This document shows, piece by piece, positions 1 through 60,350 of a stretch of DNA of 60,350 nucleotides. Positions within the stretch are counted from its first letter, which is position 1, and every line of letters begins with the position of its first letter. The position numbers were made by a program, and so were the translations under genes. The notes beneath the pieces were generated by a model. That model had not been told where the DNA came from and did not search any database. It worked only from the letters and a program-made list of their open reading frames with translations. The stretch is from a virus (lineage: Duplodnaviria; Caudoviricetes): the IMG/VR virus record IMGVR_UViG_3300007735_000768, positions 1 to 60,350 of that record; one strand, given 5' to 3'.

Positions 1-127
1 GAAAAGATCGAGGAACTACGCGCCAAGTTAACTAAATTAGAAATGGAGTCATGATCATGAGAATGGAAGCAAAATTCATTAGACGCAGACGAGTCGTCTT
101 TGCCATTGTGGTAATGATGATCACCGC
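1..127. repeat. 127-bp terminal direct repeat (identical to 60224-60350); circular assembly overlap
   Basis: Exact identity of the first and last 127 nt; ORF 60074..60277 and ORF 51..242 run through the junction. Confidence 0.95.
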
Positions 128-242
128 AATGTTCACCTACGCAACACGAGATGTCTGCTATGTCGGACAACCCGAAGGCAACATGTTCGGTTATGGAAGT
201 TGCACGCAGATGATTGATCGAGTGATTGAGGAAGGAAAGTAA
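51..242 (+). CDS. Small membrane protein, hypothetical
   Basis: Basic N-terminus then hydrophobic helix VVFAIVVMMITAMFTY; GGAG RBS upstream. Confidence 0.6.
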   Translation: MIMRMEAKFIRRRRVVFAIVVMMITAMFTYATRDVCYVGQPEGNMFGYGSCTQMIDRVIEEGK

Positions 243-476
243 ATGGGAAAGACGAAACCACGCGTCTTGCTAGTCGAATTGACGGAACAGCAATTCATGG
301 CATTGGCAACTGCGGCAGACAAGTATGAAATCGAGTGCGACGATAATTTAGGCAACTTAGATGAGAATGACCCAACCGATCATAAAGATTTAAAGCAATG
401 GTCTGAAACTAAAGACAACATCAATGATGGTTGGATTGCAATTCGCAACGCATGGCACAAAGCAGGTGCAGTATGA
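243..476 (+). CDS. Hypothetical early protein
   Basis: Abuts upstream stop, GAGGAAGG RBS. Confidence 0.6.
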   Translation: MGKTKPRVLLVELTEQQFMALATAADKYEIECDDNLGNLDENDPTDHKDLKQWSETKDNINDGWIAIRNAWHKAGAV

Positions 477-613
477 CCCTTCTACTGGTGCTTACAGGGG
501 CGATCGTTGCGGGGCTGGGTGTTTATGTGGTCTACCACGATAGCAAGCATGGATACGACTGCTTCCAACCCGAGAAATGGACAAAATAACCGCGTGTCAT
601 TGTTTAAATGAAT

Positions 614-655
614 TTGACACAATGCGGGGGTAGTGCTTATACTATAAGTGTAAGG
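614..655 (+). promoter_or_regulatory. sigma70/SigA-type early promoter (TTGACA-N18-TATACT) with conserved downstream ATAAGTGTAAGG
   Basis: TTGACA 614-619, TATACT 638-643; near-identical copies at 1224 and 57616. Confidence 0.8.
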
Positions 656-687
656 AAGTGATCCAACTACCACGAAGGAGAAGTCAA

Positions 688-825
688 ATGGCAAGAAAAC
701 CTTTCACTCAGACTTGTTACGAGTGCGGAATCAAGATCGCTCATGGTGAGCAAATCGTGATCAATGAAAACGGATACTTCGTTGTCTACTGCAAGAACGA
801 AGTTCAGGGAAAGGTGGCGGCATAA
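688..825 (+). CDS. Small Cys-containing protein (45 aa, not in ORF track)
   Basis: CCACGAAGGAG box at 670-680; MARKPFTQTCYECGIK... Confidence 0.6.
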   Translation: MARKPFTQTCYECGIKIAHGEQIVINENGYFVVYCKNEVQGKVAA

Positions 826-1023
826 ATGACTACAAAAGGTTCAGTCAGGTCTGACTTTGCTTATGCAAGAAAGTTAATGCGCATGGCAGAGGAAATGATG
901 AAAGATAAATCGATCACCGATTATTCCGAGTCAAGTGAGATTGGTCAGATCGCTAACGAGATGGTCGCAAGTGTTGGGACTTTCTCCCAATGGGTTTCCG
1001 AACAATACGAAAAGGGGCAATGA
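826..1023 (+). CDS. Hypothetical early protein
   Basis: Abuts previous stop, co-oriented. Confidence 0.6.
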   Translation: MTTKGSVRSDFAYARKLMRMAEEMMKDKSITDYSESSEIGQIANEMVASVGTFSQWVSEQYEKGQ

Positions 1024-1220
1024 TCATGAAACCAATGTATGACATCGAAGTAACTCCTATGGACGGCAATGCTTATTCGATCATGGGCGCAGTAAGTAAA
1101 GCGATTCGTCGCGCTGGTGCAACTGATGAACAGATCAAGGAGTATCAGGAGAAAAGCAGAAGCGGTGACTATGACAACTTAATTCGCGTAGCAATGCAGT
1201 ATGTCAACATTTCAATTTGA
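1020..1220 (+). CDS. Conserved phage hypothetical protein (DGNAxxIMG...SGDY type)
   Basis: ATGA overlap at 1020; motif typical of small early phage proteins. Confidence 0.65.
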   Translation: MIMKPMYDIEVTPMDGNAYSIMGAVSKAIRRAGATDEQIKEYQEKSRSGDYDNLIRVAMQYVNISI

Positions 1221-1223
1221 TGG

Positions 1224-1264
1224 TTGCAATAAATTAAGTCAGCACTTATACTATAAGTGTAAGG
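1224..1264 (+). promoter_or_regulatory. Early promoter TTGCAA-N17-TATACT
   Basis: TTGCAA 1224-1229, TATACT 1247-1252, followed by ATAAGTGTAAGG. Confidence 0.8.
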
Positions 1265-1283
1265 ACGACGAAAGGAAACCAAA

Positions 1284-1463
1284 ATGGCAAAAGGTCAAGT
1301 AACAGAAGTCAATGGTGTTGTGATCATGGTCAGTCAACATGTCGAGATTGATCAGAAAGTATGTGAACACAAGATCGAGCATTGGGTTCATGAACGCTAC
1401 GAAAGCGGATTGGGCGATGCTTATTGGTGCGGTGACTGTAACGAGTTAATGCAGGTCGGTTAA
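1284..1463 (+). CDS. Small hypothetical protein with CxxC (59 aa, not in ORF track)
   Basis: GAAAGGA RBS downstream of promoter; ends YWCGDCNELMQVG. Confidence 0.6.
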   Translation: MAKGQVTEVNGVVIMVSQHVEIDQKVCEHKIEHWVHERYESGLGDAYWCGDCNELMQVG

Positions 1464-1498
1464 TCAAATAAACAACTAAACCACGAAGGAGAACCAAA

Positions 1499-1948
1499 AT
1501 GGCAACAAGATCAACAATTGCAGTAAAGCAAGACGACGGATCAGTTAAGGCAATCTATTGCCACTATGACGGCTACCCAACAGGCGTGGGTGTCTTTTTA
1601 ACTAAGTTTTACAATGGCGCGTTTGAGGCAAACCAAATGATCGAAATGGGCAACATGTCAACGATCGGCGCATCAATTGGCGAGAAGGTCGACTTTGGCA
1701 CTTTTCAAGATTTTGGTAAGCAATGCGTGTTCTACGGACGCGACCGCAAGGAGTCAGGTCAGGAAGCACAAACTTATGGATCAGTAACAGAGTGGGTTGC
1801 ATCGATCGGTGAGGCTTGCGAAAACTACGGATACATTTTTATGAACGGCAAGTGGGTTGCCTACGAGCGCGACTACTCATTCGGAATTGCTGGCACTCGC
1901 AAGATCGGTGCAATGTCTATCAAGATCGAGTTTGAGAAAGTTGCGTAA
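1499..1948 (+). CDS. Conserved phage protein (MxTRS...YCHYDGYP family)
   Basis: CCACGAAGGAG box at 1481; widespread YCHxDGYP motif. Confidence 0.75.
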   Translation: MATRSTIAVKQDDGSVKAIYCHYDGYPTGVGVFLTKFYNGAFEANQMIEMGNMSTIGASIGEKVDFGTFQDFGKQCVFYGRDRKESGQEAQTYGSVTEWVASIGEACENYGYIFMNGKWVAYERDYSFGIAGTRKIGAMSIKIEFEKVA

Positions 1949-2047
1949 ATCATTTGAATAATGGTTGCAATTTGTCAGAGGTAGAACTTATGATCGCAGT
2001 ATTCAAATCAACAATGGTTTGAAACCAAAATACCACGAAGGAGAAAC

Positions 2048-3028
2048 ATGTCAGATAACATCGAAATCATCAATGGACAAGGCGCGTTTTATGCGTTCCG
2101 CGATCCAGCATGGCACAAACTTGGCACGATCACCGATGAAGCAAAGTCGGCACAAGAGGCACTTGAAATTGCCAAACTTGATTGGACAGTAGAAAAGTAT
2201 CCAATCTTTACAACCGCACCTGACGGCTCAGTTGTTGAAATCGCAGACAAGTTCGCGACAGGTCGAGTTCACAAGGAGATCGGATTCTCCACACTAGGCG
2301 TTGTAGGTAACTACTACGAACCAGTTCAAAATATCGATTCATTTTCAATCTGCGACAACCTAATGTTTGAAGGCGGGTTGGGATTCGAAACTGCTGGATC
2401 ACTTGATCATGGCAAGCGCGTGTTCGTATCAATGAAAGTGCCAAAGCAAGTCGTGATTGGCAATAACAATGATGCGGTCAACCTATTCATGATGGTCACA
2501 AACTCGCACGATGGTTCAAGCCCACTAACAATGGCGGTAACACCAGTTCGACCAGTTTGTGCAAACACAGTAAAACTTGCCTTAGATAAGGCGGTTTCAA
2601 CATACAAAGTGCGCCACACAAAGAACGCGCAAGGTCGAGTAGAAGATGCAAAGCAAGCATTGGGCATCACCTACAACTACTTCGATGAGTTCTCAGTTTG
2701 GGCAAATCGTCTTTACGATCAAGAAATGAGCAAAGGCGAGTATGTGAACTTCGTTAAGGCATTACTTCCAAAGCCCGAAGAAACTGAATTGAACAAGCGC
2801 ACGATCGAGATTTGGGAAAACAAGTTCACCGATATTGTGAAGTTGTGGGATGCACCTACACAGGACAATATTCGAGGAACAGCGTGGGCGGCGTATAACT
2901 CAGTTGTTGAGTATGAGGATTGGTTCTCACCGATTCGTGGCAAGGATGAAGATGTCCGACGCGCTCAACGCATTATCGAAGGCACAAACCAAGGTCTAAA
3001 AGACAAGGCGTTTGCGCTACTTTCATAA
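2048..3028 (+). CDS. DUF932 / TIGR03299-like phage-plasmid protein
   Basis: WHKLG, ETAGSLxxGKRVF, NSHDGS, VRPVCANT, GTAWAAYNSVVEYEDW motifs. Confidence 0.85.
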   Translation: MSDNIEIINGQGAFYAFRDPAWHKLGTITDEAKSAQEALEIAKLDWTVEKYPIFTTAPDGSVVEIADKFATGRVHKEIGFSTLGVVGNYYEPVQNIDSFSICDNLMFEGGLGFETAGSLDHGKRVFVSMKVPKQVVIGNNNDAVNLFMMVTNSHDGSSPLTMAVTPVRPVCANTVKLALDKAVSTYKVRHTKNAQGRVEDAKQALGITYNYFDEFSVWANRLYDQEMSKGEYVNFVKALLPKPEETELNKRTIEIWENKFTDIVKLWDAPTQDNIRGTAWAAYNSVVEYEDWFSPIRGKDEDVRRAQRIIEGTNQGLKDKAFALLS

Positions 3029-3035
3029 TTAGAAC

Positions 3036-3072
3036 GGGGCGCGAGATCAATTCCCCAAAAGTCTCGCGCCCC
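3036..3072 (+). terminator. GC-rich hairpin after DUF932 gene (terminator or processing site)
   Basis: GGGGCGCGAGA / TCTCGCGCCCC 11-bp stem; no clear U-tract. Confidence 0.5.
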
Positions 3073-3102
3073 ACTTAAAACATTAACCACGGATGAGAGG
3101 AA

Positions 3103-3378
3103 ATGCAAGTGGCGGTAATAACTGAAATCAAACGCGACCCGCAGGACAACATTTTGAAGGCATATGTGCCTTTGACCAAAAACGATCTTGAAGAAATTCT
3201 GATCGCAATGAATTACTTTGAACCTGATGCGATGTATCAGTATGAACATGAGTTGGAATATTCGGAACAAATCACCGAAAAGAAATACAGCACATTGATC
3301 GATGCTCGTGAAATTATTTCAGATGCAAAGGACGCAATTGAGGCGGTATTAAACGCGATGGTAGAAGGAAAGATATGA
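3103..3378 (+). CDS. Hypothetical protein
   Basis: GAGAGG RBS, co-oriented. Confidence 0.6.
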   Translation: MQVAVITEIKRDPQDNILKAYVPLTKNDLEEILIAMNYFEPDAMYQYEHELEYSEQITEKKYSTLIDAREIISDAKDAIEAVLNAMVEGKI

Positions 3379-3617
3379 TCATAGAAACAACCGAAGTTCA
3401 AGGCGGTTATATCCTCACACACTATGAGATTCCCGATCGCGTTCCATTGCCGATCAATTGGAAAACGATGCGCGACGAGGCACGACTTGAATGGATTCGA
3501 GCAAATGCTACTGACAAGTATGAATTCGCTCGCAAGGTCGATCCTTGGTATATCACCGATGTAGTAGTCCTACCCAATCCCATGCAAGAACCACCAACCA
3601 CGAAGGAGAAAGCATGA
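3375..3617 (+). CDS. Hypothetical protein
   Basis: ATGA overlaps at both ends. Confidence 0.6.
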   Translation: MIIETTEVQGGYILTHYEIPDRVPLPINWKTMRDEARLEWIRANATDKYEFARKVDPWYITDVVVLPNPMQEPPTTKEKA

Positions 3618-4108
3618 GCAAGAAAAAGAAAGCAGGTAATCCTGCAAAGCAGTCGATCAAGTGGACACCTTTTGTTCAAGTGACACCGACTCCCAATCCA
3701 AAAGCAAGAGAAACCGATCCCGAAGGTTATGACCAGTTATGGGCTGACTACGATTCGGGAATTACCAAGATGTATCAGAACAGCCTTTATACCTGCCATG
3801 TTCGACAATTGGGCATGCTAGGAATTGAAGGCACTTTATGGATTTCAATTCGTTCCAATGATCGCAAGGCGGTTCGAGATTGGCGACATTTCCAAAAGAT
3901 CAAGAATGAACTTGCAGGAGAAGAACGCGAGGCGTTAGAAATCTATCCAAAAGAATCTGAATTGATCGATGAAGCAAACACTTACCACTTATGGGTTCTT
4001 GCCTCGACCGACACGATGCCTTTTGGGTTTCATGGCGAGCGCAAAGTAGGGTCAGCCGAGGACGCTGAAAAGATCGGTGCTGGTCAACGCGATCTTGATG
4101 AGGAATGA
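3614..4108 (+). CDS. Conserved phage protein (WRxxQxIKNEL...EIYP...ANxYHLW family); start revised to 3614
   Basis: CCACGAAGGAG box at 3598-3608 precedes ATG 3614. Confidence 0.7.
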   Translation: MSKKKKAGNPAKQSIKWTPFVQVTPTPNPKARETDPEGYDQLWADYDSGITKMYQNSLYTCHVRQLGMLGIEGTLWISIRSNDRKAVRDWRHFQKIKNELAGEEREALEIYPKESELIDEANTYHLWVLASTDTMPFGFHGERKVGSAEDAEKIGAGQRDLDEE

Positions 4109-4111
4109 TCA

Positions 4112-4303
4112 ATGGCGACTTTTATGATCAACCACAACCTAAACGAAGAGGCAAGAAAGATCGCTCGACGATATAAAGTCAACCCCGATTTAGTCAACAC
4201 TATTACAATGTCGGTCGATGAAATCGAAATTAACTATATTGAAGAATTCAAAAACGGCGAAACGGGCATTTGTAGCAAAAAAATTTATAGGAGTAACTCA
4301 TGA
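4112..4303 (+). CDS. Hypothetical protein
   Basis: Co-oriented, tight packing. Confidence 0.55.
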   Translation: MATFMINHNLNEEARKIARRYKVNPDLVNTITMSVDEIEINYIEEFKNGETGICSKKIYRSNS

Positions 4304-4683
4304 CACAAGACACTCTTGACTTTAACCCTGCGCCACAGATCGTTCATTGCCCATGCTGTCCGTCTCAGAAGGCGAATAGACGGGCGATTGATGCCAATGT
4401 GGTACGAATAGGTAGGCGTAACCCTGAAACCTCTCAGAAGGCGGCACAAGGCGCATTGCCACGATCAGGAACAAAGCGCAGAATCCTTTATGACTTGATT
4501 TATGCGCGAGGCATTGAAGGCATGACTGATCATGAAATTGAACGAGTTACAGGCTGGCATACCAACACCAGTCGATCAACTAGAAACGGGTTGATGAATG
4601 ATGGTTGGATATGGGATTCAAGAGTGCGCCGAAAGACCCCACAAAACCATGATGCCATTGTATGGATAGCGAGGTTGGTTTGA
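4300..4683 (+). CDS. Putative winged-helix DNA-binding protein
   Basis: GMTDHEIERVTGW..NTSRSTRNGLMNDGWI pattern. Confidence 0.6.
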   Translation: MTQDTLDFNPAPQIVHCPCCPSQKANRRAIDANVVRIGRRNPETSQKAAQGALPRSGTKRRILYDLIYARGIEGMTDHEIERVTGWHTNTSRSTRNGLMNDGWIWDSRVRRKTPQNHDAIVWIARLV

Positions 4684-4823
4684 TGATCGATCGATTTAGA
4701 CGCTGGAAACCATTTGAATGTTCGAATTGTGGCAATGTTGTTCAGATAAAGAGTCGTAGGAATGAAGATTATGACTGCCCTGAATGTGATACCACGCTGA
4801 TACCAACTAAACCCCCGATGTAG
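4683..4823 (+). CDS. Zinc-ribbon protein (46 aa, not in ORF track)
   Basis: CSNC...CPEC; TGATG overlap. Confidence 0.55.
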   Translation: MIDRFRRWKPFECSNCGNVVQIKSRRNEDYDCPECDTTLIPTKPPM

Positions 4824-4892
4824 ACACACCCCGTTACTAAATGCGGGTTGAGGTGAGTTGTGTTACTATTTTATTCCAAGGAGGTAAGTTAT

Positions 4893-5213
4893 ATGTCAAT
4901 TTACTCGACAACGGCTCTGCCGTCGCTTGATCTCATTGGTGGCGTTGAAACTCTGCAACGCATTTTATTGCCCCACACAGAAATTGCTAAAATTGCGTGG
5001 GATCAGAAAAACTTGCGAACAGTTGCAGTTCTTGAAACTCATGGTGCGCACAACGCATTTGAAACAATTGTTGACGCAATGAAAGCATTTGAAGCACCAC
5101 TATTTGAATGTAAATCTCTTTCTGATGCAGTTATTCACGCTCAATTGCTTGCTAAAAACAAAAATGTTGTAGATTTCACACCATTTGATTCACAAGACCC
5201 GTATTCACTTTAA
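4893..5213 (+). CDS. Hypothetical protein
   Basis: AAGGAGGT RBS before ATG 4893. Confidence 0.65.
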   Translation: MSIYSTTALPSLDLIGGVETLQRILLPHTEIAKIAWDQKNLRTVAVLETHGAHNAFETIVDAMKAFEAPLFECKSLSDAVIHAQLLAKNKNVVDFTPFDSQDPYSL

Positions 5214-5354
5214 GATCGATGTTACAATTTTGTAGTTCGATTCATCGACACCAAAGCCATTGGTGATCATGTAAGACCTTCAACCCGAAGGCATCTTAGT
5301 CTTTACTTTAACCACGCAAGGTAAAGGTTAGGAAACTCCGTCGTTAGGTGAACG

Positions 5355-5801
5355 GTGAAAATCACTAAATATGAACATCCTATTGTCCTTGGAATTATCT
5401 CCGCAGTAATCGGAATCGGTGTTGGCGGTTACTTCGCACAAGAAGAAGTAATTGTGAAAGCCAAACCAATCACAAAGAAAGTCGAATTAGTCGGAACGAC
5501 TCCTGCGAGCGCACGAAAACTCGCATTGAGCAAACTCGACGATTTCGGCTGGACAAAAAAACAATGGACATGCCTCAATCGTATGTGGGGCAAAGAGTCA
5601 GCATGGAATTACAAAGCCGCATCGCCTACAAAGGATCATGGAATCCCTCAAAGGCATATGAGTAAAGATACAAAGGCTGAGATTCATGCGTTTATGTCTG
5701 ATCCCGTTAAACAAATTAACTGGGGGTTAGGTTATATCAAGGCGCGTTATGGAAATCCATGCTCTGCGTGGGAATTTTGGCAAGCCAACCATTGGTATTG
5801 A
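5355..5801 (+). CDS. Membrane-anchored lytic transglycosylase (SLT/Rpf-like)
   Basis: N-terminal TM; KESAWN, GIPQ, QINWGLGYIKARYGNPCSAW...WY. Confidence 0.85.
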   Translation: MKITKYEHPIVLGIISAVIGIGVGGYFAQEEVIVKAKPITKKVELVGTTPASARKLALSKLDDFGWTKKQWTCLNRMWGKESAWNYKAASPTKDHGIPQRHMSKDTKAEIHAFMSDPVKQINWGLGYIKARYGNPCSAWEFWQANHWY

Positions 5802-5827
5802 TCATCGCCTGAGTTAAACTTCAAGGC

Positions 5828-6388
5828 ATGACAACCATTATCGCAGTTCAAGGCAAAGACGGAGTGCGATTTGGTGCGGATGCACAAGTCACAAGTGGCA
5901 ACGGGCGCATTGCTAGACATGCACAGATGACCAAGATAACTGAACGCGGTCAGTATGTAATTGCAGGATCAGGCGAGTGCGCACCATGCGACATTGCGCA
6001 ACATATTTGGGAACCACCTGTTCCGAAAGCATCTGATCACACCGACCTATATCACTTCATGATCGCAAAAGTTGTGCCGTCATTGAAAGCATGTTTTAAA
6101 GAGCAAGAATACAAATGGTATGAAGAAGATGAGGAAACAAAATTTGCATTTTTAATCGCACTCGGCGGTCAAGTTTTCGAGTTAGCAGACGACATGAGTA
6201 TCTCGCTCGACTCCAATGGTTTCTATGGAGTCGGTTCAGGAAGTAGTTATGCGATAGGTGCATTGTGCGCTGGTGCAACAATTGAAGAAGCATTGAAAAT
6301 CGCCGCACGAAATGATGCCTATACAAGTGCGCCATTTGTATATTATGATCAAAAGACTCGTCCTAAAACCACGAAGGCGGTAAAATAA
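5828..6388 (+). CDS. Ntn-hydrolase, HslV/proteasome beta-like peptidase
   Basis: N-terminal MTTIIAV (Thr nucleophile), ADAQVT, GVGSGSSYAIGAL. Confidence 0.85.
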   Translation: MTTIIAVQGKDGVRFGADAQVTSGNGRIARHAQMTKITERGQYVIAGSGECAPCDIAQHIWEPPVPKASDHTDLYHFMIAKVVPSLKACFKEQEYKWYEEDEETKFAFLIALGGQVFELADDMSISLDSNGFYGVGSGSSYAIGALCAGATIEEALKIAARNDAYTSAPFVYYDQKTRPKTTKAVK

Positions 6389-6392
6389 GTTT

Positions 6393-6650
6393 ATGGGAAT
6401 AGCATTTGTAACACAGGATGTTGCTCGCTCGATTTATGAATATGCGGGCAAGAATGGTTTGCCTGATTTTAACGAATTGCCCCCGACAGTTCAGATTTCT
6501 TATATTGAAGAAGCAGAAGCGGCGATTAAAACAGTTTGCAAGCATATGGTGTTGCTATCAGGTCAGGTTGATCCGATCGATGTTCGACCATTTGTGCAGT
6601 CGGTGATTCTAGCACTTGCTCATTCACTCGATCCGAGTATCCATGACTGA
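6393..6650 (+). CDS. Hypothetical protein
   Basis: Leaderless-type TAAAAT-N6-ATG start. Confidence 0.55.
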   Translation: MGIAFVTQDVARSIYEYAGKNGLPDFNELPPTVQISYIEEAEAAIKTVCKHMVLLSGQVDPIDVRPFVQSVILALAHSLDPSIHD

Positions 6651-6788
6651 TTCAAAAGTTCATCGCTGTAAATGCGGTGAGTGGTTATACGGCGATCAAG
6701 AATGTATTGTTTGCGACATCATTGAAAAGACGCATTCTCCTAAAAAAGCAACCAAATAAGTTACCCTTAACCTACGAGAAGGGTCAAC

Positions 6789-7052
6789 ATGGACGAAGCA
6801 GAGCAAAAACTCAAAGCGGTAAATGATGCTATTCAAGGTCTTGCGACCCTTCTCGCCCCCGAAGGCGCAATGTGTACCACTTGGATATTGATTACCGAAT
6901 GGATAGACAGCGACGGAAATTTCTGGTTTAGTTCTCATACTGAACCCGAACAACCTGTTTGGAAACAGATCGGAATGGTCGACCACGCTAAATCCGTAAT
7001 GAAGCAACGGTATGAAAGCGAAGTAATGCGCAATGATGATGGTGATTTATAG
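6789..7052 (+). CDS. Hypothetical protein
   Basis: GAAGGG RBS, co-oriented. Confidence 0.6.
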   Translation: MDEAEQKLKAVNDAIQGLATLLAPEGAMCTTWILITEWIDSDGNFWFSSHTEPEQPVWKQIGMVDHAKSVMKQRYESEVMRNDDGDL

Positions 7053-7191
7053 TTTAGTAACGGGTTGCTTTGTCGGCGCGTTGTTCACCATTCTTAAATT
7101 CCCACTTCCTGCACCACCCACATTTGCTGGCATTGCTGGCATCATCGGCATTTGGTTAGGCATGATCATAACAATGTGGATAAAGAATTGA
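7033..7191 (+). CDS. XapX-domain (DUF1427-like) small membrane protein (52 aa, not in ORF track)
   Basis: SLVTGCFVGALFTILKFPLPAPPTFAGIAGIIGIWLG matches the XapX PAPP pattern. Confidence 0.75.
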   Translation: MMMVIYSLVTGCFVGALFTILKFPLPAPPTFAGIAGIIGIWLGMIITMWIKN

Positions 7192-7496
7192 ATAAGCCAC
7201 CTAAATATCCTGACACAACTGGGTTCGAACCTTGTGCAACAACCGATCCCGAAATATGGTTTCCTGAACGATCAAACCAATATTTGAAAATCGCCGCGCT
7301 CGCTAAATCAATTTGTCAGACATGTCCGATAATGTTTGAGTGTGCTGAATATGCAATCCATACAGATGTGGTTGGCATATGGGGTGCGACAGATGAAAAG
7401 CAAAGACATGCAATACAAAAGGCAAGGAAAATCGAACCTTTTCGATTTGTCAAAATGACAATTGAATGGTTGGACAAAATGAACGCGAAAGCGTAA
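7188..7496 (+). CDS. whiB: WhiB-family Fe-S transcription factor
   Basis: C..TDPEIWFP...AKSICQTCP...C....GIWGA; TTG start overlaps XapX stop. Confidence 0.92.
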   Translation: MNKPPKYPDTTGFEPCATTDPEIWFPERSNQYLKIAALAKSICQTCPIMFECAEYAIHTDVVGIWGATDEKQRHAIQKARKIEPFRFVKMTIEWLDKMNAKA

Positions 7497-7515
7497 CTAA
7501 ACGAGAGGTAGTGAA

Positions 7516-7983
7516 ATGTCAACACCAGTAACACTTGTAGGAAACCTAACGGCTGATCCTGAATTAAAGTTCACACAACAAGGCAAGGCACTTGCTAAAT
7601 TTACGATCGTGACTTCTGAACGATACAAAAACGCAGAAGGAACATGGGAAGATCGAAACACAACATTTTGGAATGTAGTTTGCTGGAATCAATTGGCAGA
7701 ACATGTTGCAGACACTTTGTCTAAAGGTGATCAAGCAATTGTTATGGGCAAGGCGTATCAAAAGTCATGGGAAGATGACAAGACAGGCGAGAAGCGTCAA
7801 CGCACAGAGGTTGAAGCAAAAGAGGTTGGTGCAGGACTTGCTCGCGCATCAGCAAAGATAACTAAATTCACTAAGCCAACAAGCGGTGCGCCTGTGAGCA
7901 ATGATCCGTGGGCAACTTCCGTCAATGATGATCCTTGGACAACCGCATCTGCGCAACCAAGCGACGATTTGCCACCTTTTTAA
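7516..7983 (+). CDS. ssb: Single-stranded DNA-binding protein
   Basis: VGNLTADPELKFT OB-fold start; actinobacterial-type DDPW and C-terminal PPF. Confidence 0.95.
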   Translation: MSTPVTLVGNLTADPELKFTQQGKALAKFTIVTSERYKNAEGTWEDRNTTFWNVVCWNQLAEHVADTLSKGDQAIVMGKAYQKSWEDDKTGEKRQRTEVEAKEVGAGLARASAKITKFTKPTSGAPVSNDPWATSVNDDPWTTASAQPSDDLPPF

Positions 7984-8010
7984 ACGGGCGAGTGTTATGC
8001 TTGTCCGATC

Positions 8011-8151
8011 ATGGACAAACTTGAAGAAACCACGCCCCTTGTTGCTAACGCGATCAGGTTAAATGAGGTCTATAAATCACTTATGGAAGGTGGTTTTACT
8101 TCGGACGAGGCTCTATCATTGATCGCAAAGATGACGAAACCGAACGAGTAG
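8011..8151 (+). CDS. Small conserved phage protein (GFTxDEA motif; 46 aa, not in ORF track)
   Basis: MDKLEE...YKSLMEGGFTSDEALSLI. Confidence 0.55.
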   Translation: MDKLEETTPLVANAIRLNEVYKSLMEGGFTSDEALSLIAKMTKPNE

Positions 8152-8160
8152 GATCAGATT

Positions 8161-9435
8161 ATGCCAACAAGACCCGATCTGAACGAACTAGGCACCAGCG
8201 GCTTACGCCGTAGTGGCGGTTTTATCCATGAGGAATTTTTAACTCAACTACGCGGTAAGCGCGGTCTACTTGTCTATCGTGAAATGGCAGACAACGATCC
8301 TGTTATTGGTTCAATCCTTTACGCGATCGAGAAAGTAATCCTTCGTCTTGACTGGCGCGTTGATCCATATGATGAGTCAGAGGAAGCAAAAGCAATTGCT
8401 GAATTCATCGATGAGTGCATGGAAGATATGTCCGACTCATGGGATCAAACACTTGCATCAATTCTTTCAATGCTCGTTTATGGTTTCTCATTCCATGAAA
8501 TTGTCTACAAGGTTCGCGGTGGCGATTCAAAAGACCCAAAGCGCAATTCAAAACATTCAGACGGAAAGATCGCATGGCGTAAGTTTGCAATTCGATCACA
8601 AGAAACATTAAACAACTGGATGATGGACGAAGATGGCGGTATTCAAGGATTCCGTCAAATGGATCCAACAGGCGGTGGCTTCCGAGAGATTCCTATGGAC
8701 AAAGGTTTGCTATTCCGCACCAATGTCAGCAAGAACAATCCAGAAGGTCGATCACTACTGCGTAACTCATTTAGACCTTGGTATTACAAGCGACGCATTG
8801 AAGAAATTGAAGCGATCGGTATTGAACGCGATCTAGCAGGACTTCCTGTTGCCAAAGTGCCACCTGAGTATTTATCAAGTGGTGCAACTGCGGCACAGCA
8901 AGCCGTTCTTGCAAACATTACTGAAATTGTTCAGAACATTAAGCGAAATGAACAAGAGGGCGTTATCTTCCCAATGATGTATGACGAATCTGGGAAAGAA
9001 ATGTTCTCGCTCGAATTACTTTCATCAGGTGGCTCTCGTCAATTCGATACAGACAAAGTAATTGCTCGTTACGATCAACGAATTTCAATGTCCGTTCTAT
9101 CTGACTTTATCCTTCTTGGACATGAGGCGGTTGGTTCATTCGCACTAGGTTCACAGAAGATGGATTTGTGGACAATGAGCATCGATGCGATCGCTAAGTC
9201 AATTGCAGAGGTTGTTAACCAATACGCAATTCCGCGCCTCTTAAAGTTAAACGGCATGAACACCGAACTTTGCCCTTATCTAACTTACGGACAAGTTTCC
9301 CATGTTGACCTTGGCGAACTTGCCGACTATGTTCAGAAACTAACATCGGCTGGATTGCTGATGCCTGACGAGAACTTGGAAGCATACTTGCGTGAACAGG
9401 CAAGCCTTCCACCTGCGGAGAATACGGTGATCTAA
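8161..9435 (+). CDS. Portal protein (Mu gp29/DUF935-like)
   Basis: NPEGRSLLR, IGIERDLAGLP, GSFALG, IPRLLKLN; first gene of head module. Confidence 0.9.
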   Translation: MPTRPDLNELGTSGLRRSGGFIHEEFLTQLRGKRGLLVYREMADNDPVIGSILYAIEKVILRLDWRVDPYDESEEAKAIAEFIDECMEDMSDSWDQTLASILSMLVYGFSFHEIVYKVRGGDSKDPKRNSKHSDGKIAWRKFAIRSQETLNNWMMDEDGGIQGFRQMDPTGGGFREIPMDKGLLFRTNVSKNNPEGRSLLRNSFRPWYYKRRIEEIEAIGIERDLAGLPVAKVPPEYLSSGATAAQQAVLANITEIVQNIKRNEQEGVIFPMMYDESGKEMFSLELLSSGGSRQFDTDKVIARYDQRISMSVLSDFILLGHEAVGSFALGSQKMDLWTMSIDAIAKSIAEVVNQYAIPRLLKLNGMNTELCPYLTYGQVSHVDLGELADYVQKLTSAGLLMPDENLEAYLREQASLPPAENTVI

Positions 9436-11702
9436 TGTTTGTTGTCCGAAAGGCAGACAATAACTCACCGACTCCACCTCTCAATCCTGACGAAGAAAAT
9501 GTTTCAAAGATTGTTCAACAAGGCATTGGTGATCTTGAAAATGCCGCGATCAGTCGCGAAGTAAAAGATGCAATTGCCTCTCGAAACTATGAGGCGATCG
9601 TAAATGCCTTTCCTTGGGACGAAACAACCAATACTTTAAATTTAACTGCTGACGCATTTGGTAAAACAATTGCAGACAATATTGGCACAGGAATTAAGGC
9701 AGGTTTTAAAGGTCGCTTCGACTACACAGACCCACGATCAATTGCATGGGGAACTGAACAGTCAGCGCGACTTGTTACCGCGGTTACAGACGAAGTTAGA
9801 ACGCAGATTCGTGATGTTATCGGACAGGCATTTACTCAAAACAAAACAGTTGTTGAAACAGCGCGACAACTTCGAACATTTATTGGGCTTAATGCGCGTC
9901 AACAAAACTCACTTGAAAAGTTTATTCAAGCAAACATTGATGCACCTAACTTAGATAAGTTGATCATTGACTATAAGAAGCGCGCTATCAAGTATCGAGC
10001 GAACATGATCGCCCGAACAGAAATTATTACAGCAGAGGCAAATGGTCGCTACCTTGGTTGGACACAAGCGGTCGAGGCAGGATTAGCAGACCCGAAAGGC
10101 ATGAAGCGTTGGAGTGCCGCGATCAGCGAGCGCACTTGCGATACATGCGGTGCAATGAATGGTAAGTCGGTTCAATGGGATCAACCATTTCCAAATGGAG
10201 TATTTAATCCACCCGCTCATGTTATGTGCCGTTGCTCAACATCATTCCTTGATCCTGAGTCAGAGTTAGCGCAAGATTTCATGCCACCTGCCCCTGCGAT
10301 CGTTGCACCACCACGCGAGGACATTCCTGAAAAGATAACTCGGGCGATCAGAGGACTACGCGATTCAACAGCCGCAGTTGAAGCGGCTCATGCAAGCACA
10401 ACACGCGTTTCGGCATTTCAATACGATTCGACAGCAATTGAAAACCTTCATGTTGATGTCGAGAAAGTCGAATTCAATGGTGTGCCATCAACAGAATTAA
10501 GATTCAAGATGACACCTGCCGCATTAAAAGACATTGAAAAGCAAGCGGTTAAGAGTAAAGGCAAGGATTGGTTAGTCAATAAAGAAATAGCGGCGATCGA
10601 TGTCAAGACAGCAGACGGAAAGTTAACATTCTCATCACTTGATCCTGATGCTAGTCAAACATGGACTATTTTAGAACGCAGAACAGTTGGCGATTTAGCA
10701 TGGGATCAACTTGCAAGCACTAACGCAACATATACACGCTATCTTCCTGATGGAACAGCAATTCGAATTATCTCATCTGCTAGAAATGGATACGCATTTC
10801 ACGGAACAACTCGCGTGATCATTCCGGGCAAGCCAACCGCAGAAAAGATTGATGAAATCATGAGCAAGTTAGTGTCGTCTGCTCGTCACTCAACAGAGGC
10901 AGATGTTGACTTGCTAAAAGCAAACCGAATTCTCAGTATCTTCAAACCCGCAGACAAAGACCTTGCTGTAAAAGAGTTTGCAGACAAGAAAAAATATATT
11001 GATGATGTAATTGGCAAATACTGGGGCTTTAAATGGGACGATGTAACTACTGAATTAGATAGTGAAGGTAGATTGCGTTTCTTGCTTCCGCGATCAGTTG
11101 CAGAAAAGATTATGGATAAGACTTCTATTGGTCATATTAACCATTCTTTAAAGTATGGAGTTGTAGGTTCAACAGATGGTTCAACAGTTAAAAACATTGT
11201 TGATTTATTTACCAAAGATGAAAACAAAATGCTCTTGTCAACAACTAATCGTTGGACGCGAGGACTTAACTATGAAGGACAAAGTAGCGTTAAGGATGTA
11301 ACAACGGGTGGCGCGGATTATGTATTTGGTCGCCCCGTTGACAAAGTAAGGGCAGGTTCTTTTCAGAACCTATACCGACTTGAATTTGATGCCGCAGAAC
11401 TATTCCGTCGCACCGATTGGTTTGCATATGCGGCAGATAGTTATGGTGTTCGAAACCCTGCGGCAAAAACATTCTTTAAAGGATCAACAAAGTTCGATGC
11501 CCCTAACTGGTTTGGTGAATTGATGACTGGCGGTAGCAGGGCTGGCGCAGAGATCATGTTTCAAAGCAGTATAGATATGCGTTATGTAACTGCTTTCCCG
11601 ATTCAAGAGAGAATTCAGAAGCCTTTATTTGAGGCATTTTTAAAACTAGGAATTACCGAAATCAACGGCATACCGCTTGATGATTTCTTTAGAACCATAT
11701 AA
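9435..11702 (+). CDS. MuF-family minor head protein with ~480-aa C-terminal extension (putative toxin, ART-like)
   Basis: RANMIARTE, RTCDTC, PPAHVMCRCS MuF motifs; Pro linker; extension with H...LLS...YVF...AEIMF. Confidence 0.85.
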   Translation: MFVVRKADNNSPTPPLNPDEENVSKIVQQGIGDLENAAISREVKDAIASRNYEAIVNAFPWDETTNTLNLTADAFGKTIADNIGTGIKAGFKGRFDYTDPRSIAWGTEQSARLVTAVTDEVRTQIRDVIGQAFTQNKTVVETARQLRTFIGLNARQQNSLEKFIQANIDAPNLDKLIIDYKKRAIKYRANMIARTEIITAEANGRYLGWTQAVEAGLADPKGMKRWSAAISERTCDTCGAMNGKSVQWDQPFPNGVFNPPAHVMCRCSTSFLDPESELAQDFMPPAPAIVAPPREDIPEKITRAIRGLRDSTAAVEAAHASTTRVSAFQYDSTAIENLHVDVEKVEFNGVPSTELRFKMTPAALKDIEKQAVKSKGKDWLVNKEIAAIDVKTADGKLTFSSLDPDASQTWTILERRTVGDLAWDQLASTNATYTRYLPDGTAIRIISSARNGYAFHGTTRVIIPGKPTAEKIDEIMSKLVSSARHSTEADVDLLKANRILSIFKPADKDLAVKEFADKKKYIDDVIGKYWGFKWDDVTTELDSEGRLRFLLPRSVAEKIMDKTSIGHINHSLKYGVVGSTDGSTVKNIVDLFTKDENKMLLSTTNRWTRGLNYEGQSSVKDVTTGGADYVFGRPVDKVRAGSFQNLYRLEFDAAELFRRTDWFAYAADSYGVRNPAAKTFFKGSTKFDAPNWFGELMTGGSRAGAEIMFQSSIDMRYVTAFPIQERIQKPLFEAFLKLGITEINGIPLDDFFRTI

Positions 11703-11711
11703 AATAAAAGT

Positions 11712-12080
11712 ATGATCAACCGCGAAGATGTGCCACAAGCACTTATCACAACACCACCAATCTGGGGTAGCGTCATTCCTGACGAGATGCCTGTATTTGC
11801 CTTTGGTCCTTTTGTAATGCAACGCGGTAAAGATCGATTATTAGGCATGTATTTGATCGAGGAAGAACCTGATCTATTTTGTTTTTGGGATGGCGCACGA
11901 GAACGCTATTTCCAACTTGAAGATACAAAAGTAGAAGGTGATTCGATCACATTCAAAGGCGGGGCATTTCGACCAATTGCTACAACCGATTCAGACATTC
12001 TTGGATTAGGTAGTGATCGTGTTGGCTTATCACAAACCGACGCGGTAAATAGGGCATTACTCCTATTTCAGCCCGTCTAG
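11712..12080 (+). CDS. Hypothetical protein, candidate immunity protein for the MuF extension
   Basis: Directly downstream of extended MuF; own TAAAAT-N6-ATG leaderless start. Confidence 0.55.
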   Translation: MINREDVPQALITTPPIWGSVIPDEMPVFAFGPFVMQRGKDRLLGMYLIEEEPDLFCFWDGARERYFQLEDTKVEGDSITFKGGAFRPIATTDSDILGLGSDRVGLSQTDAVNRALLLFQPV

Positions 12081-12110
12081 CGGTTAGAATAATCGCTGGG
12101 GGGTTACTAG

Positions 12111-14342
12111 ATGCCTTGGACGATCGAAACAAAAGCACCTGACTGCAAGAGCGGCTATGCCGTTGTTGACGCAAAGGGCAAAACTGTTGGTTGCCATAAA
12201 ACCCGCGCAGATGCCTTATCTCATCAACGCGCACTTTATGTCAATGTAAAGGATGTCACTCAAAAGGACGATCCGACCGCAACCGATGTTCATGTAGACA
12301 CGATCATGCGCCCCTTTAAGATTAAGAAGCCCGCTTTATCAAAGAGCGTAGACACTTTAATTTCACAGCACGACAAACTCCATACTCAAACCGATTCCCC
12401 AAATGATGCACAACTATTCGTTCATCATGCGATCATGGAAGCGATTAGCAAGGCAGGACAAGAGGTAGATTGTTCTTGCGGTGCATGGAGTCAACCTTTA
12501 CTACTTAATAGCGTTTCAACAACCCTTGACGCGCTCGCAAAGGCAGAAAACCCTTCATTGTCACCTGTTGGTCAAATCATTCAAACAGGCATCGATCAAG
12601 GATATAAGTTTGCCGATGTTCTCCACATGCTCGATGTTGGCGGCTACATGATCGTAGTTCGACCAAAAGAAATCGTTGAAGATAGTCAATCCCCAACACT
12701 CGTTGACAAAATCAAAGGATTTATGTCAAAGGAAAAAGCAATTCCCGACTCATTTGTTCCACCACAAGCGGTTCGAGATGAAGCAAAACGCGCCCTTGAA
12801 TGGATAAAAGAAGGACATGCTGGCGCAGGATTTACCGATGTAGGACGCGCTCGCGCCGCCCAACTTGCCAATGGCGAAGGTGTTTCAAGAGAAACCCTCG
12901 CTCGTATGAAATCTTTTCTTGCTCGACATTCAGTTGATGCACAAGGTAAGGGTTATCACACAGGCGAGGCTGGGTATCCGTCACCCGGTCGGGTTGCGTT
13001 TGCCGCATGGGGTGGGTCTGCGGCAAAGACTTGGGTAGATAAACTGTTTCGACAGTATGATCTTGCAAAATCAACAGGCGAGATTGAAACAGTATTTAAA
13101 TCTAATGAAAAGCGATTCACACTCGGACCTTGGTATATCCCTGATCGACAAGATGCGCATGGGGAATGGACAGATAGCGAAGAATTACAAACTGCTCTAT
13201 GGGATTATGTGAAGTCAGGCGATCGTAGAATCCGTTTGCAACATCGTAAGAGTGTTGTTGCAGGTGAATGGGTTGAAACAATGACATGGCCGTATCCCGT
13301 AACAGTTCCAATGATGAAAGCAGACGGCACAGAAGCAGATGTTACTTATCCAAGTGGAACAGTATTCATGGGAGTGCAATGGGAACCTTGGGCATGGGAA
13401 TTAGTTAAAGCAGGAAAGTTAACTGGTTATTCGATCGGTGGTAAATCAGAAAGATTGATGGTTGATTTTCCAGAGCAAGATGATATTATTAACATGCAGG
13501 TAGCAAAACATGGAACGCACGATCAGAAAACTCATGGTCGTCGTGGTGGCATACCTCAACAAGGTGGCGCTCGCGCAGGTATGGGCGATATTAAAATCAC
13601 CGATGCAATGGCGGCTGAGATGCAAGGCGGTTCTGCCGCACCATTCTTAGTCAAAAATGAAAATGGTGATTGGGAATTCACACCTGAGCGTCAAGCATTA
13701 CATGATCGTATAGTCAAAGAATCTGTTGATGGCGTTCCAAGTTCCGCAGACCCAACATATGTTGTTATGGGTGGTGGACCCGCGGCAGGTAAATCAACAA
13801 TTCTTGAAAGCGGTCAAGTATCACTTCCAAAGAACACAGTTGAAGTCAACGCCGATACTTGCAAGACAAAACTTCCTGAATGGGATACGGCAGGTGCTAA
13901 TCGCGCTTCTGTTACTCATGCAGAATCGTCATATCTTGCAAAGCGAACACAAGCGGCGGCGTTCGAGCGTAAGCAAAACATCGTGCTTGACGGAACAGGT
14001 GACACATCTCCTGCATCTATGACAGGCAAAATCGACACAGCAAGAGCGGCAGGTTACAAAGTCGAAGCGCACTATGTCACATTGCCAACGGACATGGCTG
14101 TGGCAAACGCACTTGCACGAGGACAAAAGACAGGTCGCTTTGTTCCAGAAGAAGTGATCAGGACAACCCACGCAGGAGTATCAACAACATTTCCGCAAGT
14201 CGCGGGTAAGTTTGACTCAGTTACTCTTTACGACACAACAGTATTTGGTGCAACAAAAGTAATTGCCACAGGCGGTAAAGGTGCATTAGACATCATAGAT
14301 AAAGTCGCCTATGACGCATTTCTAGCGAAAGGTAACGCATGA
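12111..14342 (+). CDS. Multidomain prohead protease (XkdF-like) fused to C-terminal zeta-toxin-like P-loop kinase
   Basis: YIPDRQDAHGEW...LQH...WELVKAGKLTGYSIGG protease; MGGGPAAGKS, VNAD, NIVLDGT, RFVPEEVIR kinase motifs. Confidence 0.85.
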   Translation: MPWTIETKAPDCKSGYAVVDAKGKTVGCHKTRADALSHQRALYVNVKDVTQKDDPTATDVHVDTIMRPFKIKKPALSKSVDTLISQHDKLHTQTDSPNDAQLFVHHAIMEAISKAGQEVDCSCGAWSQPLLLNSVSTTLDALAKAENPSLSPVGQIIQTGIDQGYKFADVLHMLDVGGYMIVVRPKEIVEDSQSPTLVDKIKGFMSKEKAIPDSFVPPQAVRDEAKRALEWIKEGHAGAGFTDVGRARAAQLANGEGVSRETLARMKSFLARHSVDAQGKGYHTGEAGYPSPGRVAFAAWGGSAAKTWVDKLFRQYDLAKSTGEIETVFKSNEKRFTLGPWYIPDRQDAHGEWTDSEELQTALWDYVKSGDRRIRLQHRKSVVAGEWVETMTWPYPVTVPMMKADGTEADVTYPSGTVFMGVQWEPWAWELVKAGKLTGYSIGGKSERLMVDFPEQDDIINMQVAKHGTHDQKTHGRRGGIPQQGGARAGMGDIKITDAMAAEMQGGSAAPFLVKNENGDWEFTPERQALHDRIVKESVDGVPSSADPTYVVMGGGPAAGKSTILESGQVSLPKNTVEVNADTCKTKLPEWDTAGANRASVTHAESSYLAKRTQAAAFERKQNIVLDGTGDTSPASMTGKIDTARAAGYKVEAHYVTLPTDMAVANALARGQKTGRFVPEEVIRTTHAGVSTTFPQVAGKFDSVTLYDTTVFGATKVIATGGKGALDIIDKVAYDAFLAKGNA

Positions 14343-14551
14343 CAACCGATACACCACGAATCGAACGCATGTATCTTGAAATCCTTTTGGGGATTGATCA
14401 AAAAGATTCATTACTCAAACCATTAACCGATGCTGAAAAGGCTCAATGGGGTCGCATCGACAAACAAGTGAAAGAGATTCGAGCAATGGGTGGGGAATTT
14501 GAAATCCCTAACGAAGTGCCTCAATCAAATCCAGTTGCGGTCGTTGAATGA
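14339..14551 (+). CDS. Small protein, candidate antitoxin of the zeta-like domain
   Basis: ATGA-coupled to zeta-like gene; 70 aa, helical-looking. Confidence 0.5.
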   Translation: MTTDTPRIERMYLEILLGIDQKDSLLKPLTDAEKAQWGRIDKQVKEIRAMGGEFEIPNEVPQSNPVAVVE

Positions 14552-14922
14552 TCACTTTATTTAAACATGGTTCTCATGATCAGAAAACGCATGGGCATGC
14601 TGGCTTAGTGCCTCATGGTTCTGCGGGGGGCGATGCAGTTCACAGAAATTTAGGCATGCACCTTGCACCAATTAGCGCAAAGGTTGATGGGATCAAATCA
14701 AATCCAACGATCGCAGGAGATTTAGCACAAGCAAAAGTCACACTTCATGCCGCATCAATCGCACCGACTGCTATGGCGAGCGCACAAGCATTAGGCAACA
14801 CTCGTTTAGCATTATCAAGTGCGGCGCGGAAAGTTACTGGAACAAATACCCCGTTAGCCATTACACTTGCTGATATTGGCAAAGAAGCACAACGACTTTC
14901 TGACTCATTGTTGCGACCATAG
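14548..14922 (+). CDS. Hypothetical protein with N-terminal KHGxHDQKTHG motif
   Basis: Motif shared with the linker before the zeta-like domain. Confidence 0.65.
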   Translation: MITLFKHGSHDQKTHGHAGLVPHGSAGGDAVHRNLGMHLAPISAKVDGIKSNPTIAGDLAQAKVTLHAASIAPTAMASAQALGNTRLALSSAARKVTGTNTPLAITLADIGKEAQRLSDSLLRP

Positions 14923-14934
14923 GAACGGACGATC

Positions 14935-15438
14935 ATGGAAACTGAATGGACATTAGTTCAACCTTCAATGCCTGAAATGGAAATGGAAGAAGTCGTAGAC
15001 CTTCAAAAGAGCCTACGCACACTCCTTGCCAACACAGTAACTATTTCTTTACGCGCTCAGGGATACCATTGGAATGTTCGCGGTATTCATTTCGCCGCAT
15101 ACCATAAGTTATTTGGTGACATCTATGAGGACATTCATGAATCGATCGATCCAACAGCAGAGTGGTTGCGCAAATTAGGTTACGAAGCACCATACACACT
15201 TGGCGAGTTCATGAATGATCGCGACATTGAAGAACCGATCAAGCAGATTAGTTTGGCTATGCAGATTCAAACATTACTGCAAGGCATCGAGCAGTTAGAA
15301 GAATGCACAGAACATTGCTTAGAGGTTGCAACAGCCGAGGACGAACAAGGTCTGATCAATTTCCTTGCAGGTCGCCTAGACATGCTTGAAAAGTGGGAAT
15401 GGCAATTGAACACATCTGTAAATGAAGGGTTTATGTAA
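14935..15438 (+). CDS. dps: Dps-family (ferritin-like) protein
   Basis: YHWNVRGIHFAAYHKLF, D.TAEWLRKLG, C-terminal EKWEWQL. Confidence 0.9.
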   Translation: METEWTLVQPSMPEMEMEEVVDLQKSLRTLLANTVTISLRAQGYHWNVRGIHFAAYHKLFGDIYEDIHESIDPTAEWLRKLGYEAPYTLGEFMNDRDIEEPIKQISLAMQIQTLLQGIEQLEECTEHCLEVATAEDEQGLINFLAGRLDMLEKWEWQLNTSVNEGFM

Positions 15439-15723
15439 ATGAGTATTGTGGTTAATGACGGCAATAGCACACCGATCAATGTTCATGGCATAGTGATCCA
15501 AAAGAGCCTATCTACGGGTTCAATGGTTACATGGCAAGCATCGGGTGGTTCTGCAACTGGCAAAATTGAACGCATTGTTCGCGAAGGCAGTTTGAACATT
15601 CCTAATTCTAAATTTACAATCAACGCAGAAAAAGATGACCCTGCGGTTTTGATCAGAGTTTATCGTGACGGCAAACCAACGGATACTTTGGTCGGTCATA
15701 AAATGTCTACTTTAAAAGGTTAA
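15439..15723 (+). CDS. HVA1/DUF2945-like Tudor-domain protein with short leader
   Basis: GSMVTWQASGGSATGKI...DDPAVLI...VGHKMSTL. Confidence 0.7.
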   Translation: MSIVVNDGNSTPINVHGIVIQKSLSTGSMVTWQASGGSATGKIERIVREGSLNIPNSKFTINAEKDDPAVLIRVYRDGKPTDTLVGHKMSTLKG

Positions 15724-15725
15724 CT

Positions 15726-16160
15726 ATGAGCATTGTTATCAATGATGGCAACACAGCCCCAGTAGCGGTTCATCGTGAAGCGGCAAAGGCGGCATGCCCT
15801 ACTGCAACAAAAGACATTGCCGTAAATCTTGCTCATCGAGGCAAAGCGATCAAGACAGCCGCTTATGGTCCTTTAAATCCATCAGAACCAAACAATGAGT
15901 TTTGGCAAGCAAAGGCTGATAACTGGGATATTTCAATTGCTGAGGCAAAGACATCTCGTTGTGGCAATTGCGCGGCTTTCATTCAAACAAAGCAAATGCT
16001 TGACTGCATCGATGCAGGGTTATCCGCTGGCGATTCCAACTCAGAAAACGCGTGGGATACGATCAAGGCTGGTAATCTTGGCTACTGCGAAGCATTTGAC
16101 TTCAAGTGCGCAAGTAAAAGAACTTGCGACGCATGGATAGCGGGGGGACCTGTAAAATGA
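15726..16160 (+). CDS. Cys-rich conserved phage protein with same leader as previous gene
   Basis: CPTAT, YGP, CGNCAAF, GYC..FDFKC...RTCDAW. Confidence 0.7.
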   Translation: MSIVINDGNTAPVAVHREAAKAACPTATKDIAVNLAHRGKAIKTAAYGPLNPSEPNNEFWQAKADNWDISIAEAKTSRCGNCAAFIQTKQMLDCIDAGLSAGDSNSENAWDTIKAGNLGYCEAFDFKCASKRTCDAWIAGGPVK

Positions 16161-16351
16161 GTATTAAAAGCACTAAGTTGCGCAAGTATCTAACTGTTCC
16201 TGTTCTACATTCATCAGGAAAGCGCAAGAACTTAATCGTTAAGACGATCACAGATCAGAACACATTTACTGTTGGCACATACAAAGGCACAACAGCATCA
16301 GTTACTCGTCAGACACCTTCAACAAAGAATGGCACAGTCTTCATCGACTAA
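16157..16351 (+). CDS. Small beta-rich protein, paralogue A (start revised to 16157)
   Basis: ATGA overlap; IVKTITDQNT shared with next gene. Confidence 0.65.
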   Translation: MSIKSTKLRKYLTVPVLHSSGKRKNLIVKTITDQNTFTVGTYKGTTASVTRQTPSTKNGTVFID

Positions 16352-16356
16352 TTCTT

Positions 16357-16542
16357 ATGGCAAAAACCATTCAGGTTGGAACCGCGCTTCATGTCAAGAC
16401 AACTGCTGGCAGAATTCGTCATGCAATTGTTAAAACAGTTACTGATCAAAACACTTTAACTGTTAGCGTAGGCAAAGGAACAGCGTTCTCTGTAACTCGC
16501 GCATCATCGACTGTTACTCGCGGCACTCAATTTAACCAGTAA
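16357..16542 (+). CDS. Small beta-rich protein, paralogue B
   Basis: IVKTVTDQNT...KGT..SVTR shared with previous gene. Confidence 0.65.
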   Translation: MAKTIQVGTALHVKTTAGRIRHAIVKTVTDQNTLTVSVGKGTAFSVTRASSTVTRGTQFNQ

Positions 16543-16543
16543 C

Positions 16544-17098
16544 ATGACTAACCCCAACCGCATTTCAAACGGCGAGGTTATTGCTCGCAAGTATATTTCT
16601 CGAACAGGTTACAAGTTCGGTGATGATACTTACCAAGAAACCGCCATGGGTTTACTAACGCGTTGGACACCTAACTTTTCTGCAACAGGTTTGACTTATA
16701 CAGGAACAGGCGAAACGCACCCGACCTACAACAGTTACTATGTTAAGCATCTTCAAATGGTGACATTTATTATTAAAGTCAACCTATCAACAGTTACTAA
16801 TTTTGGCACAGGGCAATTCAGCGTTGAACTTCCCTTTTTACCTTTAAACGGATTTGCAAGTCATTTCCCTGCATGGTGCTGGGTTGACCCGACGCAACCC
16901 GCAGACGAATTAAACGGGCATATAGTCCTACAAGCCGATCATCTACCTAATACCAAAACCCTTGACTTGCATTGGTATCAGGCAACCACAGCCGCCCCAA
17001 AACCTATTATAGAAAAGTTATTTGTTCAAGGCGATCCCGTCACTTTGACAACCAGTTCCTTGTTGTATATCAACGGCACTTATATTTCAAACGAATAG
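16544..17098 (+). CDS. Putative virion protein (fibre C-terminal-like beta domain)
   Basis: WTPNF, GTGQFSVELPF, INGTY ending typical of fibre tip domains. Confidence 0.5.
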   Translation: MTNPNRISNGEVIARKYISRTGYKFGDDTYQETAMGLLTRWTPNFSATGLTYTGTGETHPTYNSYYVKHLQMVTFIIKVNLSTVTNFGTGQFSVELPFLPLNGFASHFPAWCWVDPTQPADELNGHIVLQADHLPNTKTLDLHWYQATTAAPKPIIEKLFVQGDPVTLTTSSLLYINGTYISNE

Positions 17099-17222
17099 AG
17101 TTATGGGACACGCGTTTCAAGCACAATTTCCTCAACCATATGTTAGCCTTTTACTACCGAAATTTGGGCTGACCTCTATGGTTGAGGTAGGCGTAAAAAC
17201 CAAATAGGGGTAAGGAGAAATT

Positions 17223-18098
17223 ATGGCGAAAGCACCAAAGATGGTTCGCCTTTCAATCGATGAAACTAGCGGCGTTGATCACCCTGCACATTTAACCGAA
17301 GGTTGGATGATCATGAAATCAGCAAGTGTTGATGAAATCGATGCCGTAATTGATTCTTTAACCGAAACACAAACTCAATCATCAAAGGAGGACTCAGTGT
17401 CTAATGAGAATGAAGTTGTAACTGAGGACGCAGTTGTAGCCGAGGCGCCAGTCGCAGAAGCAACAGAAACTGAGTCACCAGCAGACGACAAAGACGCAAA
17501 GATCGCCGAACTTGAAGCCGAATTAGAAAAGGCTAAGAAGATGCCACCATTCATGTCTCCTGACAAGATGGACGGCGAAAGCGATGAAGAATACAAGAAG
17601 CGCATGAAGAAGATGGAAGAAGAAAAGGCAATGAAGAAGTCTGAGGACACAGTTGAGAAGTCAATTGAATCCGTAGAAAAAGCATTTGCATTTGAAAAAG
17701 CACGCGCTGACGAAGCGGTTGCACTTCTCCAAAAAGAACGCAATGAGCGCGCAGATGCAGAAGCCATTGCTAAAGCAAAGAATTGGAGCAACCTTCCACT
17801 AGATGCGGAAAAAGTTGGTCCAGCACTTCGTCAATTGTCACTAATTAACGAAGACCTAGCAAAAAGCATTGAAGGCATTCTTGAAGCCGTCAACGCACAA
17901 GCACAAACATCAAATCTATTTGCGGAAATCGGCAAGTCAGTCGATGCAGGAACAGACGCTTACTCACGCATGACAGCGCTCGCTAAGGCGGCAGTTGAAT
18001 CAGGTGTTGCGAAGTCAATGGAACAGGCAATGGCAGATGTAGCGATCGCAAACGCAGATCTCTATTCACAGTATCTAACCGAGAAGGGTGCTAAGTAA
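17223..18098 (+). CDS. Capsid scaffolding protein with N-terminal protease-like strand (IDETSGVDHPAH)
   Basis: Acidic coiled-coil with many xxK-A/S motifs; directly upstream of capsid genes. Confidence 0.8.
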   Translation: MAKAPKMVRLSIDETSGVDHPAHLTEGWMIMKSASVDEIDAVIDSLTETQTQSSKEDSVSNENEVVTEDAVVAEAPVAEATETESPADDKDAKIAELEAELEKAKKMPPFMSPDKMDGESDEEYKKRMKKMEEEKAMKKSEDTVEKSIESVEKAFAFEKARADEAVALLQKERNERADAEAIAKAKNWSNLPLDAEKVGPALRQLSLINEDLAKSIEGILEAVNAQAQTSNLFAEIGKSVDAGTDAYSRMTALAKAAVESGVAKSMEQAMADVAIANADLYSQYLTEKGAK

Positions 18099-18100
18099 AA

Positions 18101-18493
18101 ATGGCATACGAATTTAGTAATTACAGCGTAAAGGTAACCCTCGTCGCAGGTGCTGACCTTTCTGCTTTGCAGTACTACTTCGTCAAGTTGAATTCATCAG
18201 GTCAAGCAGTCGCATGCGCGGCGGCAACTGATGTTCCAGTTGGCGTATTACAGAACGCACCAACATCAGGACAGGAAGCAGAAGTCCTAGTTGTTGGCGG
18301 CACAAAGATTGTTGCAGGAGCGGCTATTACTCTCCCATCAGCAATCGGAACAGGTGCAACAGGCAAGGCTGTTGCTCTCGCAACAACAGACACAACCAAG
18401 TATGTAGTTGGCTCATTGATTACAGCATCAGCCGCAGATGGAAACATCGTGACTGCTGTTGTTAACTGCGCTAACGCAACACGAGCAAACTAA
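18101..18493 (+). CDS. Capsid decoration/cement protein (DUF2190-like)
   Basis: Small A/G/V-rich protein, GVLQN motif, between scaffold and capsid. Confidence 0.75.
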   Translation: MAYEFSNYSVKVTLVAGADLSALQYYFVKLNSSGQAVACAAATDVPVGVLQNAPTSGQEAEVLVVGGTKIVAGAAITLPSAIGTGATGKAVALATTDTTKYVVGSLITASAADGNIVTAVVNCANATRAN

Positions 18494-18507
18494 GGGGAGC
18501 GACTTAA

Positions 18508-19485
18508 ATGCCACAACCAAATGTAAATAGCACACACATTGATGCTATTCTCACAAACATTTCTGTTGCTTATCTACAAAAGCAGGACAACTTTATCGCT
18601 GATAAGGTTTTCCCTGTAATTCCAGTAGATAAGAAATCGAACAAGTATTTCGTCTACACAAAGAATGACTGGTTCCGCGATGAGGCACAACGCCGCGCCG
18701 ATGCAACCGAGTCTGCTGGTAGCGGATACTCACTCACAACAGCAACTTACAACACAGATGTCTTTGCATTCCACAAGGATGTAGGCGATCAGACAGTTGC
18801 TAACTCAGATGCACCATTGAACCCACTTCGCGAAGCCGCAGAATTCGTTACACAGCGTCTATTGCTTCGTCGTGAATTGCAGTTCGTATCTGACTTCTTC
18901 ACCACAGGTGTATGGGGAACAGATGTAACAGGTGTTGCAGGTTCACCATCAACAGGCGAAACAAAGCAGTGGTCAGATTACTCAGCATCAGACCCAATCA
19001 ATGACATCGAAGCGGCAAAGGCGTCAATCCTTTCAACAACAGGTATCGAGGCAAACACACTCGTTCTTGGTTACGATGTATTCCGTCAGTTGAAGAATCA
19101 CCCTGACCTAGTTGATCGCATCAAGTACACATCTTCACAGACCATCACAACCGACATGCTCGCGGCAATGTTTGACATTCCACGCGTTATGGTTGCAAAG
19201 GCTGTAAAGGCAACAAACAACGAAGGTGCCGCTGGCGCATACTCATTTGCTTATGGCAAGGGCGCGCTACTTTGCAATGTCGCAACAAACCCAGGAGTTC
19301 TAACTCCTTCTGCTGGATACCAGTTCTCATGGACTGGCGTTTCAGGCGGTCTTGGTGCAAACATTGGAACATCTTCATTCCGTATGGAGTCAATCAAGGC
19401 AACTCGTGTCGAGGCTGAAATGGCATTTGACAACAAGGTAGTTGCTAACGATCTTGGCTACTTCTGGAACACAATCGTTGCTTAA
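18508..19485 (+). CDS. Major capsid protein
   Basis: HIDAILTNISVAY...IADKVFPVIPV, WSDYSASDPINDI, LKNHPDLVDRIKY; strong terminator follows. Confidence 0.9.
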   Translation: MPQPNVNSTHIDAILTNISVAYLQKQDNFIADKVFPVIPVDKKSNKYFVYTKNDWFRDEAQRRADATESAGSGYSLTTATYNTDVFAFHKDVGDQTVANSDAPLNPLREAAEFVTQRLLLRRELQFVSDFFTTGVWGTDVTGVAGSPSTGETKQWSDYSASDPINDIEAAKASILSTTGIEANTLVLGYDVFRQLKNHPDLVDRIKYTSSQTITTDMLAAMFDIPRVMVAKAVKATNNEGAAGAYSFAYGKGALLCNVATNPGVLTPSAGYQFSWTGVSGGLGANIGTSSFRMESIKATRVEAEMAFDNKVVANDLGYFWNTIVA

Positions 19486-19497
19486 TTAACTTGATTA

Positions 19498-19530
19498 GGA
19501 GGGGAGAGCAGAAATGTTCTCCCCTTCTTT
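19498..19530 (+). terminator. Rho-independent terminator after capsid gene
   Basis: GAGGGGAGAGCA-GAAA-TGTTCTCCCCTTC-TTT. Confidence 0.8.
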
Positions 19531-19547
19531 CATAGATAAGGAAAATA

Positions 19548-19736
19548 ATGAAAGTCAAAATCCTCAAGGCATTTGTTGTAGACGGAAAGATGTTGGAAGT
19601 CGGATCAATTCATGACGCATCATCTTGGAGAAATGTTAAGACGCTAGAAGGATCGCGCTACATTGCGCCGATCTATTACACAAGCGAAAACGAAACAAAC
19701 AAAGAAACCAAACCTTCTGCCGTAAAAAAGGCATAA
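19548..19736 (+). CDS. Small hypothetical head-associated protein
   Basis: AAGGA RBS; position after capsid. Confidence 0.6.
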   Translation: MKVKILKAFVVDGKMLEVGSIHDASSWRNVKTLEGSRYIAPIYYTSENETNKETKPSAVKKA

Positions 19737-19796
19737 AGGAAGTAAGATTGGGGGGCGTGGAGTAATCTGCGCCCTTTAATCATTTAAGGAGCAGTC

Positions 19797-20369
19797 GTGG
19801 CAATTCCAGCAAACCTCAGCCTTGTAACAGTTACAGGCACATACATCGATATTAGCGGTGTTCCTATTGCTGGACAGGTTAAATTCACCCCACGCGCAGT
19901 TCTTCGAAATGTTACTTCAAATGTGATTCTTGTTAACTCAACGATCGTAGTCACACTTGATGCTAACGGCTCATTCTCACAGCAACTTGTAGCAACAGAT
20001 GACAATGACGCATCACCAATCAACTTCACATACTTTGTAGAAGAAGCATTCGTAGGCGGTCGCCAATTCGATATTTTGCTTCCTGCGGCAACTGCAACAA
20101 TTGATCTTGCAGATGTTTCTCCTGCTATTGCGAACGACGGCACAGGCGCACTTTATATTAGCGCGGCAGAATTCAATGATTATGAGGCGCGATTAACTAT
20201 TGTTGAAGGCAAGGCGGGTGCGGTAGAAACATATCTTGCAAGCCTACAAAGTGCGCTCGCAACTGCTATTACTAATTCAAACAACGCTCGCGCATTAGTT
20301 AACTCATATGTCACCTCTATTGGCAATATAGGAGATAACGGAATCCTTTATCCTTCAAGGGCGTTCTAA
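19797..20369 (+). CDS. Putative virion structural protein (prealbumin-like N-domain plus coiled coil)
   Basis: VTVTGTYID..G.P..GQVKFTP, LDANGSFS; paralogous N-terminus to next gene. Confidence 0.65.
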   Translation: MAIPANLSLVTVTGTYIDISGVPIAGQVKFTPRAVLRNVTSNVILVNSTIVVTLDANGSFSQQLVATDDNDASPINFTYFVEEAFVGGRQFDILLPAATATIDLADVSPAIANDGTGALYISAAEFNDYEARLTIVEGKAGAVETYLASLQSALATAITNSNNARALVNSYVTSIGNIGDNGILYPSRAF

Positions 20370-21442
20370 TGGCACTTCCATTAAACATTACTCAAATCAC
20401 TTTGACGGGTCAGTATCTTAATTTTCAAGGTCAAGCGATCGATGGTCAAGTAAAGATTTATCCATCGCAGGTATTGATCGACTCAGCCGCCGATCGCATC
20501 ATCATTCCTTCAACGATCACAGTTGACTTAGTTGCAGGTGCGTTCAGCGTAAGCGTTCCGATTACAAATGATCCCGATGTTAACCCTTTAAACTATTACT
20601 ACTACTTTGAAGAATCGTTTGAGGGTGGTCGCACTTACATCATTTCATTACCTGCAAGCCTCGGCGCATCTGTTGACATATCCGACCTTCGAACCGATCA
20701 ATCAATTGTTGAATACATTCAACCGATCGCCTATCAACTATGGCCGCCTCTCCAAATACGAACACAGGATCTTGAAACCGACTACATCAATGCAACAAAT
20801 CCCGCAACAACTTTGCCAATTCCGGGAACTTATCAATGGCTCTATCTTTACTTCGATACCTATGCTTCAATGGCAAGCACATGGGCAACATACGCGAGCG
20901 CGGTCAATCCAAATCTTGTTTTAACTAACGCTCGGGTTGGTCAAATCTATGATCGTATGACCCGCCTTAATAATTACTCAGCAACCACAACCGACTTGCG
21001 CGAAACAACAAATTTGGGCGTTGTAAGTCGCACAGGATATAACGCGGTTGCGGCAAAGTTTGGAACATACACAGCAGTCGCGGCTCAGTATGTCAATTAT
21101 GCCGCGCTCGCGTCAGCAACATTTACTTGGTCATATGCGCAAGTCGGAACGCTTATTGGAAACATTGGCAATGCCCTTACGGGAACCGATCGCACCGAAT
21201 ACGCAAGCCTTACCGATCCATTGCTCAGTTTAACAACAACCAAAACAGGTAACGATTATGGTGCTTTGACTTTGTCAGGTCTTACAAACGAGCAAGCCGC
21301 AGGTGCGTTTGCGACATACGGCGCACTTGCCGCTGGGTCGTTTTCTATTACAGTTCGCGATTGGGCTGATAGACTAAGAACTGCGGCTAATCGTCCTTCA
21401 CCGCTACTTACAAGGAGTTATGAGTATGGCATTAACATATAA
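20369..21442 (+). CDS. Putative virion structural protein, paralogue of previous, with TY/YA repeats
   Basis: ITLTGQYLN..G....GQVKIYP; repeated ATYA/TYTA motifs. Confidence 0.65.
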   Translation: MALPLNITQITLTGQYLNFQGQAIDGQVKIYPSQVLIDSAADRIIIPSTITVDLVAGAFSVSVPITNDPDVNPLNYYYYFEESFEGGRTYIISLPASLGASVDISDLRTDQSIVEYIQPIAYQLWPPLQIRTQDLETDYINATNPATTLPIPGTYQWLYLYFDTYASMASTWATYASAVNPNLVLTNARVGQIYDRMTRLNNYSATTTDLRETTNLGVVSRTGYNAVAAKFGTYTAVAAQYVNYAALASATFTWSYAQVGTLIGNIGNALTGTDRTEYASLTDPLLSLTTTKTGNDYGALTLSGLTNEQAAGAFATYGALAAGSFSITVRDWADRLRTAANRPSPLLTRSYEYGINI

Positions 21443-21755
21443 AGTCCTAGGACAATCTGCCCCTGCCGCCGCAACGCTCACAGATATTTATACTGTTCCA
21501 TCTGCAACCTACGCGATCATCAACTCCGTAGTTGTTTGCAATACAGGATCAAGTTCAACAACATTTCGTGTTTCAGTCGCCAAAGATGGCGCGGCTGATA
21601 CCCTTGCTCAATATGTTGCTCGCGAAGTAATTATCAACGGCAATTCAACAACAGAACTAGCGTTAGGTATAACGATGGACGCGGCAGATGTATTAAGAGT
21701 TTATTCAACATCTGGTAGCCTTTCATTTAATGCCTTTGGCGTAGAGATCGTTTAG
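21426..21755 (+). CDS. Small virion protein (YTVP family)
   Basis: YKVLGQSAP...IYTVP...FNAFGVE; paralogue of 22301. Confidence 0.65.
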   Translation: MALTYKVLGQSAPAAATLTDIYTVPSATYAIINSVVVCNTGSSSTTFRVSVAKDGAADTLAQYVAREVIINGNSTTELALGITMDAADVLRVYSTSGSLSFNAFGVEIV

Positions 21756-21764
21756 GAGATATAG

Positions 21765-22253
21765 ATGCCAACAACATCAGGCGGGTTAAGATACCCAGCG
21801 TCAACAGATGCGATCAATATTCCATTGGATATGGCAAATCTTGCCAACGATGTTCAGACATACATCAACGCTAACGCCTTGACAACTACTGGAACCTACA
21901 CCCTAACAAACAAAAAAATTGGTTCAACAGGTCTTGGTTGGACAGGATCATCGGGACAAACAACTTTCACAACAACACTTCAAGCGACTATTCCAACAGG
22001 CAACAACACAGTCACTATTCCCAACGCCTCAGGAACTATCTCTCTAATTTCATTAGCGGAAACACTTTCCAACAAGACATTCCAGAATCAAATTTCGATC
22101 AATGGCTCCGCATCGGGAACAGCGATCATCACAGCCCCAAATACCGCAGGAACTCCCACCCTAACCCTTCCTACAACAACAGGCACACTTGCCATTGTTG
22201 ACGATATTGGTCAAGGAGAAATGCTCGTCGTAATGGGAGTTTACGGCGGTTAA
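21765..22253 (+). CDS. Fibre-like virion protein
   Basis: GLRYP, TLTNK repeats, TLTLPTTTGTLA. Confidence 0.65.
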   Translation: MPTTSGGLRYPASTDAINIPLDMANLANDVQTYINANALTTTGTYTLTNKKIGSTGLGWTGSSGQTTFTTTLQATIPTGNNTVTIPNASGTISLISLAETLSNKTFQNQISINGSASGTAIITAPNTAGTPTLTLPTTTGTLAIVDDIGQGEMLVVMGVYGG

Positions 22254-22300
22254 TCAAACCTTTTATGGCAGAATAAGCCCTAGACGAAAGAGGATAAGAA

Positions 22301-22606
22301 ATGCCAGTTAATACACCGAAGGCACTTGCGCGAGGCGCGTTTGCTACCTCATCTGCAACGCTTTACACAGTTCCTGCATTGACTACCGCGATCATTACAA
22401 ACATTGTGGTCACAAACAGCGCGGCATCATCTGCAACTTTCACCCTCGTTCTAGACGGCGTTGATCTTTTCAAGACAACAACAATTGCCGCTAACTCATC
22501 TGTTGTAATGGACATGAAGCAAGTATTGACAACTACCAAATTGATCACAGGACTTGCATCTGCTGTTACTGTTAACTACCACATTAGTGGAGTGGAGAGC
22601 GTCTAA
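22301..22606 (+). CDS. Small virion protein (YTVP family)
   Basis: TLYTVP...ITNIVVTN...HISGVE. Confidence 0.65.
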   Translation: MPVNTPKALARGAFATSSATLYTVPALTTAIITNIVVTNSAASSATFTLVLDGVDLFKTTTIAANSSVVMDMKQVLTTTKLITGLASAVTVNYHISGVESV

Positions 22607-22608
22607 TC

Positions 22609-23070
22609 ATGGCAATCAATACTTATCCCGCAGTCGCGTCACCAATTAAATCAATTCAGCGCGGAAGCGCGGCTGGTGCAGGAACAGTAACTATTACTGC
22701 TATTGATATTTCTAAGTCAACAGTAAATGTTTTTGGGTCGGCATCATCAGGAACGGTTGCGGCATCATTTGGTCTTAATGCGCCAGGTTCAGGCAATGTG
22801 CGCCTTCATGGTGTTTCGAGTTACCACCAAAATAACTTTGGTCAAGTTCAAGCGCCTACTGGTGCTACATTTGGTAATACTTGGACCAACTCCAACGGCG
22901 GAAATAACTATTATTGGTATTTTGATACTGCCGTAAACGCGGGTACCGCGCCAACACCTAATGCTGGTTCAAATAATCTTGTAGCCGCAGTTGTGCAAGG
23001 GTATCTTTCAAACTCGACATCGCTAGTCGTATCAGGCGCTTGTCGCTGGGAAGTTGTGGAGTATAACTAA
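22609..23070 (+). CDS. Putative fibre/receptor-binding tip protein
   Basis: IKSIQRG start and WEVVEY end. Confidence 0.6.
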   Translation: MAINTYPAVASPIKSIQRGSAAGAGTVTITAIDISKSTVNVFGSASSGTVAASFGLNAPGSGNVRLHGVSSYHQNNFGQVQAPTGATFGNTWTNSNGGNNYYWYFDTAVNAGTAPTPNAGSNNLVAAVVQGYLSNSTSLVVSGACRWEVVEYN

Positions 23071-23498
23071 TGAAATCTTTTATTCAATTACATGATGGTA
23101 TCGGTTTTGCAATTATTCACACAGAAGGCGATGTAGACCATACTGTTACTCCCGATCACATAACCGCAGTTGAAGTTGATTCGGACAATCCAAGTCAATT
23201 TTTAAAAATGAAATATGATGAAAAAACAAAATCATGGTCGCAAGCACCTCTCATTTACTACGGCGAAGTTGATGATCGCGGAAATGTAATTGAAATTCGC
23301 AGAACTTATTTTGTTCACGAAACTGAGGGCATGCCTATTTTGCCAGAAGATTTTGAGCCTAATTGGAAATGGATCAATAATGAATGGGTGAAACCATACA
23401 TTGAAAGCGAAGTTATTGTTTCTGAACTAACCGCACCAACAGAAACAGAAGAAGAAAGAATTGCAAGAGTGACCGCTTTAGGCGGCACCCCTAATTGA
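23070..23498 (+). CDS. Putative fibre assembly chaperone
   Basis: KYDEKTKSWS and WKWINNEWVKP motifs, follows tip protein. Confidence 0.5.
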   Translation: MKSFIQLHDGIGFAIIHTEGDVDHTVTPDHITAVEVDSDNPSQFLKMKYDEKTKSWSQAPLIYYGEVDDRGNVIEIRRTYFVHETEGMPILPEDFEPNWKWINNEWVKPYIESEVIVSELTAPTETEEERIARVTALGGTPN

Positions 23499-23557
23499 CA
23501 TTCAGCATCAAATAAAAGATGATAGCGTCTATCTTACATCAAAAGATAGGCGCTATT

Positions 23558-24262
23558 ATGTTTTTTAAAAAGAAAGAACCAGTAATCACTTTTGTTCCTT
23601 TCTTATCGTTTCATTTATCTTCTCAACCAGTTCTTGCCTCGCAGGTTGTTCCAGAATGGTATAAAAAAACAGCAAGTTACATACCCGAAGAAAAAAAATT
23701 AACTTCCGAGAGAACTATTAAACGGTGCATGCCTGTTTTCGATGCAATGAGCGCGGGTTATATTATTTCTACGCCTTGCGATATAAGTGTGACTCAAATA
23801 GACGGAGAGCCACAATACGAACCTTCAATGAGAGACACTATTCAATATCATCCTCAAAAACAAGCAACTTTTCATCCTAAAGCACATCCTTTTCAATTCC
23901 CAAAATTTATTAACGCTTGGGGCATAAAAACCCCCAAAGGATACTCATGTTTATTTATTGCACCTATGCACAATGAAAATCCTTGGTTTGAATGTTTAGC
24001 AGGTCTTGTAGACACCGATCGTTACGATGCGCCCGTGAATTTTCCATTTGTTTTAAAAGACCCAAAATTTGAAGGCATTATTCCAGCAGGAACGCCAATG
24101 ATTCAAGTCATTCCTTTTAAGCGAGAAGATTGGGGTTACGGAATTGGAAATGATAAAGATGTTCTCAATGCGCAGGAAACAGATAAAGAATTAAGTATCG
24201 TTTTTTTTGATAGATACAAACGACTATTCCGAGATAAAAAAATATGGAATAGAAAACTTTAG
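23558..24262 (+). CDS. Conserved phage protein (PEWYK...TIKRCMP..DA...GY family, DUF6065-like)
   Basis: TPKGYSCLF, GLVDTD, GTPMIQVIPFKRE; AT-rich island. Confidence 0.7.
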   Translation: MFFKKKEPVITFVPFLSFHLSSQPVLASQVVPEWYKKTASYIPEEKKLTSERTIKRCMPVFDAMSAGYIISTPCDISVTQIDGEPQYEPSMRDTIQYHPQKQATFHPKAHPFQFPKFINAWGIKTPKGYSCLFIAPMHNENPWFECLAGLVDTDRYDAPVNFPFVLKDPKFEGIIPAGTPMIQVIPFKREDWGYGIGNDKDVLNAQETDKELSIVFFDRYKRLFRDKKIWNRKL

Positions 24263-24942
24263 TTATAGTTTTTTTTGACCCATTTATTTTTCTTATACCA
24301 ACCGCTAAAAGAAAGCGTTGATATTCTGTGATTCTTTCTTCCTTCTTTAACGAGTTGATCGTTATCTTCTTTTGATAACCAATCCTCTCGTTTGAAAGGA
24401 ATAATTTGATAAATTGGAGTTCCTTTTTTAATAATGCCTTCAAAATTGTTATCAATAAAAAAAGGTAGCCTACCCGTGTGCATAATTCCATCAGTATCAA
24501 CTACCGCGCTCATTGTTGTAAATGGTAAATCAAATCTATTTAAAGGATGAGTGATCAAAGAACTATAACCCTTAGGCGTTTTCATGAAATAAGGAATAAG
24601 CCATGTCAATCTTTGTTGAGAGTGACCAGCGGGTGTTGGAAGTAACATAGTTGAGTCCATTGGTCTTTGTTCAATAGGAATTAACTCGGGAGTATGCCAA
24701 GAAAATGTTTTACTACCATCGGGTTTAGTTTCTACTAAAATGTCACACCACAATTCGGCAATGTAACCTGTTGTCAATCCGTCCAAAAAAGGAACACATC
24801 TTTTTAAGGTTTGAGATGTTGGGTGACTGTCATAAGTTAACGGGGTTTGCTTATACCAATTAGGTATGTAATTTTTTGCAGGTTTTGGATTATTAAATAC
24901 ATCGCCATTGCCAAATTCAATAATAGGTTTTTTATTAAACAT
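24259..24942 (-). CDS. Paralogue of previous (PNWYK...TLKRCVP..D...GY)
   Basis: TPKGYSSL, VVDTD, GTPIYQIIPFKRE; convergent with 23558 gene. Confidence 0.7.
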   Translation of the reverse strand: MFNKKPIIEFGNGDVFNNPKPAKNYIPNWYKQTPLTYDSHPTSQTLKRCVPFLDGLTTGYIAELWCDILVETKPDGSKTFSWHTPELIPIEQRPMDSTMLLPTPAGHSQQRLTWLIPYFMKTPKGYSSLITHPLNRFDLPFTTMSAVVDTDGIMHTGRLPFFIDNNFEGIIKKGTPIYQIIPFKREDWLSKEDNDQLVKEGRKNHRISTLSFSGWYKKNKWVKKNYN

Positions 24943-24946
24943 TTTG

Positions 24947-25663
24947 TTACTCCATAATATTCTTTTTAATTGATTTTGAAATTGCCTTTTGCAAGCCATT
25001 CTTATTAAATCTTGAATACAAAGAAGTCAAACTTGATGACTTTTGATATTTCTTGTAATCAATACAAGCCTGAGATAGATTCATTAAATCTTGATCAAAA
25101 TGAAAGCGTTTTAAGATAACAGGTTTCTCCGTATTAAATTTAACATATGCGATAGGGTCTCCTTTTTTAATGCTTACAAAATTGACATTTTCATTTAATT
25201 GTATTGCGGCTTCTACGGGTCTAAACCAAGAATTTATATTAAAAGTTCCCGGAACGAAATGCCCATTAAAAACTTGAGGGTGTAAATAAGCGGGCATTGC
25301 TACCATTTCTAACGGCTCATCAGACCAAAAAATCCAATTGTTTAATATAGAAAAAGTAAAGGCATTTTCAACTGTCGCTTCTTTTTTTGTTACAAATTTA
25401 ATAGTTTCTAAATCGCTTTCAGGCAATTGCATAATGCCTAAAGTCGAATGTAACCCAAAAGTAACTTCAAACGGAGATTCTAAAACAAAACTATTTTTGA
25501 CAGTATTTAGAAAAGCGTGACATTGAAACCAATTGTCGTGCTTGTTGGTTTTATTTTGCTTATATTTTATTGATGAAAGAACAGATTTCGGTTCATCATA
25601 TAAAAGATGCAAAGAAGCAAAGTCGGTACTTGGATACCAAGGTGACCAATAAACTATTTTCAT
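24947..25663 (-). CDS. Conserved phage protein, distant relative of the two previous
   Basis: PGTFNINSWFRP, IKKGDPIAYVKF. Confidence 0.65.
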   Translation of the reverse strand: MKIVYWSPWYPSTDFASLHLLYDEPKSVLSSIKYKQNKTNKHDNWFQCHAFLNTVKNSFVLESPFEVTFGLHSTLGIMQLPESDLETIKFVTKKEATVENAFTFSILNNWIFWSDEPLEMVAMPAYLHPQVFNGHFVPGTFNINSWFRPVEAAIQLNENVNFVSIKKGDPIAYVKFNTEKPVILKRFHFDQDLMNLSQACIDYKKYQKSSSLTSLYSRFNKNGLQKAISKSIKKNIME

Positions 25664-26215
25664 TTAAATAAAGTCAATATTGATTACACAACGGTAGTCA
25701 TGCTTAATTGGTTTTGAAGAGGCATGATATTGCAACCCGTCAAAAATAACTCCACGACCCATTCTAGGGCTTACCCTCAATGCTTCCGTTAAATCCTTTT
25801 TTTCAATATTTATGCCTTCATGCCAAAATTGTTCAAAAAAAACAGTATCTCCGTCCGAATCATTTACATAGTATAAAAAAACTTTATGTGGAGTATTTTG
25901 ATCAACATGAGGTGCAAGATAATCGCTTGATGTTGCCCTTGTTGTTATATTTGATTTAATTCGAATAATTTCATTAACCGCAATTGAATGTTTTAATGTA
26001 AAATTTTTAAACAGACGCAAGATTCCCGCAGATGTGTTTGTGTCGGCAAACACGCTATGAACAAATTGAAAAGAGTGATCGTTTTCTAGTGATTCTTTAG
26101 AAGAACGCTCAATATTTGTCTGAGGCTGAAATTGCCATACTCCATGCGTCAACAAACCTTGTTGAAATTCTAAAGCGGATTCATAGGGGATAAAATTGTC
26201 ATCTTGAATAATCAT
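25664..26215 (-). CDS. 2OG-Fe(II) oxygenase superfamily protein
   Basis: PHVD...LYYVNDSDGDT.FF...IFDGLQYHAS...R.VIN (HxD...H...R). Confidence 0.85.
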   Translation of the reverse strand: MIIQDDNFIPYESALEFQQGLLTHGVWQFQPQTNIERSSKESLENDHSFQFVHSVFADTNTSAGILRLFKNFTLKHSIAVNEIIRIKSNITTRATSSDYLAPHVDQNTPHKVFLYYVNDSDGDTVFFEQFWHEGINIEKKDLTEALRVSPRMGRGVIFDGLQYHASSKPIKHDYRCVINIDFI

Positions 26216-26284
26216 AAAACTAGCCTACTCTGGTGTCGGGTTGAGTTCAAGCCTTAGTTGGGGTAGGGCGTGTAAGATAGAGGC

Positions 26285-26725
26285 ATGACTTTTACCTATG
26301 TAGGACCCGCGACCTCTGATCGCGATAAGGTGCGCTTTCTTATTCAGGACACGGATTCAAATAACCCGCATATGACTGATGAGGAAATCAATTGGTTGAT
26401 CAGCGAATGGGCAGATGTTTATGACGCGGCGGCTAACGCGGCAGATGTCCTTGCTGGTTCATACGCTCACAAGGCTGACTACAACAAGTCGGTCGGAGAT
26501 TTAAGTTTAAGTGAAACATTCTCAACACAGTCACAGCGTTTCTCGTCACTTGCAACTAGCCTTCGACTTAATCGCATGCGTCGCTATGTCCCAACATGGG
26601 TTGCAAATGCAGAAGCACTTAAATCAACTGCCGATCGTGTTGTAGATACTCACAACACAGATGCGTTTATGGGTCAAATGGATAATCCACGCGGAACGGG
26701 TCTTTACTCAGACGGAGAAAGTTAA
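26285..26725 (+). CDS. Head-tail adaptor
   Basis: DRDKVRFLIQDTD...MTDEEI; first of connector genes. Confidence 0.75.
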   Translation: MTFTYVGPATSDRDKVRFLIQDTDSNNPHMTDEEINWLISEWADVYDAAANAADVLAGSYAHKADYNKSVGDLSLSETFSTQSQRFSSLATSLRLNRMRRYVPTWVANAEALKSTADRVVDTHNTDAFMGQMDNPRGTGLYSDGES

Positions 26726-27078
26726 TGTCGCATCAATGGACAGGACCCGAAGGCATTGATGCCAAGTTTGCAGAAATGATGACTGACACGATCGTGTTTA
26801 ACGCGGGATCAGCCATTGACAAATATGGCAAGCGCACTTATGGTGGAACTACAACAACTGCAACAGGTCGAATTGTATTTGAAAATCGCTTGATGAAAGA
26901 TGCAGAAGGACAAGACATTGTTTCAACAGGTCGCGTTTATCTCTATGGTGCTTATGGGTCGCTGACTCTTGCTGACAAAATAACTTTGCCAAATGGAACA
27001 ACACCCGTGATCATTGCACTTGAAACAAAGAAAGATACAGGCGGCAATCACCACACAGTTGTTCACTTTGGTGTCTAA
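26725..27078 (+). CDS. Head closure/stopper protein
   Basis: DKYG, DKITLP; synteny. Confidence 0.65.
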   Translation: MSHQWTGPEGIDAKFAEMMTDTIVFNAGSAIDKYGKRTYGGTTTTATGRIVFENRLMKDAEGQDIVSTGRVYLYGAYGSLTLADKITLPNGTTPVIIALETKKDTGGNHHTVVHFGV

Positions 27079-27479
27079 TGGAAATCTACTTCACAAACCT
27101 TGATCGTATTCAAGCGGCAATTGCGGCATCGGGTAAAGCGGGTGCAGAGGTAGCGGCTCGCGCATTGCGTCACGAAGCACAAGAGGCATTTGCACGATCA
27201 CAAGATCAAGTTCCTGTTGATACAGGCGCACTCAAAGGATCGGGTCGAGTTCGACCTGAAACAGGCGGTGTTTTTCATGCGGGCAATGAGGTCTTTGTTG
27301 AATTGACTTACGGATCAACCGCGGTCAGTTACTCAGTTCCTGTTCACGAAAACCTCGAAGCGCATCACCCTCACGGCAATGCCAAGTATCTTGAAATCCC
27401 AATGGCACAACAAGCCGCTGGTGCAGGTGGGCGCATTGCTGATAAAGTAGAGGCAATTCAGAAAGGAATGATCAAATGA
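27078..27479 (+). CDS. HK97 gp10-like neck protein
   Basis: VPVDTGALKGS, VHE, AKYLE. Confidence 0.8.
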   Translation: MEIYFTNLDRIQAAIAASGKAGAEVAARALRHEAQEAFARSQDQVPVDTGALKGSGRVRPETGGVFHAGNEVFVELTYGSTAVSYSVPVHENLEAHHPHGNAKYLEIPMAQQAAGAGGRIADKVEAIQKGMIK

Positions 27480-27874
27480 TCCTAGAGGCATTAGGCGATT
27501 ATTTAGTCACCAATAACAAAGGCACATTGGGTTCAACGATCTTCTTAGGCAAGATGCCAGCAAGTCCTGACTATTGCATTACTGTCTACGAGTATGAAGG
27601 CGTTCCACCGAAAGAATCATTTGGCACAGCCGCCTTTGACATTGACATGCCTCGAATTCAAGTTGTAGTTCGAGCGGCTCGCGATGATTACCCAACTGCT
27701 CGTGATGCGGCAGAATCAATTCGACAACTTTTCGCATCGATCACGAACTTAACGATTTCTTCAACGAAGGTCTTGCGTGTCGCGTCAATAGGCTCTACCC
27801 TTCCTTTAGGCTTAGATGATAAGGACAGACCTCGCATCAGTGCTAACTTTCAGGCATATGTAGAAAGACAGTAA
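27476..27874 (+). CDS. Tail terminator (minor capsid-type)
   Basis: PRIQVVVRA, LGLDDKDRP..SANF. Confidence 0.75.
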   Translation: MILEALGDYLVTNNKGTLGSTIFLGKMPASPDYCITVYEYEGVPPKESFGTAAFDIDMPRIQVVVRAARDDYPTARDAAESIRQLFASITNLTISSTKVLRVASIGSTLPLGLDDKDRPRISANFQAYVERQ

Positions 27875-28026
27875 TGAGCGAGCCGATCAAAGACCCTTAC
27901 GGAAGGGGCGCAAATCGTGACGAAACTCCCAAGTGCTGGCGGTGCGGCAGAATCCTTGCCGAATACCTCACAGTCCCATACTCGCTCAAATGCTCTCGAT
28001 GCAAAGCAGTCAATCAGCACCTTTAA
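27874..28026 (+). CDS. Mu Com-like zinc-finger regulator (50 aa, not in ORF track)
   Basis: KCWRCGRILAE...LKCSRCKAVN; TAATG coupling to tail terminator. Confidence 0.75.
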   Translation: MSEPIKDPYGRGANRDETPKCWRCGRILAEYLTVPYSLKCSRCKAVNQHL

Positions 28027-28261
28027 AGAAGGGTTGACGCAACTCGTCAACAATCCAAAAGTATTTGCAGGGCAAGAGTGTTTTGTTGGACAAATGCTTG
28101 CTAATTTAAACAACGAAGAATCATTGTTACTCCATACCGCGCTCGCGGATAAACGAATTCGACATGTTGATCTTGTTCGTCTTTGTGAGGCAGAAGGTTA
28201 CAAAATGAGCGAGGCAACTATGCGCAGACATCGCGCAGGTGGTTGCAGGTGCGATAAGTGA
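27917..28261 (+). CDS. Hypothetical protein (true start probably downstream)
   Basis: Ends SEATMRRHRAGGCRC; coupled to phosphoesterase. Confidence 0.55.
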   Translation: MTKLPSAGGAAESLPNTSQSHTRSNALDAKQSISTFKEGLTQLVNNPKVFAGQECFVGQMLANLNNEESLLLHTALADKRIRHVDLVRLCEAEGYKMSEATMRRHRAGGCRCDK

Positions 28262-29460
28262 CATTTTCTGATCGTGTAAAAGCATTGGTAGGCGAGGCAG
28301 ACGCTGAACAGAACGAACCGCCAAAGCGCGATCGGAAAGCGCAATGGGTTCCGGGCATTGAATGGAAAGGTGACGAAGGCGAAGTCACAACCCTTCCAAT
28401 GGAAGGCGATAATCACCCCGACTGGTCAAGCATCCTCAAAATATGGGGATTAGACCCTGAACAATTTTCGGTCGTTGAACCTGTCTTGTTCAATGTATGG
28501 GGAAGTCCTGATGGCATCTTGAATCGCCAATGGAAGGGCAAAGTAATTCGCAATAAACCCGAGTTGGGTAGTCCTTACGATTTAGAGGCATTACGCGATG
28601 AGATCAAACGCCACAAACCAAAGAAAGTTCAACCATTGCATGGCGATGGTGTGTTCAATGTTGTCCTTGCAGATTGGCAAATAGGTAAATCAGAGGGCGG
28701 TGGAAGTCAAGCCACAGCCAAGCGTGTTTTAGATGCCATAGAAGCCGTTAAAGGGCGCGTAGACGAGTTAAAACGATTAAAGCGACCTCTAGGCACACTC
28801 CAAATCATATGGACGGGAGATAGCGTTGAAGGCTGTCTAGGGCATTATGAGATGCAGACATTTAGCGTCGACCTTGATCGGCGAGCGCAAGTAAATGCAG
28901 TTCGAACATTATTGCTAGAGGCAATTCGTCAATGGTCGCCTCACTTTGAGAAAGTGCGCATAGTTGCAGTTGGGGGAAATCATGGCGAAAATCGATCGGC
29001 AAACGGCAAAGCGTTCACAACCCTTGCCGACAATGATGATCTTGCTGTCATTGACCAAGTCAAAGACGCCTTGGAATTCAACCCAGAGGTCTATGGGCAT
29101 GTTGAAACGATTATTGCGCCTGATCATCTTTCGCTCACAGTCGAAACGGCGGGGTGGATTCTAGGTTTAACGCATGGTCACACAGCACGATCAGGTGGCA
29201 CAGCAGAACAAAAGTTAAAGACATGGTTAAGCAAAATGGCACTTGGTCGTCAACCAATTGGCGAATCAGACATTTTGATCACAGGTCATTACCACCATTT
29301 GCGTCAAGCAGATTGGGGAAGCGTTCATTGGATTCAAGCACCAGCACTAGACGGGGGATCAGAATGGTTCAGAATGACAAGCGGAGAACACAGCGAAGCG
29401 GGAATGTTGACCTTCGCGACATACCCCGAAGCGAAGGTGAAGGATTTACAAATTCTATGA
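28258..29460 (+). CDS. Calcineurin-like metallophosphoesterase
   Basis: ADWQIGK, GDSVEG, GGNHGE, THGH, GHYHH. Confidence 0.85.
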   Translation: MTFSDRVKALVGEADAEQNEPPKRDRKAQWVPGIEWKGDEGEVTTLPMEGDNHPDWSSILKIWGLDPEQFSVVEPVLFNVWGSPDGILNRQWKGKVIRNKPELGSPYDLEALRDEIKRHKPKKVQPLHGDGVFNVVLADWQIGKSEGGGSQATAKRVLDAIEAVKGRVDELKRLKRPLGTLQIIWTGDSVEGCLGHYEMQTFSVDLDRRAQVNAVRTLLLEAIRQWSPHFEKVRIVAVGGNHGENRSANGKAFTTLADNDDLAVIDQVKDALEFNPEVYGHVETIIAPDHLSLTVETAGWILGLTHGHTARSGGTAEQKLKTWLSKMALGRQPIGESDILITGHYHHLRQADWGSVHWIQAPALDGGSEWFRMTSGEHSEAGMLTFATYPEAKVKDLQIL

Positions 29461-29756
29461 TGACACCAAAAGACATTGCCGATTATGCAGTTTCATTGGT
29501 AAGTGGTGATCGTCAAAATGATTATGGTCATCCATTAGACGACTTTACTCGCGCTGGAAAAATATGGGAAGCAATTCTTGGCGTTCCTGTTTCGGCAGAG
29601 CAAGTTGCATTGTGCATGGTTGGAGTGAAGATCGCTCGCGAAGTCAATAGACAAAAGATCGACAACGCAGTTGATGGCATTGGTTATTTCTTAACCCTTA
29701 CTATGGTTCAGCAAGAACGCGCCGAGCGCGAAAGACAAAATCAGCAACCCGAGTGA
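29457..29756 (+). CDS. DUF6378-like (dNTP pyrophosphatase-related) protein; start revised to 29457
   Basis: GDRQNDYGHP...W...VALCMVGVKIARE...D..GY. Confidence 0.75.
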   Translation: MMTPKDIADYAVSLVSGDRQNDYGHPLDDFTRAGKIWEAILGVPVSAEQVALCMVGVKIAREVNRQKIDNAVDGIGYFLTLTMVQQERAERERQNQQPE

Positions 29757-29772
29757 TAACATTATCTTGATC

Positions 29773-29830
29773 GTGTCCTTAGTGACCCCAACCGTTGTCG
29801 TGACCAAGAGTCCTATTCGGTACTGGGGTC
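29773..29830 (+). promoter_or_regulatory. Two bipartite G(A/T)GNCC sites in a hairpin leader (candidate Com-like binding sites)
   Basis: GTGTCC-tta-GTGACC 29773-29787; GTGACC-aa-GAGTCC 29800-29813; GACCCCA/TGGGGTC stem. Confidence 0.55.
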
Positions 29831-29854
29831 GTCCTGCCTAAAAAGGAGGCAAAA

Positions 29855-30109
29855 ATGGCTCAGTACCGCGCAACGGTGGGAATTGATTATCCACCAAACA
29901 AGCGTGTTGAAGCAGGAGAAATTGTTTCTGACCTGCCCGGAGATTCTATTAAGTGGCTCCTTGAACAAGGACTAATCGAATCACCTGACAAGAAATCAAC
30001 AGCAAAAGAAATTATTGAAGAAGTAATTGAAGAACCAAAGGTTGAAGAAACCAAGGTTGAAGAAATAGTTGCAGAAGTTCCTGCCTCAGAAGAAGGAGAG
30101 GCTGAATAA
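29855..30109 (+). CDS. Small acidic tail-region protein
   Basis: AAGGAGG RBS; WLLEQGLIE. Confidence 0.7.
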   Translation: MAQYRATVGIDYPPNKRVEAGEIVSDLPGDSIKWLLEQGLIESPDKKSTAKEIIEEVIEEPKVEETKVEEIVAEVPASEEGEAE

Positions 30110-30849
30110 TGCCTACATTCCGTCATGGTAAAAATACTATCGTCATGTTTGACAAGTATGATCTAAGCACATATTTCAACATGGCAACAACATCAGCAAT
30201 GGCAGAACCTGTTGACACAACAACATTTGGTTCAGCAAATAAAACTTATGCAGTCGGCATGAAAGACGCAACAGTTTCATTTGAAGGACTATGGGATGGT
30301 TCAACAGATGCAGTTGATGAAGTTCTAAGTGCGGCTGTTACAGCGACAGCAGACAAAGTTATTACTGTTGGTTCAGAAGGTGCGGCAATTGGTCGTCGTG
30401 CTAAGTTGATCAACAGCATTGAAAGTTCATATGAAATCAAAGCCGCAGTTGCCGACATGGTAACAATCTCCGCAGAAGTTCAAGCAAGCGGAATTAAAGG
30501 TGGCTTAGATGGCGGTGTATTGCTCGCCGCTCAACAGACAGTATCAAGCGTTACTGCAAACACTAGCGTTGACAACGCCGCCTCTAGCGCAAATGGTGGC
30601 GTTGCACATCTGCATGTTACGAGCAACACTCGTAATGGTGCGGCAACAATCAAAGTGCAACATTCTGCCAATAACTCAACATGGGCAGACCTTGTTGTAT
30701 TTACAGCAACAACCTCTACCACTACAACATCGCAACGCGTTGAAGTAGCGGCTGGAACAACAGTAAATCGATACATTCGCGCTAATGTGTCAGCCATTGC
30801 TGGGTCAACAGGCTCAGTAACCATCACCGTTGGATTCGCAAGGAGATAA
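30109..30849 (+). CDS. Tail tube-like protein 1 with C-terminal extra beta domain
   Basis: MPTFRHGKN, DTTTFG..KTY..GMKD. Confidence 0.75.
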   Translation: MPTFRHGKNTIVMFDKYDLSTYFNMATTSAMAEPVDTTTFGSANKTYAVGMKDATVSFEGLWDGSTDAVDEVLSAAVTATADKVITVGSEGAAIGRRAKLINSIESSYEIKAAVADMVTISAEVQASGIKGGLDGGVLLAAQQTVSSVTANTSVDNAASSANGGVAHLHVTSNTRNGAATIKVQHSANNSTWADLVVFTATTSTTTTSQRVEVAAGTTVNRYIRANVSAIAGSTGSVTITVGFARR

Positions 30850-30850
30850 A

Positions 30851-31267
30851 ATGCCAACATTTCGCCACGGTAAAAACTCGCAGTTCACAATCGCCGATAG
30901 CGGGGCAGTAGTTCGTGACATCAGCAACACGCTGAACTCGATCACAATGCCACGCTCTATCGAAACTTTGGAAACCACTTCTTTCGGATCTACATCAAAG
31001 TCCTATGTAATTGGTTTCTCAGATTCAACAATTTCAGTTGAAGGTTCATTCGACGCAACAGTTGACGGATACCTTTCAGGACTTGTTGGCAATGACACAG
31101 CGAGCGCGTTCGTTTATGGTCCAGAAGGATCAACAGTAGGTCAAGTCAAGTTCACAGGTTCAGCGTTCCTTACTTCATACGAAGTAAAGGGCGGAGTAGG
31201 CGACATCGTTTCTTACTCAGCAGAATTTCAAGTAACTGGCGCGATCACACGCGGAACTTACGCTTAA
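30851..31267 (+). CDS. Major tail (tube) protein 2; start revised to 30851
   Basis: MPTFRHGKN, ETTSFG, YGPEG, FQVTGAITR; AGGAG RBS. Confidence 0.8.
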   Translation: MPTFRHGKNSQFTIADSGAVVRDISNTLNSITMPRSIETLETTSFGSTSKSYVIGFSDSTISVEGSFDATVDGYLSGLVGNDTASAFVYGPEGSTVGQVKFTGSAFLTSYEVKGGVGDIVSYSAEFQVTGAITRGTYA

Positions 31268-31293
31268 ACAACTTAATAACCCAAACCCAAGTC

Positions 31294-31344
31294 GAGTCCT
31301 AGAGACCCAATAGAAAAGAGAGAGCATCGTGTCCATAAGAGACC
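31294..31344 (+). promoter_or_regulatory. Two bipartite G(A/T)GNCC sites at the tail chaperone start
   Basis: GAGTCC-ta-GAGACC 31294-31307; GTGTCC-ataa-GAGACC 31329-31344 overlapping GTG start. Confidence 0.55.
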
Positions 31345-31709
31345 TAATTTTAAATAGCAATGATATTCCACGCGAACTTGTAAAAGTTAAAGAGTGGAAC
31401 ATCGAAGTTGAAGTTCGAGGAATGACAGGCGCAGAGCGCACTCGTATTCTTGATCTTGCCCAAGGCGACGGGGGAATGAACCTTCAAATGGTTTATCCCG
31501 AAATTGTTATTTCAACAGCGTTCGATCCTGAAAGTGGAGAACAAATTTTTTCTCCCGCAGATCGCACAGCGTTGCTCTCAAAGTCAGCAAACGCACTAGA
31601 TACCCTCGCAACTGTTGGTATGCGTTTGTCAGGTTTTCTAGCGGAAACATCAAATGACTTGGGAAAAGATTCATCCGAAACGGCTATCGAAGGTTCGTCT
31701 TCGAATTAG
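31329..31709 (+). CDS. Tail assembly chaperone (gpG-like)
   Basis: VKVKEW..EVEVRGMTGAER; between tail tube and tape measure. Confidence 0.85.
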   Translation: MSIRDLILNSNDIPRELVKVKEWNIEVEVRGMTGAERTRILDLAQGDGGMNLQMVYPEIVISTAFDPESGEQIFSPADRTALLSKSANALDTLATVGMRLSGFLAETSNDLGKDSSETAIEGSSSN

Positions 31710-31849
31710 CACAAAGGTTGGGAAGGACTGTTGACGAATTACTTCACGGCAGTCCTTCCCATAACCCTATCTCCGCGATCGAACTCGCAGAATGGGAAGC
31801 GTTAGAGCAAGTCCGTAATTGGGAACAAGAGCAAGCAAATCGGAGGTGA
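31661..31849 (+). CDS. -1 frameshift extension of tail assembly chaperone (gpGT) at slippery GGGAAAA
   Basis: G GGA AAA at 31661-31667; -1 frame reads RFIRNGYRRFVFELAQRLGRTVDELL...ELAEWEAL to TGA 31849. Confidence 0.85.
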   Translation, partial: GKRFIRNGYRRFVFELAQRLGRTVDELLHGSPSHNPISAIELAEWEALEQVRNWEQEQANRR

Positions 31850-31852
31850 CAT

Positions 31853-34800
31853 GTGGCTGACTACAATATAAAAGGCAAAATGACCCTCGAAACAGGGTCG
31901 TTTATTTCATCTGCCCAAGCCGCTTCCAATTCACTTAATGGTTTAAATTCATCAACAAAAACAACTTCTGTTGGCATGCGCATGTTAAAGCGTGGTGTTA
32001 TGGCGGCTGGTGTTGCATTAGGTGGACTTGCCGCCGCGGGAATTAAAGCCGCTTCGGATTATCAGCAAGCAAACATTGCATTTACAACAATGCTTGGTTC
32101 GGCAGAGAAATCAACAAAGTTCCTTCAAGAAATGCGCGACTTTGCCGCCAAGACACCATTTGAATTACCCGATCTCTTAACTGGCGCTCGTCGCTTGATG
32201 GCAATGGGATTTGCCGCAGAAGAAATCAAACCCATGCTTACCGCCGTTGGAGATGCCGCCGCAGGTCTTGGCGTTGGCGCGGAAGGTGTAAATCGAATCA
32301 CCCTTGCACTTGGTCAAATGAAAGCAAAGGGAAAAGTTTCTGGCGAAGAAATGCGTCAGTTAGCAGAAGCAGGTATTCCTGCATGGAAGTATCTTGCAGA
32401 AGCGGCTGGTAAATCAACAGCCGAAATGATGAAGTTGGGCGAACAAGGCGCGATCCCAGCAGAACAAGCAATTCAAGTATTGATCAAAGGCATGGAAGAT
32501 GGCATTGGAACCGCTCGCGGTTTCGGTGGCATGATGGATCAACAGTCGCGAACAATGGCTGGTTTGATGTCAACACTTAAAGACACAGTTCGAAACGCAT
32601 TTGTTGACGGATTCAATAAATATGTTCCGCAAATTAGCACAGTATTTGAAAAACTTATTCCTAAAGTCGGTGGATTTGTTCAAAAGTTCATTGACGCAAT
32701 GGGTTGGTTAGTAAGCAATGTAGGTAAAGTCCTTGGTGGAATTGCTACGATCATTGAACCTATCTTTAAGAATTTCTTGCTTCCTGCGTTTGCAATTGTT
32801 GGCGCGGCTATCTATGTAGTTGTTGAAGCACTCGGTCGCGTTGGTCAATTTATTTCAAACAATAAAACTTTATTTCAAGGATTAGCAACTGCCGTTGGCG
32901 TTGCCGCGCTCGCTTATATGGGTCTTTATGTTGGTGTAGGTATTTACAACACCATAGCCGCTATCTCAATTGCGCGAACTAAACTTATGGCACTATGGCA
33001 AGCGCGTACTGCAATTGCTACAACTGCATTAACGCGAGCGCAAGCATTACTCAATGCAACAATGGCGTTCAACCCAATTGGTTTAGCCATTGCCGCCGCG
33101 GTTGCTCTTATCGCTGTTTTTGTTGCACTTTGGAATCATTCAGAAGCGTTCCGCAAGGCAGTTATTTTCTTGGCTAAGGGTGTTGTTCAATATGTCGCTT
33201 TCATGATCAGAGCATGGGGCGGGTTGATCGAAACTATCCTTAAAGTTGTAACAGGACCATTGCGTTTATTCCTTGGCGTTCTTTCTCATTTGCCGGGGAT
33301 AGGTGGCGCCGCTAAAAAAGGTTTAGAGTTAGTTAATAAAGGCATTGAAGGTGTTGGCAATTTTGCTGAAACAACCGCTAAAAAGGTTGAAGGTTTCACT
33401 AAAACTCTTGACTCATTGCAAAACAAAAAAATTAGTTTGCCTAAGTTTGGTGGCGGAGTTAAAGCAGGATACGGCGAAGGTGCATTTAAATATGGCGACG
33501 GAACGACTCCTGAAATCGCCGATCCGACTGCTGGATTTGCTGACGCGCTCAAAGGTGGTAGCGACGAAGCAAATGAAAAGGCTAAAGCCGCCGCAGAAAA
33601 ACTTAAAGAGGCACAACGCGCACTTAAAGAGTCAGTTCAAAACTACAACGACTTTATTAAGAATGATTTTGCTAAAGGCTTTACAGACGGCGCAGACAAC
33701 GCTCGCGATGCAATCCTTAACGGACTAGACAAACTTAAATCAGTATTTGAGGCACAAGCAGAAATGCTTGAAGGTGCGGCTCTTGATAACTTGTGGAAAG
33801 CATGGGACAAGGTAAATACCAAGGTTCGCGGATATATCGATCAAGCAATGAAGGTTGCGCAAGACCTCGAAGATGTTCAGAATCAACTTGACGATGCCAA
33901 CAAGCGTCTTGAAGAAGCAATTGCAAACCGCGCAGAGGGCGCAAAAGCATTTGCCGAAGTATTAAAGACACCATTTGGCGAACCAAGTGCGCTTGAAAAG
34001 GGTCTTGCAAGTGGCGAAGCAACTGTTGATTCGATCATTTCAATGTATGACAGCATGCGCGAGGCAATTGATAAGCGTTTTGACGGCATTGGTGGCACTC
34101 GTAAAGACGAGTTGATCAATTACCTTACTGATCAGACAGCAAAACTTGTAGCACTAGCAAAGCGACGCGATCAAGCGGCTAAGGCTCTTGACGAGGCACA
34201 AAAGCACCTTGATGATGTTCTTTCACAGCAAGCATCATTCAAGACAAGCATTGTTGACAGCATCAAGTCATTTGGAACCGCGCTCGCCGACCTTTCAAAG
34301 TCAAATGGCGATAACACGATCAAGGTTATTAAGACAGCAAGCGGTCTTGTTATTACTCAAATGACTACCGCTAAGTCAGGCGTTGATTTAATTACTGACA
34401 AGTTAAAGGCAAACCTACAAACTATTCAGGACTTTACAACCAACATTCAATTGCTCTTAACTAAGGGTTACAACAAAGAGTATGTTCGCCAACTGCTTGA
34501 AGCGGGTCCAGAAGCCGCTGGTGCAACAGCCGCGCTTCTTGCTCAAAGCGGGACTGACACAGTAGACACAGTTAATTCGCTCTATGATCAAATCAATAAA
34601 GCATCTGAGCAATTCGGTTCAAAGATGTCCGAAACTTTCTACGGCAATGCTGTATCAATGGCAAAGGCGATGGTTGACGGCGCACAAAGCGAATACACAA
34701 ACATCATGACCGAAATGACTTCGATCTACAACGGAATTAAAGATAAGTTAACTCCGCTCAAAGATGTTGGCACAAATGTTGGTGAAGATTTAATTCAAGC

Positions 34801-35485
34801 AATGATCGACAAGTTAAATGCTCGTAAAGCAGAACTTATCGCCCTTGCTCAATCAATTGCCGCCGCAGTAGCCGCCGCTATGCAAGCCGCCGCCGCAGGA
34901 ATTGGCGTTGGCGTTTCAACATATGTCCCACCCGTAGTTACTGGTGGTGGCGGTGGCGGTGGTGGCGATACTGCCTCAGCCGATGCACAAAAAGAACTTG
35001 ATGATGCAAATGCCGCACTTGCTGACGCATTAGCCGAACTAGATAAGTCATCTACTGATTTAAGCAAAGTGCTTGATAGTTTAGGATCATCTGCTAAAAC
35101 TGCTACAAAAGCGGTTTCAGGAACTACAACATACACAGTTAAATCAGGCGACACATTAAGTGCAATTGCTAAAAAGGCTGGAACAACGCTAGATACTATC
35201 CTTGATCTTAACCCTAAATTTGAAAGTGTTCCAAAATACAAAGACGGCAATATGATCTGGGCGGGAACAACTGTTAAGTTGCCTACCGCGCCAACTGTTA
35301 GCACAGCACCAACAACATCATTTGGTGGTTTCTCTACTGATTCACAAAATTGGGCAAAGACAGGTGGAACAACAACAAACATCGCCGAAGGTGCTGTTAA
35401 AGTTACACTTTCATCAAATGTGCCAGCAGATGATGTTGAACCAATTATGACTCGCGCACTATTGAACGCACTAGGGGCAAGATAA
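31853..35485 (+). CDS. Tape measure protein with C-terminal LysM domain
   Basis: FAAKTPFE, GKVSGEEMRQLAEAGIP tape-measure domain; YTVKSGDTLSAIA...LNP...IWAGTTVKLP LysM. Confidence 0.92.
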   Translation: MADYNIKGKMTLETGSFISSAQAASNSLNGLNSSTKTTSVGMRMLKRGVMAAGVALGGLAAAGIKAASDYQQANIAFTTMLGSAEKSTKFLQEMRDFAAKTPFELPDLLTGARRLMAMGFAAEEIKPMLTAVGDAAAGLGVGAEGVNRITLALGQMKAKGKVSGEEMRQLAEAGIPAWKYLAEAAGKSTAEMMKLGEQGAIPAEQAIQVLIKGMEDGIGTARGFGGMMDQQSRTMAGLMSTLKDTVRNAFVDGFNKYVPQISTVFEKLIPKVGGFVQKFIDAMGWLVSNVGKVLGGIATIIEPIFKNFLLPAFAIVGAAIYVVVEALGRVGQFISNNKTLFQGLATAVGVAALAYMGLYVGVGIYNTIAAISIARTKLMALWQARTAIATTALTRAQALLNATMAFNPIGLAIAAAVALIAVFVALWNHSEAFRKAVIFLAKGVVQYVAFMIRAWGGLIETILKVVTGPLRLFLGVLSHLPGIGGAAKKGLELVNKGIEGVGNFAETTAKKVEGFTKTLDSLQNKKISLPKFGGGVKAGYGEGAFKYGDGTTPEIADPTAGFADALKGGSDEANEKAKAAAEKLKEAQRALKESVQNYNDFIKNDFAKGFTDGADNARDAILNGLDKLKSVFEAQAEMLEGAALDNLWKAWDKVNTKVRGYIDQAMKVAQDLEDVQNQLDDANKRLEEAIANRAEGAKAFAEVLKTPFGEPSALEKGLASGEATVDSIISMYDSMREAIDKRFDGIGGTRKDELINYLTDQTAKLVALAKRRDQAAKALDEAQKHLDDVLSQQASFKTSIVDSIKSFGTALADLSKSNGDNTIKVIKTASGLVITQMTTAKSGVDLITDKLKANLQTIQDFTTNIQLLLTKGYNKEYVRQLLEAGPEAAGATAALLAQSGTDTVDTVNSLYDQINKASEQFGSKMSETFYGNAVSMAKAMVDGAQSEYTNIMTEMTSIYNGIKDKLTPLKDVGTNVGEDLIQAMIDKLNARKAELIALAQSIAAAVAAAMQAAAAGIGVGVSTYVPPVVTGGGGGGGGDTASADAQKELDDANAALADALAELDKSSTDLSKVLDSLGSSAKTATKAVSGTTTYTVKSGDTLSAIAKKAGTTLDTILDLNPKFESVPKYKDGNMIWAGTTVKLPTAPTVSTAPTTSFGGFSTDSQNWAKTGGTTTNIAEGAVKVTLSSNVPADDVEPIMTRALLNALGAR

Positions 35486-35486
35486 A

Positions 35487-37010
35487 ATGGCGGTAACAAC
35501 ACTATCTCCTAACGCAACTGCATCAGGATCAACGCTTTACACGATCACAGGCGGTTCGGCAAATATTCATACTGCACTATCTGACGGCTCAGATGGAACA
35601 TTTATTCAGAAAGCAAATACCATTACAGGTTCAGCCGATCTTATTATGGATTTTGGCACATTAACTTTGACATCTGCGCAACGCGTCAAGCAAGTGCGTT
35701 TGCGTATTCGAGCATCTACTCCTAACGACACAGGTAAGATCAATGCTTATCTTGGTTGTCGTATTAGTCGACAAAACTATTTCTATTCAGGTTCGGCAAT
35801 TCGTGGCGCATATACATCAGCGACAACATTTACAGGACCTTACTTTACTTCCGCACCTGACGGCTCTGACTGGAATCAAACAAATTTAAACAACCTTCGC
35901 ATGAAAGTTAAAGAATATAAAGACACGACTGATCGTGGAAAAGTTTATGAATTGTTCGTTGATGTTGATATTGCGGCTCAACCATCAGTCGGAGTGGTTT
36001 CAGAGCCTACATCAAGCGTTTCATCATCATCTCCTGACATTACTTGGACATATGTTGACGCAACGGATAACTCAACACAGGATTACTATGAAATTAAAGT
36101 ATTTTCTTCTGCGCAATACAACGCGGCAGGGTGGAATGTAAATACATCGACTCCTACATGGACATCAAGTGCGGTTGCATCAACTGATCAAAACTCAGTT
36201 GTTGGTGCATTGTTAACTCCCGGAGTTTATCGTTGCTATGTTCGCGTTGCTAAAGACATCAACGGATCACCATTTTGGTCTGCATGGAATAACTCAGAAT
36301 TTACAGTTAACTATTCAACGCAAGCAGTTCCAACAATGACTGTTTCATGGTCTGCAACACTTGGCAAAGCATCTTTCGTAAATCAAGGAACATCATTGGG
36401 TGTAGGTCTGACAAGTCAGTATCATCAAGTTCAACGATCAGATGACTCAGGCGCAAATTGGAACTATATCCGAGATGGCGAAACTATTACGCTCAATGCT
36501 TCAAATCAAAGTGTTATTTCTGATTACGAAGCACCTCGCGGAATTACAGCCTATTACCGATGCCGCGCTGTTGGCGTTGACTCTAACTCAAATGAATACC
36601 CATCAGGTTGGTCGGTTACTCAGCAGGTTTTGATTACAAATGACTCATCTTGGTGGTTTAAATGTATTCAAACACCAACTCTTAATCAAGGGTCAGTTCG
36701 AGTTTTAAAAGAATTAGATGTTGTTGTCGATGAACCTAACATTACTTTCCGACCATTGGGCGCAACTAAACCGACCATTGTTGCAGGACCATTGCAAGGT
36801 GAAGATGGTGCATATAACATCAAAACTGTTACAGAGGCAGAATGGGATGCGTTCTATCCATTACTTGTGCATCAAGGCAAAATTCTTGTTCAAGACCCAT
36901 TTGGTAATCAGAAATGGATTCGCATTACTGATCGTAAATGGACAGCAGAAACTCAAAGCGGCAATGTCTATCGCGACATTACTTTGAAGTATGTAGAAAT
37001 TGCGGAATAA
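35487..37010 (+). CDS. Minor tail protein (distal-tail position, FN3-like inserts)
   Basis: Follows tape measure; DYEAP, YYRCRAV. Confidence 0.7.
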   Translation: MAVTTLSPNATASGSTLYTITGGSANIHTALSDGSDGTFIQKANTITGSADLIMDFGTLTLTSAQRVKQVRLRIRASTPNDTGKINAYLGCRISRQNYFYSGSAIRGAYTSATTFTGPYFTSAPDGSDWNQTNLNNLRMKVKEYKDTTDRGKVYELFVDVDIAAQPSVGVVSEPTSSVSSSSPDITWTYVDATDNSTQDYYEIKVFSSAQYNAAGWNVNTSTPTWTSSAVASTDQNSVVGALLTPGVYRCYVRVAKDINGSPFWSAWNNSEFTVNYSTQAVPTMTVSWSATLGKASFVNQGTSLGVGLTSQYHQVQRSDDSGANWNYIRDGETITLNASNQSVISDYEAPRGITAYYRCRAVGVDSNSNEYPSGWSVTQQVLITNDSSWWFKCIQTPTLNQGSVRVLKELDVVVDEPNITFRPLGATKPTIVAGPLQGEDGAYNIKTVTEAEWDAFYPLLVHQGKILVQDPFGNQKWIRITDRKWTAETQSGNVYRDITLKYVEIAE

Positions 37011-38158
37011 TGTATCCAACGAGCGGTGCGTTTAAGACGGCAATTGCTGGTGATCATACAGTTATTGCTAAAGCCGAAGTATGGAACGATGATCGAAAAT
37101 TACTTGACCTTGAAATTGATGAAGGCAAAGTAACAGTTAACTTTCGCAATGTTTCTCGCCGAACTTGCGAAATTCATTTAGTGACAACTCGCGATACTGA
37201 TAACTTAGTTCCAGATACAGGATTCGATTATCTCGCACCTTTTGGTAACTTACTAAAAATTTATCGAGGCGTGAGATATACAGACGGCACAGATGAGTAT
37301 GTTCCTCTTGGCGTTTTCGTGATCACCGAAGTTAAAGTATCTGATACAAATGACGGCGTTCAAATTGTTGTTTCAGGAGAAGATAAATCTCTTATTGTTT
37401 CTCGTAATAAATGGACATCAACCTATCAAATGGTTTCAGGAACGCTTGAAGCATCTTTAACTGCTTTATTACAGAACCGCTATCCTGATATTGAAATTAA
37501 CTTCCCGACTACAAATGTGAGTGTTAATCAAGTTGTTTTAGGTGCAGATCGTGGAGTCGATCCATGGAAAGACGCTGTATATCTCGCCGAATTAGTTGGT
37601 TATGATCTTTTTTTTGATGTCAACGGCATTTGCGTCATGAAACAATTTCCAACACTCGATGCCGCAACAGTTGTTGCAACCTATAAAGAGGGAGAAGGAA
37701 CAACAGTCACCTCTCTTGATCGAACAATCTCAACAAAAGAAACCTACAACGGGGTCATTTATACAATTGAAGGATCGCAAGTAACAACCCCTATTCGCGT
37801 CGAAGCATGGGATGAAGACTCAACTAGCCCAACCTATCGCTACGGCGTTTTTGGTTCTGTGCCAACATTTGTTACTACAAGCCTTATTGGAACATCTGCC
37901 GACGCGATCAAGGCGGCTACTTTGCTTCTTAACACCTACATCGGCGCACAAGAGCAAATAACTTTTAAATCGATCGTTGACCCGTCACTAGATGTGAACG
38001 ATGTTATCTATATTAAATCAGAAGGTGCTAAAGTCGACCGCACCGTGATCATTGATCAAATGGATATTCCGCTTCGAGTCGAAGGCGAATTAAATGTCCA
38101 AACCCGAGTTGTGCGCGTTGTTGGTGCTAACGAAATTGTTGCAGTGGGAGATTCATAA
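37010..38158 (+). CDS. Minor tail/baseplate hub protein (DUF5047-like); start revised to 37010
   Basis: LAPFGN...RGVRY.DG..EYVPLGVF, SPTY..G.FG.VP. Confidence 0.75.
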   Translation: MYPTSGAFKTAIAGDHTVIAKAEVWNDDRKLLDLEIDEGKVTVNFRNVSRRTCEIHLVTTRDTDNLVPDTGFDYLAPFGNLLKIYRGVRYTDGTDEYVPLGVFVITEVKVSDTNDGVQIVVSGEDKSLIVSRNKWTSTYQMVSGTLEASLTALLQNRYPDIEINFPTTNVSVNQVVLGADRGVDPWKDAVYLAELVGYDLFFDVNGICVMKQFPTLDAATVVATYKEGEGTTVTSLDRTISTKETYNGVIYTIEGSQVTTPIRVEAWDEDSTSPTYRYGVFGSVPTFVTTSLIGTSADAIKAATLLLNTYIGAQEQITFKSIVDPSLDVNDVIYIKSEGAKVDRTVIIDQMDIPLRVEGELNVQTRVVRVVGANEIVAVGDS

Positions 38159-38604
38159 TGGAAATTGGTTCTTTACTTCAAAAAATTGTTGAGCAAAACC
38201 TTACTTTTGGCATGCACTTTGCAATTGTTACCGCAGTAACAACCCAAGCGGCTTCTACAACAACAGCGACGGGTAGCGTCAGCACAGCAACTAAAGCAGT
38301 AACTTTAAGTGCCGCAAACTCTGCAATTGTTCCGGGCATGGCGGTAACGGGAACCAATATACAAGCCTCAACTTATGTTTATTCTATAAACGGAACGGAC
38401 ATGGTTTTAACAAAAGTAGGCGCGTCAATCAATGCGGCGGCGGCTTTAACATTTTATTCTACTCGTGTTTCTATTCAACTATCAGGAGCATCAACGGCTA
38501 TTACGGGAATCCGATATTTGGCGTCTTACACACCCGCGGTTAATGATGTAGTTGTTTGCTTGACTAATTCAACAGATATTATTGTTTTGGGCAAACTAAC
38601 TTAG
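38158..38604 (+). CDS. Minor tail protein
   Basis: YLASYTPAVNDVV...IIVLGKL. Confidence 0.65.
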   Translation: MEIGSLLQKIVEQNLTFGMHFAIVTAVTTQAASTTTATGSVSTATKAVTLSAANSAIVPGMAVTGTNIQASTYVYSINGTDMVLTKVGASINAAAALTFYSTRVSIQLSGASTAITGIRYLASYTPAVNDVVVCLTNSTDIIVLGKLT

Positions 38605-38649
38605 CGTTTTGCTAAACCAATACAGAGCAACCCTTGTTACCCTTGACCT

Positions 38650-38946
38650 ATGACATTTCTTGAAATTGCTGGCTCTATCGGCGTGATCGGGGGGTCTATT
38701 CTTACGACTCATGTAGTCTTAACGAAATTGGTGTGGAAACCTGTGAAAAAAGCCTTAGTTGATGAAATGAAGAAAGAACTAGATTGCCGTCTAGACCCTA
38801 TCCTTGAACTTGTGTCCCAGTTGAAAACCAACGGGGGATCGCATCTTGCTGATAGAATCGTTAGACTAGAAGAACGACAAACAGGCATTGGTCAGCGAAT
38901 TGATGATGTCTACGATCTTGTCAAAGCGATGAAGGAGTCAAAATGA
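38650..38946 (+). CDS. Membrane protein (NGGS-type, lysis-associated)
   Basis: N-terminal TM, LKTNGGSHLADRI. Confidence 0.65.
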   Translation: MTFLEIAGSIGVIGGSILTTHVVLTKLVWKPVKKALVDEMKKELDCRLDPILELVSQLKTNGGSHLADRIVRLEERQTGIGQRIDDVYDLVKAMKESK

Positions 38947-39251
38947 ACCCTAAGTTCCAAGCAATGCTTGAATCATATCTCCGCAACCTAGCAGGTCAAG
39001 TGATCGGTGCTATTGCGATCGTTGGACACGGCGCAAGCCCAACTACTTTTACAGCCTCACAATGGATCAATGTTTCAAATGCACTATGGGCATCTTTGAT
39101 TCCAGTTGTAGTTCGTTACTTAAATAAGAAAGACCCTGCATTTGGATTGATCGCAGGAAGTGTTCTTAAAGAAGGACAGAAGGCAACTGCAACAGCAATT
39201 AAGAAAACCGCCAAGAAAGCACCTGCTAAAAAGTCAACAAAGGGTAAGTAA
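38943..39251 (+). CDS. Holin-like membrane protein
   Basis: Two hydrophobic segments, RYLNKKDPAFG, basic tail. Confidence 0.6.
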   Translation: MNPKFQAMLESYLRNLAGQVIGAIAIVGHGASPTTFTASQWINVSNALWASLIPVVVRYLNKKDPAFGLIAGSVLKEGQKATATAIKKTAKKAPAKKSTKGK

Positions 39252-39253
39252 CT

Positions 39254-42046
39254 ATGCCAATTACAACCTCTACATCTGGCACTACAACGACTTTTGTTCC
39301 AACAGAGGTTTTGTATGACCCTACCAATAAGTTGCGCGTTGCAACCCCTGAATCACTTATTGATACTGACTTTGAATACGGCACACAGACAACAAAGTGG
39401 GAAAACCTTGCTGTTGTAAATAACATGCCTTTTGCTTATTCAAGTTCAAACTCAATTCCTAATATTGTTTCAATGCAGTTTGTTGCAGGTTCTCGTCAAG
39501 TAATCGTGACTCTTGGTTCAGGAACAGCACCTGCAAACGGAACTCCTATCTATGTTCAAGACGCATTACTTTCACCTGCAAATGGAAACTTTATTGTTGA
39601 AACAGGTGGCGGCACAACAGTTTGGACATTTAAGGCTCGCGCAACAAATAACAGTTCATTTACCGCAATTTTTGATCCTAATAAAACAGCCATTTATGCT
39701 GGAACTTTATTTACAAACGCACCTATTTCGCCACAAGGCACATACATTGTTAACACAAGCAATAGACAAGTCAAAGTAACAACAACCACACCTCATGGAC
39801 TTGCAATTGGTAACGAAATTATTGTTACTGGTATTACTGGCACAAACCCACCTAATGGTATGTGGGAAGTTGCATCGATCGAATCACCAACAATTTTTGC
39901 TTACTATGTTGACTCTGCATCAGGAACGCCATCTGCGTTAACTGTTTCAAGTATGAATCTTTATGTCCGACCTTCCGCTCAATTCCTGCACCGCCCATTT
40001 GATGGTGGTGTTATTTTCTCATCTAACGGCAATTCAAATTATGAAGCCGCAGTTCGCCAAACTCGTCGTTATTTCCGTTACCAATCAGGTAAAGGTATTC
40101 AGATTTCATCTGGAACGATCATTAAGCCAACACTTCAAGTTGACTCTATAACCGCAAGTGGAACAACAGTTACAGTTCAAACAAAAGAACGCCATAATTT
40201 GTGGACAGGCGCAACAGTTGTTGTTTCAGGTGTTACAAATGACAATACCTACAACGGAACATTCGTAGTTACTCGAGTAATTTCCTACAATTCATTTAGT
40301 TACACCGCAGGAACAACTCCCGTTAATTTAACTGCAACAGGACCTTTTATTGTTGCTGTTTCAAATTGGTATGGTGCGATCAATCGCCTTGGTTTGTTTG
40401 ATGATCAAAATGGTGTTTTTTTTGAATACGACGGACAGCAAATTTATGCTGTTCGACGAACATCAACATTCCAACTTCCGGGAAGATATACAGTAACAAG
40501 CGGTTCTGATCAAGTAACGCGAACATCTGTTTCGTTCCCAACCGCAAACCTTAGTCAGTTAAACATTGGCGAGTTTGTAGTTATTCGTGGCATGTCATAC
40601 CGAATTATTGGTATTACAGATGACAACACAATGACAATTAGCCCTGCCTATCGCGGTTCAACAGCAACTATGGTTCAAGTGACAAAGACAGTTGATACAC
40701 GCATTCCACAGTCACAATGGAACATCGACAAGATGGACGGCACAGGAACTAGCGGTTACAACCTTGATTTAACTAAAATGCAGATGTTCTATATCGACTA
40801 CACATGGTATGGCGCAGGTGCAATCCGTTGGGGATTCCGCGCAACTAATGGTCAAGTCACTTATTGCCATCGCATAGCAAATAACAATGTGAACGCAGAG
40901 GCTTACATGCGATCAGGAAACCTTCCTGCTCGTTACGAAACACGCATGGAACCACCATACACTCGCCTTGCTGGAACATTAACTGGCGCGGCTGGAACTA
41001 TGCAAGTTGTTGACACCTCTGCCTTCCCATCATCTGGAGTATTGCTTGTTCGCGACAATACAAAGTGCGAATATGTTTCCTACACAGGCAAAACAGCAAC
41101 AACATTTACAGGTTTGCAACGGTCACTCGCTGGAATTCCTGGGGGTGTTGCAACAACTGTTGCCGCAGGACAGAATCAAATTACTGTCGCATCGACCGCA
41201 CTCCTTATGAGAGGCATGCGCCTTTATGATCTTGCAACAGGTTACTTGCCCGAAGGTGCATTTATTCAATCAATTGATAGCGCAACGCAATTCACTTCAA
41301 GTGTTGCGGTGACAGGACCTAATCCAACTATAACTATTCCACCAATGGATAATGGTTCACCACAAGTGTTCACATTCACAGCACTCACAGGTGCTCCAAT
41401 CTTGGTCGAATTATCACAACCAACATATGCACCAACTATTTCTCACTGGGGAACATCGGTGATCATGGATGGTCGCTTTGATGAAGATAAGTCGCTCATC
41501 TTTACATATGGACAAACTGTCTTTACAAACATTGCCTCTAACGCAACGAAGGCTCTTATGAGTATTCGCGTTGCACCTTCGGTCGATAATGGTATTGGCG
41601 CGGCGTTTGGTGTTCGTGAATTGATTAACCGCATGCAGTTGAAACTTGTTTCACTTGGTGTAACTTGTAAAACACCTTCATCAAACTATTTGATTACAGC
41701 AGTTATCAATGGCGTTCCGTCATCTGCAACATCATGGACAAGCCCAACTGGTAACTCCGCGACACTAACAAACTCATCGCTTGCGCAGATTGCCGATTAT
41801 CAGGGCGGTTCAACTACAATTACTGGTGGAGAAACAACTGGTGGCTTCCTTTCACAAGGAACAGACACACTTGATCTTCGTAACTTGCGTGACTTAGGTA
41901 ATGCAATTATGGGCGGGGGTTCAACATTGGCGAATCAGCAGATTTTCCCTGATGGTCCCGATGTCCTTACATTCCTAGTAACAAATATCTCAGCGGCGGC
42001 TATTGATGTAGCAGGTCGTGTTTCATGGACAGAAGCACAGGCATAA
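39254..42046 (+). CDS. Large beta-rich virion/fibre protein
   Basis: PESLIDTDFEYG, RQTRRYFRYQSGKG, IDYTWYGAG, YMRSGNLPARYE. Confidence 0.75.
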   Translation: MPITTSTSGTTTTFVPTEVLYDPTNKLRVATPESLIDTDFEYGTQTTKWENLAVVNNMPFAYSSSNSIPNIVSMQFVAGSRQVIVTLGSGTAPANGTPIYVQDALLSPANGNFIVETGGGTTVWTFKARATNNSSFTAIFDPNKTAIYAGTLFTNAPISPQGTYIVNTSNRQVKVTTTTPHGLAIGNEIIVTGITGTNPPNGMWEVASIESPTIFAYYVDSASGTPSALTVSSMNLYVRPSAQFLHRPFDGGVIFSSNGNSNYEAAVRQTRRYFRYQSGKGIQISSGTIIKPTLQVDSITASGTTVTVQTKERHNLWTGATVVVSGVTNDNTYNGTFVVTRVISYNSFSYTAGTTPVNLTATGPFIVAVSNWYGAINRLGLFDDQNGVFFEYDGQQIYAVRRTSTFQLPGRYTVTSGSDQVTRTSVSFPTANLSQLNIGEFVVIRGMSYRIIGITDDNTMTISPAYRGSTATMVQVTKTVDTRIPQSQWNIDKMDGTGTSGYNLDLTKMQMFYIDYTWYGAGAIRWGFRATNGQVTYCHRIANNNVNAEAYMRSGNLPARYETRMEPPYTRLAGTLTGAAGTMQVVDTSAFPSSGVLLVRDNTKCEYVSYTGKTATTFTGLQRSLAGIPGGVATTVAAGQNQITVASTALLMRGMRLYDLATGYLPEGAFIQSIDSATQFTSSVAVTGPNPTITIPPMDNGSPQVFTFTALTGAPILVELSQPTYAPTISHWGTSVIMDGRFDEDKSLIFTYGQTVFTNIASNATKALMSIRVAPSVDNGIGAAFGVRELINRMQLKLVSLGVTCKTPSSNYLITAVINGVPSSATSWTSPTGNSATLTNSSLAQIADYQGGSTTITGGETTGGFLSQGTDTLDLRNLRDLGNAIMGGGSTLANQQIFPDGPDVLTFLVTNISAAAIDVAGRVSWTEAQA

Positions 42047-42109
42047 AATCGAGGTAACAAAATAAACAAATCTTCAAATAAGAAGAACCCCACCCAAGTA
42101 GCAAGTCGG

Positions 42110-44299
42110 GTGGGGTTTTTTCTTTCCGTTTTGTCACTAGCGTTTTCATTCAATGTTGCGTTAGATTCTACTGACGCGTCTGCAAGTTGTGTCACAACCG
42201 CTCAATCAATTGCAACAGCGCAAACCGCGCCTGTCACTTTAAACGAAACTGTTACGGCGACAACAGAAGGACAAACAGTTACATCGACTCCTGTGATCGT
42301 TCAAGATACTTGCGGCGGCGATGATGTTTCGTATCAAGTTGCACTTCCAACAGCAGTTAACTTTGGTGGAACAACTTACAACGCAGTTTATGCAACAACT
42401 AACTCAACAATTATTTTTGGGCGACAAGACAACACTTATCACACATGGCCGTCTAGTCCTTCAATTTCAGTTAACGCCTATGACTGGGTTGTTTTAAATC
42501 CTGCCAATCAGCCTCAATATCCCGCAGGTTGGAAAGCGGAAGATGAGCATTTAATTATTTCTTCAAGTCAGGCGGGTTTTCAAGTAGACCTTGCTGTTCG
42601 ACCATATGGTGCAAATGCCGCGGGAACGCCTTTGTCTACGATCGTTGTAACTGCCGCGATCAATCCTGACAACACTTTAAGTATTACTTATCTGTCTGAT
42701 GTTCAGGCGGGGTTGCAGACTCGAACTGGCGTTGTAATGCCTGACGGAACTCATCTGACTCTTGAACAAGCGGGAATGACTCGAGTATATGTTGCTCCTG
42801 TGGTAACGCCTGAATCAATTGCCACGCCGTCACCAACTCCAACACCCGAACAAACCCCCACACCGACACCGACCCCAACAGTAGAGCCGACACCCACACC
42901 CATTCCATCGCCTACTCCTTCACCATCGCCAACGAATTTGCCCGATCCAACGCCATCTCCAAGTCCGACATCCGAACCAACGCAGTCGCCAACTCCGACT
43001 CCTTCGCCAACAACAGAGCCTTTACCTTCACCAACTCCTTCTCCAACGAGTCCTGCCCCAACACCAACTCCGTCTGAACCTGCTGTAACTCCAACTCCAA
43101 CGCCTTTACCACAGCCTTCCAATAGTTCTCCGTCGCCTGAACCATCTCCTACTCCTTCCGTCGAACCTTCTCCAACTCCGACTTCAACACCTGAACCTGC
43201 ACCTGTTCCCACACCAACGCCTGTTCCAACGCCCGAACCCGCGCCTCAACCTGTTCCCGTTCCTCAGCCCGTTCCCGAACCTTTGCCTTCTCGTCCTGAA
43301 CCACCGATAGCACCACCAACACAACCAACGGCGCCAGTAGAGCCAATGCCACAACCATTGCCACAACCTGAACCTGCCCCTGAACCTGCACCCGAACCCC
43401 CTGTTGTTGACAACAATCCTACTCCTGAACAACCGCCCGCAGAAGCCCCATCAGAACCCGTAGAACCGCCACCAGCGGTCGAAGAACCCCCAGTTGCTAT
43501 TCCTGACCCCGAAGGATCAATTGGCGAGCCTCCTACGCCTGTGGAAGAAGCGCCAGCCCCACCAACAGAAGAACCGCCAGCAGTTGAAGAGCCAGCACCA
43601 ATCGACCCACCTGCCGAGGAACCTGTTGCCCCCGAGTTGCCACCTGAAATACCAGCAGAACCACCATTAGTAGAACCAGAGCCAAGTAATCCGTCACCTG
43701 AACCATTAGAGCCTCCTGTTGTTACGGCGGAAACATGGGAACCGCCCGTTGCACCTGAAGAATACTTGAGTTCTGAAGAAATACAAGCCTACAAAGAAAT
43801 TGGCATTGTTCCTAACAGCGTTGATCAATTACCAACAGACAAACCGAAGTTACCTGACGCATCAGAATTAGTTCCACGCGTTCAACAAGATGTTAAAGGT
43901 GTTGAAAACGGCGGCATTGAATTCTTTGGAACAAAAGATCAACCACAAGTTATTGGCGAAGACGGCAAATTAACACCGCCGCCACCACCGCCTAATTCGG
44001 GATTACCAATCGATCCCGATGCGATCACAACCGAGGAAACATTTCTTGGTCAAGTCGGTGGAGTGACTTTTAACTCTCCCGATGTTGCAGTTGTTGTAGA
44101 ATTAGTCGAAGTCAGCGTTCCTGACTTGATCGATGCGATCCCAAGCGCAGGTGAGGCAATTCAAGCAATAAATACCGCTTATGTTGCGCTCGCCAATGTT
44201 GGTAATGATATGAGTCCCGTGACTCGTAAAAAGGCTAAGAAAGTCTTAGTCGGAACCATTATCGCTAGTCCTTTATTTAGAAGGAAGTTTGGGGAGTAA
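42110..44299 (+). CDS. Secreted/surface proline-rich protein
   Basis: Signal peptide, globular N-domain, ~300-aa PT/PS/PE stalk, basic-hydrophobic C-terminus. Confidence 0.75.
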
Positions 44300-44468
44300 T
44301 GAAGCAATTCTTAGGAGATATGGCATCTCAAATTTTTACTTTTGTTGGTTTGTTTTGTGCATGGTTAGTTTTAACAGGTAGCGCAAAAACAGTTGTTGGT
44401 TACGCAATCCTCATCTCTACCTTCTTATGGATGGTCACTTACCCTTTAAGAAAAGAAGATGACGATGA
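44299..44468 (+). CDS. Small two-TM membrane protein (not in ORF track; end approximate)
   Basis: [38 protein letters not shown]...; TAATG coupling. Confidence 0.5.
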
Positions 44469-44710
44469 ATAGTTTATTGAATGTATTGATGCGCATAGTT
44501 GCGGTGTTTGCCGCTTCTGCGTTGCCTATCATTGGTGCAGGGTCAGTATTTGGTATGGATGTCATTAAATCTATGCTCATGGCGGGATTACTAGGCGTTT
44601 CAACGGTAGTTGAAGCCCTTGCTCGCGCCTTCCTCGATGATGGTAAATTAAGCAAACAAGAAATCAACGATGCCTTTGCCAAGGTCGATCGTAAAAAACC
44701 TAAGGAGTAA
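44459..44710 (+). CDS. Holin-like membrane protein
   Basis: Two TM segments, DDGKLS..EINDAF; directly before endolysin. Confidence 0.6.
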   Translation: MTMNSLLNVLMRIVAVFAASALPIIGAGSVFGMDVIKSMLMAGLLGVSTVVEALARAFLDDGKLSKQEINDAFAKVDRKKPKE

Positions 44711-44712
44711 AA

Positions 44713-45186
44713 ATGGCATTAGATGTAAAGAAATTACTTGCGCTTTGTGAGGCTTCGGTCGGATATACAGAAGGTGCAAACAACGATACTACTTTTGGTA
44801 AGTGGTTCGGACTCAACAACCAACCTTGGTGCGCGATGTCTGCTTCAAAGATGTATTTTGATGCTGGTGCAATCGAGTCAGTTGCTAACACCAAAAAAGG
44901 TTTCGCGTCATGCGATGCGTGGTTAAAGTATTTGACCAAAAACAACCAAACTGTACCAATCGGACAAGCACAGGCTGGCGATGTAGTTTTCTTCCAATTT
45001 GACGAAGATGCTCAGGCTGATCATGTTGGTATTGTGAAGGGTCACAATACTACCCTCAAAGTCCTTTATGTATATGAAGGCAACACTTCAAGCGGTAAGG
45101 CTGGCTCTCAATCCAATGGCGACGGCTACTACCTAAAGAAGCGCGACTACAAAACGATCATGGCAGTTGGTCGACCAAAAGCATAA
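44713..45186 (+). CDS. Endolysin, CHAP domain
   Basis: QPWCAM, AGDVVFF, DHVGIV, EGNTS. Confidence 0.9.
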   Translation: MALDVKKLLALCEASVGYTEGANNDTTFGKWFGLNNQPWCAMSASKMYFDAGAIESVANTKKGFASCDAWLKYLTKNNQTVPIGQAQAGDVVFFQFDEDAQADHVGIVKGHNTTLKVLYVYEGNTSSGKAGSQSNGDGYYLKKRDYKTIMAVGRPKA

Positions 45187-45200
45187 TTTGTAATAAACTA

Positions 45201-45313
45201 AAAAAGGAAGCAAGGCTCTTACCCCAAGTAAAAGAGCCTTGCTTCTTTTTCTATTATCGCAGATGCACTAATTAAAAAAGGCAAGACCCTCGCAATGAAG
45301 GTCTTGCCTTTTT
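45201..45313. terminator. Two tandem bidirectional intrinsic terminators
   Basis: AAAAAG-GAAGCAAGGCTCTT/AAGAGCCTTGCTTC-TTTTT (45201-45250) and AAAAAAGGCAAGACC/GGTCTTGCCTTTTT (45274-45313). Confidence 0.85.
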
Positions 45314-45473
45314 ACAACCGCCAACTTAATGGCTACCACGAAGTTGCAATGATGAGTATGTCAGAGGTGGCGTGTAAATTTCAAATTGTGTCGATGGTTG
45401 TTTATTTACTAAACGGGCATTATGTTTCGATAGTCGAAAGACACTCCTACAAACCACGAAAGGAGACAAACAA

Positions 45474-45977
45474 ATGAATCTACGCGAAACCGCTTTGCGA
45501 CTAGCCGCAATTACAGTTGTGGCAGATGCCGCGAAAGATGCGAAAGACAGGCTCCGTGATCAATTTGCAGAACAGTTAAATGCTGTTGGTGCAGATGCCG
45601 CAAAAGCCTCGCTCGACGATACGGAAATTGCTAAAGTTTCTCTTGTTAGTCCCAAGTCAAGTGCAACAGTAGTTCATGAAACAGCGTTCATTAAGTTCGT
45701 TGAAAACATCATGCCTACTGAAATTGTTAAATCAGTTCGCGACAGTTACAAGAAAGTGTTTCTTGAAAATTGCGTGAATGTTGATGGCAAAACAATCTAT
45801 ATACCAACGGGTGAAGTTGTTGATTTCATCAGTTTCAAGAATCGTGAATCTTATGTTAGTTGCAGATTCGCAACAGGAGGGCGCGAGGCAATTGCTGACG
45901 CGTTCCGATCAGGAACATTAAATCCTGCTCAATTGCTCGATGAAGAACCCGCAGAAATTGAGGGTAGTCATGTCTGA
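45474..45977 (+). CDS. Hypothetical protein (recombination module)
   Basis: CCACGAAAGGAG box; upstream of ERF. Confidence 0.7.
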   Translation: MNLRETALRLAAITVVADAAKDAKDRLRDQFAEQLNAVGADAAKASLDDTEIAKVSLVSPKSSATVVHETAFIKFVENIMPTEIVKSVRDSYKKVFLENCVNVDGKTIYIPTGEVVDFISFKNRESYVSCRFATGGREAIADAFRSGTLNPAQLLDEEPAEIEGSHV

Positions 45978-46608
45978 TCAAAAACCAACAATTCATGAGT
46001 CAATGGCAAAGGTCATGGCAAGCGTTTCATCGGTTGCTAAAAAAGATAAAAACACCTCACAGGGTTTTAACTTTCGAGGTATTGATGCGGTATTAAATGC
46101 CGTAGCCCCTGCATTGCGTGAACATGGTGTGATCGTGATGCCTAAAGTCAAATGGCATGAATACAAGACAGTTGAAGTTGGTCAAAAGCGAACTCAAATG
46201 GCGCATGTCATTATCTCAGTTGTCTACACATTCACAGGTGTTGCAGGTGATTCTATTGAATGTGAAGTGTTGGGCGAGGCGATGGATTCAGGTGATAAGG
46301 CAGTTGCAAAAGCGATGTCCGTTGCCTTTCGAATTGCATTACTTCAAGCACTCGCATTACCAACAGATGAACCCGATCCTGACTCATACAGTTATGAACG
46401 ATCTGAGGCAAAACCTCACGCAACCATTGATCAAGTTGAAGCATGGAAAATGCGCATACTCGACGCGGTTGATGGTCAAGTCCTTGAATACATCAGACAA
46501 GAGTTATCAAACTTTGAATTTTCTGATGCACTTCGAAATGATTTGGCAAGTGTCTACACGACACGCTTGAAAGACCTTAAAACACCAAAGGTCACACAAC
46601 AGCAATAG
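45970..46608 (+). CDS. ERF-family single-strand annealing protein; start revised to 45970
   Basis: FNFRGIDAV, GEAMDSGDKAVAKAMSVAFR..LLQ..ALPT..DPD. Confidence 0.88.
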   Translation: MSDQKPTIHESMAKVMASVSSVAKKDKNTSQGFNFRGIDAVLNAVAPALREHGVIVMPKVKWHEYKTVEVGQKRTQMAHVIISVVYTFTGVAGDSIECEVLGEAMDSGDKAVAKAMSVAFRIALLQALALPTDEPDPDSYSYERSEAKPHATIDQVEAWKMRILDAVDGQVLEYIRQELSNFEFSDALRNDLASVYTTRLKDLKTPKVTQQQ

Positions 46609-46624
46609 AAATTGTTGTATTGTT

Positions 46625-46945
46625 CGCGACCCGTCAGACATTGGCGGGTCGCGTTCATTTTGCCGATAGAAAGGCGTTAAACATCTAGCACGACTCATCA
46701 TCGTGTCACCCCGTTAGATGGGTTAGTTTTGCTTTGCAATGATGATGTAAGGCGTAGCGGTAAAACGATAAGCCGCGAGCATGATCAATATGTCTAAAAC
46801 GAGTTGCCTAGACATGATCATCAATTGATTATGCAAATAGCGCAACTGTCGCACTTGTAGTGAGTGCGACCTATCGACATGACCGAACCGAAGGGTGACG
46901 AGAAATTAGAGATAGTCCACACAAGGCTATCTCTAATCACTCCCT
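46625..46945. ncRNA. Candidate structured non-coding RNA or structured origin
   Basis: At least six hairpins in a gene-free stretch of an otherwise densely coded genome. Confidence 0.5.
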
Positions 46946-46978
46946 CTAGGATCGGAGAAATAATGATAAGGTGACCAA

Positions 46979-47362
46979 ATGGCAAAACGAAACACAGGTC
47001 CGACAAAAGAAGTTCGTGAAATGGTTTTAGATAGAGCAAAACATCGTTGCGAAAAATGCGGCAGTCTGCTCGGCATGAATATGTCTTATTCCATACATCA
47101 TCGAATTCCTCGCGGCATGGGTGGGTCTGATCGCGCTGAATTAAATCAACCTTCAAATTTGCTCGCGTTATGCGGTTCGGGAACAACAGGTTGCCATGGG
47201 TGGGTGGAATCGCATCGATCGGACTCTTATGAGGACGGCTGGTTATGCTATCGAAATGACGACCCCAAGACAGTCATGGTCAAAGTTGCAGATTCTCAGC
47301 CCATGAGTGATAAGTTTCAGTATGTCTATCTCACAGATGACGGAACATACCAACCCGTCTAA
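46979..47362 (+). CDS. HNH endonuclease
   Basis: RCEKCG...IHHRIPRGMGG...NLLALCGSGTTGCHGWVE. Confidence 0.9.
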   Translation: MAKRNTGPTKEVREMVLDRAKHRCEKCGSLLGMNMSYSIHHRIPRGMGGSDRAELNQPSNLLALCGSGTTGCHGWVESHRSDSYEDGWLCYRNDDPKTVMVKVADSQPMSDKFQYVYLTDDGTYQPV

Positions 47363-47792
47363 ACCTTGCACAACCTGTGGCGCGTTTTCAGGTGATCAAT
47401 GTGCTGAAGGATGTCTTGATCAAATGATCACTTATCGAATTGAATATGGCGCACGACCTTGGACAACAAACAGCGAGCGCGCAGGAAATCGATGGGAACG
47501 CGCAAAAAATGTTAAAGAGTGGCGCGAGGCGTTTTTTTATTTAACCAAAGCACAAAAAATACCAAAACTCAAATGGGCTACGATCACAATTGAACCTTGG
47601 CAAAAAGGTGGCGTGTTTCAAGATGTTGCATCGTGTAATCCCGCGTCTAAAGCGGCAATTGATGGGATCGTAGATGCTGGTGTGCTTGACGATGACTCAC
47701 CGCAGTATCTAAGATCGGTTACATTCCTGAGACCACAACGCGGAAAAAATGCTATGGTTCTCTACCTACATGGGGTTAAGCAAGAGGGGTAA
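47334..47792 (+). CDS. RusA-like Holliday junction resolvase (start uncertain)
   Basis: DVASC.P..KAAIDGIVDAGVLDDD. Confidence 0.7.
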   Translation, partial: QMTEHTNPSKPCTTCGAFSGDQCAEGCLDQMITYRIEYGARPWTTNSERAGNRWERAKNVKEWREAFFYLTKAQKIPKLKWATITIEPWQKGGVFQDVASCNPASKAAIDGIVDAGVLDDDSPQYLRSVTFLRPQRGKNAMVLYLHGVKQEG

Positions 47793-47794
47793 TT

Positions 47795-48067
47795 ATGAGT
47801 GAAATTATTTTGGCAAACGGACAAACAGGACTTGACCTCGTTGCATCAATGACGAAAGAAATGCGTGAACATCAAGAGGCAATTGCGCGACTCTCAAAAG
47901 AACGAAAAAAGGTAGTTATAGCACTTCGAACTCAATTTGGTTCAGCAGAGTCAACAGAGCGCGTGACATTTAAAAAAATTGCAGAGGCTATGGGAACGAC
48001 CGATCAAAGCGTCTACAAAATACTTTTCCCACCAACAAAGAAAAAATCCGATTCGATTTCTGAATGA
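47795..48067 (+). CDS. Helix-turn-helix DNA-binding protein
   Basis: TFKKIAEAMGTTDQSVYKIL. Confidence 0.75.
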   Translation: MSEIILANGQTGLDLVASMTKEMREHQEAIARLSKERKKVVIALRTQFGSAESTERVTFKKIAEAMGTTDQSVYKILFPPTKKKSDSISE

Positions 48068-49236
48068 CCATGACTTCAAATTTGCAAGGCGAGAATGTTG
48101 ACATCGCCTCGCTAGAATCATTTCCAAATAACCCCCGTATAGGCGATCTCGGGACAATTAAAGAAAGTCTGAGGCGATTGGGTCAGTATCGTCCGATCGT
48201 CGTTCACAAGGCAACACGACGCGTCTTAGCGGGACATCATGTATGGCAAGCGGCAAAAGATTTAGGTTGGGAAACGATCGCAGTTACTTGGGTTGATGGC
48301 GATGAAACATTCTGCAAGAAAGTAGTCCTTGCCGATAATCGAACAGCCGATCTAGGCAGTTATCAAAACGCGGTATTGACAGACCTTCTGCGCTCGCTAC
48401 CCGACTTGATCGCAACAGGTTATGACGCAATTCCAAGAACGCTAGACAAAGAACTTGCATTTACAAAACCTGCACCACGCGAAACAAAACCACGCAAAAA
48501 AGTCATTTGCGGATCATTAAATTACAAAGTTGATCATCTTGCGTGGGAAATATGGCACGATCAAATTTTTGAAGAGTGCGGTGGACAGAAAGTAAAGATT
48601 CCTCGTCAAATAGGAAGTCGACTTGGCATTGAACTCACAACAAAAGCAAAGAATCGCAAACTTAAATTTTCTAACGAAGCAACTATGGCGATTATCGAAA
48701 CACAAGAATTGCCAATTGACTCAGTAGAGCCGTTTTATCGAAATGCGCGAGAGGGTGACATAGGCGCAATTTGTGAGAGCCTTTCAACGCTAGGACAATT
48801 CAGACCTATTGTTGTCAATCGTCGAACACGCGAAATACTGGTCGGTAACCATACATGGGCGGCGGCAAAAGCATTGAAATGGAAAACGATCGCAGTAAGT
48901 TGGGTGGATGTAGATGAAGAAACTGCAACTCGTATTGTTCTTGTTGATAATCGTTCAACCGATCTTGCGACCTACGATGAAGCATTGCTTCGTCAAACTA
49001 TGGTCAACATCGACCTTCAAGGAACTGGTTGGGATTTGGAAGAAATGAATGATTTGTTTTCTGGAATGGAAACACGACCAAAAGCGACAAAACGCATCAA
49101 ATTAAAAGTGGGACAATATCTCGTACCAGTCGAGTCAGAGGCATTACTTGAATGGATAGACAAGTTACCCGAAGGTAAAGAAATTGAACATATAGCGAAT
49201 TTACTATTGCTACCTATCTCAGAATTACCAAACTAG
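48064..49236 (+). CDS. Protein with two tandem ParB/Srx-like N-terminal domains
   Basis: NPR.GD....ESL..LGQYRPIVV...LAGHH and NAREGD....ESL..LGQFRPIVV...LVGNH, each ending LxDNR. Confidence 0.85.
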   Translation: MTMTSNLQGENVDIASLESFPNNPRIGDLGTIKESLRRLGQYRPIVVHKATRRVLAGHHVWQAAKDLGWETIAVTWVDGDETFCKKVVLADNRTADLGSYQNAVLTDLLRSLPDLIATGYDAIPRTLDKELAFTKPAPRETKPRKKVICGSLNYKVDHLAWEIWHDQIFEECGGQKVKIPRQIGSRLGIELTTKAKNRKLKFSNEATMAIIETQELPIDSVEPFYRNAREGDIGAICESLSTLGQFRPIVVNRRTREILVGNHTWAAAKALKWKTIAVSWVDVDEETATRIVLVDNRSTDLATYDEALLRQTMVNIDLQGTGWDLEEMNDLFSGMETRPKATKRIKLKVGQYLVPVESEALLEWIDKLPEGKEIEHIANLLLLPISELPN

Positions 49237-49250
49237 GGTAGGGTTCAACA

Positions 49251-50078
49251 ATGAGAATGACTTTCGCATTAGGCACTTCGCCTACGCACTCAGCGATCAT
49301 CAACGAAATTCAACCAAAAAACATTCTTGTGGCGTTCCCATATGCAAAAGCATTAGACACTCTCACTTACAAACCTGAATATGTCATGACCGACTCAGGC
49401 GCGTTCACAGCATGGAATGTGGGCAAGAAAGTGGACATAGTGGCATATGCGGATTGGGCGTTGTCACAGCAAGCAAAGTTTCCACGCGTCTTGTCAGTTA
49501 ACTTAGATGTGATTCCGGGCGAGAAAGGTCGAACTTCAACTGCCAAAGAACGAATTGACGGCATGAAGCAATCGATCAAAAATGCAGATTACTTACGCGC
49601 TCGCGGTTTGAATGTCATGGAAGTGTTTCATCAAGACGAACCAAAAGAGTTTTTAAATGAGTTAGTTGATCGTTTGCCAAAAGATTCAGTTTTAGGCATC
49701 TCACCTCGTAACGATAAGCATTTGAAAGCCAAAGTCGAGTGGCAAGCCGTTGTCATGCGCTCGCTGATCGAAAAGTGCGGCAAAGAAAACTTGCCTCGAA
49801 CTCATGGATTAGCGGTAACAAGCATTGAAATGTTACGCAATTTTCCCTACTATTCTGGTGATTCATCAACATGGGTTAACCCTTTCCGCTATGGCGGTTA
49901 TGTAGATGAGCGCGGAAGAATTGTGGGAATTGACACGATCATGAGCAAGCGACCTAGCGGTAGCGAGTCAAATGATGCGCTTCATTTCTTTGCAAGGGAA
50001 AGTATCTACAACTTAATTCGTGTAGGCGACGCTATGACTTCATTGTGGAGTAAGCGTGGAATCGACTGGAAGGACTAA
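49251..50078 (+). CDS. dpdA: DpdA-like DNA guanine transglycosylase (TGT fold)
   Basis: DSGAF, NLDVI, VFH, HGLAVT, SGDSSTW; adjacent to que genes. Confidence 0.75.
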   Translation: MRMTFALGTSPTHSAIINEIQPKNILVAFPYAKALDTLTYKPEYVMTDSGAFTAWNVGKKVDIVAYADWALSQQAKFPRVLSVNLDVIPGEKGRTSTAKERIDGMKQSIKNADYLRARGLNVMEVFHQDEPKEFLNELVDRLPKDSVLGISPRNDKHLKAKVEWQAVVMRSLIEKCGKENLPRTHGLAVTSIEMLRNFPYYSGDSSTWVNPFRYGGYVDERGRIVGIDTIMSKRPSGSESNDALHFFARESIYNLIRVGDAMTSLWSKRGIDWKD

Positions 50079-50079
50079 A

Positions 50080-50760
50080 ATGGCAAAAACACCTGCATTG
50101 GTGATCAAGAATATTCCGATCAACGAAATTGATCCGAATCCTTGGAATCCCAACAAACAAAATGAACGCCAATACCAAGCGGAAATTGAATCTATTGCCG
50201 AAAACGGATTCCTTGCGCCTATTTTGGTTCGCGAAAATGGCGACCGCCACGAAATTATTGATGGTGAACATAGGTGGAAAGCATTGCGTCAGATTGCAGA
50301 AGATGGGGTCGACGCAAAACAAAATGTTCCTGAATTGATCAAAGCGGGAACTATTCCTGCCATTGTGATCGATGTCAACGATATTCAAGCAAAGAAGTTA
50401 ACGATCATCATGAACGAAACTCGCGGTCGTGCCGATCTTGCCGACCTTGGTGCATTACTTCAAGAAATCTCAGTTGACTTAGGCGATGATTTGCTGATCG
50501 GTTTGCCATATACCGATGGACAACTCAAAGAACTAATGGGCATGGCTGACTTTGACTGGGATCAATTTGAAAAAGGCGCATCAGATAAAGAATTTGATAA
50601 TGCAGACGGAGATGGTTTCCGCGTGACCGCACTTCTGAATGAAGAAGATGAGGCGCGTTGGAAGGGTTATCTAGCACAGTTGCGTGGCGACTTGCCTGAT
50701 GAACCAAAAGAACAAGCAGGGGCGTTGATCGCGCACTTGATGAATAAAGCAGGACTATAA
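50080..50760 (+). CDS. ParB/Srx-like domain protein; start revised to 50080
   Basis: PNPWNPN, GF..PILV, IIDGEHRW, N.TRG. Confidence 0.85.
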   Translation: MAKTPALVIKNIPINEIDPNPWNPNKQNERQYQAEIESIAENGFLAPILVRENGDRHEIIDGEHRWKALRQIAEDGVDAKQNVPELIKAGTIPAIVIDVNDIQAKKLTIIMNETRGRADLADLGALLQEISVDLGDDLLIGLPYTDGQLKELMGMADFDWDQFEKGASDKEFDNADGDGFRVTALLNEEDEARWKGYLAQLRGDLPDEPKEQAGALIAHLMNKAGL

Positions 50761-50804
50761 CCGAGGTATCTAGGAAACCCTCACTATAAAAAACAGGAGA
50801 TAAA

Positions 50805-51233
50805 ATGACACAAACAGATCACTTGACCGTTCTTGGTCAAAGAGTAGAAGGATCACTAACAAAAGATCAGTTGGAATTTTTTCCAGCACCCGAGCATGTT
50901 GATCATGTCAAGTTTGAGACGCGTGAATTCACTTCATTGTGTCCTGTAACCGATCAACCCGATCTTTACACAGTAATAATTGAATACTCACCTAACGGGC
51001 GTTGCGTTGAGTCAAAGTCACTCAAGTTATATCTTGGGCAATGGCGAAACAAAGGCATCTTTGGCGAGGCGATCACAGCACAGATTGCATCTGATTTATT
51101 TGAAGTATTGGACGCGGGTTGGGTTGAAGTTAAGACGATTCAGCAAGCGCGTGGCGGTTTGGTTATGACAGCAGTTGCTTCACGATCAAAGGGTTACAAG
51201 TTGGAAGATGGAGAGTTGGTGCCAAATGCCTAA
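50805..51233 (+). CDS. queF: preQ0 reductase QueF (type I)
   Basis: EFTSLCPVTDQPD, ESKSLKLY QueF motif, RGG. Confidence 0.9.
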   Translation: MTQTDHLTVLGQRVEGSLTKDQLEFFPAPEHVDHVKFETREFTSLCPVTDQPDLYTVIIEYSPNGRCVESKSLKLYLGQWRNKGIFGEAITAQIASDLFEVLDAGWVEVKTIQQARGGLVMTAVASRSKGYKLEDGELVPNA

Positions 51234-51939
51234 AGCCGCAGTTGTCGCATCAGGCGGCATGGATAGTGCAACACTCGCATGGCATTACTACTCAAAAGGC
51301 TATGACATTCATCTGATCGGTTTTAATTATGGTCAGCGACATGTCAAAGAACTTGATTATCTACAAAAGATCGCGTTTGCAATTGAAGCAGATTTCACGA
51401 TCGTAGACATGGGATTCATGGCAGATTTGCTTCATGGATCATCATTGACAACTGACGGGGGCGAAGTTCCTGATGGGCATTACCGAGAAGAAACAATGAG
51501 AGCAACTGTTGTGCCTAATCGAAATGCGATCATGTTGTCTATTGCAACGGGCATAGCGGTCGCGGAACAATGTGAAGTTGTGGCAACTGGAATCCATTCA
51601 GGCGATCACTACATCTATCCTGATTGCCGTCCGTCATTCTTTGAACCTCTACAAGCCGCGTTTAAGGCTGGAACAGAAGGACATTCATTGCCTGATTTCC
51701 GTCTTGAAGCACCATTTATCGATAAGACAAAAGCAGACATTGCGGCTTATGGAAATGAATTAGGTGTTGATTACACAATTACTTGGTCATGCTACAAGGG
51801 CGGCGAAGAACATTGTGGTCGTTGTGGAACATGCGTTGAACGCATTGAAGCATTTATTGACGCAGGAGTTAAAGACCCAACCGATTATGCAGAGGGCATT
51901 GAATTCGCGCTCGCCGAAATCGAAAAGCGCCGTGTTTAG
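51226..51939 (+). CDS. queC: 7-cyano-7-deazaguanine synthase; start revised to 51226
   Basis: SGGMDS, YGQRH, VPNRN, YPDCR, TWSCY..CGRCGTC. Confidence 0.95.
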   Translation: MPKAAVVASGGMDSATLAWHYYSKGYDIHLIGFNYGQRHVKELDYLQKIAFAIEADFTIVDMGFMADLLHGSSLTTDGGEVPDGHYREETMRATVVPNRNAIMLSIATGIAVAEQCEVVATGIHSGDHYIYPDCRPSFFEPLQAAFKAGTEGHSLPDFRLEAPFIDKTKADIAAYGNELGVDYTITWSCYKGGEEHCGRCGTCVERIEAFIDAGVKDPTDYAEGIEFALAEIEKRRV

Positions 51940-52375
51940 ATCCACAAAGCGTTATGGTCATGAAGTAGGTTTCAGTTGCGCGTTCCGTCAATGGAAAGCC
52001 GACTCTCATTGCAACCGACTTCATGGCTATGCGCTTGCCTTCACATTCACTTTTGAGGCAACCGAACTTGATCATCGCAATTGGGTAGTTGACTTTGGCG
52101 GTTTGAAAGCATTGAAGAATATGCTGGAAAAAACCTTTGATCATAAAACAGTTGTAGCGGAAGATGATCCTTATTTATTTGAATTACAGAATCTTGATCG
52201 ATTAGGAGTTCTTGATCTTGTTGTGCTTCCTGCAACAGGATGCGAGAAATTCGCGGCACTTGCCTACGAACTTGCAATGGAAGTTTTAAAGCGTGACGGA
52301 TTCTACCCGCGTTGTCGAGTTGTGAAAGTAGAGGTAGCAGAACATGGCGCGAATTCTGCAATTTACATCCCATGA
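51932..52375 (+). CDS. queD: 6-carboxytetrahydropterin synthase; GTG start 51932
   Basis: HCNRLHGY, WVVDFG.LK, FDH, GCE, VAEH. Confidence 0.9.
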   Translation: MFRSTKRYGHEVGFSCAFRQWKADSHCNRLHGYALAFTFTFEATELDHRNWVVDFGGLKALKNMLEKTFDHKTVVAEDDPYLFELQNLDRLGVLDLVVLPATGCEKFAALAYELAMEVLKRDGFYPRCRVVKVEVAEHGANSAIYIP

Positions 52376-53091
52376 CAACTGAAACGCCCAACAGAGAGCG
52401 TTGGGTGAATATCAACGAAGTATTTGGACCCACAATCCAAGGCGAAGGTATTCACACAGGGCAACGCGTCGGATTTGTTCGATTAGCAGGGTGCAACCTT
52501 GCATGCTCATGGTGTGATACGCCTTATTCATGGGATTGGGACAGATTTGATCGTAAAGAGGAATCTCATAAAACGCTGATCAGCGAACTTGCTACTCAGA
52601 TAAAAAACATGGGCGTTGATCGCATCATCTTGACTGGTGGTGAACCTATGTTGCAACAAACGGCAATATGGGATTTAAAAGCATCGATCGGTGACATAGA
52701 CATAGACATTGAAACCAATGGAACGATCTTGCCTAACATCAAAACGATCAACGCGGTAGACATGTTCTGCGTTAGCCCGAAACTTGCCCATGGTGGCGAT
52801 TTGCTGGAAGTTCGACGAACCAAAGCACTTGAAGCCTTTTCATACATAGCGGGGGAAGGTCGAGCGATATTCAAGTTTGTTTGCCAATGGGCATCTGACT
52901 TTGATGAAATAGACGAGATCATTACTCAATTCAAAATCCCGCGCAACGCAGTTTGGATTATGCCCGAAGGCGTGACACAACTTGCTCAAATGGAAACAAT
53001 GCACCGACTCGCAGATGAGGCGATCAATAGAGGTTTCAATATCTCACCACGCCTTCATGTGCTTATTTGGAATACGGAACGAGGACGCTAA
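52372..53091 (+). CDS. queE: 7-carboxy-7-deazaguanine synthase (radical SAM); start revised to 52372
   Basis: TIQGEG, CNLACSWCDT, TGGEP, IETNG, VSPK, RLH. Confidence 0.95.
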   Translation: MTTETPNRERWVNINEVFGPTIQGEGIHTGQRVGFVRLAGCNLACSWCDTPYSWDWDRFDRKEESHKTLISELATQIKNMGVDRIILTGGEPMLQQTAIWDLKASIGDIDIDIETNGTILPNIKTINAVDMFCVSPKLAHGGDLLEVRRTKALEAFSYIAGEGRAIFKFVCQWASDFDEIDEIITQFKIPRNAVWIMPEGVTQLAQMETMHRLADEAINRGFNISPRLHVLIWNTERGR

Positions 53092-53649
53092 ATGGCAGTA
53101 GATGTTGAAAAGATTGAGGCTCTCACGCGTGAGTTGCTCATTGCAATAGGTGAAGACCCCGATCGTGAAGGCATAATCGATACTCCTAAACGCTACGCAA
53201 AATGGTGGAAAGAGTTTATGGATTATGACGCGGGAAAGGTTGAAACAGCGTTTGAGATTCAAAATAGTGATCAAATGGTTGCTGTTAGAGGCATGAAGGT
53301 ATGGTCGCTTTGTGAACATCATCTATTGCCGTTTAGTGCAACAGTCAGCATTGGATATATTCCAAATGATCGTGTTCTAGGACTTTCTAAGTTTGCTCGC
53401 GTCGCTCATGAACAAGCACACAAATTGCAACTTCAAGAACGCCTTGTGACAGACATTGCCGATCGTTTAAGCATGATCATGAACACCGAGAACATTGCGG
53501 TCGTTGCAGACGGCTCGCACTCTTGTATGACCATGAGAGGGGTTAGAACAGAGGGAAGTATGAGAACATCAGTTATGCGTGGTGTGTTTAGAGATGAACA
53601 TGAAACACGCGCTGAGTTCCTTAACCTTGTTTCTAATTCAGGAAACTAA
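53092..53649 (+). CDS. folE: GTP cyclohydrolase I
   Basis: TPKR, SLCEHHLLPF, GLSK, QERL, HSCMTMRGV. Confidence 0.95.
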   Translation: MAVDVEKIEALTRELLIAIGEDPDREGIIDTPKRYAKWWKEFMDYDAGKVETAFEIQNSDQMVAVRGMKVWSLCEHHLLPFSATVSIGYIPNDRVLGLSKFARVAHEQAHKLQLQERLVTDIADRLSMIMNTENIAVVADGSHSCMTMRGVRTEGSMRTSVMRGVFRDEHETRAEFLNLVSNSGN

Positions 53650-53668
53650 ACGGGAGTAGACTTACCAA

Positions 53669-54169
53669 ATGGCAAAGCGCACAGGACGCAAAGTAACCCC
53701 TGCAACAGATGTAAGGGTTGAGCGTCTGATCGAGGCATTGAAGGCTGGAAACTACCTTGAACATGCTTGCGATTACGCTGGGATCGGGAAATCAACTGTC
53801 TATCGATGGCTTGACAGAGGGCAACAGGAAGCAGAAAACATCGAACAAGGGTTGAAACCCGATCGCCATGAGAAGCAGTATGTAGAGTTATGGGACGCTA
53901 TAAAAAGGGCAAGGAGTGAGGCAACTGTCCGAAATGTTGCGTTAATTCAACAAGCGGCACGAAATGGAACATGGCAAGCGGCGGCATGGTGGCTTGAAAG
54001 AACCGCGCCTCAGCAATATGGGCGATCAGTTAGAGCAGAGGTTACGGGCGAGAATGGTGAACCTATCAAGGTGTCCGTTACAGTCAATGCTCTAGAAGCA
54101 AAGATCGCGGCGTTGATTGGAGAAATTGATGAGTCAAGCGATTCAGAAATTATTGACGCTACCGAGTGA
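53669..54169 (+). CDS. Terminase small subunit
   Basis: HTH ACDYAGIGKSTVYRW, WQAAAWWLER, EVTGENGEPI; precedes TerL. Confidence 0.8.
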   Translation: MAKRTGRKVTPATDVRVERLIEALKAGNYLEHACDYAGIGKSTVYRWLDRGQQEAENIEQGLKPDRHEKQYVELWDAIKRARSEATVRNVALIQQAARNGTWQAAAWWLERTAPQQYGRSVRAEVTGENGEPIKVSVTVNALEAKIAALIGEIDESSDSEIIDATE

Positions 54170-55739
54170 TCAACGAACCGAAATCCTCAAACGCCTCTCA
54201 TTTGAGGAACGAGAGTTATTAAGCACTTTCATTGAGGAAAAGCACAATAACCCTTACTCAAAGTATGAAGATGACCCGATCGGATTTGTCAACATTGCAT
54301 TAGGCGAAACTCTATGGTCAAAACAAAAAGAAATCCTTTTATCGCTTAAAGAGAATAAACGAACTGTTGTTCCTGCATGCCACGCCCCCGGAAAATCCCA
54401 TATAGCCGCCCGAGCGATCGCATGGTGGGTTGCTGTCCACCCTGTTGGCACAGCGCAAGTTGTCACGACCGCTACGACCTTTAGACAAGTTCGAAACATC
54501 TTATGGCCTCATATCCGCAAAGTCGCTCGCAAATTAGACCTTAAAGGCGAAGTCAACACAGTTGAGTGGAAGATCAATGGGGAAATGGTTGCCTATGGAT
54601 TCTCTGCATCAGATAACGATGAAACAGCAATTCAGGGTGTTCACGCACCACACTTGTTGATCGTTGTTGACGAGGCTGGTGGCATCTCGCCTATTTTGGG
54701 CGCGGCAATGGAATCACTTATGACTGGTGGTCATACTCGTTTGCTCATCTTAGGAAACCCGCCTACCGATCAAGAAGGATCATGGTTCGAGCGCACTTGT
54801 TCATCTGATTTATACAATGTCATTCCAATTGGCGCATATGACACACCAAACTTTACAGGCGAGGACGCTGGTTCATGTAAGTCATGTCCTGCAAATGTGC
54901 CACCGCATGCCGTTGCCACTCACCTTGTTGATCAAACATGGGTAGACGATGTGATCAAGGAGTTTGGTGAGGAATCTGCATTTGTTGAAGCGCGTGTCCA
55001 TGCTCGGTTCCCGTCTGTTGTTGCAAACAAAGTCATTCCGCTTTCATGGATTGAGGCGGCTGGTGAAAATGAGTTGCCTGAACAAGGTGCAATTCGAATA
55101 GGCGTGGATGTTGCGGCAGATGGCGGTGATGAGTTTGTTATTGCATGGGCTGATGGCATGCGTTGTTCGGTTCGTCATAAGTCAAGTGGCAAGTCAAATG
55201 CTAACGCCGTCGATGTTGCAGGAGTCATTCTTGAACAAATACTGGAAGCAGAACGCGTTCACAAGAGTAGGCAGATAAGTGATCAGGTTCGCGTCAAGAT
55301 CGATGCCATTGGTGTCGGTTGGGGCGTTGCGTCAGTTCTTAAAACATGGGGATTGGAACAAAGGCACAATTCAAAAATAGTTGCCGTGAATGTTGCAGAA
55401 CGCGCTCGCGATCATAACCGCATGTCTAACCAACGCGCCGAAATGTGGTGGAACGCTCGCCAATTGCTACAACCAAAACCTGACGGCACACAAGATGTTC
55501 GACTTGACATTGATCACCGCGCAAATGCACAACTTACAGGACCGACATATTCGAGCGATTCATCAGGACGCATTAAGATCGAGTCAAAGGCTGAAATGAA
55601 ACGACGCGGAATCCCGTCACCTGACCGCGCAGAAGCCGTTTTGCTATCACTCTACGATCCCCCTGGGTCGATGTCGCCCGATATTGCTATGCCTGTTTCG
55701 TTCAAACAAGGCAACGATTGGGATTTGGGCAAATTCTAA
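54129..55739 (+). CDS. Terminase large subunit; start revised to 54129
   Basis: Walker A HAPGKS, Walker B IVVDEAGG, GNP, nuclease GVDVA and SPDRAEA. Confidence 0.92.
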   Translation: MSQAIQKLLTLPSDQRTEILKRLSFEERELLSTFIEEKHNNPYSKYEDDPIGFVNIALGETLWSKQKEILLSLKENKRTVVPACHAPGKSHIAARAIAWWVAVHPVGTAQVVTTATTFRQVRNILWPHIRKVARKLDLKGEVNTVEWKINGEMVAYGFSASDNDETAIQGVHAPHLLIVVDEAGGISPILGAAMESLMTGGHTRLLILGNPPTDQEGSWFERTCSSDLYNVIPIGAYDTPNFTGEDAGSCKSCPANVPPHAVATHLVDQTWVDDVIKEFGEESAFVEARVHARFPSVVANKVIPLSWIEAAGENELPEQGAIRIGVDVAADGGDEFVIAWADGMRCSVRHKSSGKSNANAVDVAGVILEQILEAERVHKSRQISDQVRVKIDAIGVGWGVASVLKTWGLEQRHNSKIVAVNVAERARDHNRMSNQRAEMWWNARQLLQPKPDGTQDVRLDIDHRANAQLTGPTYSSDSSGRIKIESKAEMKRRGIPSPDRAEAVLLSLYDPPGSMSPDIAMPVSFKQGNDWDLGKF

Positions 55740-55742
55740 AAA

Positions 55743-55928
55743 ACCTGCACCTTTTCTAAAAAACCTGCACCCACACTTTTGCTCACGCGTAACGAAAAAG
55801 ACTACCTGCGCCCACACCGCAAAACCTGCACCCACAGCAACCATACTTAAATTCCACGCGTAAATTCAGAAATAAAACCTGCGCCCATACTCGACTTTTA
55901 CGCGTAAATAGAAAGTTAACCTGCGCCC
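55743..55928. repeat. Array of six ACCTGCRCC(C) direct repeats with three ACGCGTAA
   Basis: Copies at 55743, 55763, 55804, 55824, 55877, 55919. Confidence 0.85.
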
Positions 55929-56034
55929 ATACTCAATTCTTTACCCATACTTTGAAACACGCTTAAAAATGATCATTGATTTCTGACACAACGGGCGTTA
56001 TGCTTTGCAAAACCTATCCACGAGGGAGTAACAA

Positions 56035-56331
56035 ATGGCACAAGAAAACATCATTGAATTAAAGAACCTAGATGATCATGCACTTGATTACTGGCGTTTC
56101 TTTCTTGAAGATCAAAAAACAAACATTATTAAGGCAGACGACTTTCGATTTGTCTTTTATGCAGATCGCGAACTTGGCGATGCACAAGCAAGGACTTTTA
56201 CCGACGGCGAGCGCGGATTAACCGATGCAGAATGGGAAAAGGCAAAACTATCGATCAACCAAGATCGAATTGATCAGATCATTACTGACATGTTCTCAGA
56301 CGCAATTTATGAAGCGGTGATGATCAAATGA
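56035..56331 (+). CDS. Hypothetical early protein
   Basis: CCACGAGGGAG box at 56018. Confidence 0.65.
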   Translation: MAQENIIELKNLDDHALDYWRFFLEDQKTNIIKADDFRFVFYADRELGDAQARTFTDGERGLTDAEWEKAKLSINQDRIDQIITDMFSDAIYEAVMIK

Positions 56332-56504
56332 GTGGAGTTTCACTTTTAGTTAAATGGTATGCAATGGGAGTCGAAGGCAATGGAACGCCTTGGTTAGAAA
56401 CTTTTGTTGCGCCCGATCGTAAAGACAAAGCCTACGAAATACTCGAAAGGTTGGTTAAAGATAAACCTTGTTGCACAGTCATCGCTTTGGAAAAGATGAA
56501 GTAG
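56328..56504 (+). CDS. Small hypothetical protein (58 aa, not in ORF track)
   Basis: ATGA overlap with previous gene. Confidence 0.45.
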   Translation: MSGVSLLVKWYAMGVEGNGTPWLETFVAPDRKDKAYEILERLVKDKPCCTVIALEKMK

Positions 56505-56557
56505 ACACATCCTTTCCTTCTCGGGGCAAAACAGGCGGAGTAACCTTTTACGCGGGG

Positions 56558-56773
56558 TTACTCCGTCTTTGCTTTGTTCCAATGATGAAATGACTTGATA
56601 TAAACAGAGGCGTAGGCGATCGCGGCAAATAAGAATCCATACTGCTTAGTTGTGATCGCATAGATTGACCAAAGGACTTCGTTTGTGATCAAGACGAGCC
56701 AACCCCATATAGTTTTTCTACCAACAAAATAAATCCCAGTTATGCCTACAAGTCCTAACACCCATGACCACAT
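56558..56773 (-). CDS. Small PnuC-like membrane protein
   Basis: Three hydrophobic segments, RKTIWGWLV..NEVLW.IYA....YG. Confidence 0.6.
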   Translation of the reverse strand: MWSWVLGLVGITGIYFVGRKTIWGWLVLITNEVLWSIYAITTKQYGFLFAAIAYASVYIKSFHHWNKAKTE

Positions 56774-57564
56774 TATGCGTTTGCCAACTTTGCTGATCGT
56801 TTCTCATCTCGATCATGTTGCATGCCACCAAATGTCTTACCCGCCATTTTCTTTTTAAAGTGAGCAATGTTGTTTGCAACGATTCCTACTTTGTTTGATG
56901 GCATGAGCGCGGCAAGAATGTCTGAATCTTCCTGATCTGTATATCCTGCCTCAATCAATTCCTCGATCGTCGGAAACACCTCTGCATGACGATCAACTTC
57001 AACATTGATCAAATGATCTTGCTTACCCCCCATTGAGTAAATCAAAATAAAGTTATCGGGTAAATCGCCATACTCCTTAGTCATCGCAACTTCTTTGGTA
57101 TATGCGTAAAAGAGCAAATGTTGATTCTTTCGAGCAATGTCAATCCATGCCTCAAAATACTCGCGACTAAAGAAATCACCTGAGTCATGAATACGAATTG
57201 CCTTACCACCATGTATCGCCCACAACTTTTGCCATTGTGTGAAATAGCGTTGATCAAGTAAAGGATAGAAGCGAGCAAGTTTGTTGGTTGGGTTATATCG
57301 CTTATGGCGCAGTTCCTCGATCATGGCAAGTTTCCAACCGACTAAATCATTCTTCACCCATTCAAGGTTTCGCATATGCGCACCGCGAACATTGGAGAAA
57401 AGATAAGTGCCGTTTCTTGCATAGCACACAGTCGCGCATGCACCCGCGTTAGGGCAGACATTCATGTTCGTTCCGTCGGTCAATGTGACAGCAAACGCTG
57501 GAAGTGTCCAGTTGAAGATTCCGTCTGCGCGTAGTTCTGAGTTTTGGCGTAAAAGTGTTGACAT
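56773..57564 (-). CDS. GP88-family protein (radical-SAM-like Cys motif)
   Basis: CPNAGACATVCYA, IRIHDSGDFF, FYAYTK. Confidence 0.75.
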   Translation of the reverse strand: MSTLLRQNSELRADGIFNWTLPAFAVTLTDGTNMNVCPNAGACATVCYARNGTYLFSNVRGAHMRNLEWVKNDLVGWKLAMIEELRHKRYNPTNKLARFYPLLDQRYFTQWQKLWAIHGGKAIRIHDSGDFFSREYFEAWIDIARKNQHLLFYAYTKEVAMTKEYGDLPDNFILIYSMGGKQDHLINVEVDRHAEVFPTIEELIEAGYTDQEDSDILAALMPSNKVGIVANNIAHFKKKMAGKTFGGMQHDRDEKRSAKLANA

Positions 57565-57615
57565 AAGGTGATCGTATATTGCAACACGCCAAATAGGAAG
57601 TGTTACTTATATGAG

Positions 57616-57657
57616 TTGACACATTACGGGGGTTGACCTTATACTATAAGTGTAAGG
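57616..57657 (+). promoter_or_regulatory. Early promoter TTGACA-N18-TATACT
   Basis: Near-copy of 614-655. Confidence 0.8.
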
Positions 57658-57674
57658 GAAAGAAAGGAAATCAA

Positions 57675-57887
57675 ATGTCTAAACAATGTAACCGATGCGG
57701 TAAGGCTGGATTGGTTTGGAAACAAAGCAAGAAAGGCAATTGGTACTTAGCAGTTGAACAAAAGTGGCAAGGCGACATGTATGGCGCAATCCGCACTTTC
57801 TATCCTGCACACCAATGCGTTCAAGAAGAAAGTTATGAACGCAACGAAAGTTTCTTATTCGACTTACAAGCAAGAAGCGGCGCATGA
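57675..57887 (+). CDS. Small CxxC protein; start revised to 57675
   Basis: GAAAGGA RBS; CNRCG...WKQSKKGNWYL. Confidence 0.65.
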   Translation: MSKQCNRCGKAGLVWKQSKKGNWYLAVEQKWQGDMYGAIRTFYPAHQCVQEESYERNESFLFDLQARSGA

Positions 57888-57893
57888 TCATGG

Positions 57894-57951
57894 TTGCAAT
57901 TGTTAAAATAAGAACTTATACTATGAATGTAAGCAAACGACCACGAAGGAG
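57894..57951 (+). promoter_or_regulatory. Early promoter TTGCAA-N17-TATACT plus CCACGAAGGAG box
   Basis: 57894-57899, 57917-57922, 57941-57951. Confidence 0.8.
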
Positions 57952-57957
57952 AACATC

Positions 57958-58350
57958 ATGAATCAAGAAGTAATGAATCAAGCAAATGTCTTCGCTACCG
58001 AGGCAAGCAAGGTGGTTTTTGAACCTGCTTACGGCGCAAAATACAAGGCGATCTACGAGGCAGTTGCAAAGCGCAAATATATTGTGATCAGAGAAACTGA
58101 TCGTCAAGTCGATTATGGTCATGGCAAAGGTTGGGAATTCTACGGACGCGATTCTGTGGTCTGCATGATCAACATGGAAACAGGCGATGTTTTCAAGTTA
58201 GAAGGTTACAACCAGCCAGCAAAGACACCACGCTACAACATCATTAAAAATGTTGATCAAATGATTGAAAACTTCAAAGTTGGCGGTAACAACGGCGGGT
58301 TTATGTATCAGGACTTCAAAGACATCAAAATCGAGAGAAAGGCGGCATAG
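57958..58350 (+). CDS. Conserved phage hypothetical protein (TGDVFK...PAK..RYN)
   Basis: Box-associated start. Confidence 0.7.
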   Translation: MNQEVMNQANVFATEASKVVFEPAYGAKYKAIYEAVAKRKYIVIRETDRQVDYGHGKGWEFYGRDSVVCMINMETGDVFKLEGYNQPAKTPRYNIIKNVDQMIENFKVGGNNGGFMYQDFKDIKIERKAA

Positions 58351-58352
58351 CA

Positions 58353-58589
58353 ATGACTATCTACAACGAGCATGTCCAAACTGAAACAGGTTTTGTGTTT
58401 GAACGCAAAAACCCAACAGGTTTCTTTGAGTGGGAGAAGGTAGAAATTAACTTCGCCACAAACCACACCTACGCGTGGGGAAGCAATAACTCATTTGCGG
58501 TCGAGGTTCATCCTGATCGAGCAACAGCAGTCGCTAGATACCATGAATGGATTACATCAAACATGGTAAGAGTCGGTTGCAATTCATAA
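58353..58589 (+). CDS. Hypothetical protein
   Basis: Co-oriented, tight packing. Confidence 0.55.
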   Translation: MTIYNEHVQTETGFVFERKNPTGFFEWEKVEINFATNHTYAWGSNNSFAVEVHPDRATAVARYHEWITSNMVRVGCNS

Positions 58590-58637
58590 AATAAAATCTT
58601 ATACTATGAATGTAGGAAACAATAAACCACGAAGGAG
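58577..58637 (+). promoter_or_regulatory. Early promoter TTGCAA-N17-TATACT plus CCACGAAGGAG box
   Basis: 58577-58582, 58600-58605, 58627-58637. Confidence 0.8.
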
Positions 58638-58643
58638 AAAAAA

Positions 58644-58970
58644 ATGACACAAATAGCAGAAAAGAAATATGTTCGCCAAGTTGATGCAAAAACATTGGTA
58701 AATCAAATTGGCATGATGAATGTCTTGGCAATAAGTGGCGGTCGCGTTATTGATCGTGGAACAGGAATCACTTTGCCAGTCGGTCACGGATACAGCGTTG
58801 AGATCGATTTGAACTTTATGGATTTCTACGATGTCAAGCGCGTCTACACAAGAGGCGGTAAGCGCGTGGTTAAGGGTGAGGCAGTCGATGTTGATTGCTT
58901 CGAAGTCGGAGAGGTTGCTTACAAAGCAAGTTGCTATGTAAATGTCAGTTTTGGAGAGGACAAGAGATGA
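58644..58970 (+). CDS. Conserved actinophage-type hypothetical protein
   Basis: QIG.MNVLAISGGR, LPVGHGYSV, YKASC. Confidence 0.7.
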   Translation: MTQIAEKKYVRQVDAKTLVNQIGMMNVLAISGGRVIDRGTGITLPVGHGYSVEIDLNFMDFYDVKRVYTRGGKRVVKGEAVDVDCFEVGEVAYKASCYVNVSFGEDKR

Positions 58971-59118
58971 CACAGAACATTGTCTTGGATCAACAAGGAA
59001 AACAGAATTTCAATTCAGTAATGATCATGATGAAATTCGTTGATCAAATGGTTGCAAAAGGTTACACAAAAGATGAGGCGATCGCCGCGATTGAACAAAT
59101 AGTTAGGGGGAGTAAATA

Positions 59119-59448
59119 ATGGCTAAGATAACAATTGTTTGGTGTGCCTTCGCTGGTAGTTGGAGTGAAGAACGCGAAAAGGAATCAGGTCGCAAAGGAA
59201 TCACAAGGGTTGAATTCGAAATGCCAACAACTCCTGCGATCGATGATGAAATGATCTGCGATCAGATTTACAAAGAAACAAATACTTATCGTGGAAACAT
59301 TTGGGATCAGTTCAATGAGCAGTTTCCAAAGGATCGTTCACACACCGCAATTAGCGTTGGTGACATGATCGGGATTGATGATCGTTTCTACTTCTGTGCC
59401 GATGTTGGTTGGGTAAAGGCATATGAAAAGATAGTTGCAAATGTTTAA
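59119..59448 (+). CDS. YodL-like domain protein
   Basis: HTAISVGDMI.IDDRFYFCADVGW. Confidence 0.55.
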   Translation: MAKITIVWCAFAGSWSEEREKESGRKGITRVEFEMPTTPAIDDEMICDQIYKETNTYRGNIWDQFNEQFPKDRSHTAISVGDMIGIDDRFYFCADVGWVKAYEKIVANV

Positions 59449-59490
59449 TTGAGAACTCATAATATGAATGTAGGACAAACCACGAAGGAG
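59435..59490 (+). promoter_or_regulatory. Early promoter TTGCAA-N17-CATAAT plus CCACGAAGGAG box
   Basis: 59435-59440, 59458-59463, 59480-59490. Confidence 0.75.
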
Positions 59491-59496
59491 ATCAAA

Positions 59497-59628
59497 ATGG
59501 CAAACTGCCCAAAGTGCAAGTCAGAAAATTCATTGATCGTTTCTACCGACCTTAAATGGGGCAAAATCAACAAATGGCAACACTTCATGCGATGCGTTGC
59601 ATGTTACTACGAAAGTGGGGTGAAATAA
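59497..59628 (+). CDS. Zinc-ribbon protein (43 aa, not in ORF track)
   Basis: CPKC...CVAC; box-associated start. Confidence 0.6.
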   Translation: MANCPKCKSENSLIVSTDLKWGKINKWQHFMRCVACYYESGVK

Positions 59629-59964
59629 ATGGCAAGTAATGTAGTTAAAAAACTCTCTATTGAATTAGACGGACATAGTTTCGCTGACCTTGCTGGCATG
59701 ATCGAGGAAAAGGTTGTTGAGAAGATTCAAGAACTTATTGAAACGGAATGTTCAGAGTTATCAAATATGGGAGATGACGGAAACACAGAACTCTCATTAG
59801 AGGACACCGATATCTCGGTCACAGGCGACGGGTTAGAAGCCACTATTTACTTTAATCGAGAGTCGGGCAAATTCGCCGCAACAAGTGATGTAGAGGACGA
59901 AGTTATTAGTCGTCTGCAAAACCAAGACATCGAAGTGTCTTTTCACTTCTCGCTTGTGGTTTAA
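59629..59964 (+). CDS. Acidic hypothetical protein
   Basis: Very D/E-rich; abuts previous stop. Confidence 0.65.
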   Translation: MASNVVKKLSIELDGHSFADLAGMIEEKVVEKIQELIETECSELSNMGDDGNTELSLEDTDISVTGDGLEATIYFNRESGKFAATSDVEDEVISRLQNQDIEVSFHFSLVV

Positions 59965-60073
59965 CAAAAAGGAGAAATCAATGGCAAAAACCCTACAAGA
60001 AAAACTTGATCAAGTTGCAAAAGAGTTAGAACCAATCCTGCACGAACTACTAAATGAAATCGAGGAAAAGTAA

Positions 60074-60277
60074 ATGTCAACATACACACCGCGCCATAAG
60101 GCAAGTGCAACCGCTCGCATGAACGCGATCAAGCGTCTGATCGAGGAAAACCAATTCCGTTGGGCAGAAATCTACAAAGAGGAAAAAATCAAGATCGGTG
60201 TTCGCCCAAGTAAGTCACCACAGGAAAAGATCGAGGAACTACGCGCCAAGTTAACTAAATTAGAAATGGAGTCATGA
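60074..60277 (+). CDS. Hypothetical protein spanning into terminal repeat
   Basis: GAGGA RBS; coiled-coil end. Confidence 0.6.
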   Translation: MSTYTPRHKASATARMNAIKRLIEENQFRWAEIYKEEKIKIGVRPSKSPQEKIEELRAKLTKLEMES

Positions 60278-60350
60278 TCATGAGAATGGAAGCAAAATTC
60301 ATTAGACGCAGACGAGTCGTCTTTGCCATTGTGGTAATGATGATCACCGC

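Follow-up and report, generated by a model that had tools for sequence, protein, structure and literature searches.

A conserved junction box at module borders between the portal and scaffold genes of an uncultured phage, and its possible role in capsid loading

The window, that is the whole stretch of DNA analysed, is the complete 60,350-bp virus record of an uncultured phage. Between its portal and scaffold genes lie proteins built of modules that are opened by [VLI]-x-K and then a conserved box, K-H-(x2)-G-x-H-D-Q-x-x-H-G-x-W-A, present in two copies. This box, absent from a preliminary description of the region that had stressed a hydrophobic-x-K (h-x-K) motif, is a real modular element and the stronger signal, and in related genomes at least 34 unrelated modules, ADP-ribosyltransferases and zeta kinases among them, come after it. 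The reading that we favour, with moderate confidence, is that proheads take up effector pro-proteins and polyproteins, which the prohead protease cuts.

Organisation of the head block

The head block runs from the portal through MuF with a long C-terminal extension, a 122-aa ORF, an XkdF-type protease/zeta-like kinase fusion, a 70-aa ORF and seven accessory ORFs to the scaffold, decoration protein and capsid protein (Table 1). Family and phrog matches agree with the gene content previously given. ORF calling followed a simple longest-ORF rule, and the comparison set held 82 loci, 80 from related genomes and two from cultured Arthrobacter phages; the locus counts below come from related genomes and the events are not independent.

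Table 1. Features of the head block, with window coordinates
Feature	Position	Strand	Match or remark
Portal protein	8161..9435	+	Portal_Mu E 4.1e-45, phrog_113 E 6e-96; left border of variable region
MuF minor head protein, 755 aa	9435..11702	+	Phage_Mu_F E 3.4e-14 at aa 173-269
122-aa ORF	11712..12080	+	starts 10 nt past MuF
743-aa polyprotein	12111..14342	+	Peptidase_S78_2/XkdF aa 326-448 E 3.6e-11; Zeta_toxin aa 542-707 E 1.9e-27
Paired h-x-K[S] sites LAK-S, VFK-S	13056..13085	+	just 5' of protease domain
Junction box copy 1, VAK-HGTHDQKTHG	13500..13538	+	between protease and zeta kinase; profile match E 1.7e-9
70-aa ORF	14339..14551	+	4-nt overlap with polyprotein stop
124-aa tagged protein	14548..14922	+	profile match to box E 1.0e-6
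Dps/ferritin-like protein	14935..15438	+	Ferritin E 4.6e-14, phrog_3636; acidic N-terminal leader
Tudor-like protein	15439..15723	+	Hva1_TUDOR domain match; leader MSIVVNDGN...VIQK-S
Cys-rich 144-aa protein	15726..16160	+	MSIV[VI]NDGN leader common to Tudor protein
Two small paralogous ORFs (about 64, 61 aa)	16157..16542	+	shared IVKT[IV]TDQNT..V..GKGT..SVTR; start of first uncertain
184-aa ORF	16544..17098	+	homologue in L004
Scaffolding protein	17223..18098	+	phrog_13547 E 2.9e-56
Decoration-like protein and major capsid protein	18101..19485	+	phrog_673, phrog_1005 E 5e-98; right border

The junction box

Across the 82 loci the core H[DN]QxxH was found 220 times in plus-strand ORFs, always between portal and scaffold, where 144 of 676 ORFs (178,396 aa) carry it; there were no copies in the 945 ORFs (149,874 aa) outside that region. 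At least one box is present in 47 of the 82 loci. An alignment of 110 rows shows no variation at the residues K, H, H, Q and H; the codons vary (His CAT 124/CAC 80, Gln CAA 128/CAG 76, all four Gly codons and both Ser codon families). Because synonymous positions vary, selection on the box acts at the protein level. The 298 box-delimited segments formed 34 clusters. When 20 cluster representatives were scanned, four reached the Pfam cut-off (ADPrib_exo_Tox, E 2.6e-19; Zeta_toxin, E 4.4e-23; DUF3626; MuF+HNH), four gave sub-threshold matches only and 12 gave none. The leader before the first box may be as short as six residues, with h-x-K always kept and no gene starting at the box (136 first boxes).

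A second box, K-x-N-P-x-H-D-x-x-G-R-F, was found in 19 copies in four relatives (L003, L004, L005 and L015). It replaces the HDQ box at the N-terminus of the zeta kinase and of the 124-aa protein, the orthologues of the latter in L004, L005 and L015 carrying it at the same place. A search with the box profile returned 716 proteins at E <= 0.01 among 7999 candidates scored. These are of 600-1900 aa, lie on contigs of about 52-62 kb and include ART, GNAT, SprT-like, ATLF-like, DUF3626 and XkdF domains. Nine flanking window genes (head genes, SSB, a tail-fibre-like gene and a small ORF) served as markers, and 99 of 118 further box-bearing IMG/VR loci had homologues of one or more of them. No box was found in the Arthrobacter phages Laroye and Ottawa, the closest cultured relatives, which have ordinary-looking small genes at this position.

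The h-x-K motif in scaffolds and in the window

All of the tetrapeptides that the preliminary description listed are present in the sequence. The scaffold has a conserved N-terminus, ...SGVDHPAH..EGW.[IV]MK-S, and 12 [LIVMFA]xK[ASH] sites where 2.9 are expected from within-protein shuffling, a number reached in none of 1000 shuffles. By the same test the protease protein has nine sites against 3.6 (p 0.008), MuF three against 3.1, the cassette as a whole 29 against 13.0 and the rest of the genome 57 against 47.4; the small ORFs have none or one each, none significant alone. Three of the nine sites in the protease protein, picked out by this wider expression and absent from the earlier list, probably do not serve for cleavage: AGKS in the Walker A loop, and MMKA and LVKA inside the protease domain.

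A set of 47 distinct scaffold homologues contains 406 h-x-K-[AS] sites, 4.1x the expected 98.7. Replacing the lysine gives 1.23x for E, 1.24x for Q, 0.96x for D and 0.15x for R. At these scaffold K[AS] sites the P3 residue is V in 26%, L in 26%, I in 17% and M in 9%, against A 15%, L 13%, K 12% and E 9% at other scaffold lysines; the HDQ boxes have V 49%, L 21%, I 10%, M 8% and F 6%, and the NP..GRF boxes L 35%, V 29%, I 24% and F 12%. Of the motif said to be shared, what stands is that [VLI]-x-K is dense in scaffolds and recurs at the module borders of accessory proteins; its distribution is uneven and falls short of significance in each small ORF.

MuF, the protease polyprotein and their small ORFs

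MuF carries an h-x-K site at its N-terminus (MFVVRK-A). Residues 290-755 gave no family match in a domain search and were modelled with a pLDDT of 86; the predicted structure closes with a DarT-like ADP-ribosyltransferase fold (about aa 554-755, nt 11094-11699; Foldseek E 4.6e-4; VIA Z 9.5, rmsd 3.4, 156 aligned). Its 503 representative homologues are mostly C-terminal in proteins of 1400-5700 aa. The coupling of a small gene to MuF, as previously described, is borne out by the relatives: each of 12 MuF proteins of at least 700 aa is followed by an ORF of 89-122 aa, and 12 of 13 complete short ones (301-346 aa) by an ORF of at least 270 aa. Family and structure searches with the 122-aa ORF gave no family and no confident fold. 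Its homologue follows a homologous long MuF in eight related loci (L006-L011, L016 and L019), and it could be the protein that confers immunity to, or neutralises, the C-terminal domain of MuF.

The 743-aa polyprotein comprises N-terminal modules (aa 1-317), the XkdF-type prohead protease, a junction box and the zeta-like P-loop kinase, which has a Walker A motif and an Asp aligned to zeta-toxin D67. Its parts are separate genes in relatives. From their sequence context LAK-S and VFK-S are candidate autoprocessing sites: in a 36-row alignment h-x-K-[SAN] lies 4-8 residues ahead of a conserved (K/R)R[FY]TLG block in most rows that reach there, and it does so in stand-alone proteases as well. 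The 70-aa ORF, a candidate antidote of the kinase, gave no family in family searches. In L004, L005 and L006 its homologue comes directly after zeta, whether that gene stands alone or is fused. Its pairing with the zeta domain, which had been put forward as a second coupled gene, is not general, as among 18 related loci with the domain a small ORF is next in five and this homologue in three.

Accessory ORFs and module shuffling

That the cassette is modular, as first described, is well seen in relatives, where the zeta kinase, Tudor, Cys-rich and 124-aa modules are fused to the protease or to MuF or occur in multi-domain proteins; zeta itself is either a stand-alone tagged gene or part of a polyprotein. 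The 124-aa protein consists of a six-residue leader (MITLFK), box copy 2 (nt 14557-14595), a Gly-rich stretch and a four-helix bundle. The Tudor module is fused to the protease C-terminus in seven loci and to the Cys-rich module in three (L016, L017 and L040), and in about 13 precedes a box and then another domain. The Cys-rich module also lies within a tagged 828-aa protein in L054. The small paralogues are kept in relatives and have a weak KIF2A-like/Tudor-like match (E 4.7e-4, below cut-off); family searches with the 184-aa ORF gave no family.

These ORFs bear on an alternative that we regard as unlikely, namely that only domains fused to MuF or the protease are packaged. The free Dps, Tudor, Cys-rich, small paralogous and 184-aa proteins would then be products of ordinary late genes, or minor components of the head or neck, encoded at a site that tolerates insertions, and their h-x-K tetrapeptides would be due to chance. 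This alternative would account for the lack of significance of single sites and for the small genes at this spot in cultured relatives (VRR-Nuc, RNase H-like and Cys-rich), which have no shared leader. Untagged accessory ORFs have an N-terminal site in 29 of 120 cases against 38 of 295 outside the region, an odds ratio of only 2.2 (p 0.008, not phylogenetically corrected). The Dps leader site, earlier taken as a processing tag, is absent from the nearest relatives (L003-L006, L013 and L015), although it is present in more distant ones and in 10 of 17 distinct relatives overall. Against this alternative, fusion to the protease or a place within tagged polyproteins recurs for the Tudor and Cys-rich modules, the two proteins have a common conserved leader ending in h-x-K, and in most of the listed contexts of the Tudor domain h-x-K-[AES] lies about eight residues ahead of it. 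Both proteins probably belong to the cargo system, with Dps and the remaining untagged ORFs only possible members.

A possible mechanism and the role of the box

We infer cleavage, packaging and injection as follows. The portal-scaffold block would be the phage's store of encapsidated proteins, and its XkdF-type prohead protease would recognise [V/L/I]-x-K and cut past the lysine. The many sites in the scaffold would lead to its degradation and departure from the prohead. The same site would open each accessory module, followed by the HDQ or the second box and a Gly-rich linker. Modules would come in three formats: fused to sure prohead proteins (MuF and the protease), as polyprotein strings, or as single proteins with a leader of down to six residues. 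In the window they would comprise the DarT-like ADP-ribosyltransferase on MuF, the N-terminal modules and zeta-like kinase on the protease, and the tagged four-helix protein. Once the head is assembled, the modules would be cleaved apart by the protease. By analogy with T4 Alt and internal proteins, P1 Dar and MuF fusions, they would remain inside and be delivered to the next host along with the DNA. The stops of the two toxin-like domains are directly followed or overlapped by the 122-aa and 70-aa ORFs, whose products would neutralise these domains in the producing cell. Of the tag-encapsidate-release system first proposed, the shared signature, the fused modules and the small ORFs after long MuF proteins speak in favour; the unconserved Dps site, the modest enrichment in untagged ORFs and the rarity of the 70-aa pairing do not.

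The box is most likely a docking or recognition element, for the protease or for the inner capsid or scaffold surface. Its position is prime-side to the presumed cut, so that the mature protein would retain it, whereas the T4 targeting leader is removed; a 16-residue prime-side element exceeds the known needs of proteases of this fold. With the second box, a cut after the lysine would expose Tyr or Phe as the new N-terminus of 11 of the 17 distinct copies, and these residues are destabilising in many bacteria. When the protease domain was docked with residues 1-50 of the tagged 124-aa protein, the score was 0.35 against 0.00 for the best of three controls (contact agreement at least 50%, partner pLDDT at least 43), which is weak support by the tool's calibration: of 80 solved complexes 58 attained its mark, as did two of 110 mismatched pairs, only seven of the 80 and both passing mismatches doing so at 0.60 or under.

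The retention of the box on a product cut after the lysine would suit a reading that seems to us less probable still than packaging of fused domains alone. Here the boxes are junction motifs of polymorphic recombining proteins, like VENN in CdiA or DPxGL in Rhs, with [VLI]-x-K as part of the motif; they would mark swap points and perhaps keep linkers soluble, with no role in cleavage or capsid loading. The boxes do lie exactly at the borders of modules heavily shuffled among genomes, and the two types are swapped as blocks between close relatives. However, free variation at synonymous sites argues against conservation of the DNA sequence itself for recombination, scaffolds show a four-fold enrichment of the same P3/P1 signature without being shuffled modules, single-module genes retain the h-x-K leader, and the boxes are confined to the head block.

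Comparison with known systems

The window MuF, with its MuF N-terminus, variable C-terminus and coupled small ORF, has the architecture of the MuF polymorphic toxins, after which, according to passages in PMC5576092, small ORFs also come. It is very improbable that MuF-ART with the 122-aa ORF and zeta with the 70-aa ORF are, as proposed for those toxins, mainly toxin-immunity or addiction modules of lysogen competition or phage exclusion rather than injected effectors of host take-over: this architecture fits and the C-terminal domain and small ORF change in step between loci, yet an unsystematic look at the proteins scanned noticed no integrase or lysogeny module, zeta domains in relatives usually have no small ORF after them, and the two readings are compatible, both needing packaging. 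In parts of PMC5512222 and PMC9503650, effector domains (zeta-like kinase, 2H, ART and Nudix) fused to MuF, portal or a capsid-processing serine peptidase are read as packaged in the head. The cut site of T4 gp21 is given as I/LxE in a passage of PMC12991175. The system of the window would be a variant of known encapsidated-effector systems.

Genome and gene order of the head block

The window comprises one complete virus record of IMG/VR, a free viral contig 60,350 bp long that ends in direct terminal repeats. Its genome looks siphovirus-like, with genes for a large terminase and a tape measure protein of 1210 aa. Among annotated phages the nearest, at 55-59% identity in the capsid protein, infect Arthrobacter and include Ottawa and Laroye; at the DNA level no match to the window was found among GenBank phages. 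The order portal, MuF, protease, small variable genes, scaffold, decoration protein and capsid is common to these phages and the window. All of the genes named in the preliminary description of the head block were recovered, namely a Portal_Mu portal, MuF, a 122-aa ORF, a 743-aa protease-kinase protein, a 70-aa ORF, seven accessory ORFs and a scaffold of 291 aa. For comparison, a search of IMG/VR with the protease domain confirmed 208 relatives, and 80 related loci (L003-L082) were taken from it; with Laroye and Ottawa (L001 and L002) this gives 82 loci. In Laroye and Ottawa, genes annotated as 'RNA ligase' bear an XkdF protease domain C-terminally, and a [LI]TK[AS] site divides an N-terminal region of approximately 220-240 aa from that domain. 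Elsewhere in the window, an ORF next to the QueC and radical-SAM pair has an N-terminus that we take to resemble a GTP cyclohydrolase I-type enzyme, and the three together suggest a 7-deazaguanine DNA-modification pathway.

Positions of individual features in the window (a slash marks a presumed cut after lysine)
Position	Strand	Feature	Observation
5828-6388		HslV/proteasome-like peptidase	phrog_1040, E 1e-29; Proteasome, E 5e-5; upstream of SSB and portal
17223-17330		Scaffold N-terminus	...ETSGVDHPAH..EGW.[VI].K/S; His- and Trp-rich, ends in hydrophobic-x-Lys site; kept in homologues, Arthrobacter phages without boxes included
19797-21442		Two adjacent ORFs (190 and 357 aa)	Directly after capsid gene; common N-terminal tail-fibre-like domain (phrog_14726); pair kept in relatives
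24001-26300		Low-GC region	GC 0.33 against approximately 0.44; within the structural region, sizeable ORFs on the minus strand are confined to it (next two lines)
24259-24999	-	ORF	
25664-26215	-	ORF	Weak 2OG-Fe(II) oxygenase match, below cut-off
42110-44299		729-aa ORF	No family; GC 0.50 and strongly negative GC skew (-0.25), unlike surroundings
48064-49236		ParB-like protein	
51175-53649		QueC and radical-SAM/4Fe-4S protein	QueC, E 3.6e-61
54117-55739		Large terminase	

The hydrophobic-x-lysine site

It had been proposed that a short motif of the [LIVMF]xK[AS] type marks the proteins of the head block for encapsidation and proteolytic release. Every tetrapeptide listed in support of this proposal is present in the window proteins. 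When compared with within-protein shuffles, the motif is enriched in the scaffold (12 sites against 2.9 expected, with none of 1000 shuffles reaching 12) and in the 743-aa protease protein (nine against 3.6 expected, p 0.008, three of the nine lying inside folded domains), but not in MuF (three against 3.1 expected) nor in any single small ORF (none or one each). Among 47 distinct homologues of the scaffold, [LIVMFA]xK[AS] was counted 406 times, where 98.7 occurrences would be expected. Replacement of the lysine at P1 by E, Q, D, T or N brings the count to 0.6-1.2 times expectation (1.23 times for E), and replacement by R to 0.15 times. Periodicity of amphipathic helices was considered as a source of the scaffold motif and was rejected because the variants with other residues at P1, including E, Q and D, are not enriched.

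Similar sites are found outside the scaffold. In an alignment of 36 protease domains, from which one reference with an internal stop was left out, most of the rows that extend far enough show h-x-K-[SAN] (h being hydrophobic) a few residues upstream of the domain, and the same is seen in stand-alone proteases. In counts of dereplicated ORFs of at least 80 aa, which are not phylogenetically independent, h-x-K-[ASH] is present in residues 4-60 of 113 of 249 ORFs of the region against 38 of 295 outside it; the regional figure is 29 of 120 once MuF, the protease proteins and the box-bearing (tagged) proteins described below were set aside.

Two conserved junction boxes

Both sites in the window at which the lysine is followed by histidine, VAK/H in the linker between protease and kinase and LFK/H at the start of the 124-aa ORF, run on as HG[TS]HDQKTHG. 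The sites themselves had been recognised, but the conserved box that follows the lysine had been overlooked. The consensus of this HDQ box is h-x-K-H-(L-x)-G-x-H-D-Q-x-[ST]-H-G-[SN]-W-A-x-G; it is positioned 6-70 residues from the N-terminus in many different proteins and is repeated every 200-300 residues within proteins of 500-1000 aa. In the plus-strand ORFs of the 82 loci there are 220 copies of H[DN]QxxH, all of them in the interval from portal to scaffold, where they are spread over 144 of 676 ORFs, while no copy was found in the 945 ORFs (149,874 residues) outside that region. The HDQ box is absent from four close relatives, L003, L004, L005 and L015. These four loci contain 19 copies of a second box, h-x-K-[YFA]-N-P-x-[HR]-[DG]-x(2-3)-G-R-F-x-[ST]-G-G, some of which occupy the exact sites of the HDQ box of the window. 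A V, L, I, M or F is present at P3 in 94% of HDQ boxes, 100% of second boxes and approximately 81% of scaffold K[AS] sites, a preference that is not shared by the other lysines of the scaffold.

The codons of the HDQ box differ at synonymous positions, so that it is the protein sequence which is under selection. The box aspartate is encoded by GAC in 182 cases and GAT in two in L003-L082, where all aspartates together give 7634 GAC and 9118 GAT. Aspartate preceding glutamine in general likewise favours GAC in the related loci, and in both window copies of the box the codon is GAT. Avoidance of GATC was considered as a cause of this codon bias and was discarded for the window, where the tetranucleotide is doubled (464 against 230 expected, a number reached by none of 100 dinucleotide-preserving shuffles).

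When two box-containing stretches of 44 aa were compared by tblastn with 50,697 GenBank phage records, only a single chance match at E=9 was obtained, and an occurrence of HDQ-like motifs in actinophage head proteins is therefore unsupported. The HDQ box is covered by no Pfam or NCBIfam model, a literature search for an HDQ motif in phage or bacteriophage capsids found no paper, and a word search of the main texts of PMC5512222 and PMC5576092 found no junction or linker motif. A degenerate DNA pattern for the box matched at least 120 stretches in IMG/VR and, among the matches listed, 99 of 118 new box-bearing loci hold a homologue of at least one of nine marker genes taken from the genes flanking the boxes in the window (head genes together with SSB, a tail-fibre-like gene and a small ORF).

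Modules carried behind the boxes

Division of the proteins at the boxes produced 298 segments in 34 similarity clusters, of which 20 representatives were scanned for domains. Four pass Pfam thresholds (ADPrib_exo_Tox, Zeta_toxin, DUF3626 and MuF with HNH), four give weak matches only (SprT-like, anthrax-LF-like or M90 zincins, DUF760 and DUF915) and the remaining 12 show no domain match. A profile of the HDQ box recovered 716 proteins at E <= 0.01 from 7999 candidates scored, mostly of 600-1900 aa and encoded on contigs of approximately 52-62 kb. None of the 716 carries an informative name; the domains found in them are ART (ADP-ribosyltransferase), GNAT, zincin-like, DUF3626, ART-PolyVal and XkdF. 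The second-box profile recovered 50 proteins, which comprise ART proteins, zeta kinases, fusions of protease and Tudor, and proteins related to the 124-aa protein. The 124-aa protein itself gave no more than a generic four-helix bundle.

The modules occur in several contexts. An architecture of polyvalent type is present in the window, where N-terminal modules, protease and kinase are combined in one protein, and MuF and a predicted ART in another. In L003, L004, L005 and L015 a tagged gene of its own (309-313 aa) encodes the zeta kinase, which elsewhere is part of a polyprotein; residues 79-317 of the 743-aa protein recur in other loci as the leading module of tagged proteins that are 505-806 aa long, in most cases 744 aa. 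The Tudor domain is joined to the C-terminus of the protease in seven loci and to the Cys-rich module in three, and in approximately 13 loci a box and then a further domain come after it; in most of the contexts listed, h-x-K-[AES] lies about eight residues ahead of it. The Tudor and Cys-rich proteins of the window have a common leader, MSIV[VI]NDGN..P..VH, which also occurs in more distant loci, there ending in FEK/A. The Dps protein of the window (Ferritin, 53 bits against a cut-off of 24.5) carries no box. A leader site is present in 10 of 17 distinct Dps relatives, but the nearest relatives of the window are without one.

The protease-kinase protein and the 70-aa ORF

The 743-aa protein contains an XkdF/S78_2 protease domain at aa 326-448 and a Zeta_toxin domain at aa 542-707. 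The former matches Peptidase_S78_2 with 43.6 bits against a cut-off of 24, is encoded in the head gene block near the scaffold and capsid genes and shows 64% mean column identity across 36 relatives, with the His and Ser columns invariant. The zeta domain scores 96.5 bits against a cut-off of 22.3, and its GGGPAAGKS and the D of NADT align with the GKT and D67 of 1GVN_B. We take the Walker A lysine and the D67-aligned aspartate to be the key residues of a zeta kinase, the aspartate being presumably catalytic; the substrate-binding residues of zeta toxins are only partly kept in the window kinase.

The 70-aa ORF overlaps the stop codon of the 743-aa protein. A small ORF follows the zeta domain in only five of 18 related loci, in three of which it is a homologue of the 70-aa ORF. 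Searches of Pfam, PHROG and NCBIfam with the 70-aa ORF gave no match and no similarity to epsilon was found; the ORF may represent an antidote unrelated to epsilon or PezA.

The protease domain was docked with residues 1-50 of the tagged 124-aa protein, giving a score of 0.35 where the best control gave 0.00, agreement between runs in at least 50% of contacts and a partner pLDDT of at least 43. This weakly supports contact between the two, given that the docking mark is reached by 58 of 80 solved complexes and two of 110 mismatched pairs, and at scores <=0.60 by only seven of the 80 solved complexes together with both of the passing mismatches. The HslV-like peptidase is a second protease that could in principle be a candidate for processing. 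At its position in close relatives there are ORFs of 184-191 aa, likened to it by length only.

The MuF extension and the 122-aa ORF

The 755-aa MuF protein matches Phage_Mu_F (E 3.4e-14, 54 bits against a cut-off of 29.6) and TIGR01641 (40 bits against 39.65), and no family was found for its last 466 residues. The region comprising aa 290-755 has 503 representative homologues at E <= 0.001, most of which are the extreme C-terminus of proteins of 1400-5700 aa; the MuF model has a match close to the N-terminus in three of five long homologues scanned (E 1e-8 to 5e-5), only one of which reaches the Pfam cut-off. No ART or DarT family of Pfam was found for this region at E <= 5 and no sequence match in the PDB at E <= 1, and a comparison of the extension with GenBank phages gave only one distant match. 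In a model built with a 33-row alignment (pLDDT 86) the last ~200 residues match DarT by Foldseek (E 4.6e-4, probability 1.00) and, in the VIA comparison, DarT 8baq with Z 9.5 and rmsd 3.4 A over 156 of 208 residues aligned. The best seven VIA rows are all DarT (Z 7.9-9.5) and the next, unrelated row has Z 6.1. These ~200 residues are thus predicted to adopt a DarT-like ADP-ribosyltransferase fold, with a putative role as a toxin.

The C-terminus of MuF varies from locus to locus, and the small ORF behind it varies with it. In the window the 122-aa ORF begins 10 nt downstream of MuF. In the related loci all 12 MuF proteins of at least 700 aa are followed by an ORF of 89-122 aa, while 12 of 13 complete short MuF proteins are followed by large proteins. 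Eight loci in which MuF has the same extension contain a homologue of the 122-aa ORF, other extensions being followed by other small ORFs. The 122-aa ORF was poorly modelled (pLDDT 67, with four of five models below 50), and no usable look-alike of it was found in the Atlas.

Proposed mechanism and significance

From the observed sequence patterns, their distribution, the domain fusions and the folds, a sequence of events may be proposed. The XkdF-type protease would cut after [VLI]-x-K, with the scaffold as its bulk substrate. The accessory modules would be co-assembled as pro-proteins or polyproteins and then separated by the same protease, remaining in the head to be delivered along with the DNA, and the coupled small ORFs would protect the producing cell by neutralising the ART-like domain and the kinase domain. 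The boxes might serve in recognition by the protease or, alternatively, in docking to scaffold or capsid. We consider it possible, though still doubtful, that both boxes, each following [VLI]-x, are portable capsid-loading and processing signals, any carrier of which would be recruited into the HK97-fold prohead of this phage lineage and released by the protease. The preliminary description had envisaged tagging, encapsidation and release of cargo throughout the block with immunity genes protecting the producer; this is strongly favoured for the fused and tagged modules and only weakly for Dps and the other untagged ORFs.

A few model phages are known to package enzymes in the head for delivery, and such packaging has been predicted from domain fusions. 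To our knowledge, the choice and processing of unrelated head proteins is understood for T4 only. What is new here is a uniform junction, consisting of a scaffold-type protease site and one of two interchangeable boxes, which is also found on single-module genes. It provides a testable sequence rule by which more than 30 module families, most without assigned function, are marked across hundreds of phage genomes from the environment. Should the rule hold, injected effectors could be listed straight from sequence, many candidate anti-host or anti-defence enzymes (ADP-ribosyltransferases, kinases, acetyltransferases and metallopeptidases) would become available, and the junction might serve as a tag to load foreign proteins into phage capsids. 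If the boxes are such portable signals, these abundant uncultured phages would be able to inject interchangeable sets drawn from dozens of effector families, and a tailed-phage capsid would have a cargo-loading code comparable to the targeting peptides of encapsulins and usable in engineering.

Comparison with known systems

In encapsulins a short conserved peptide on unrelated proteins, including ferritin-like ones, directs them into an HK97-fold shell; these cargo peptides are usually C-terminal and uncut. The boxes are likewise short conserved peptides on unrelated proteins, but are predicted to be associated with cleavage, and Dps has none. With epsilon/zeta and PezAT the window has in common a Zeta_toxin domain and a small coupled ORF. 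However, the kinase here lies behind a prohead protease and the small ORF is downstream rather than upstream, and the 70-aa ORF does not resemble a cognate antitoxin of epsilon/PezA type. The MuF C-terminus is only ~10-13% identical to DarT, is fused to MuF and is followed by an ORF with no recognisable macrodomain.

In giant phages such as SPN3US and the phiKZ-like phages, the prohead protease cleaves numerous proteins of the head interior at a short consensus site, and these proteins are ejected (PMC10052503, PMC7411985). These phages differ from the window in protease lineage, motif and capsid size. We know of no conserved prime-side box in their ejection proteins.

MuF toxins with small ORFs downstream have been described (Jamet 2017; PMC5576092, available text) and share with the window an N-terminal MuF (SPP1 gp7-like) domain and a coupled small ORF of under 150 aa; the variable C-terminus, a toxin domain there, is a putative one here. 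According to that text they belong to temperate phages and prophages. In the window the C-terminus is predicted to have a DarT-like fold without a Pfam match. The terms 'zeta', 'cleavage', 'linker' and 'conserved motif' have no occurrence in the available text of PMC5576092.

Effector domains fused to MuF, portal or capsid-processing peptidase, for which head packaging was predicted, and polyvalent proteins were described by Iyer et al. (2017, PMC5512222; 2022, PMC9503650). The window system has in common with them multi-domain proteins of the head block that contain ART, zeta-like kinase, metallopeptidase, GNAT and similar domains and for which packaging and injection are predicted; in the accessible parts of those papers processing is credited mainly to embedded zincin-like peptidases. 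'Linker' and 'sequence motif' do not occur in the accessible text of PMC5512222; here, unlike in the polyvalent proteins, modules are regularly joined by a uniform box, and tagged genes with a single module are usual.

In T4 the internal proteins and Alt are loaded via a cleavable leader, with gp21 cutting at I/LxE (PMC12991175, available portion). Enzymes including an ADP-ribosyltransferase, prohead loading, trimming at a site with a hydrophobic P3 and injection would be common to both. P1 is Glu in T4 and Lys here, where the E variant reaches only 1.23 times expectation, the site is [VLI]-x-K and the protease belongs to another family, XkdF/S78_2. The conserved element stands after the presumed cut here and before the cut in T4, where the leader is N-terminal and of about 10 aa; unlike in T4, modules are also concatenated as polyproteins, and the genome is siphovirus-like and of 60 kb. 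The window system would resemble T4 capsid targeting in its way of working while standing outside that class.

Follow-up and report, generated by a model that had tools for sequence, protein, structure and literature searches.

A portable N-terminal leader on unrelated neighbouring proteins in the head-gene block of an uncultured tailed phage, and its putative role as a procapsid-loading propeptide

INTRODUCTION

How do two unrelated proteins, encoded next to each other among the head genes of a tailed phage, come to open with the same short peptide, and what might such a peptide do? The question is raised by IMGVR_UViG_3300007735_000768, a complete 60,350-bp virus record bounded by direct terminal repeats, which was analysed over its full length (hereafter, the window). 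Two adjacent genes, ORF1 and ORF2, encode proteins of different domain content whose N-termini read MSIVVNDGNSTPINVHGIVIQKS and MSIVINDGNTAPVAVHREAAKAA, respectively. A preliminary description of this DNA had seen in the common start a second class of cleavable capsid-targeting leader.

The two genes lie in a variable island within the head-gene block (Table 1). The sole protease domain found in this block is of the XkdF type (Peptidase_S78_2, Pfam 3.6e-11, aa 326-448) and belongs to a 743-aa polyprotein that also carries a Zeta-toxin domain (Zeta_toxin, 1.9e-27). Two small ORFs separate the polyprotein gene from the Dps gene at the head of the island; at the other end, a 184-aa ORF without the leader stands between the small paralogues and the gene for the scaffold-like protein, which keeps the same position in all relatives. 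A 130-aa head protein is encoded between the scaffold-like and major capsid proteins. Among cultured phages, the capsid protein has its closest counterparts (52-59% identity) in Arthrobacter phages with genomes of about 60 kb; a DNA search of positions 14300-17200 against cultured phages gave no match.

Table 1. Head-block features of the window and position of the common leader
Feature	Position	Strand	Support or remark
Portal, Mu-type	8161-9435	+	Pfam Portal_Mu 4.1e-45
755-aa protein with MuF domain	9435-11702	+	Pfam Phage_Mu_F 3.4e-14
743-aa polyprotein: N-terminal part, XkdF-type prohead protease domain, junction, Zeta-toxin/P-loop kinase domain	12111-14342	+	
Junction ...INMQVA-K-HGTHDQKTHG of the 743-aa polyprotein	13506-13538	+	Motif position
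124-aa protein, start MITLF-K-HGSHDQKTHG	14548-14922	+	Junction motif as in the 743-aa polyprotein, here after five residues
Dps/ferritin-like protein, first gene of the variable island, without leader	14935-15438	+	Pfam Ferritin 4.6e-14, phrog_3636
ORF1, 94 aa: leader and Hva1-type Tudor (small beta-barrel) domain	15439-15723	+	PF11160
Leader of ORF1, codons 1-16, MSIVVNDGNSTPINVH	15439-15486	+	Then variable GIVIQ and Lys22, to 15504
ORF2, 144 aa: leader and virus-only Cys-rich domain, 7 invariant Cys, ends ...GGPVK	15726-16160	+	
Leader of ORF2, codons 1-16, MSIVINDGNTAPVAVH	15726-15773	+	Then REAA, Lys21, Ala22, to 15791
Two tandem small paralogues, without leader	16157-16351 and 16357-16542	+	
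Scaffold-like protein, 291 aa, downstream border of the variable island	17223-18098	+	phrog_13547
Major capsid protein	18508-19485	+	phrog_1005, 5e-98

THE COMMON START OF ORF1 AND ORF2

The likeness between the two proteins is confined to their beginnings. Residues 1-16 agree at 11 of 16 positions with no likeness beyond, and the BLASTP match between the proteins (E 4e-07) is driven by these first 16 residues. The two sequences part after His16, and five to six residues further on each arrives at a lysine (K22-S in ORF1, K21-A in ORF2). Two parts of the preliminary description are thereby upheld: that unrelated neighbours share an N-terminal leader, and that the similarity stops before the K-S/K-A site. 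Over the first 12 residues, the match (9/12) exceeds the maximum of 7/12 reached in 200,000 shuffled N-terminus comparisons, and a six-frame scan of the whole window places the leader motif at the starts of ORF1 and ORF2 only.

It is the peptide that is conserved, and not the DNA, since the likeness begins at the ATG and 5 of the 11 matching residues are encoded by different codons. The 30 nt before each ATG show no relationship to one another (6/30 matching) and contain, as read by eye, an SD-like AAGGG/AAAGG 7-13 nt ahead of each start. Together with the codon differences, the unrelated upstream sequence argues against a recent DNA duplication as well as a copied translation-start region.

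Some familiar kinds of N-terminal signal can be set aside. On inspection of the sequences, the leader (NDGN..P) lacks the hydrophobic core of a lipoprotein or secretion signal; the cysteine is preceded by K-A-A in the window and, in relatives, often by K-A-D or K-A-E, which do not make a lipobox ([LVI][ASTVI][GAS]C); and the leader is found before Cys-free domains too. A RiPP leader is disfavoured by the lack of any modifying-enzyme gene among the ORFs read in the head block, and an explanation at the RNA level by the variation of the common residues at synonymous sites.

The leader was also compared with other products of the phage. Its scores against the N-terminus of the capsid protein, the C-terminal tail of the XkdF protein, and the 743-aa protein were not above those of shuffles (p 0.095 to 0.99), and against all ORFs of the window the best scores were 30 and 33, with a median shuffled maximum of 32. 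With no likeness above chance to other proteins of the phage, the scaffold and capsid proteins included, no receptor can be named. A complex prediction for the capsid protein, the XkdF domain and ORF1, run without controls, gave no answer (score 0.00) and weighs on neither side.

TWO DOMAINS USUALLY TIED TO HEAD PROTEINS

The Tudor-like domain proposed for ORF1 is confirmed by Hva1_TUDOR (PF11160; E 2e-09, residues 27-79, 37.9 bits against a gathering cut-off of 24.1), and ORF1 has 43 relatives of similar length. Its AF2 model shows a confidently predicted beta-barrel over residues 25 to 94, approximately (pLDDT 77-91), whereas residues 1-7 and 10-21 have pLDDT <50 and no secondary structure; on this model, the leader does not appear to be integral to the predicted Tudor fold. 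A Foldseek search of the model against the PDB returned no match at E <= 0.001; its weak rows were Tudor, SH3 and KOW-like structures, among them Cryptococcus CNAG_02591 (4p5n).

Elsewhere, the Tudor domain tends to be joined to proteins of the head. At 60 of the 69 IMG/VR loci with an ORF1 relative, it stands in frame behind an HK97-type prohead protease motif (the pairing of Peptidase_S78 and Tudor was confirmed by Pfam in L030, the one locus checked). Among the others, it follows an XkdF-like domain once and a MuF-associated domain once, shares a polyprotein with the Cys-rich domain once, and is short or cut off in four. Cultured phages provide further cases: in Limnohabitans phage DC31, the domain lies inside a 405-aa scaffold-like protein adjoining the capsid gene, and in Roseobacter phage CRP-811 it is part of an 816-aa protein, labelled major capsid protein in GenBank, whose N-terminal portion is a MuF-associated domain. 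No report of Hva1 Tudor domains in phages was found in the literature searched.

For ORF2, no Pfam family was found at E <= 0.1, and a profile of 72 relatives gave no solved relative in the PDB at E < 0.1 (best E 0.16, not a HiPIP). Deposited GenBank records label relatives of ORF2 "high potential iron-sulfur protein"; neither the Pfam result nor the PDB profile matches, which include no HiPIP, support this identity. The AF2 model of ORF2 (mean pLDDT 51.5) is not good enough for a fold search or an assessment of the leader. The domain itself is abundant, with 665 related protein clusters in a protein search and at least 599 stretches in IMG/VR, and its Atlas clusters are 100% viral.

Like the Tudor domain, the Cys-rich domain is found in larger assemblies. 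In L009 and L101 it comes immediately after the XkdF domain, at many other loci it forms part of polyproteins as long as 1,639 aa, and it is often fused to a C-terminal Tudor or DUF5824; PF11160 occurs in 13 of 120 listed Cys-rich relatives (precomputed Pfam), with the Tudor domain C-terminal in the fusions read. Homologues of both domains thus occur without the leader, fused to prohead protease, MuF-like or scaffold-like proteins, which was one of the checks suggested with the capsid-targeting proposal. Since the two domains are covalently tied in most phages to proteins that are built into the procapsid, the free-standing, leader-bearing form seen in the window is the exception.

THE LEADER ON OTHER MODULES

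A degenerate DNA pattern, back-translated from the leader, was used to scan sequence collections and picked out four related contigs. In L005, the leader-bearing Tudor and Cys-rich pair of the window recurs. In L004, the Tudor gene is absent, and the leader-bearing Cys-rich gene comes straight after the stop codon of Dps. L076 lacks Dps, Tudor and also the two small paralogues (these last are present in L004 and L077); its leader-bearing Cys-rich gene lies between that of a 122-aa K-HGSH protein and the scaffold gene, and encodes the single leader-carrying protein of this locus. L077 keeps the gene order of the window, but a 115-aa KOW protein replaces Tudor in the slot after Dps.

The 115-aa protein of L077 consists of the leader, K-HGSHNQSTHG, a Gly-rich linker and a KOW domain (Pfam 23.2 bits against a cut-off of 22.3). 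BLASTP finds it similar to ORF1 over residues 1-21 only, 15 of them identical. A protein search with its residues 1-40 led to P0168, in which the same leader and K-HGSH motif precede an unrelated helical part without a Pfam family; P0168 has no match in IMG/VR. The leader is therefore seen on four different modules (Tudor, Cys-rich, KOW and helical). It is exchanged between unrelated domains and is separable from them, and its presence on other domains in relatives, which the preliminary description had proposed to look for, is borne out by the KOW and helical proteins.

In the L077 ORF and in P0168, as well as in an ORF of L085 that has another leader type, a leader stands directly ahead of K-HGSH(D/N)Q..HG in one protein. 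The two elements are thus combinable parts and not alternatives. This divides the earlier proposal: a separate, portable module stands, but "second class" needs correcting.

How general such matching of neighbours is was gauged at 80 IMG/VR loci encoding the Cys-rich domain, where the N-termini of same-strand, non-overlapping ORF pairs were compared within each locus. Only 8 of 36,085 ORF pairs reached at least 7/12 identical residues, and five of these are adjacent island pairs (window, L005, L077, L085 and L144). The other three, at 7/12, look like noise; none of the 200,000 shuffled comparisons exceeded 7/12. Three leader types are represented among the five. The window, L005 and L077 have MSIV[VI]NDG..; L085 has MAIFLGDY.I.GKR on a 109-aa K-HGSHNQ protein and on a 344-aa protein (Cys-rich domain, DUF5824); L144 has MFLY[KN]SA.N on a 163-aa K-HGSHNQ protein and on a 396-aa Tudor polyprotein. 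The start of the L144 Cys-rich protein differs from the leader of its two neighbours.

The features noted for ORF1 and ORF2 recur in this set. Likeness between the adjacent proteins starts at the ATG in 5/5 genomes, the upstream 30 nt of the paired genes match at 6-9 of 30 positions, and 3-6 of the 7-13 identical leader residues use different codons. Between lineages of different leader type, identity is 82-88% for the capsid protein, 67-73% for the Cys-rich domain and 48-57% for the scaffold. The leader is swapped as a unit between close lineages, yet is kept matched within one genome.

THE HYDROPHOBIC-X-LYS JUNCTION

A second conserved element lies at the border of leader and domain. Among the 120 Cys-rich relatives listed, 89 have a short and 30 a long N-terminal extension. 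K-A occurs no more than 2 residues from the first Cys in 77 of the 89 short-extension proteins, with V, L or I two residues before the Lys in 75 of these 77; K-A near the first Cys is absent in 29 of the 30 long-extension relatives. In an alignment of 72 relatives, most of them free-standing, K21 and A22 of ORF2 are conserved in at least 90%; the Ala that ORF2 has two residues before its Lys is found in only 2 of the 77.

Similar residues are found at other domain borders. In 34 of 40 Tudor proteins, K[ASGT] lies within 9 residues upstream of the domain. The polypeptide continues after the XkdF domain as ...QVA-K-HGTHDQ in the window, ...MEKA-ACP in L009 and ...VAKA-ANKCP in L101. At the far end of the Cys-rich domain, the last residue is K or R in 37 of 39 proteins ending no more than 3 residues from GGP, and fused forms run on as GGPV(T)KA.... 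The HGSH(D/N)Q motif occurs in 10 of 154 loci; Lys precedes it in 17 of 17 distinct contexts, mostly with hydrophobic residues two to three positions further up.

These patterns point to the junction, hydrophobic-x-Lys followed by a small residue or His, as a putative processing site. The Lys-Ser cut of HK97 offers an analogy. Letter-string searches of the literature found no relevant paper on the HGSH(D/N)Q motif, and no description of XkdF cleavage specificity was found in the literature searched. Whatever takes place at the junction needs no long leader, as the 124-aa protein reaches its Lys after five residues.

POSSIBLE ROLES OF THE LEADER

That the leader is a selected, portable module is, in our judgement, highly probable. 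Its function is less certain. The reading that we prefer, and to which we give an even chance, is that the leader and the short stretch to the conserved Lys form a putative propeptide resembling the capsid targeting sequence (CTS) of phage T4, which would load free-standing cargo into the procapsid and be cut at the Lys. The leader would be attached to free-standing accessory proteins of the variable island between the XkdF-protease and scaffold genes, and might let Tudor, Cys-rich, KOW or helical proteins enter the assembling procapsid; the XkdF-type prohead protease might then remove it at the hydrophobic-x-Lys / (Ala/Ser/Gly/His) junction. From comparative sequence evidence, we infer the location of ORF1 and ORF2 in the virion, the cleavage at Lys and the targeting role of the leader.

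Several observations sit less easily with targeting. Dps, the two small paralogues and the 184-aa ORF belong to the same island and have no leader; the L144 Cys-rich protein lacks that of its neighbours, and L076 has only one carrier. At the junction, the Ala two before the Lys of ORF2 and the five-residue start of the 124-aa protein depart from the common form.

An island also occupies this place in Arthrobacter phage Laroye, a cultured relative, where it comprises a fused 2H/XkdF protein (annotated as RNA ligase), an RNase and small ORFs. These do not share a leader, and gene position there is therefore no proof of cargo status.

A broader form of the propeptide reading is more tentative, and we regard it as possible but doubtful. 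An abundant group of freshwater phages, probably of actinobacteria, may use a two-part modular head-cargo code, in which a lineage-specific, interchangeable leader is combined with the common hydrophobic-x-Lys junction. The junction, often extended to K-HGSH(D/N)Q..HG with a Gly/Lys-rich linker, would be where the XkdF protease releases cargo, and a protein of any kind, once furnished with both parts, would enter the head and travel with the DNA. On this view, the island would hold a rapidly changing stock of injected proteins (Tudor, KOW and Cys-rich metal-binding modules, a Zeta-type kinase), and the leader would co-evolve with its receptor, possibly the fast-evolving scaffold.

An unlikely but serious competitor keeps the cut and drops the address. 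The leader could be a propeptide that is recognised by the protease alone and delays folding, activity or metal loading until the prohead protease acts, any incorporation taking place by another route. The best-supported feature of the system, the conserved hydrophobic-x-Lys junction at domain borders, is what this predicts; the 124-aa protein, with its junction after only five residues, and the lack of a receptor-like match to the leader fit as well. A bare cleavage site, however, leaves unexplained 16 further residues that are matched between neighbours and replaced together between lineages, and short-leader relatives make do with about 11 residues.

Somewhat less probable again is an uncleaved binding or assembly tag that acts outside the capsid, by pairing the Tudor and Cys-rich proteins or by docking several small proteins on one host or phage partner. 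Fusions of the two domains are common (the 13 of 120 given above), and matching of leaders within a genome is expected of a shared partner. But the same leader is found on KOW and helical modules and before the K-HGSH junction motif, its one carrier in L076 has no partner bearing it, and all comparative context points to the head interior.

The shared start might also be a functionless by-product of gene entry, through start duplication or recombination between gene starts. Gene content in the island varies greatly, and the points where genes have been exchanged or lost coincide with leader boundaries (L004, L076, L077), as such events would have it. We nonetheless consider this improbable, because likeness runs from the ATG on and excludes the ribosome-binding region, identical residues often have different codons, the pattern recurs with three different leaders, and the leader is retained among orthologues roughly as well as the domain. 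Least probable, with nothing found in its favour, is that each domain includes the first 16-22 residues as an integral strand, given that both domains are widespread without the leader, that the Tudor and Cys-rich domains are unrelated, and that the leader is predicted to be unstructured in the ORF1 model.

RELATION TO KNOWN SYSTEMS

The nearest precedent for the preferred propeptide reading is found in phage T4, where the internal proteins IPI-III and Alt carry a CTS that is removed by the prohead protease gp21, with Glu as the putative cut residue. As in T4, a short N-terminal peptide is common here to unrelated proteins encoded with head genes, and it is portable and ends at a conserved junction that may be a prohead-protease site. 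The peptide itself differs, and its putative cut residue is Lys and not Glu. The protease is of the XkdF type (Peptidase_S78_2) rather than the gp21 type, and the head genes are not T4-like, the capsid protein belonging to phrog_1005. Unlike T4, it is a phage of about 60 kb whose nearest cultured kin are Arthrobacter phages, and its leader type changes between close lineages.

A second comparison is with staphylococcal phage 80alpha. Its capsid and scaffold proteins share an N-terminal Prp cleavage motif with ribosomal protein L27; the motif copies the extension of host L27 and is cut by the host protease Prp between F and A, and other phages carry the same motif on non-homologous proteins (PMC5744158). 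The systems resemble each other in having neighbouring head-module proteins with a common short N-terminal peptide, which is cut off in 80alpha. Here, however, the carriers are accessory proteins and not the capsid or scaffold protein. Mimicry of a host sequence in the manner of 80alpha and Prp is not supported: the leader DNA pattern had 0 matches in genome_contigs, a collection with one genome for each of 185,579 prokaryote species, from which the host may be absent.

In "polyvalent proteins", accessory domains are delivered covalently by fusion to MuF, portal or protease domains (PMC5512222). The XkdF and Zeta-toxin polyprotein and the MuF-domain protein of the window fit the scheme, as do the Tudor and Cys-rich domains of other phages. 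In the window, by contrast, Tudor and Cys-rich are encoded by separate genes, and the leader would replace the covalent link.

Short terminal peptides also direct cargo, ferritin-like proteins included, into the HK97-fold shell of encapsulins. The Dps-like protein of the window has no leader, unlike such cargo, and the genome is that of a complete tailed phage with portal, MuF protein, tail genes and direct terminal repeats. An encapsulin cargo system is rejected on the presence of portal and MuF genes in a complete 60-kb phage with terminal repeats.

CONCLUDING REMARKS

If the leader is an address tag, it would provide a sequence handle for proteins that are packed, and probably injected, by a large group of uncultured phages. 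The CTS principle of T4 would then apply also to small-genome phages whose protease is of another family, and it would become clear why the Tudor and Cys-rich domains stand free here when other phages fuse them to protease, MuF or scaffold proteins. The Cys-rich domain alone, which has no known function, accounts for 665 related protein clusters and at least 599 IMG/VR stretches. The leader may also represent a short loading peptide for HK97-type capsids.

Short motifs and modules in head-module proteins

Beside the 16-residue leader common to the Tudor and Cys-rich proteins, several other short elements recur at the fronts and junctions of proteins encoded in the head module. One, K-HG(S/T)H(D/N)Q.(S/T)H(G/A), is rich in His and in most cases leads into a Gly/Lys/Arg-rich segment; it lies at domain junctions and near the N-termini of island proteins, in up to four copies per locus (L116). 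Lys precedes it in all 17 distinct contexts, and a literature search for its letter strings returned no match. The scaffold-like protein offers a further case: its first 33 residues are strongly conserved (...ETSGVDHPAHL.EGW), and this stretch closes on hydrophobic-hydrophobic-K-S, a form equal to the junction proposed for the leader.

A third type of N-terminal module is helical, about 65 residues long (MK..K.L..LR...EF..IE..V...G), and stands upstream of Tudor in many free-standing proteins; in one related locus, L085, it is followed by a K-HGSHNQ motif, and it may be a further interchangeable front part. Other lineages, the Actinomycetia phage DSL-LC01 among them, have the Cys-rich domain embedded in long polyproteins, where (P)V/I-T-A-A on both flanks replaces K-A; a different protease may cut at this motif.

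Features of the window and of related loci (L) and proteins (P)
Feature	Window	Relatives
His-rich K-HG(S/T)H motif	13506-13538; 14563-14595	L076, L077, L083, L085, L116, L132, L144
Helical ~65-aa N-terminal module		P0131, P0136, P0139-P0143, P0146, P0147, P0154, P0157; L085 2214-2819
Cys-rich domain flanked by (P)V/I-T-A-A		L099, L105, L119, L133 and others of the Cys-rich locus set; L001 5719-6453
Conserved scaffold N-terminus	17223-17330	L085 4263-4370; L144 4648-4750; L157 10525-10640
Dps/ferritin-like gene	14935-15438	present: L004, L005, L077; absent: L076, L085, L144
Tandem small paralogues (64 and 61 aa)	16157-16351; 16357-16542	
Tudor gene loss (compared segments)	15380-15800	L004 3804-3863 (minus strand)
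Low-GC stretch	24001-26000	
Three minus-strand ORFs	24259-26215	
High-GC, negative-skew stretch	42001-44000	
729-aa ORF	42110-44299	
XkdF + Zeta-toxin protein (743 aa)	12111-14342	
Capsid-like stretch near its N-terminus	12285-12308	
Capsid protein N-terminus	18508-18570	
XkdF-protease protein with capsid-like C-terminal end		L085 874-2217; L144 13-492

Gene content and composition

Immediately upstream of both leader genes, within the head module, lies a Dps/ferritin-like gene (Pfam Ferritin, 4.6e-14) found in only some of the relatives. The tandem small paralogues, which share the pattern ...VKT[IV]TDQNT[FL]TV..., likewise differ in copy number among relatives. In L004 the Tudor gene is gone precisely between the successive leader ATGs, a loss that recombination between the two leader-coding repeats would explain.

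Elsewhere in the window, GC falls to 0.33 (against about 0.44 elsewhere) at a stretch with three minus-strand ORFs in an otherwise plus-strand genome, which may be a recently acquired cassette. Another stretch, overlapping the 729-aa ORF, has a GC of 0.50 and a strongly negative GC skew (-0.25).

The protease protein and the capsid N-terminus

The capsid protein begins MPQPN[VI]NS[TV]H[IV]DAIL. In L085 and L144 the XkdF-protease protein ends in a version of this N-terminus, PSVNSVH[IV]DTI(A/M)KP plus a basic tail; in the window, the 743-aa protein carries the similar TATDVHVDTIMRP near its N-terminus. Comparison of these stretches with the leader revealed no likeness. By mimicking the capsid N-arm, such a stretch could serve as an address signal of the protease. 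In the 743-aa protein a single chain holds both an XkdF prohead protease domain and a Zeta-toxin/P-loop kinase domain (Pfam 1.9e-27 for the latter); the protein is a candidate effector delivered via the head.

Follow-up and report, generated by a model that had tools for sequence, protein, structure and literature searches.

The window analysed here is the whole of a 60,350-bp virus record, which is complete and carries direct terminal repeats. This freshwater phage is actinophage-like, with a WhiB gene and a TerL protein 54% identical to those of Arthrobacter phages. A gap of 370 nt separates the gene for an ERF-family single-strand annealing protein from that for an HNH endonuclease, and the structured region is housed in this gap. 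Its core is a new, horizontally mobile, structured element of about 280 nt, which is conserved and built of multiple helices. The coordinates of the flanking genes, the element and its individual helices are collected in Table 1.

At least two stops interrupt each of the six reading frames in all 14 of 14 copies, and the element is therefore non-coding. The same stops rule out a small-protein reading; an antisense ORF of 95 aa is limited to some lineage 3 copies (see below). A scan of the region for tRNA and tmRNA genes found none. The initial annotation, made from the window sequence, had proposed a novel structured element at this position, and that proposal holds up in three respects: the element matches no Rfam family, it folds better than shuffled controls, and it covaries strongly among its homologues. 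In a search against Rfam 15, the whole window gave no match at gathering score, and at E ≤ 10 the window and three homologous loci (L241, L099 and L084) returned only snoRNA and sRNA noise with E > 2. Tested as RNA against dinucleotide shuffles, the whole gap has a z score of -5.5 on the + strand and -6.1 on the - strand. The corresponding values for a 298-nt core are -4.67 (RNA, + strand), -3.98 (RNA, - strand), -4.16 (DNA, + strand) and -3.54 (DNA, - strand). The fold energy reflects genuine self-complementarity. Since both strands beat the shuffles under RNA as well as DNA parameters, energy alone does not select the strand or the kind of molecule.

Table 1. Genes, structured element and helices of the ERF-HNH interval, in window coordinates.
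Feature	Position	Strand	Observations
ERF-family single-strand annealing protein gene	45940..46608	+	PF04404, E 1.7e-24; upstream neighbour in lineages 1 and 2
Intrinsic-terminator-like hairpin	46625..46661 (stem 46625-36/46642-53)	+	13 bp, 9 of them G-C, then a T run; closes the ERF transcription unit
Cassette (conserved structured element)	46662..46946	+	covariance model (CM) R1 286 bits, R2 279 bits; sole blastn match to the unrelated phage L114 (46662-46934)
P1 closing helix	46664-46669/46871-46876 (CGAUAG/CUAUCG)	+	forms in 13 of 14 copies; varies by a single G-U to A-U change and lacks compensatory changes; 2 of 6 pairs broken in L241
P2 helix	46674-46680/46837-46843	+	without variation in 13 of 14 copies, L241 having 2 of 7 pairs broken; invariant U-G pair; surrounds the five-hairpin junction
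P3 hairpin	46688-93/46701-06	+	compensatory changes in 5 of 6 pairs
P4 hairpin	46707-11/46720-24	+	compensatory change in 1 pair; other pairs conserved
P5 hairpin	46730-40/46745-54	+	compensatory changes in 3 of 9 pairs (CM alignment); one-sided changes only (MAFFT alignment)
P6 hairpin	46757-61/46772-76	+	4 of 5 pairs invariant; conserved 10-nt loop
P7 long hairpin	46779-96/46809-34	+	compensatory changes in 17 of 18 pairs; as many as 5 kinds of pair at one position; conserved apical loop
Candidate pseudoknot	46802-46806 (P7 apical loop)/46843-46847 (junction after P2)	+	4-5 pairs complementary in 14 of 14 copies
P8 hairpin	46848-56/46862-70	+	compensatory changes in 6 of 9 pairs; invariant 5-nt loop core GUAGU
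P9 3' domain	inner 46908-14/46928-34, outer 46897-906/46935-46	+	inner 7 pairs 100% paired, varying A-U to G-U only; outer pairs weaker, 82-90%
HNH endonuclease gene	46979..47362	+	phrog_740, E 2.8e-31; downstream neighbour in lineages 1 and 2 only

Homologues and comparative structure

Homologues were collected from loci fetched with the ERF protein and then by pattern scans of viral and metagenome contigs, with confirmation by CM. The P6 motif served as a search pattern and recovered the copies L240 and L241. The carriers now comprise 19 contigs, 12 of them viral (the window included) and 7 from metagenomes, and hold 15 distinct sequences, namely 13 full copies together with L241 and the 5'-truncated L240. 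These fall into three to four lineages. The first contains the window with L241 and L240, the second is about 73% identical to the window, and the third about 57-61%. Among the 80 loci fetched with ERF, the gap sequence is present in only three (L001-L003, at about 78% identity); a CM search of the other 77 found no diverged copy, and neither did a CM search of seven family-2 relatives of L114, described below. GenBank phages and PLSDB plasmids gave no match by blastn. In bacterial and archaeal genome contigs, a loose pattern produced at least 120 chance matches, from which the 80 fetched loci were all CM-negative, and a specific pattern produced 2 matches, both CM-negative. Contigs from four DNA runs contributed near-identical variants and one far relative that covers just 46837-46875; a 20-nt motif from the flank of that relative found no match in viral contigs.

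The fold predicted from the alignments consists of two closing helices, a junction of five hairpins, a likely pseudoknot between a loop and the junction, a further hairpin and a 3' hairpin domain. The nine stems listed in the initial annotation are all complementary in the window, and seven of them are kept among the homologues, where they correspond to P1, P3, P6 (listed as 46757-60/46773-76), P7 (listed as two stems, 46779-89/46824-34 and 46790-96/46809-15), P8 (listed as 46848-55/46863-70) and P9 (listed as 46905-17/46925-37). The two that are not kept are 46625-36/46642-53 and 46682-87/46715-20. The second of these is specific to the window, and relatives form P4 instead. The first is the terminator hairpin; it shows compensatory changes in L001-L003 and L241, and it lies outside the similarity to L114 (46662-46934) and so does not belong to the transferred cassette. 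The earlier list lacked P2, P5 and the candidate pseudoknot.

Support for this fold comes from compensatory substitutions. Over the only three to four lineages that the covariation statistics span, RNAalifold applied to a MAFFT alignment of 13 distinct copies gave 76 pairs, 25 of which show compensatory changes, as opposed to 2-6 when the pairing partners are slid by 1-3 columns. The cells of this alignment are 98.1% paired, compared with 36-47% after sliding, a figure in which the structure is favoured because it was taken from the same alignment; none of 500 column shuffles reached the observed values. In a CM-fitted alignment of 14 copies, which is biased towards the model, compensatory changes occur in 34 of 92 pairs against 4-14 in the slid controls. 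We regard the covariation indicated by these alignments as strong. It is centred on P3, P7 and P8. The helices P1, P2, P6 and inner P9 are nearly invariant, so that they neither gain nor lose support, with the exception of L241. That copy sits in a complete 59.4-kb genome, yet has broken pairs in both P1 and P2.

The candidate pseudoknot was found by a search for covarying column pairs outside the CM. Its two changes, from G-C to A-U and from G-U to G-C, are common to the window and L241 and represent one evolutionary event. A 2-bp helix of the CM is in competition with it, and this helix is broken in the window and in L241. We consider the pseudoknot likely. Long invariant unpaired stretches are also present in the junctions. 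Two further interactions that had been read by eye were discarded. The other lineages do not conserve the kissing contact that UCAUCA and UGAUGA could make between the P3 and P5 loops of the window, and a Shine-Dalgarno/anti-Shine-Dalgarno switch (GGGUGA with UCAC) is not conserved in lineage 3.

The pairing pattern also bears on which strand folds. The 1256 paired cells of the 14 sequences include 998 Watson-Crick pairs, 169 G-U or U-G pairs (13%) and 15 A-C or C-A combinations, and three wobble pairs are invariant in the MAFFT alignment. The excess of G-U over A-C cells and the invariant wobbles point to the + strand, which is the gene-sense strand, as the one that folds, in agreement with the argument from G-T pairs in the initial annotation. 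The stems of the near-identical environmental variants carry four substitutions, three of them A>G with G-U as the outcome, the fourth leaving a C-A mismatch. In every context the + strand of the element is the strand of the flanking genes. The DNA-parameter minimum-energy fold of the + strand recovers few of the comparative helices.

Transfer of the element and gene content of its carriers

We compared the window with L114 (genome G001, 19,555 bp), a carrier of the third lineage and a small siphovirus that is 93% complete according to CheckV and carries terminase, portal, protease, capsid, tail, endolysin and glycosyltransferase genes. It too is actinophage-like, and its TerL has its best matches, at about 30%, in Microbacterium, Curtobacterium and Arthrobacter phages. 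The element is the only blastn match between the two genomes, with 68% identity over 288 nt, and elsewhere they have one short protein region in common. In lineage 3, the upstream neighbour of the element is an Arg-rich protein of 102-125 aa, and downstream lie a 53-aa ORF, a 60-aa ORF and a DUF6378 protein, with neither ERF nor HNH beside the element. In lineages 1 and 2 the HNH start follows the element after 33-55 nt; in lineage 3 the next ORF begins about 160 nt on. No protein gene accompanies the element from phage to phage. It is a self-contained cassette, transferred between phages that are otherwise unrelated and linked to neither HNH nor ERF. The carrier phages look lytic, since no integrase, ParA or repressor was seen in scans of them.

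The sole clue to function comes from relatives that lack the element and from what occupies its slot in them. In family 1, a downstream HNH gene is present in 47 of the 80 fetched ERF loci. Three of these 47 ERF-HNH loci hold the element, and there the two matches lie about 520 nt apart. Forty of the 44 element-free relatives have a coding block of 1.06-2.3 kb in its place, and the other four have something else. An initiator-like protein is encoded in 32 of the 40 blocks, and a wHTH protein with accessory genes only in the remaining 8. The initiator-like proteins match PHROGs annotated as 'replication initiation protein' and 'DnaD-like helicase loader' (phrog_4707/428/270) and, weakly, HTH_36 and DnaD_N. 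Three apparent non-coding gaps after ERF, in L006, L042 and L270, proved to be coding. In family 2, five of the seven element-free relatives of G001 have a metallophosphoesterase, a small ORF and a Prim-Pol (PF09250, E 6e-30) in the slot, between the same flanking genes that border the element in G001. The other two, G008 (92% complete) and G009 (complete, with terminal repeats), have only the phosphoesterase there, and neither Prim-Pol nor the element occurs anywhere in their records.

The gene content of the carriers fits this exchange. Four near-complete carriers (G000, G001, G003 and G005) gave no match to the initiator protein or to HTH_36, and G000-G003 gave none to Prim-Pol. In Pfam and PHROGs scans, the window matched SSB, ERF and a RusA-like protein, and neither the window nor L114 showed a recognisable initiator, helicase, primase or polymerase. 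An annotated DNA helicase gene does occur in Arthrobacter phage Ottawa, a cultured TerL relative, within the stretch that was fetched. By position, the element replaces replication genes in two unrelated families. The initial annotation had remarked that it lies where a replication initiator gene often does and that no such gene is recognisable in the genome, and both the synteny of the relatives and the profile scans confirm that remark.

Many ORFs of the window are without an assigned function and could include an unrecognised initiator, for which p167 (45474-45977), an ORF peculiar to the window lineage, is one candidate. The genomes are mosaic on both sides of ERF, as the lineage-specific p167 illustrates.

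A possible role in replication and its alternatives

Only two strong + strand terminators are found between 40.4 and 60.35 kb, at 46625-46653 and 56533-56568, and about 10 nt separate the T run of the first from P1. The element heads the unit of about 10 kb that follows, which includes the HNH gene, genes for RusA-like, ParB-like and DpdA-like proteins, the Que genes and terminase, with no terminator between the element and HNH or the genes downstream. A link to 7-deazaguanine genes was considered and set aside, because the sister genome G003 is without QueC. Sigma-70-like promoters cluster at 57.6-59.5 kb. The scan, which covered this one promoter type, found none before the element in 45800-47600, and likewise none around the copies in L099 and L114.

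In modular phage genomes, non-homologous segments found at one position usually share a job. Here a non-coding cassette takes the place of initiator genes in one family and of a Prim-Pol block in another, and its carriers have no recognisable initiation genes of their own, which suggests that the element itself may be the initiation module. We judge the chance that it has some role in replication, counting RNA and single-stranded DNA forms jointly, to be slightly better than even. More tentatively, and with a confidence that stays below even, we propose as the leading explanation that it is a replication-initiation module that acts as a transcript, at an RNA-primed origin. The element would then be a cis-acting origin that requires no phage initiator or primase. 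It would be transcribed as the 5' leader of the unit that runs from HNH to terminase, and the transcript would fold, remain hybridised to the template or be processed on it, and supply the primer to a host polymerase, with host factors sufficing. Such initiation would resemble that by ColE1 RNA II and, in cluster A mycobacteriophages, by the RNA-based prophage origins. Transcription of the element, its priming or starting of replication, and the sufficiency of host factors are what we infer from the comparisons above. A bolder form of the proposal, which we rate as possible and rather doubtful, is that a single pseudoknotted RNA of about 280 nt serves as a portable, protein-free replicator, enough to recruit the host enzymes and traded between unrelated actinophages in place of initiator or primase genes.

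Several observations weigh against a replication module. No sigma-70-like promoter was found ahead of the element in either family, and in the window only about 10 nt lie between the terminator's T run and P1. G008 and G009 lack both alternatives, so family 2 can dispense with Prim-Pol and the element, and the slot may be a mosaic hot spot. The closing helices of L241 are damaged within a complete genome. Neither an AT-rich unwinding region nor a cluster of DnaA boxes is present (14 boxes against 19 expected, with no enrichment). No homology to the origin region of phage Alma was detected (see below), and an initiator may hide among the unassigned ORFs, p167 for example. The GC skew of the window mainly tracks the coding strand and a Pro/Thr-rich gene and is uninformative on this point.

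Some of these observations keep alive the best-surviving alternative, which is that the element is an RNA without a part in replication, lodged in mosaic hot spots. It could be a 5' leader that acts on the operon downstream by ligand sensing, processive antitermination or stability, or a processed RNA acting in trans, as the ligand or decoy of a host factor. We regard this as a possible reading, one that we would not expect to prevail; it is retained on account of G008 and G009, of the promoter that was not found and of the damage in L241. It agrees with an orientation that is always that of the flanking genes, with a position shortly before the next ORF in all three lineages and no terminator in between, with invariant unpaired junction stretches that resemble a binding pocket, and with the mosaicism on both sides of ERF, where p167 is lineage-specific. 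Against it, the downstream genes differ wholly between the families (HNH in one, small ORFs in the other), which leaves no gene-specific regulon, and no promoter or flanking terminator delimits a separate RNA gene. It also leaves unexplained the lack of initiator and primase genes in carriers from two unrelated families. A riboswitch or other gene-specific leader was rejected for the inconsistent family of its downstream gene, which is HNH in some phages and the 53-aa and 60-aa ORFs with DUF6378 in others.

A second alternative keeps the replication role and changes the molecule. The displaced + strand would fold as single-stranded DNA and be recognised as a priming signal by host primase, RNA polymerase or PriA. 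The evidence from position and gene content applies equally to this reading, which would also suit a strand-specific fold of about 280 nt and a cassette exchanged between unrelated replicons. Such a signal would need no promoter, which fits the absence of one, and the + strand does fold better than its shuffles under DNA parameters (z -4.16). The carriers, however, are tailed dsDNA phages and not rolling-circle replicons, and no PLSDB plasmid matches. The G-U share of 13%, the three invariant wobbles and the covariation in the pseudoknot fit better with the tertiary folds typical of RNA, and few of the comparative helices are recovered by the DNA-parameter minimum-energy fold. We consider the DNA form unlikely. 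Over it we prefer the RNA form, given that wobble pairs are conserved, that the fold includes a likely pseudoknot and that the element runs in the direction of the genes.

A selfish or catalytic RNA spread by homing (a group I-like intron, a ribozyme or a HEARO/omega-RNA-like partner of HNH) is very improbable, for while it would account for the sporadic, cassette-like distribution in unrelated phages, the HNH gene that adjoins the element in lineages 1 and 2 and the complex fold with its candidate pseudoknot, the element is intergenic and interrupts no host gene, Rfam holds no intron, ribozyme or HEARO match to it even at E ≤ 10, lineage 3 has the element without a neighbouring HNH, and the HNH protein (127 aa, matching phrog_740 only) has no RuvC part and is present in more than 40 element-free relatives. 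A group I intron in particular was rejected on the grounds that ERF ends with a stop, HNH starts with ATG, the lineage 3 copy is intergenic and no intron model matches; a HEARO or IscB omega RNA, which lies upstream of a nuclease of the IscB type with RuvC and HNH parts and is always linked to it, was rejected on the grounds that element and HNH gene are each found with the other missing beside them and that Rfam has no match. The initial annotation had offered two roles, a non-coding RNA possibly partnering the HNH and a structured origin or priming signal. The first finds no support, given lineage 3, where neither HNH nor ERF adjoins the element, and the element-free relatives that carry the same HNH. 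The second is the better supported, on circumstantial evidence.

Comparison with known systems

For the single-stranded DNA form, the analogues are the single-strand origins (ssoA type) and the priming signals of the ssi/G4 type of plasmids and ssDNA phages. These fold in a strand-specific and orientation-dependent way over 100-300 nt, keep conserved motifs unpaired and pass between replicons as cassettes, and they act as single-stranded DNA on rolling-circle replicons. The element resembles them in its strand-specific intrastrand fold and its exchange as a cassette. It differs in being carried by tailed dsDNA phages, in its conserved, G-U-rich pairing with a likely pseudoknot, and in having no match in PLSDB.

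The large orphan structured RNAs GOLLD and ROOL, which are associated with phages, measure about 580-800 nt, and we know of no link between them and replication genes. Like the element, they are complex, conserved non-coding RNAs that occur in phage or prophage DNA and for which no partner protein is known (bioRxiv 10.1101/2024.12.08.627333). At about 280 nt the element is much smaller, and it has no match in Rfam. Should it prove not to be an origin, it would still be a new and well-supported class of complex phage RNA that is experimentally tractable.

ColE1 RNA II starts from a defined promoter about 550 nt upstream and is controlled by an antisense regulator, RNA I. As the cluster A study summarises it, RNA II dispenses with an initiator protein and is a transcript of several stem-loops, whose fold matters and which turns into the primer of a host polymerase (PMC7157519). 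The carriers of the element likewise have no recognisable initiator, and the element as proposed would act in the same manner. For the element we found neither a promoter nor an antisense partner, and it has no sequence relation to RNA II and no Rfam match.

The closest parallel is with the cluster A mycobacteriophages that carry parABS. RepA is encoded by 5 of 110 of these phages, and for the RNA-based origin of cluster A transcription, necessity and sufficiency were shown experimentally; the authors liken it to ColE1 RNA II (Wetzel et al. 2020, mBio, PMC7157519). The cluster A origin without RepA and the element are alike in that both belong to actinobacteriophages and consist of a non-coding region of a few hundred bases, placed where sister phages encode an initiator, with none found elsewhere in the genome (PMC7157519). 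They differ in lifestyle, as the cluster A origin maintains a plasmid-like prophage and adjoins parABS (PMC7157519), whereas carriers of the element look lytic. Conserved secondary structure, which characterises the element, is not described for the cluster A origin in the passages concerned (PMC7157519). A search of the Alma region 25500-28500 (L279) with CM R2, filters off, gave a best score of 2.5 bits (E 0.5), with no homology detected. We therefore limit our claim and propose that the element works like a cluster A RNA-based origin, not that it is a member of that group.

This comparison bears on how small or gene-poor actinophages without replication proteins start DNA synthesis. If the element is an origin, a compact fold of RNA (or single-stranded DNA), testable by covariation, would substitute for an initiator or primase, and replication modules would be exchangeable as a non-coding cassette of 300 bases. 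It would also offer a minimal replicon for the genetically poor freshwater Actinobacteria. If the portable RNA replicator is true, it would be the first structurally defined RNA replicator cassette of lytic tailed phages. With the element as an origin, RNA-based initiation would extend from ColE1-type plasmids and the prophages of mycobacteria to lytic phages of fresh water.

Sequences around and beyond the element

A 1455-nt environmental contig (run X3) matches the window only across 46837-46875, the stretch that comprises the 3′ strand of helix P2, the whole of P8, and the 3′ strand of P1, with six differences. Its flanks are dissimilar to those surrounding the matched region in the window. 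This short match gives a hint that the element has yet another lineage, one that has diverged more.

Downstream of the element, three loci (L099, L104, and L107) carry two direct repeats spaced 20-30 nt apart. The repeat unit is ACATCAAAAC in L099 and ACACGAAAA in L104 and L107. From one sublineage to another the two copies co-vary, and this behaviour is iteron-like. Another element-bearing locus, L113, has a near-perfect hairpin in the corresponding flank that is missing in its sister loci and looks like a small inverted-repeat insertion.

Positions of features near the element and elsewhere in the window
Feature	Location	Description
Two direct repeats	L099 1860-1900; equivalent place in L104 and L107	~70-110 nt downstream of element
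Near-perfect hairpin, ~110 nt	L113, ~10-130 nt downstream of element	-73 kcal/mol for folded flank
Small protein, Arg/Lys-rich N-terminus	L099 1114-1422; L114 3856-4233 (-); L266 1164-1442	Directly upstream of element in lineage 3; upstream of phosphoesterase/Prim-Pol block in element-free relatives
167-aa protein, phrog_5168	Window 45474-45977	Upstream of ERF
743-aa fusion protein	Window 12111-14342	Head module; XkdF-like serine protease domain + Zeta-toxin/AAA_33 kinase-like domain
Low-GC island, three genes	Window 24259-26215 (-)	32-38% GC; within structural region
729-aa protein	Window 42110-44299	Very long Pro/Thr/Ser/Glu-rich linker
DpdA-like transglycosylase (phrog_887), second ParB_N protein, QueF-like, QueC, QueD, QueE, and FolE genes	Window 49251-53649	Pfam/PHROGs matches
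Strong sigma-70-like promoter cluster	Window 57616-59463	TTGACA or TTGCAA, 17-18 nt, TATACT or CATAAT

Genes upstream of the element

The 167-aa protein occurs in 3 of the 80 loci fetched via the ERF protein, each of which also bears the element, and has one distant match elsewhere. Its restriction to element-bearing ERF loci means that mosaicism extends to the other side of ERF too. In lineage 3, the copies of the element found in an unrelated phage family, the upstream position is held by the gene for a small protein, which matches nothing in Pfam or PHROG. The same gene sits upstream of the phosphoesterase/Prim-Pol block in element-free relatives.

Other genes of the window

The minus-strand island includes an endonuclease V-like gene (phrog_274) and is probably an acquired moron. 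The gene for the 729-aa protein is responsible for a GC-skew trough at 43-44 kb, which might be misread as the mark of a replication origin. At the right end, the sigma-70-like promoters precede small genes and are likely to be early promoters. QueC is absent from the sister genome G003. Taken jointly, the genes at 49251-53649 make up a 7-deazaguanine DNA-modification cluster.
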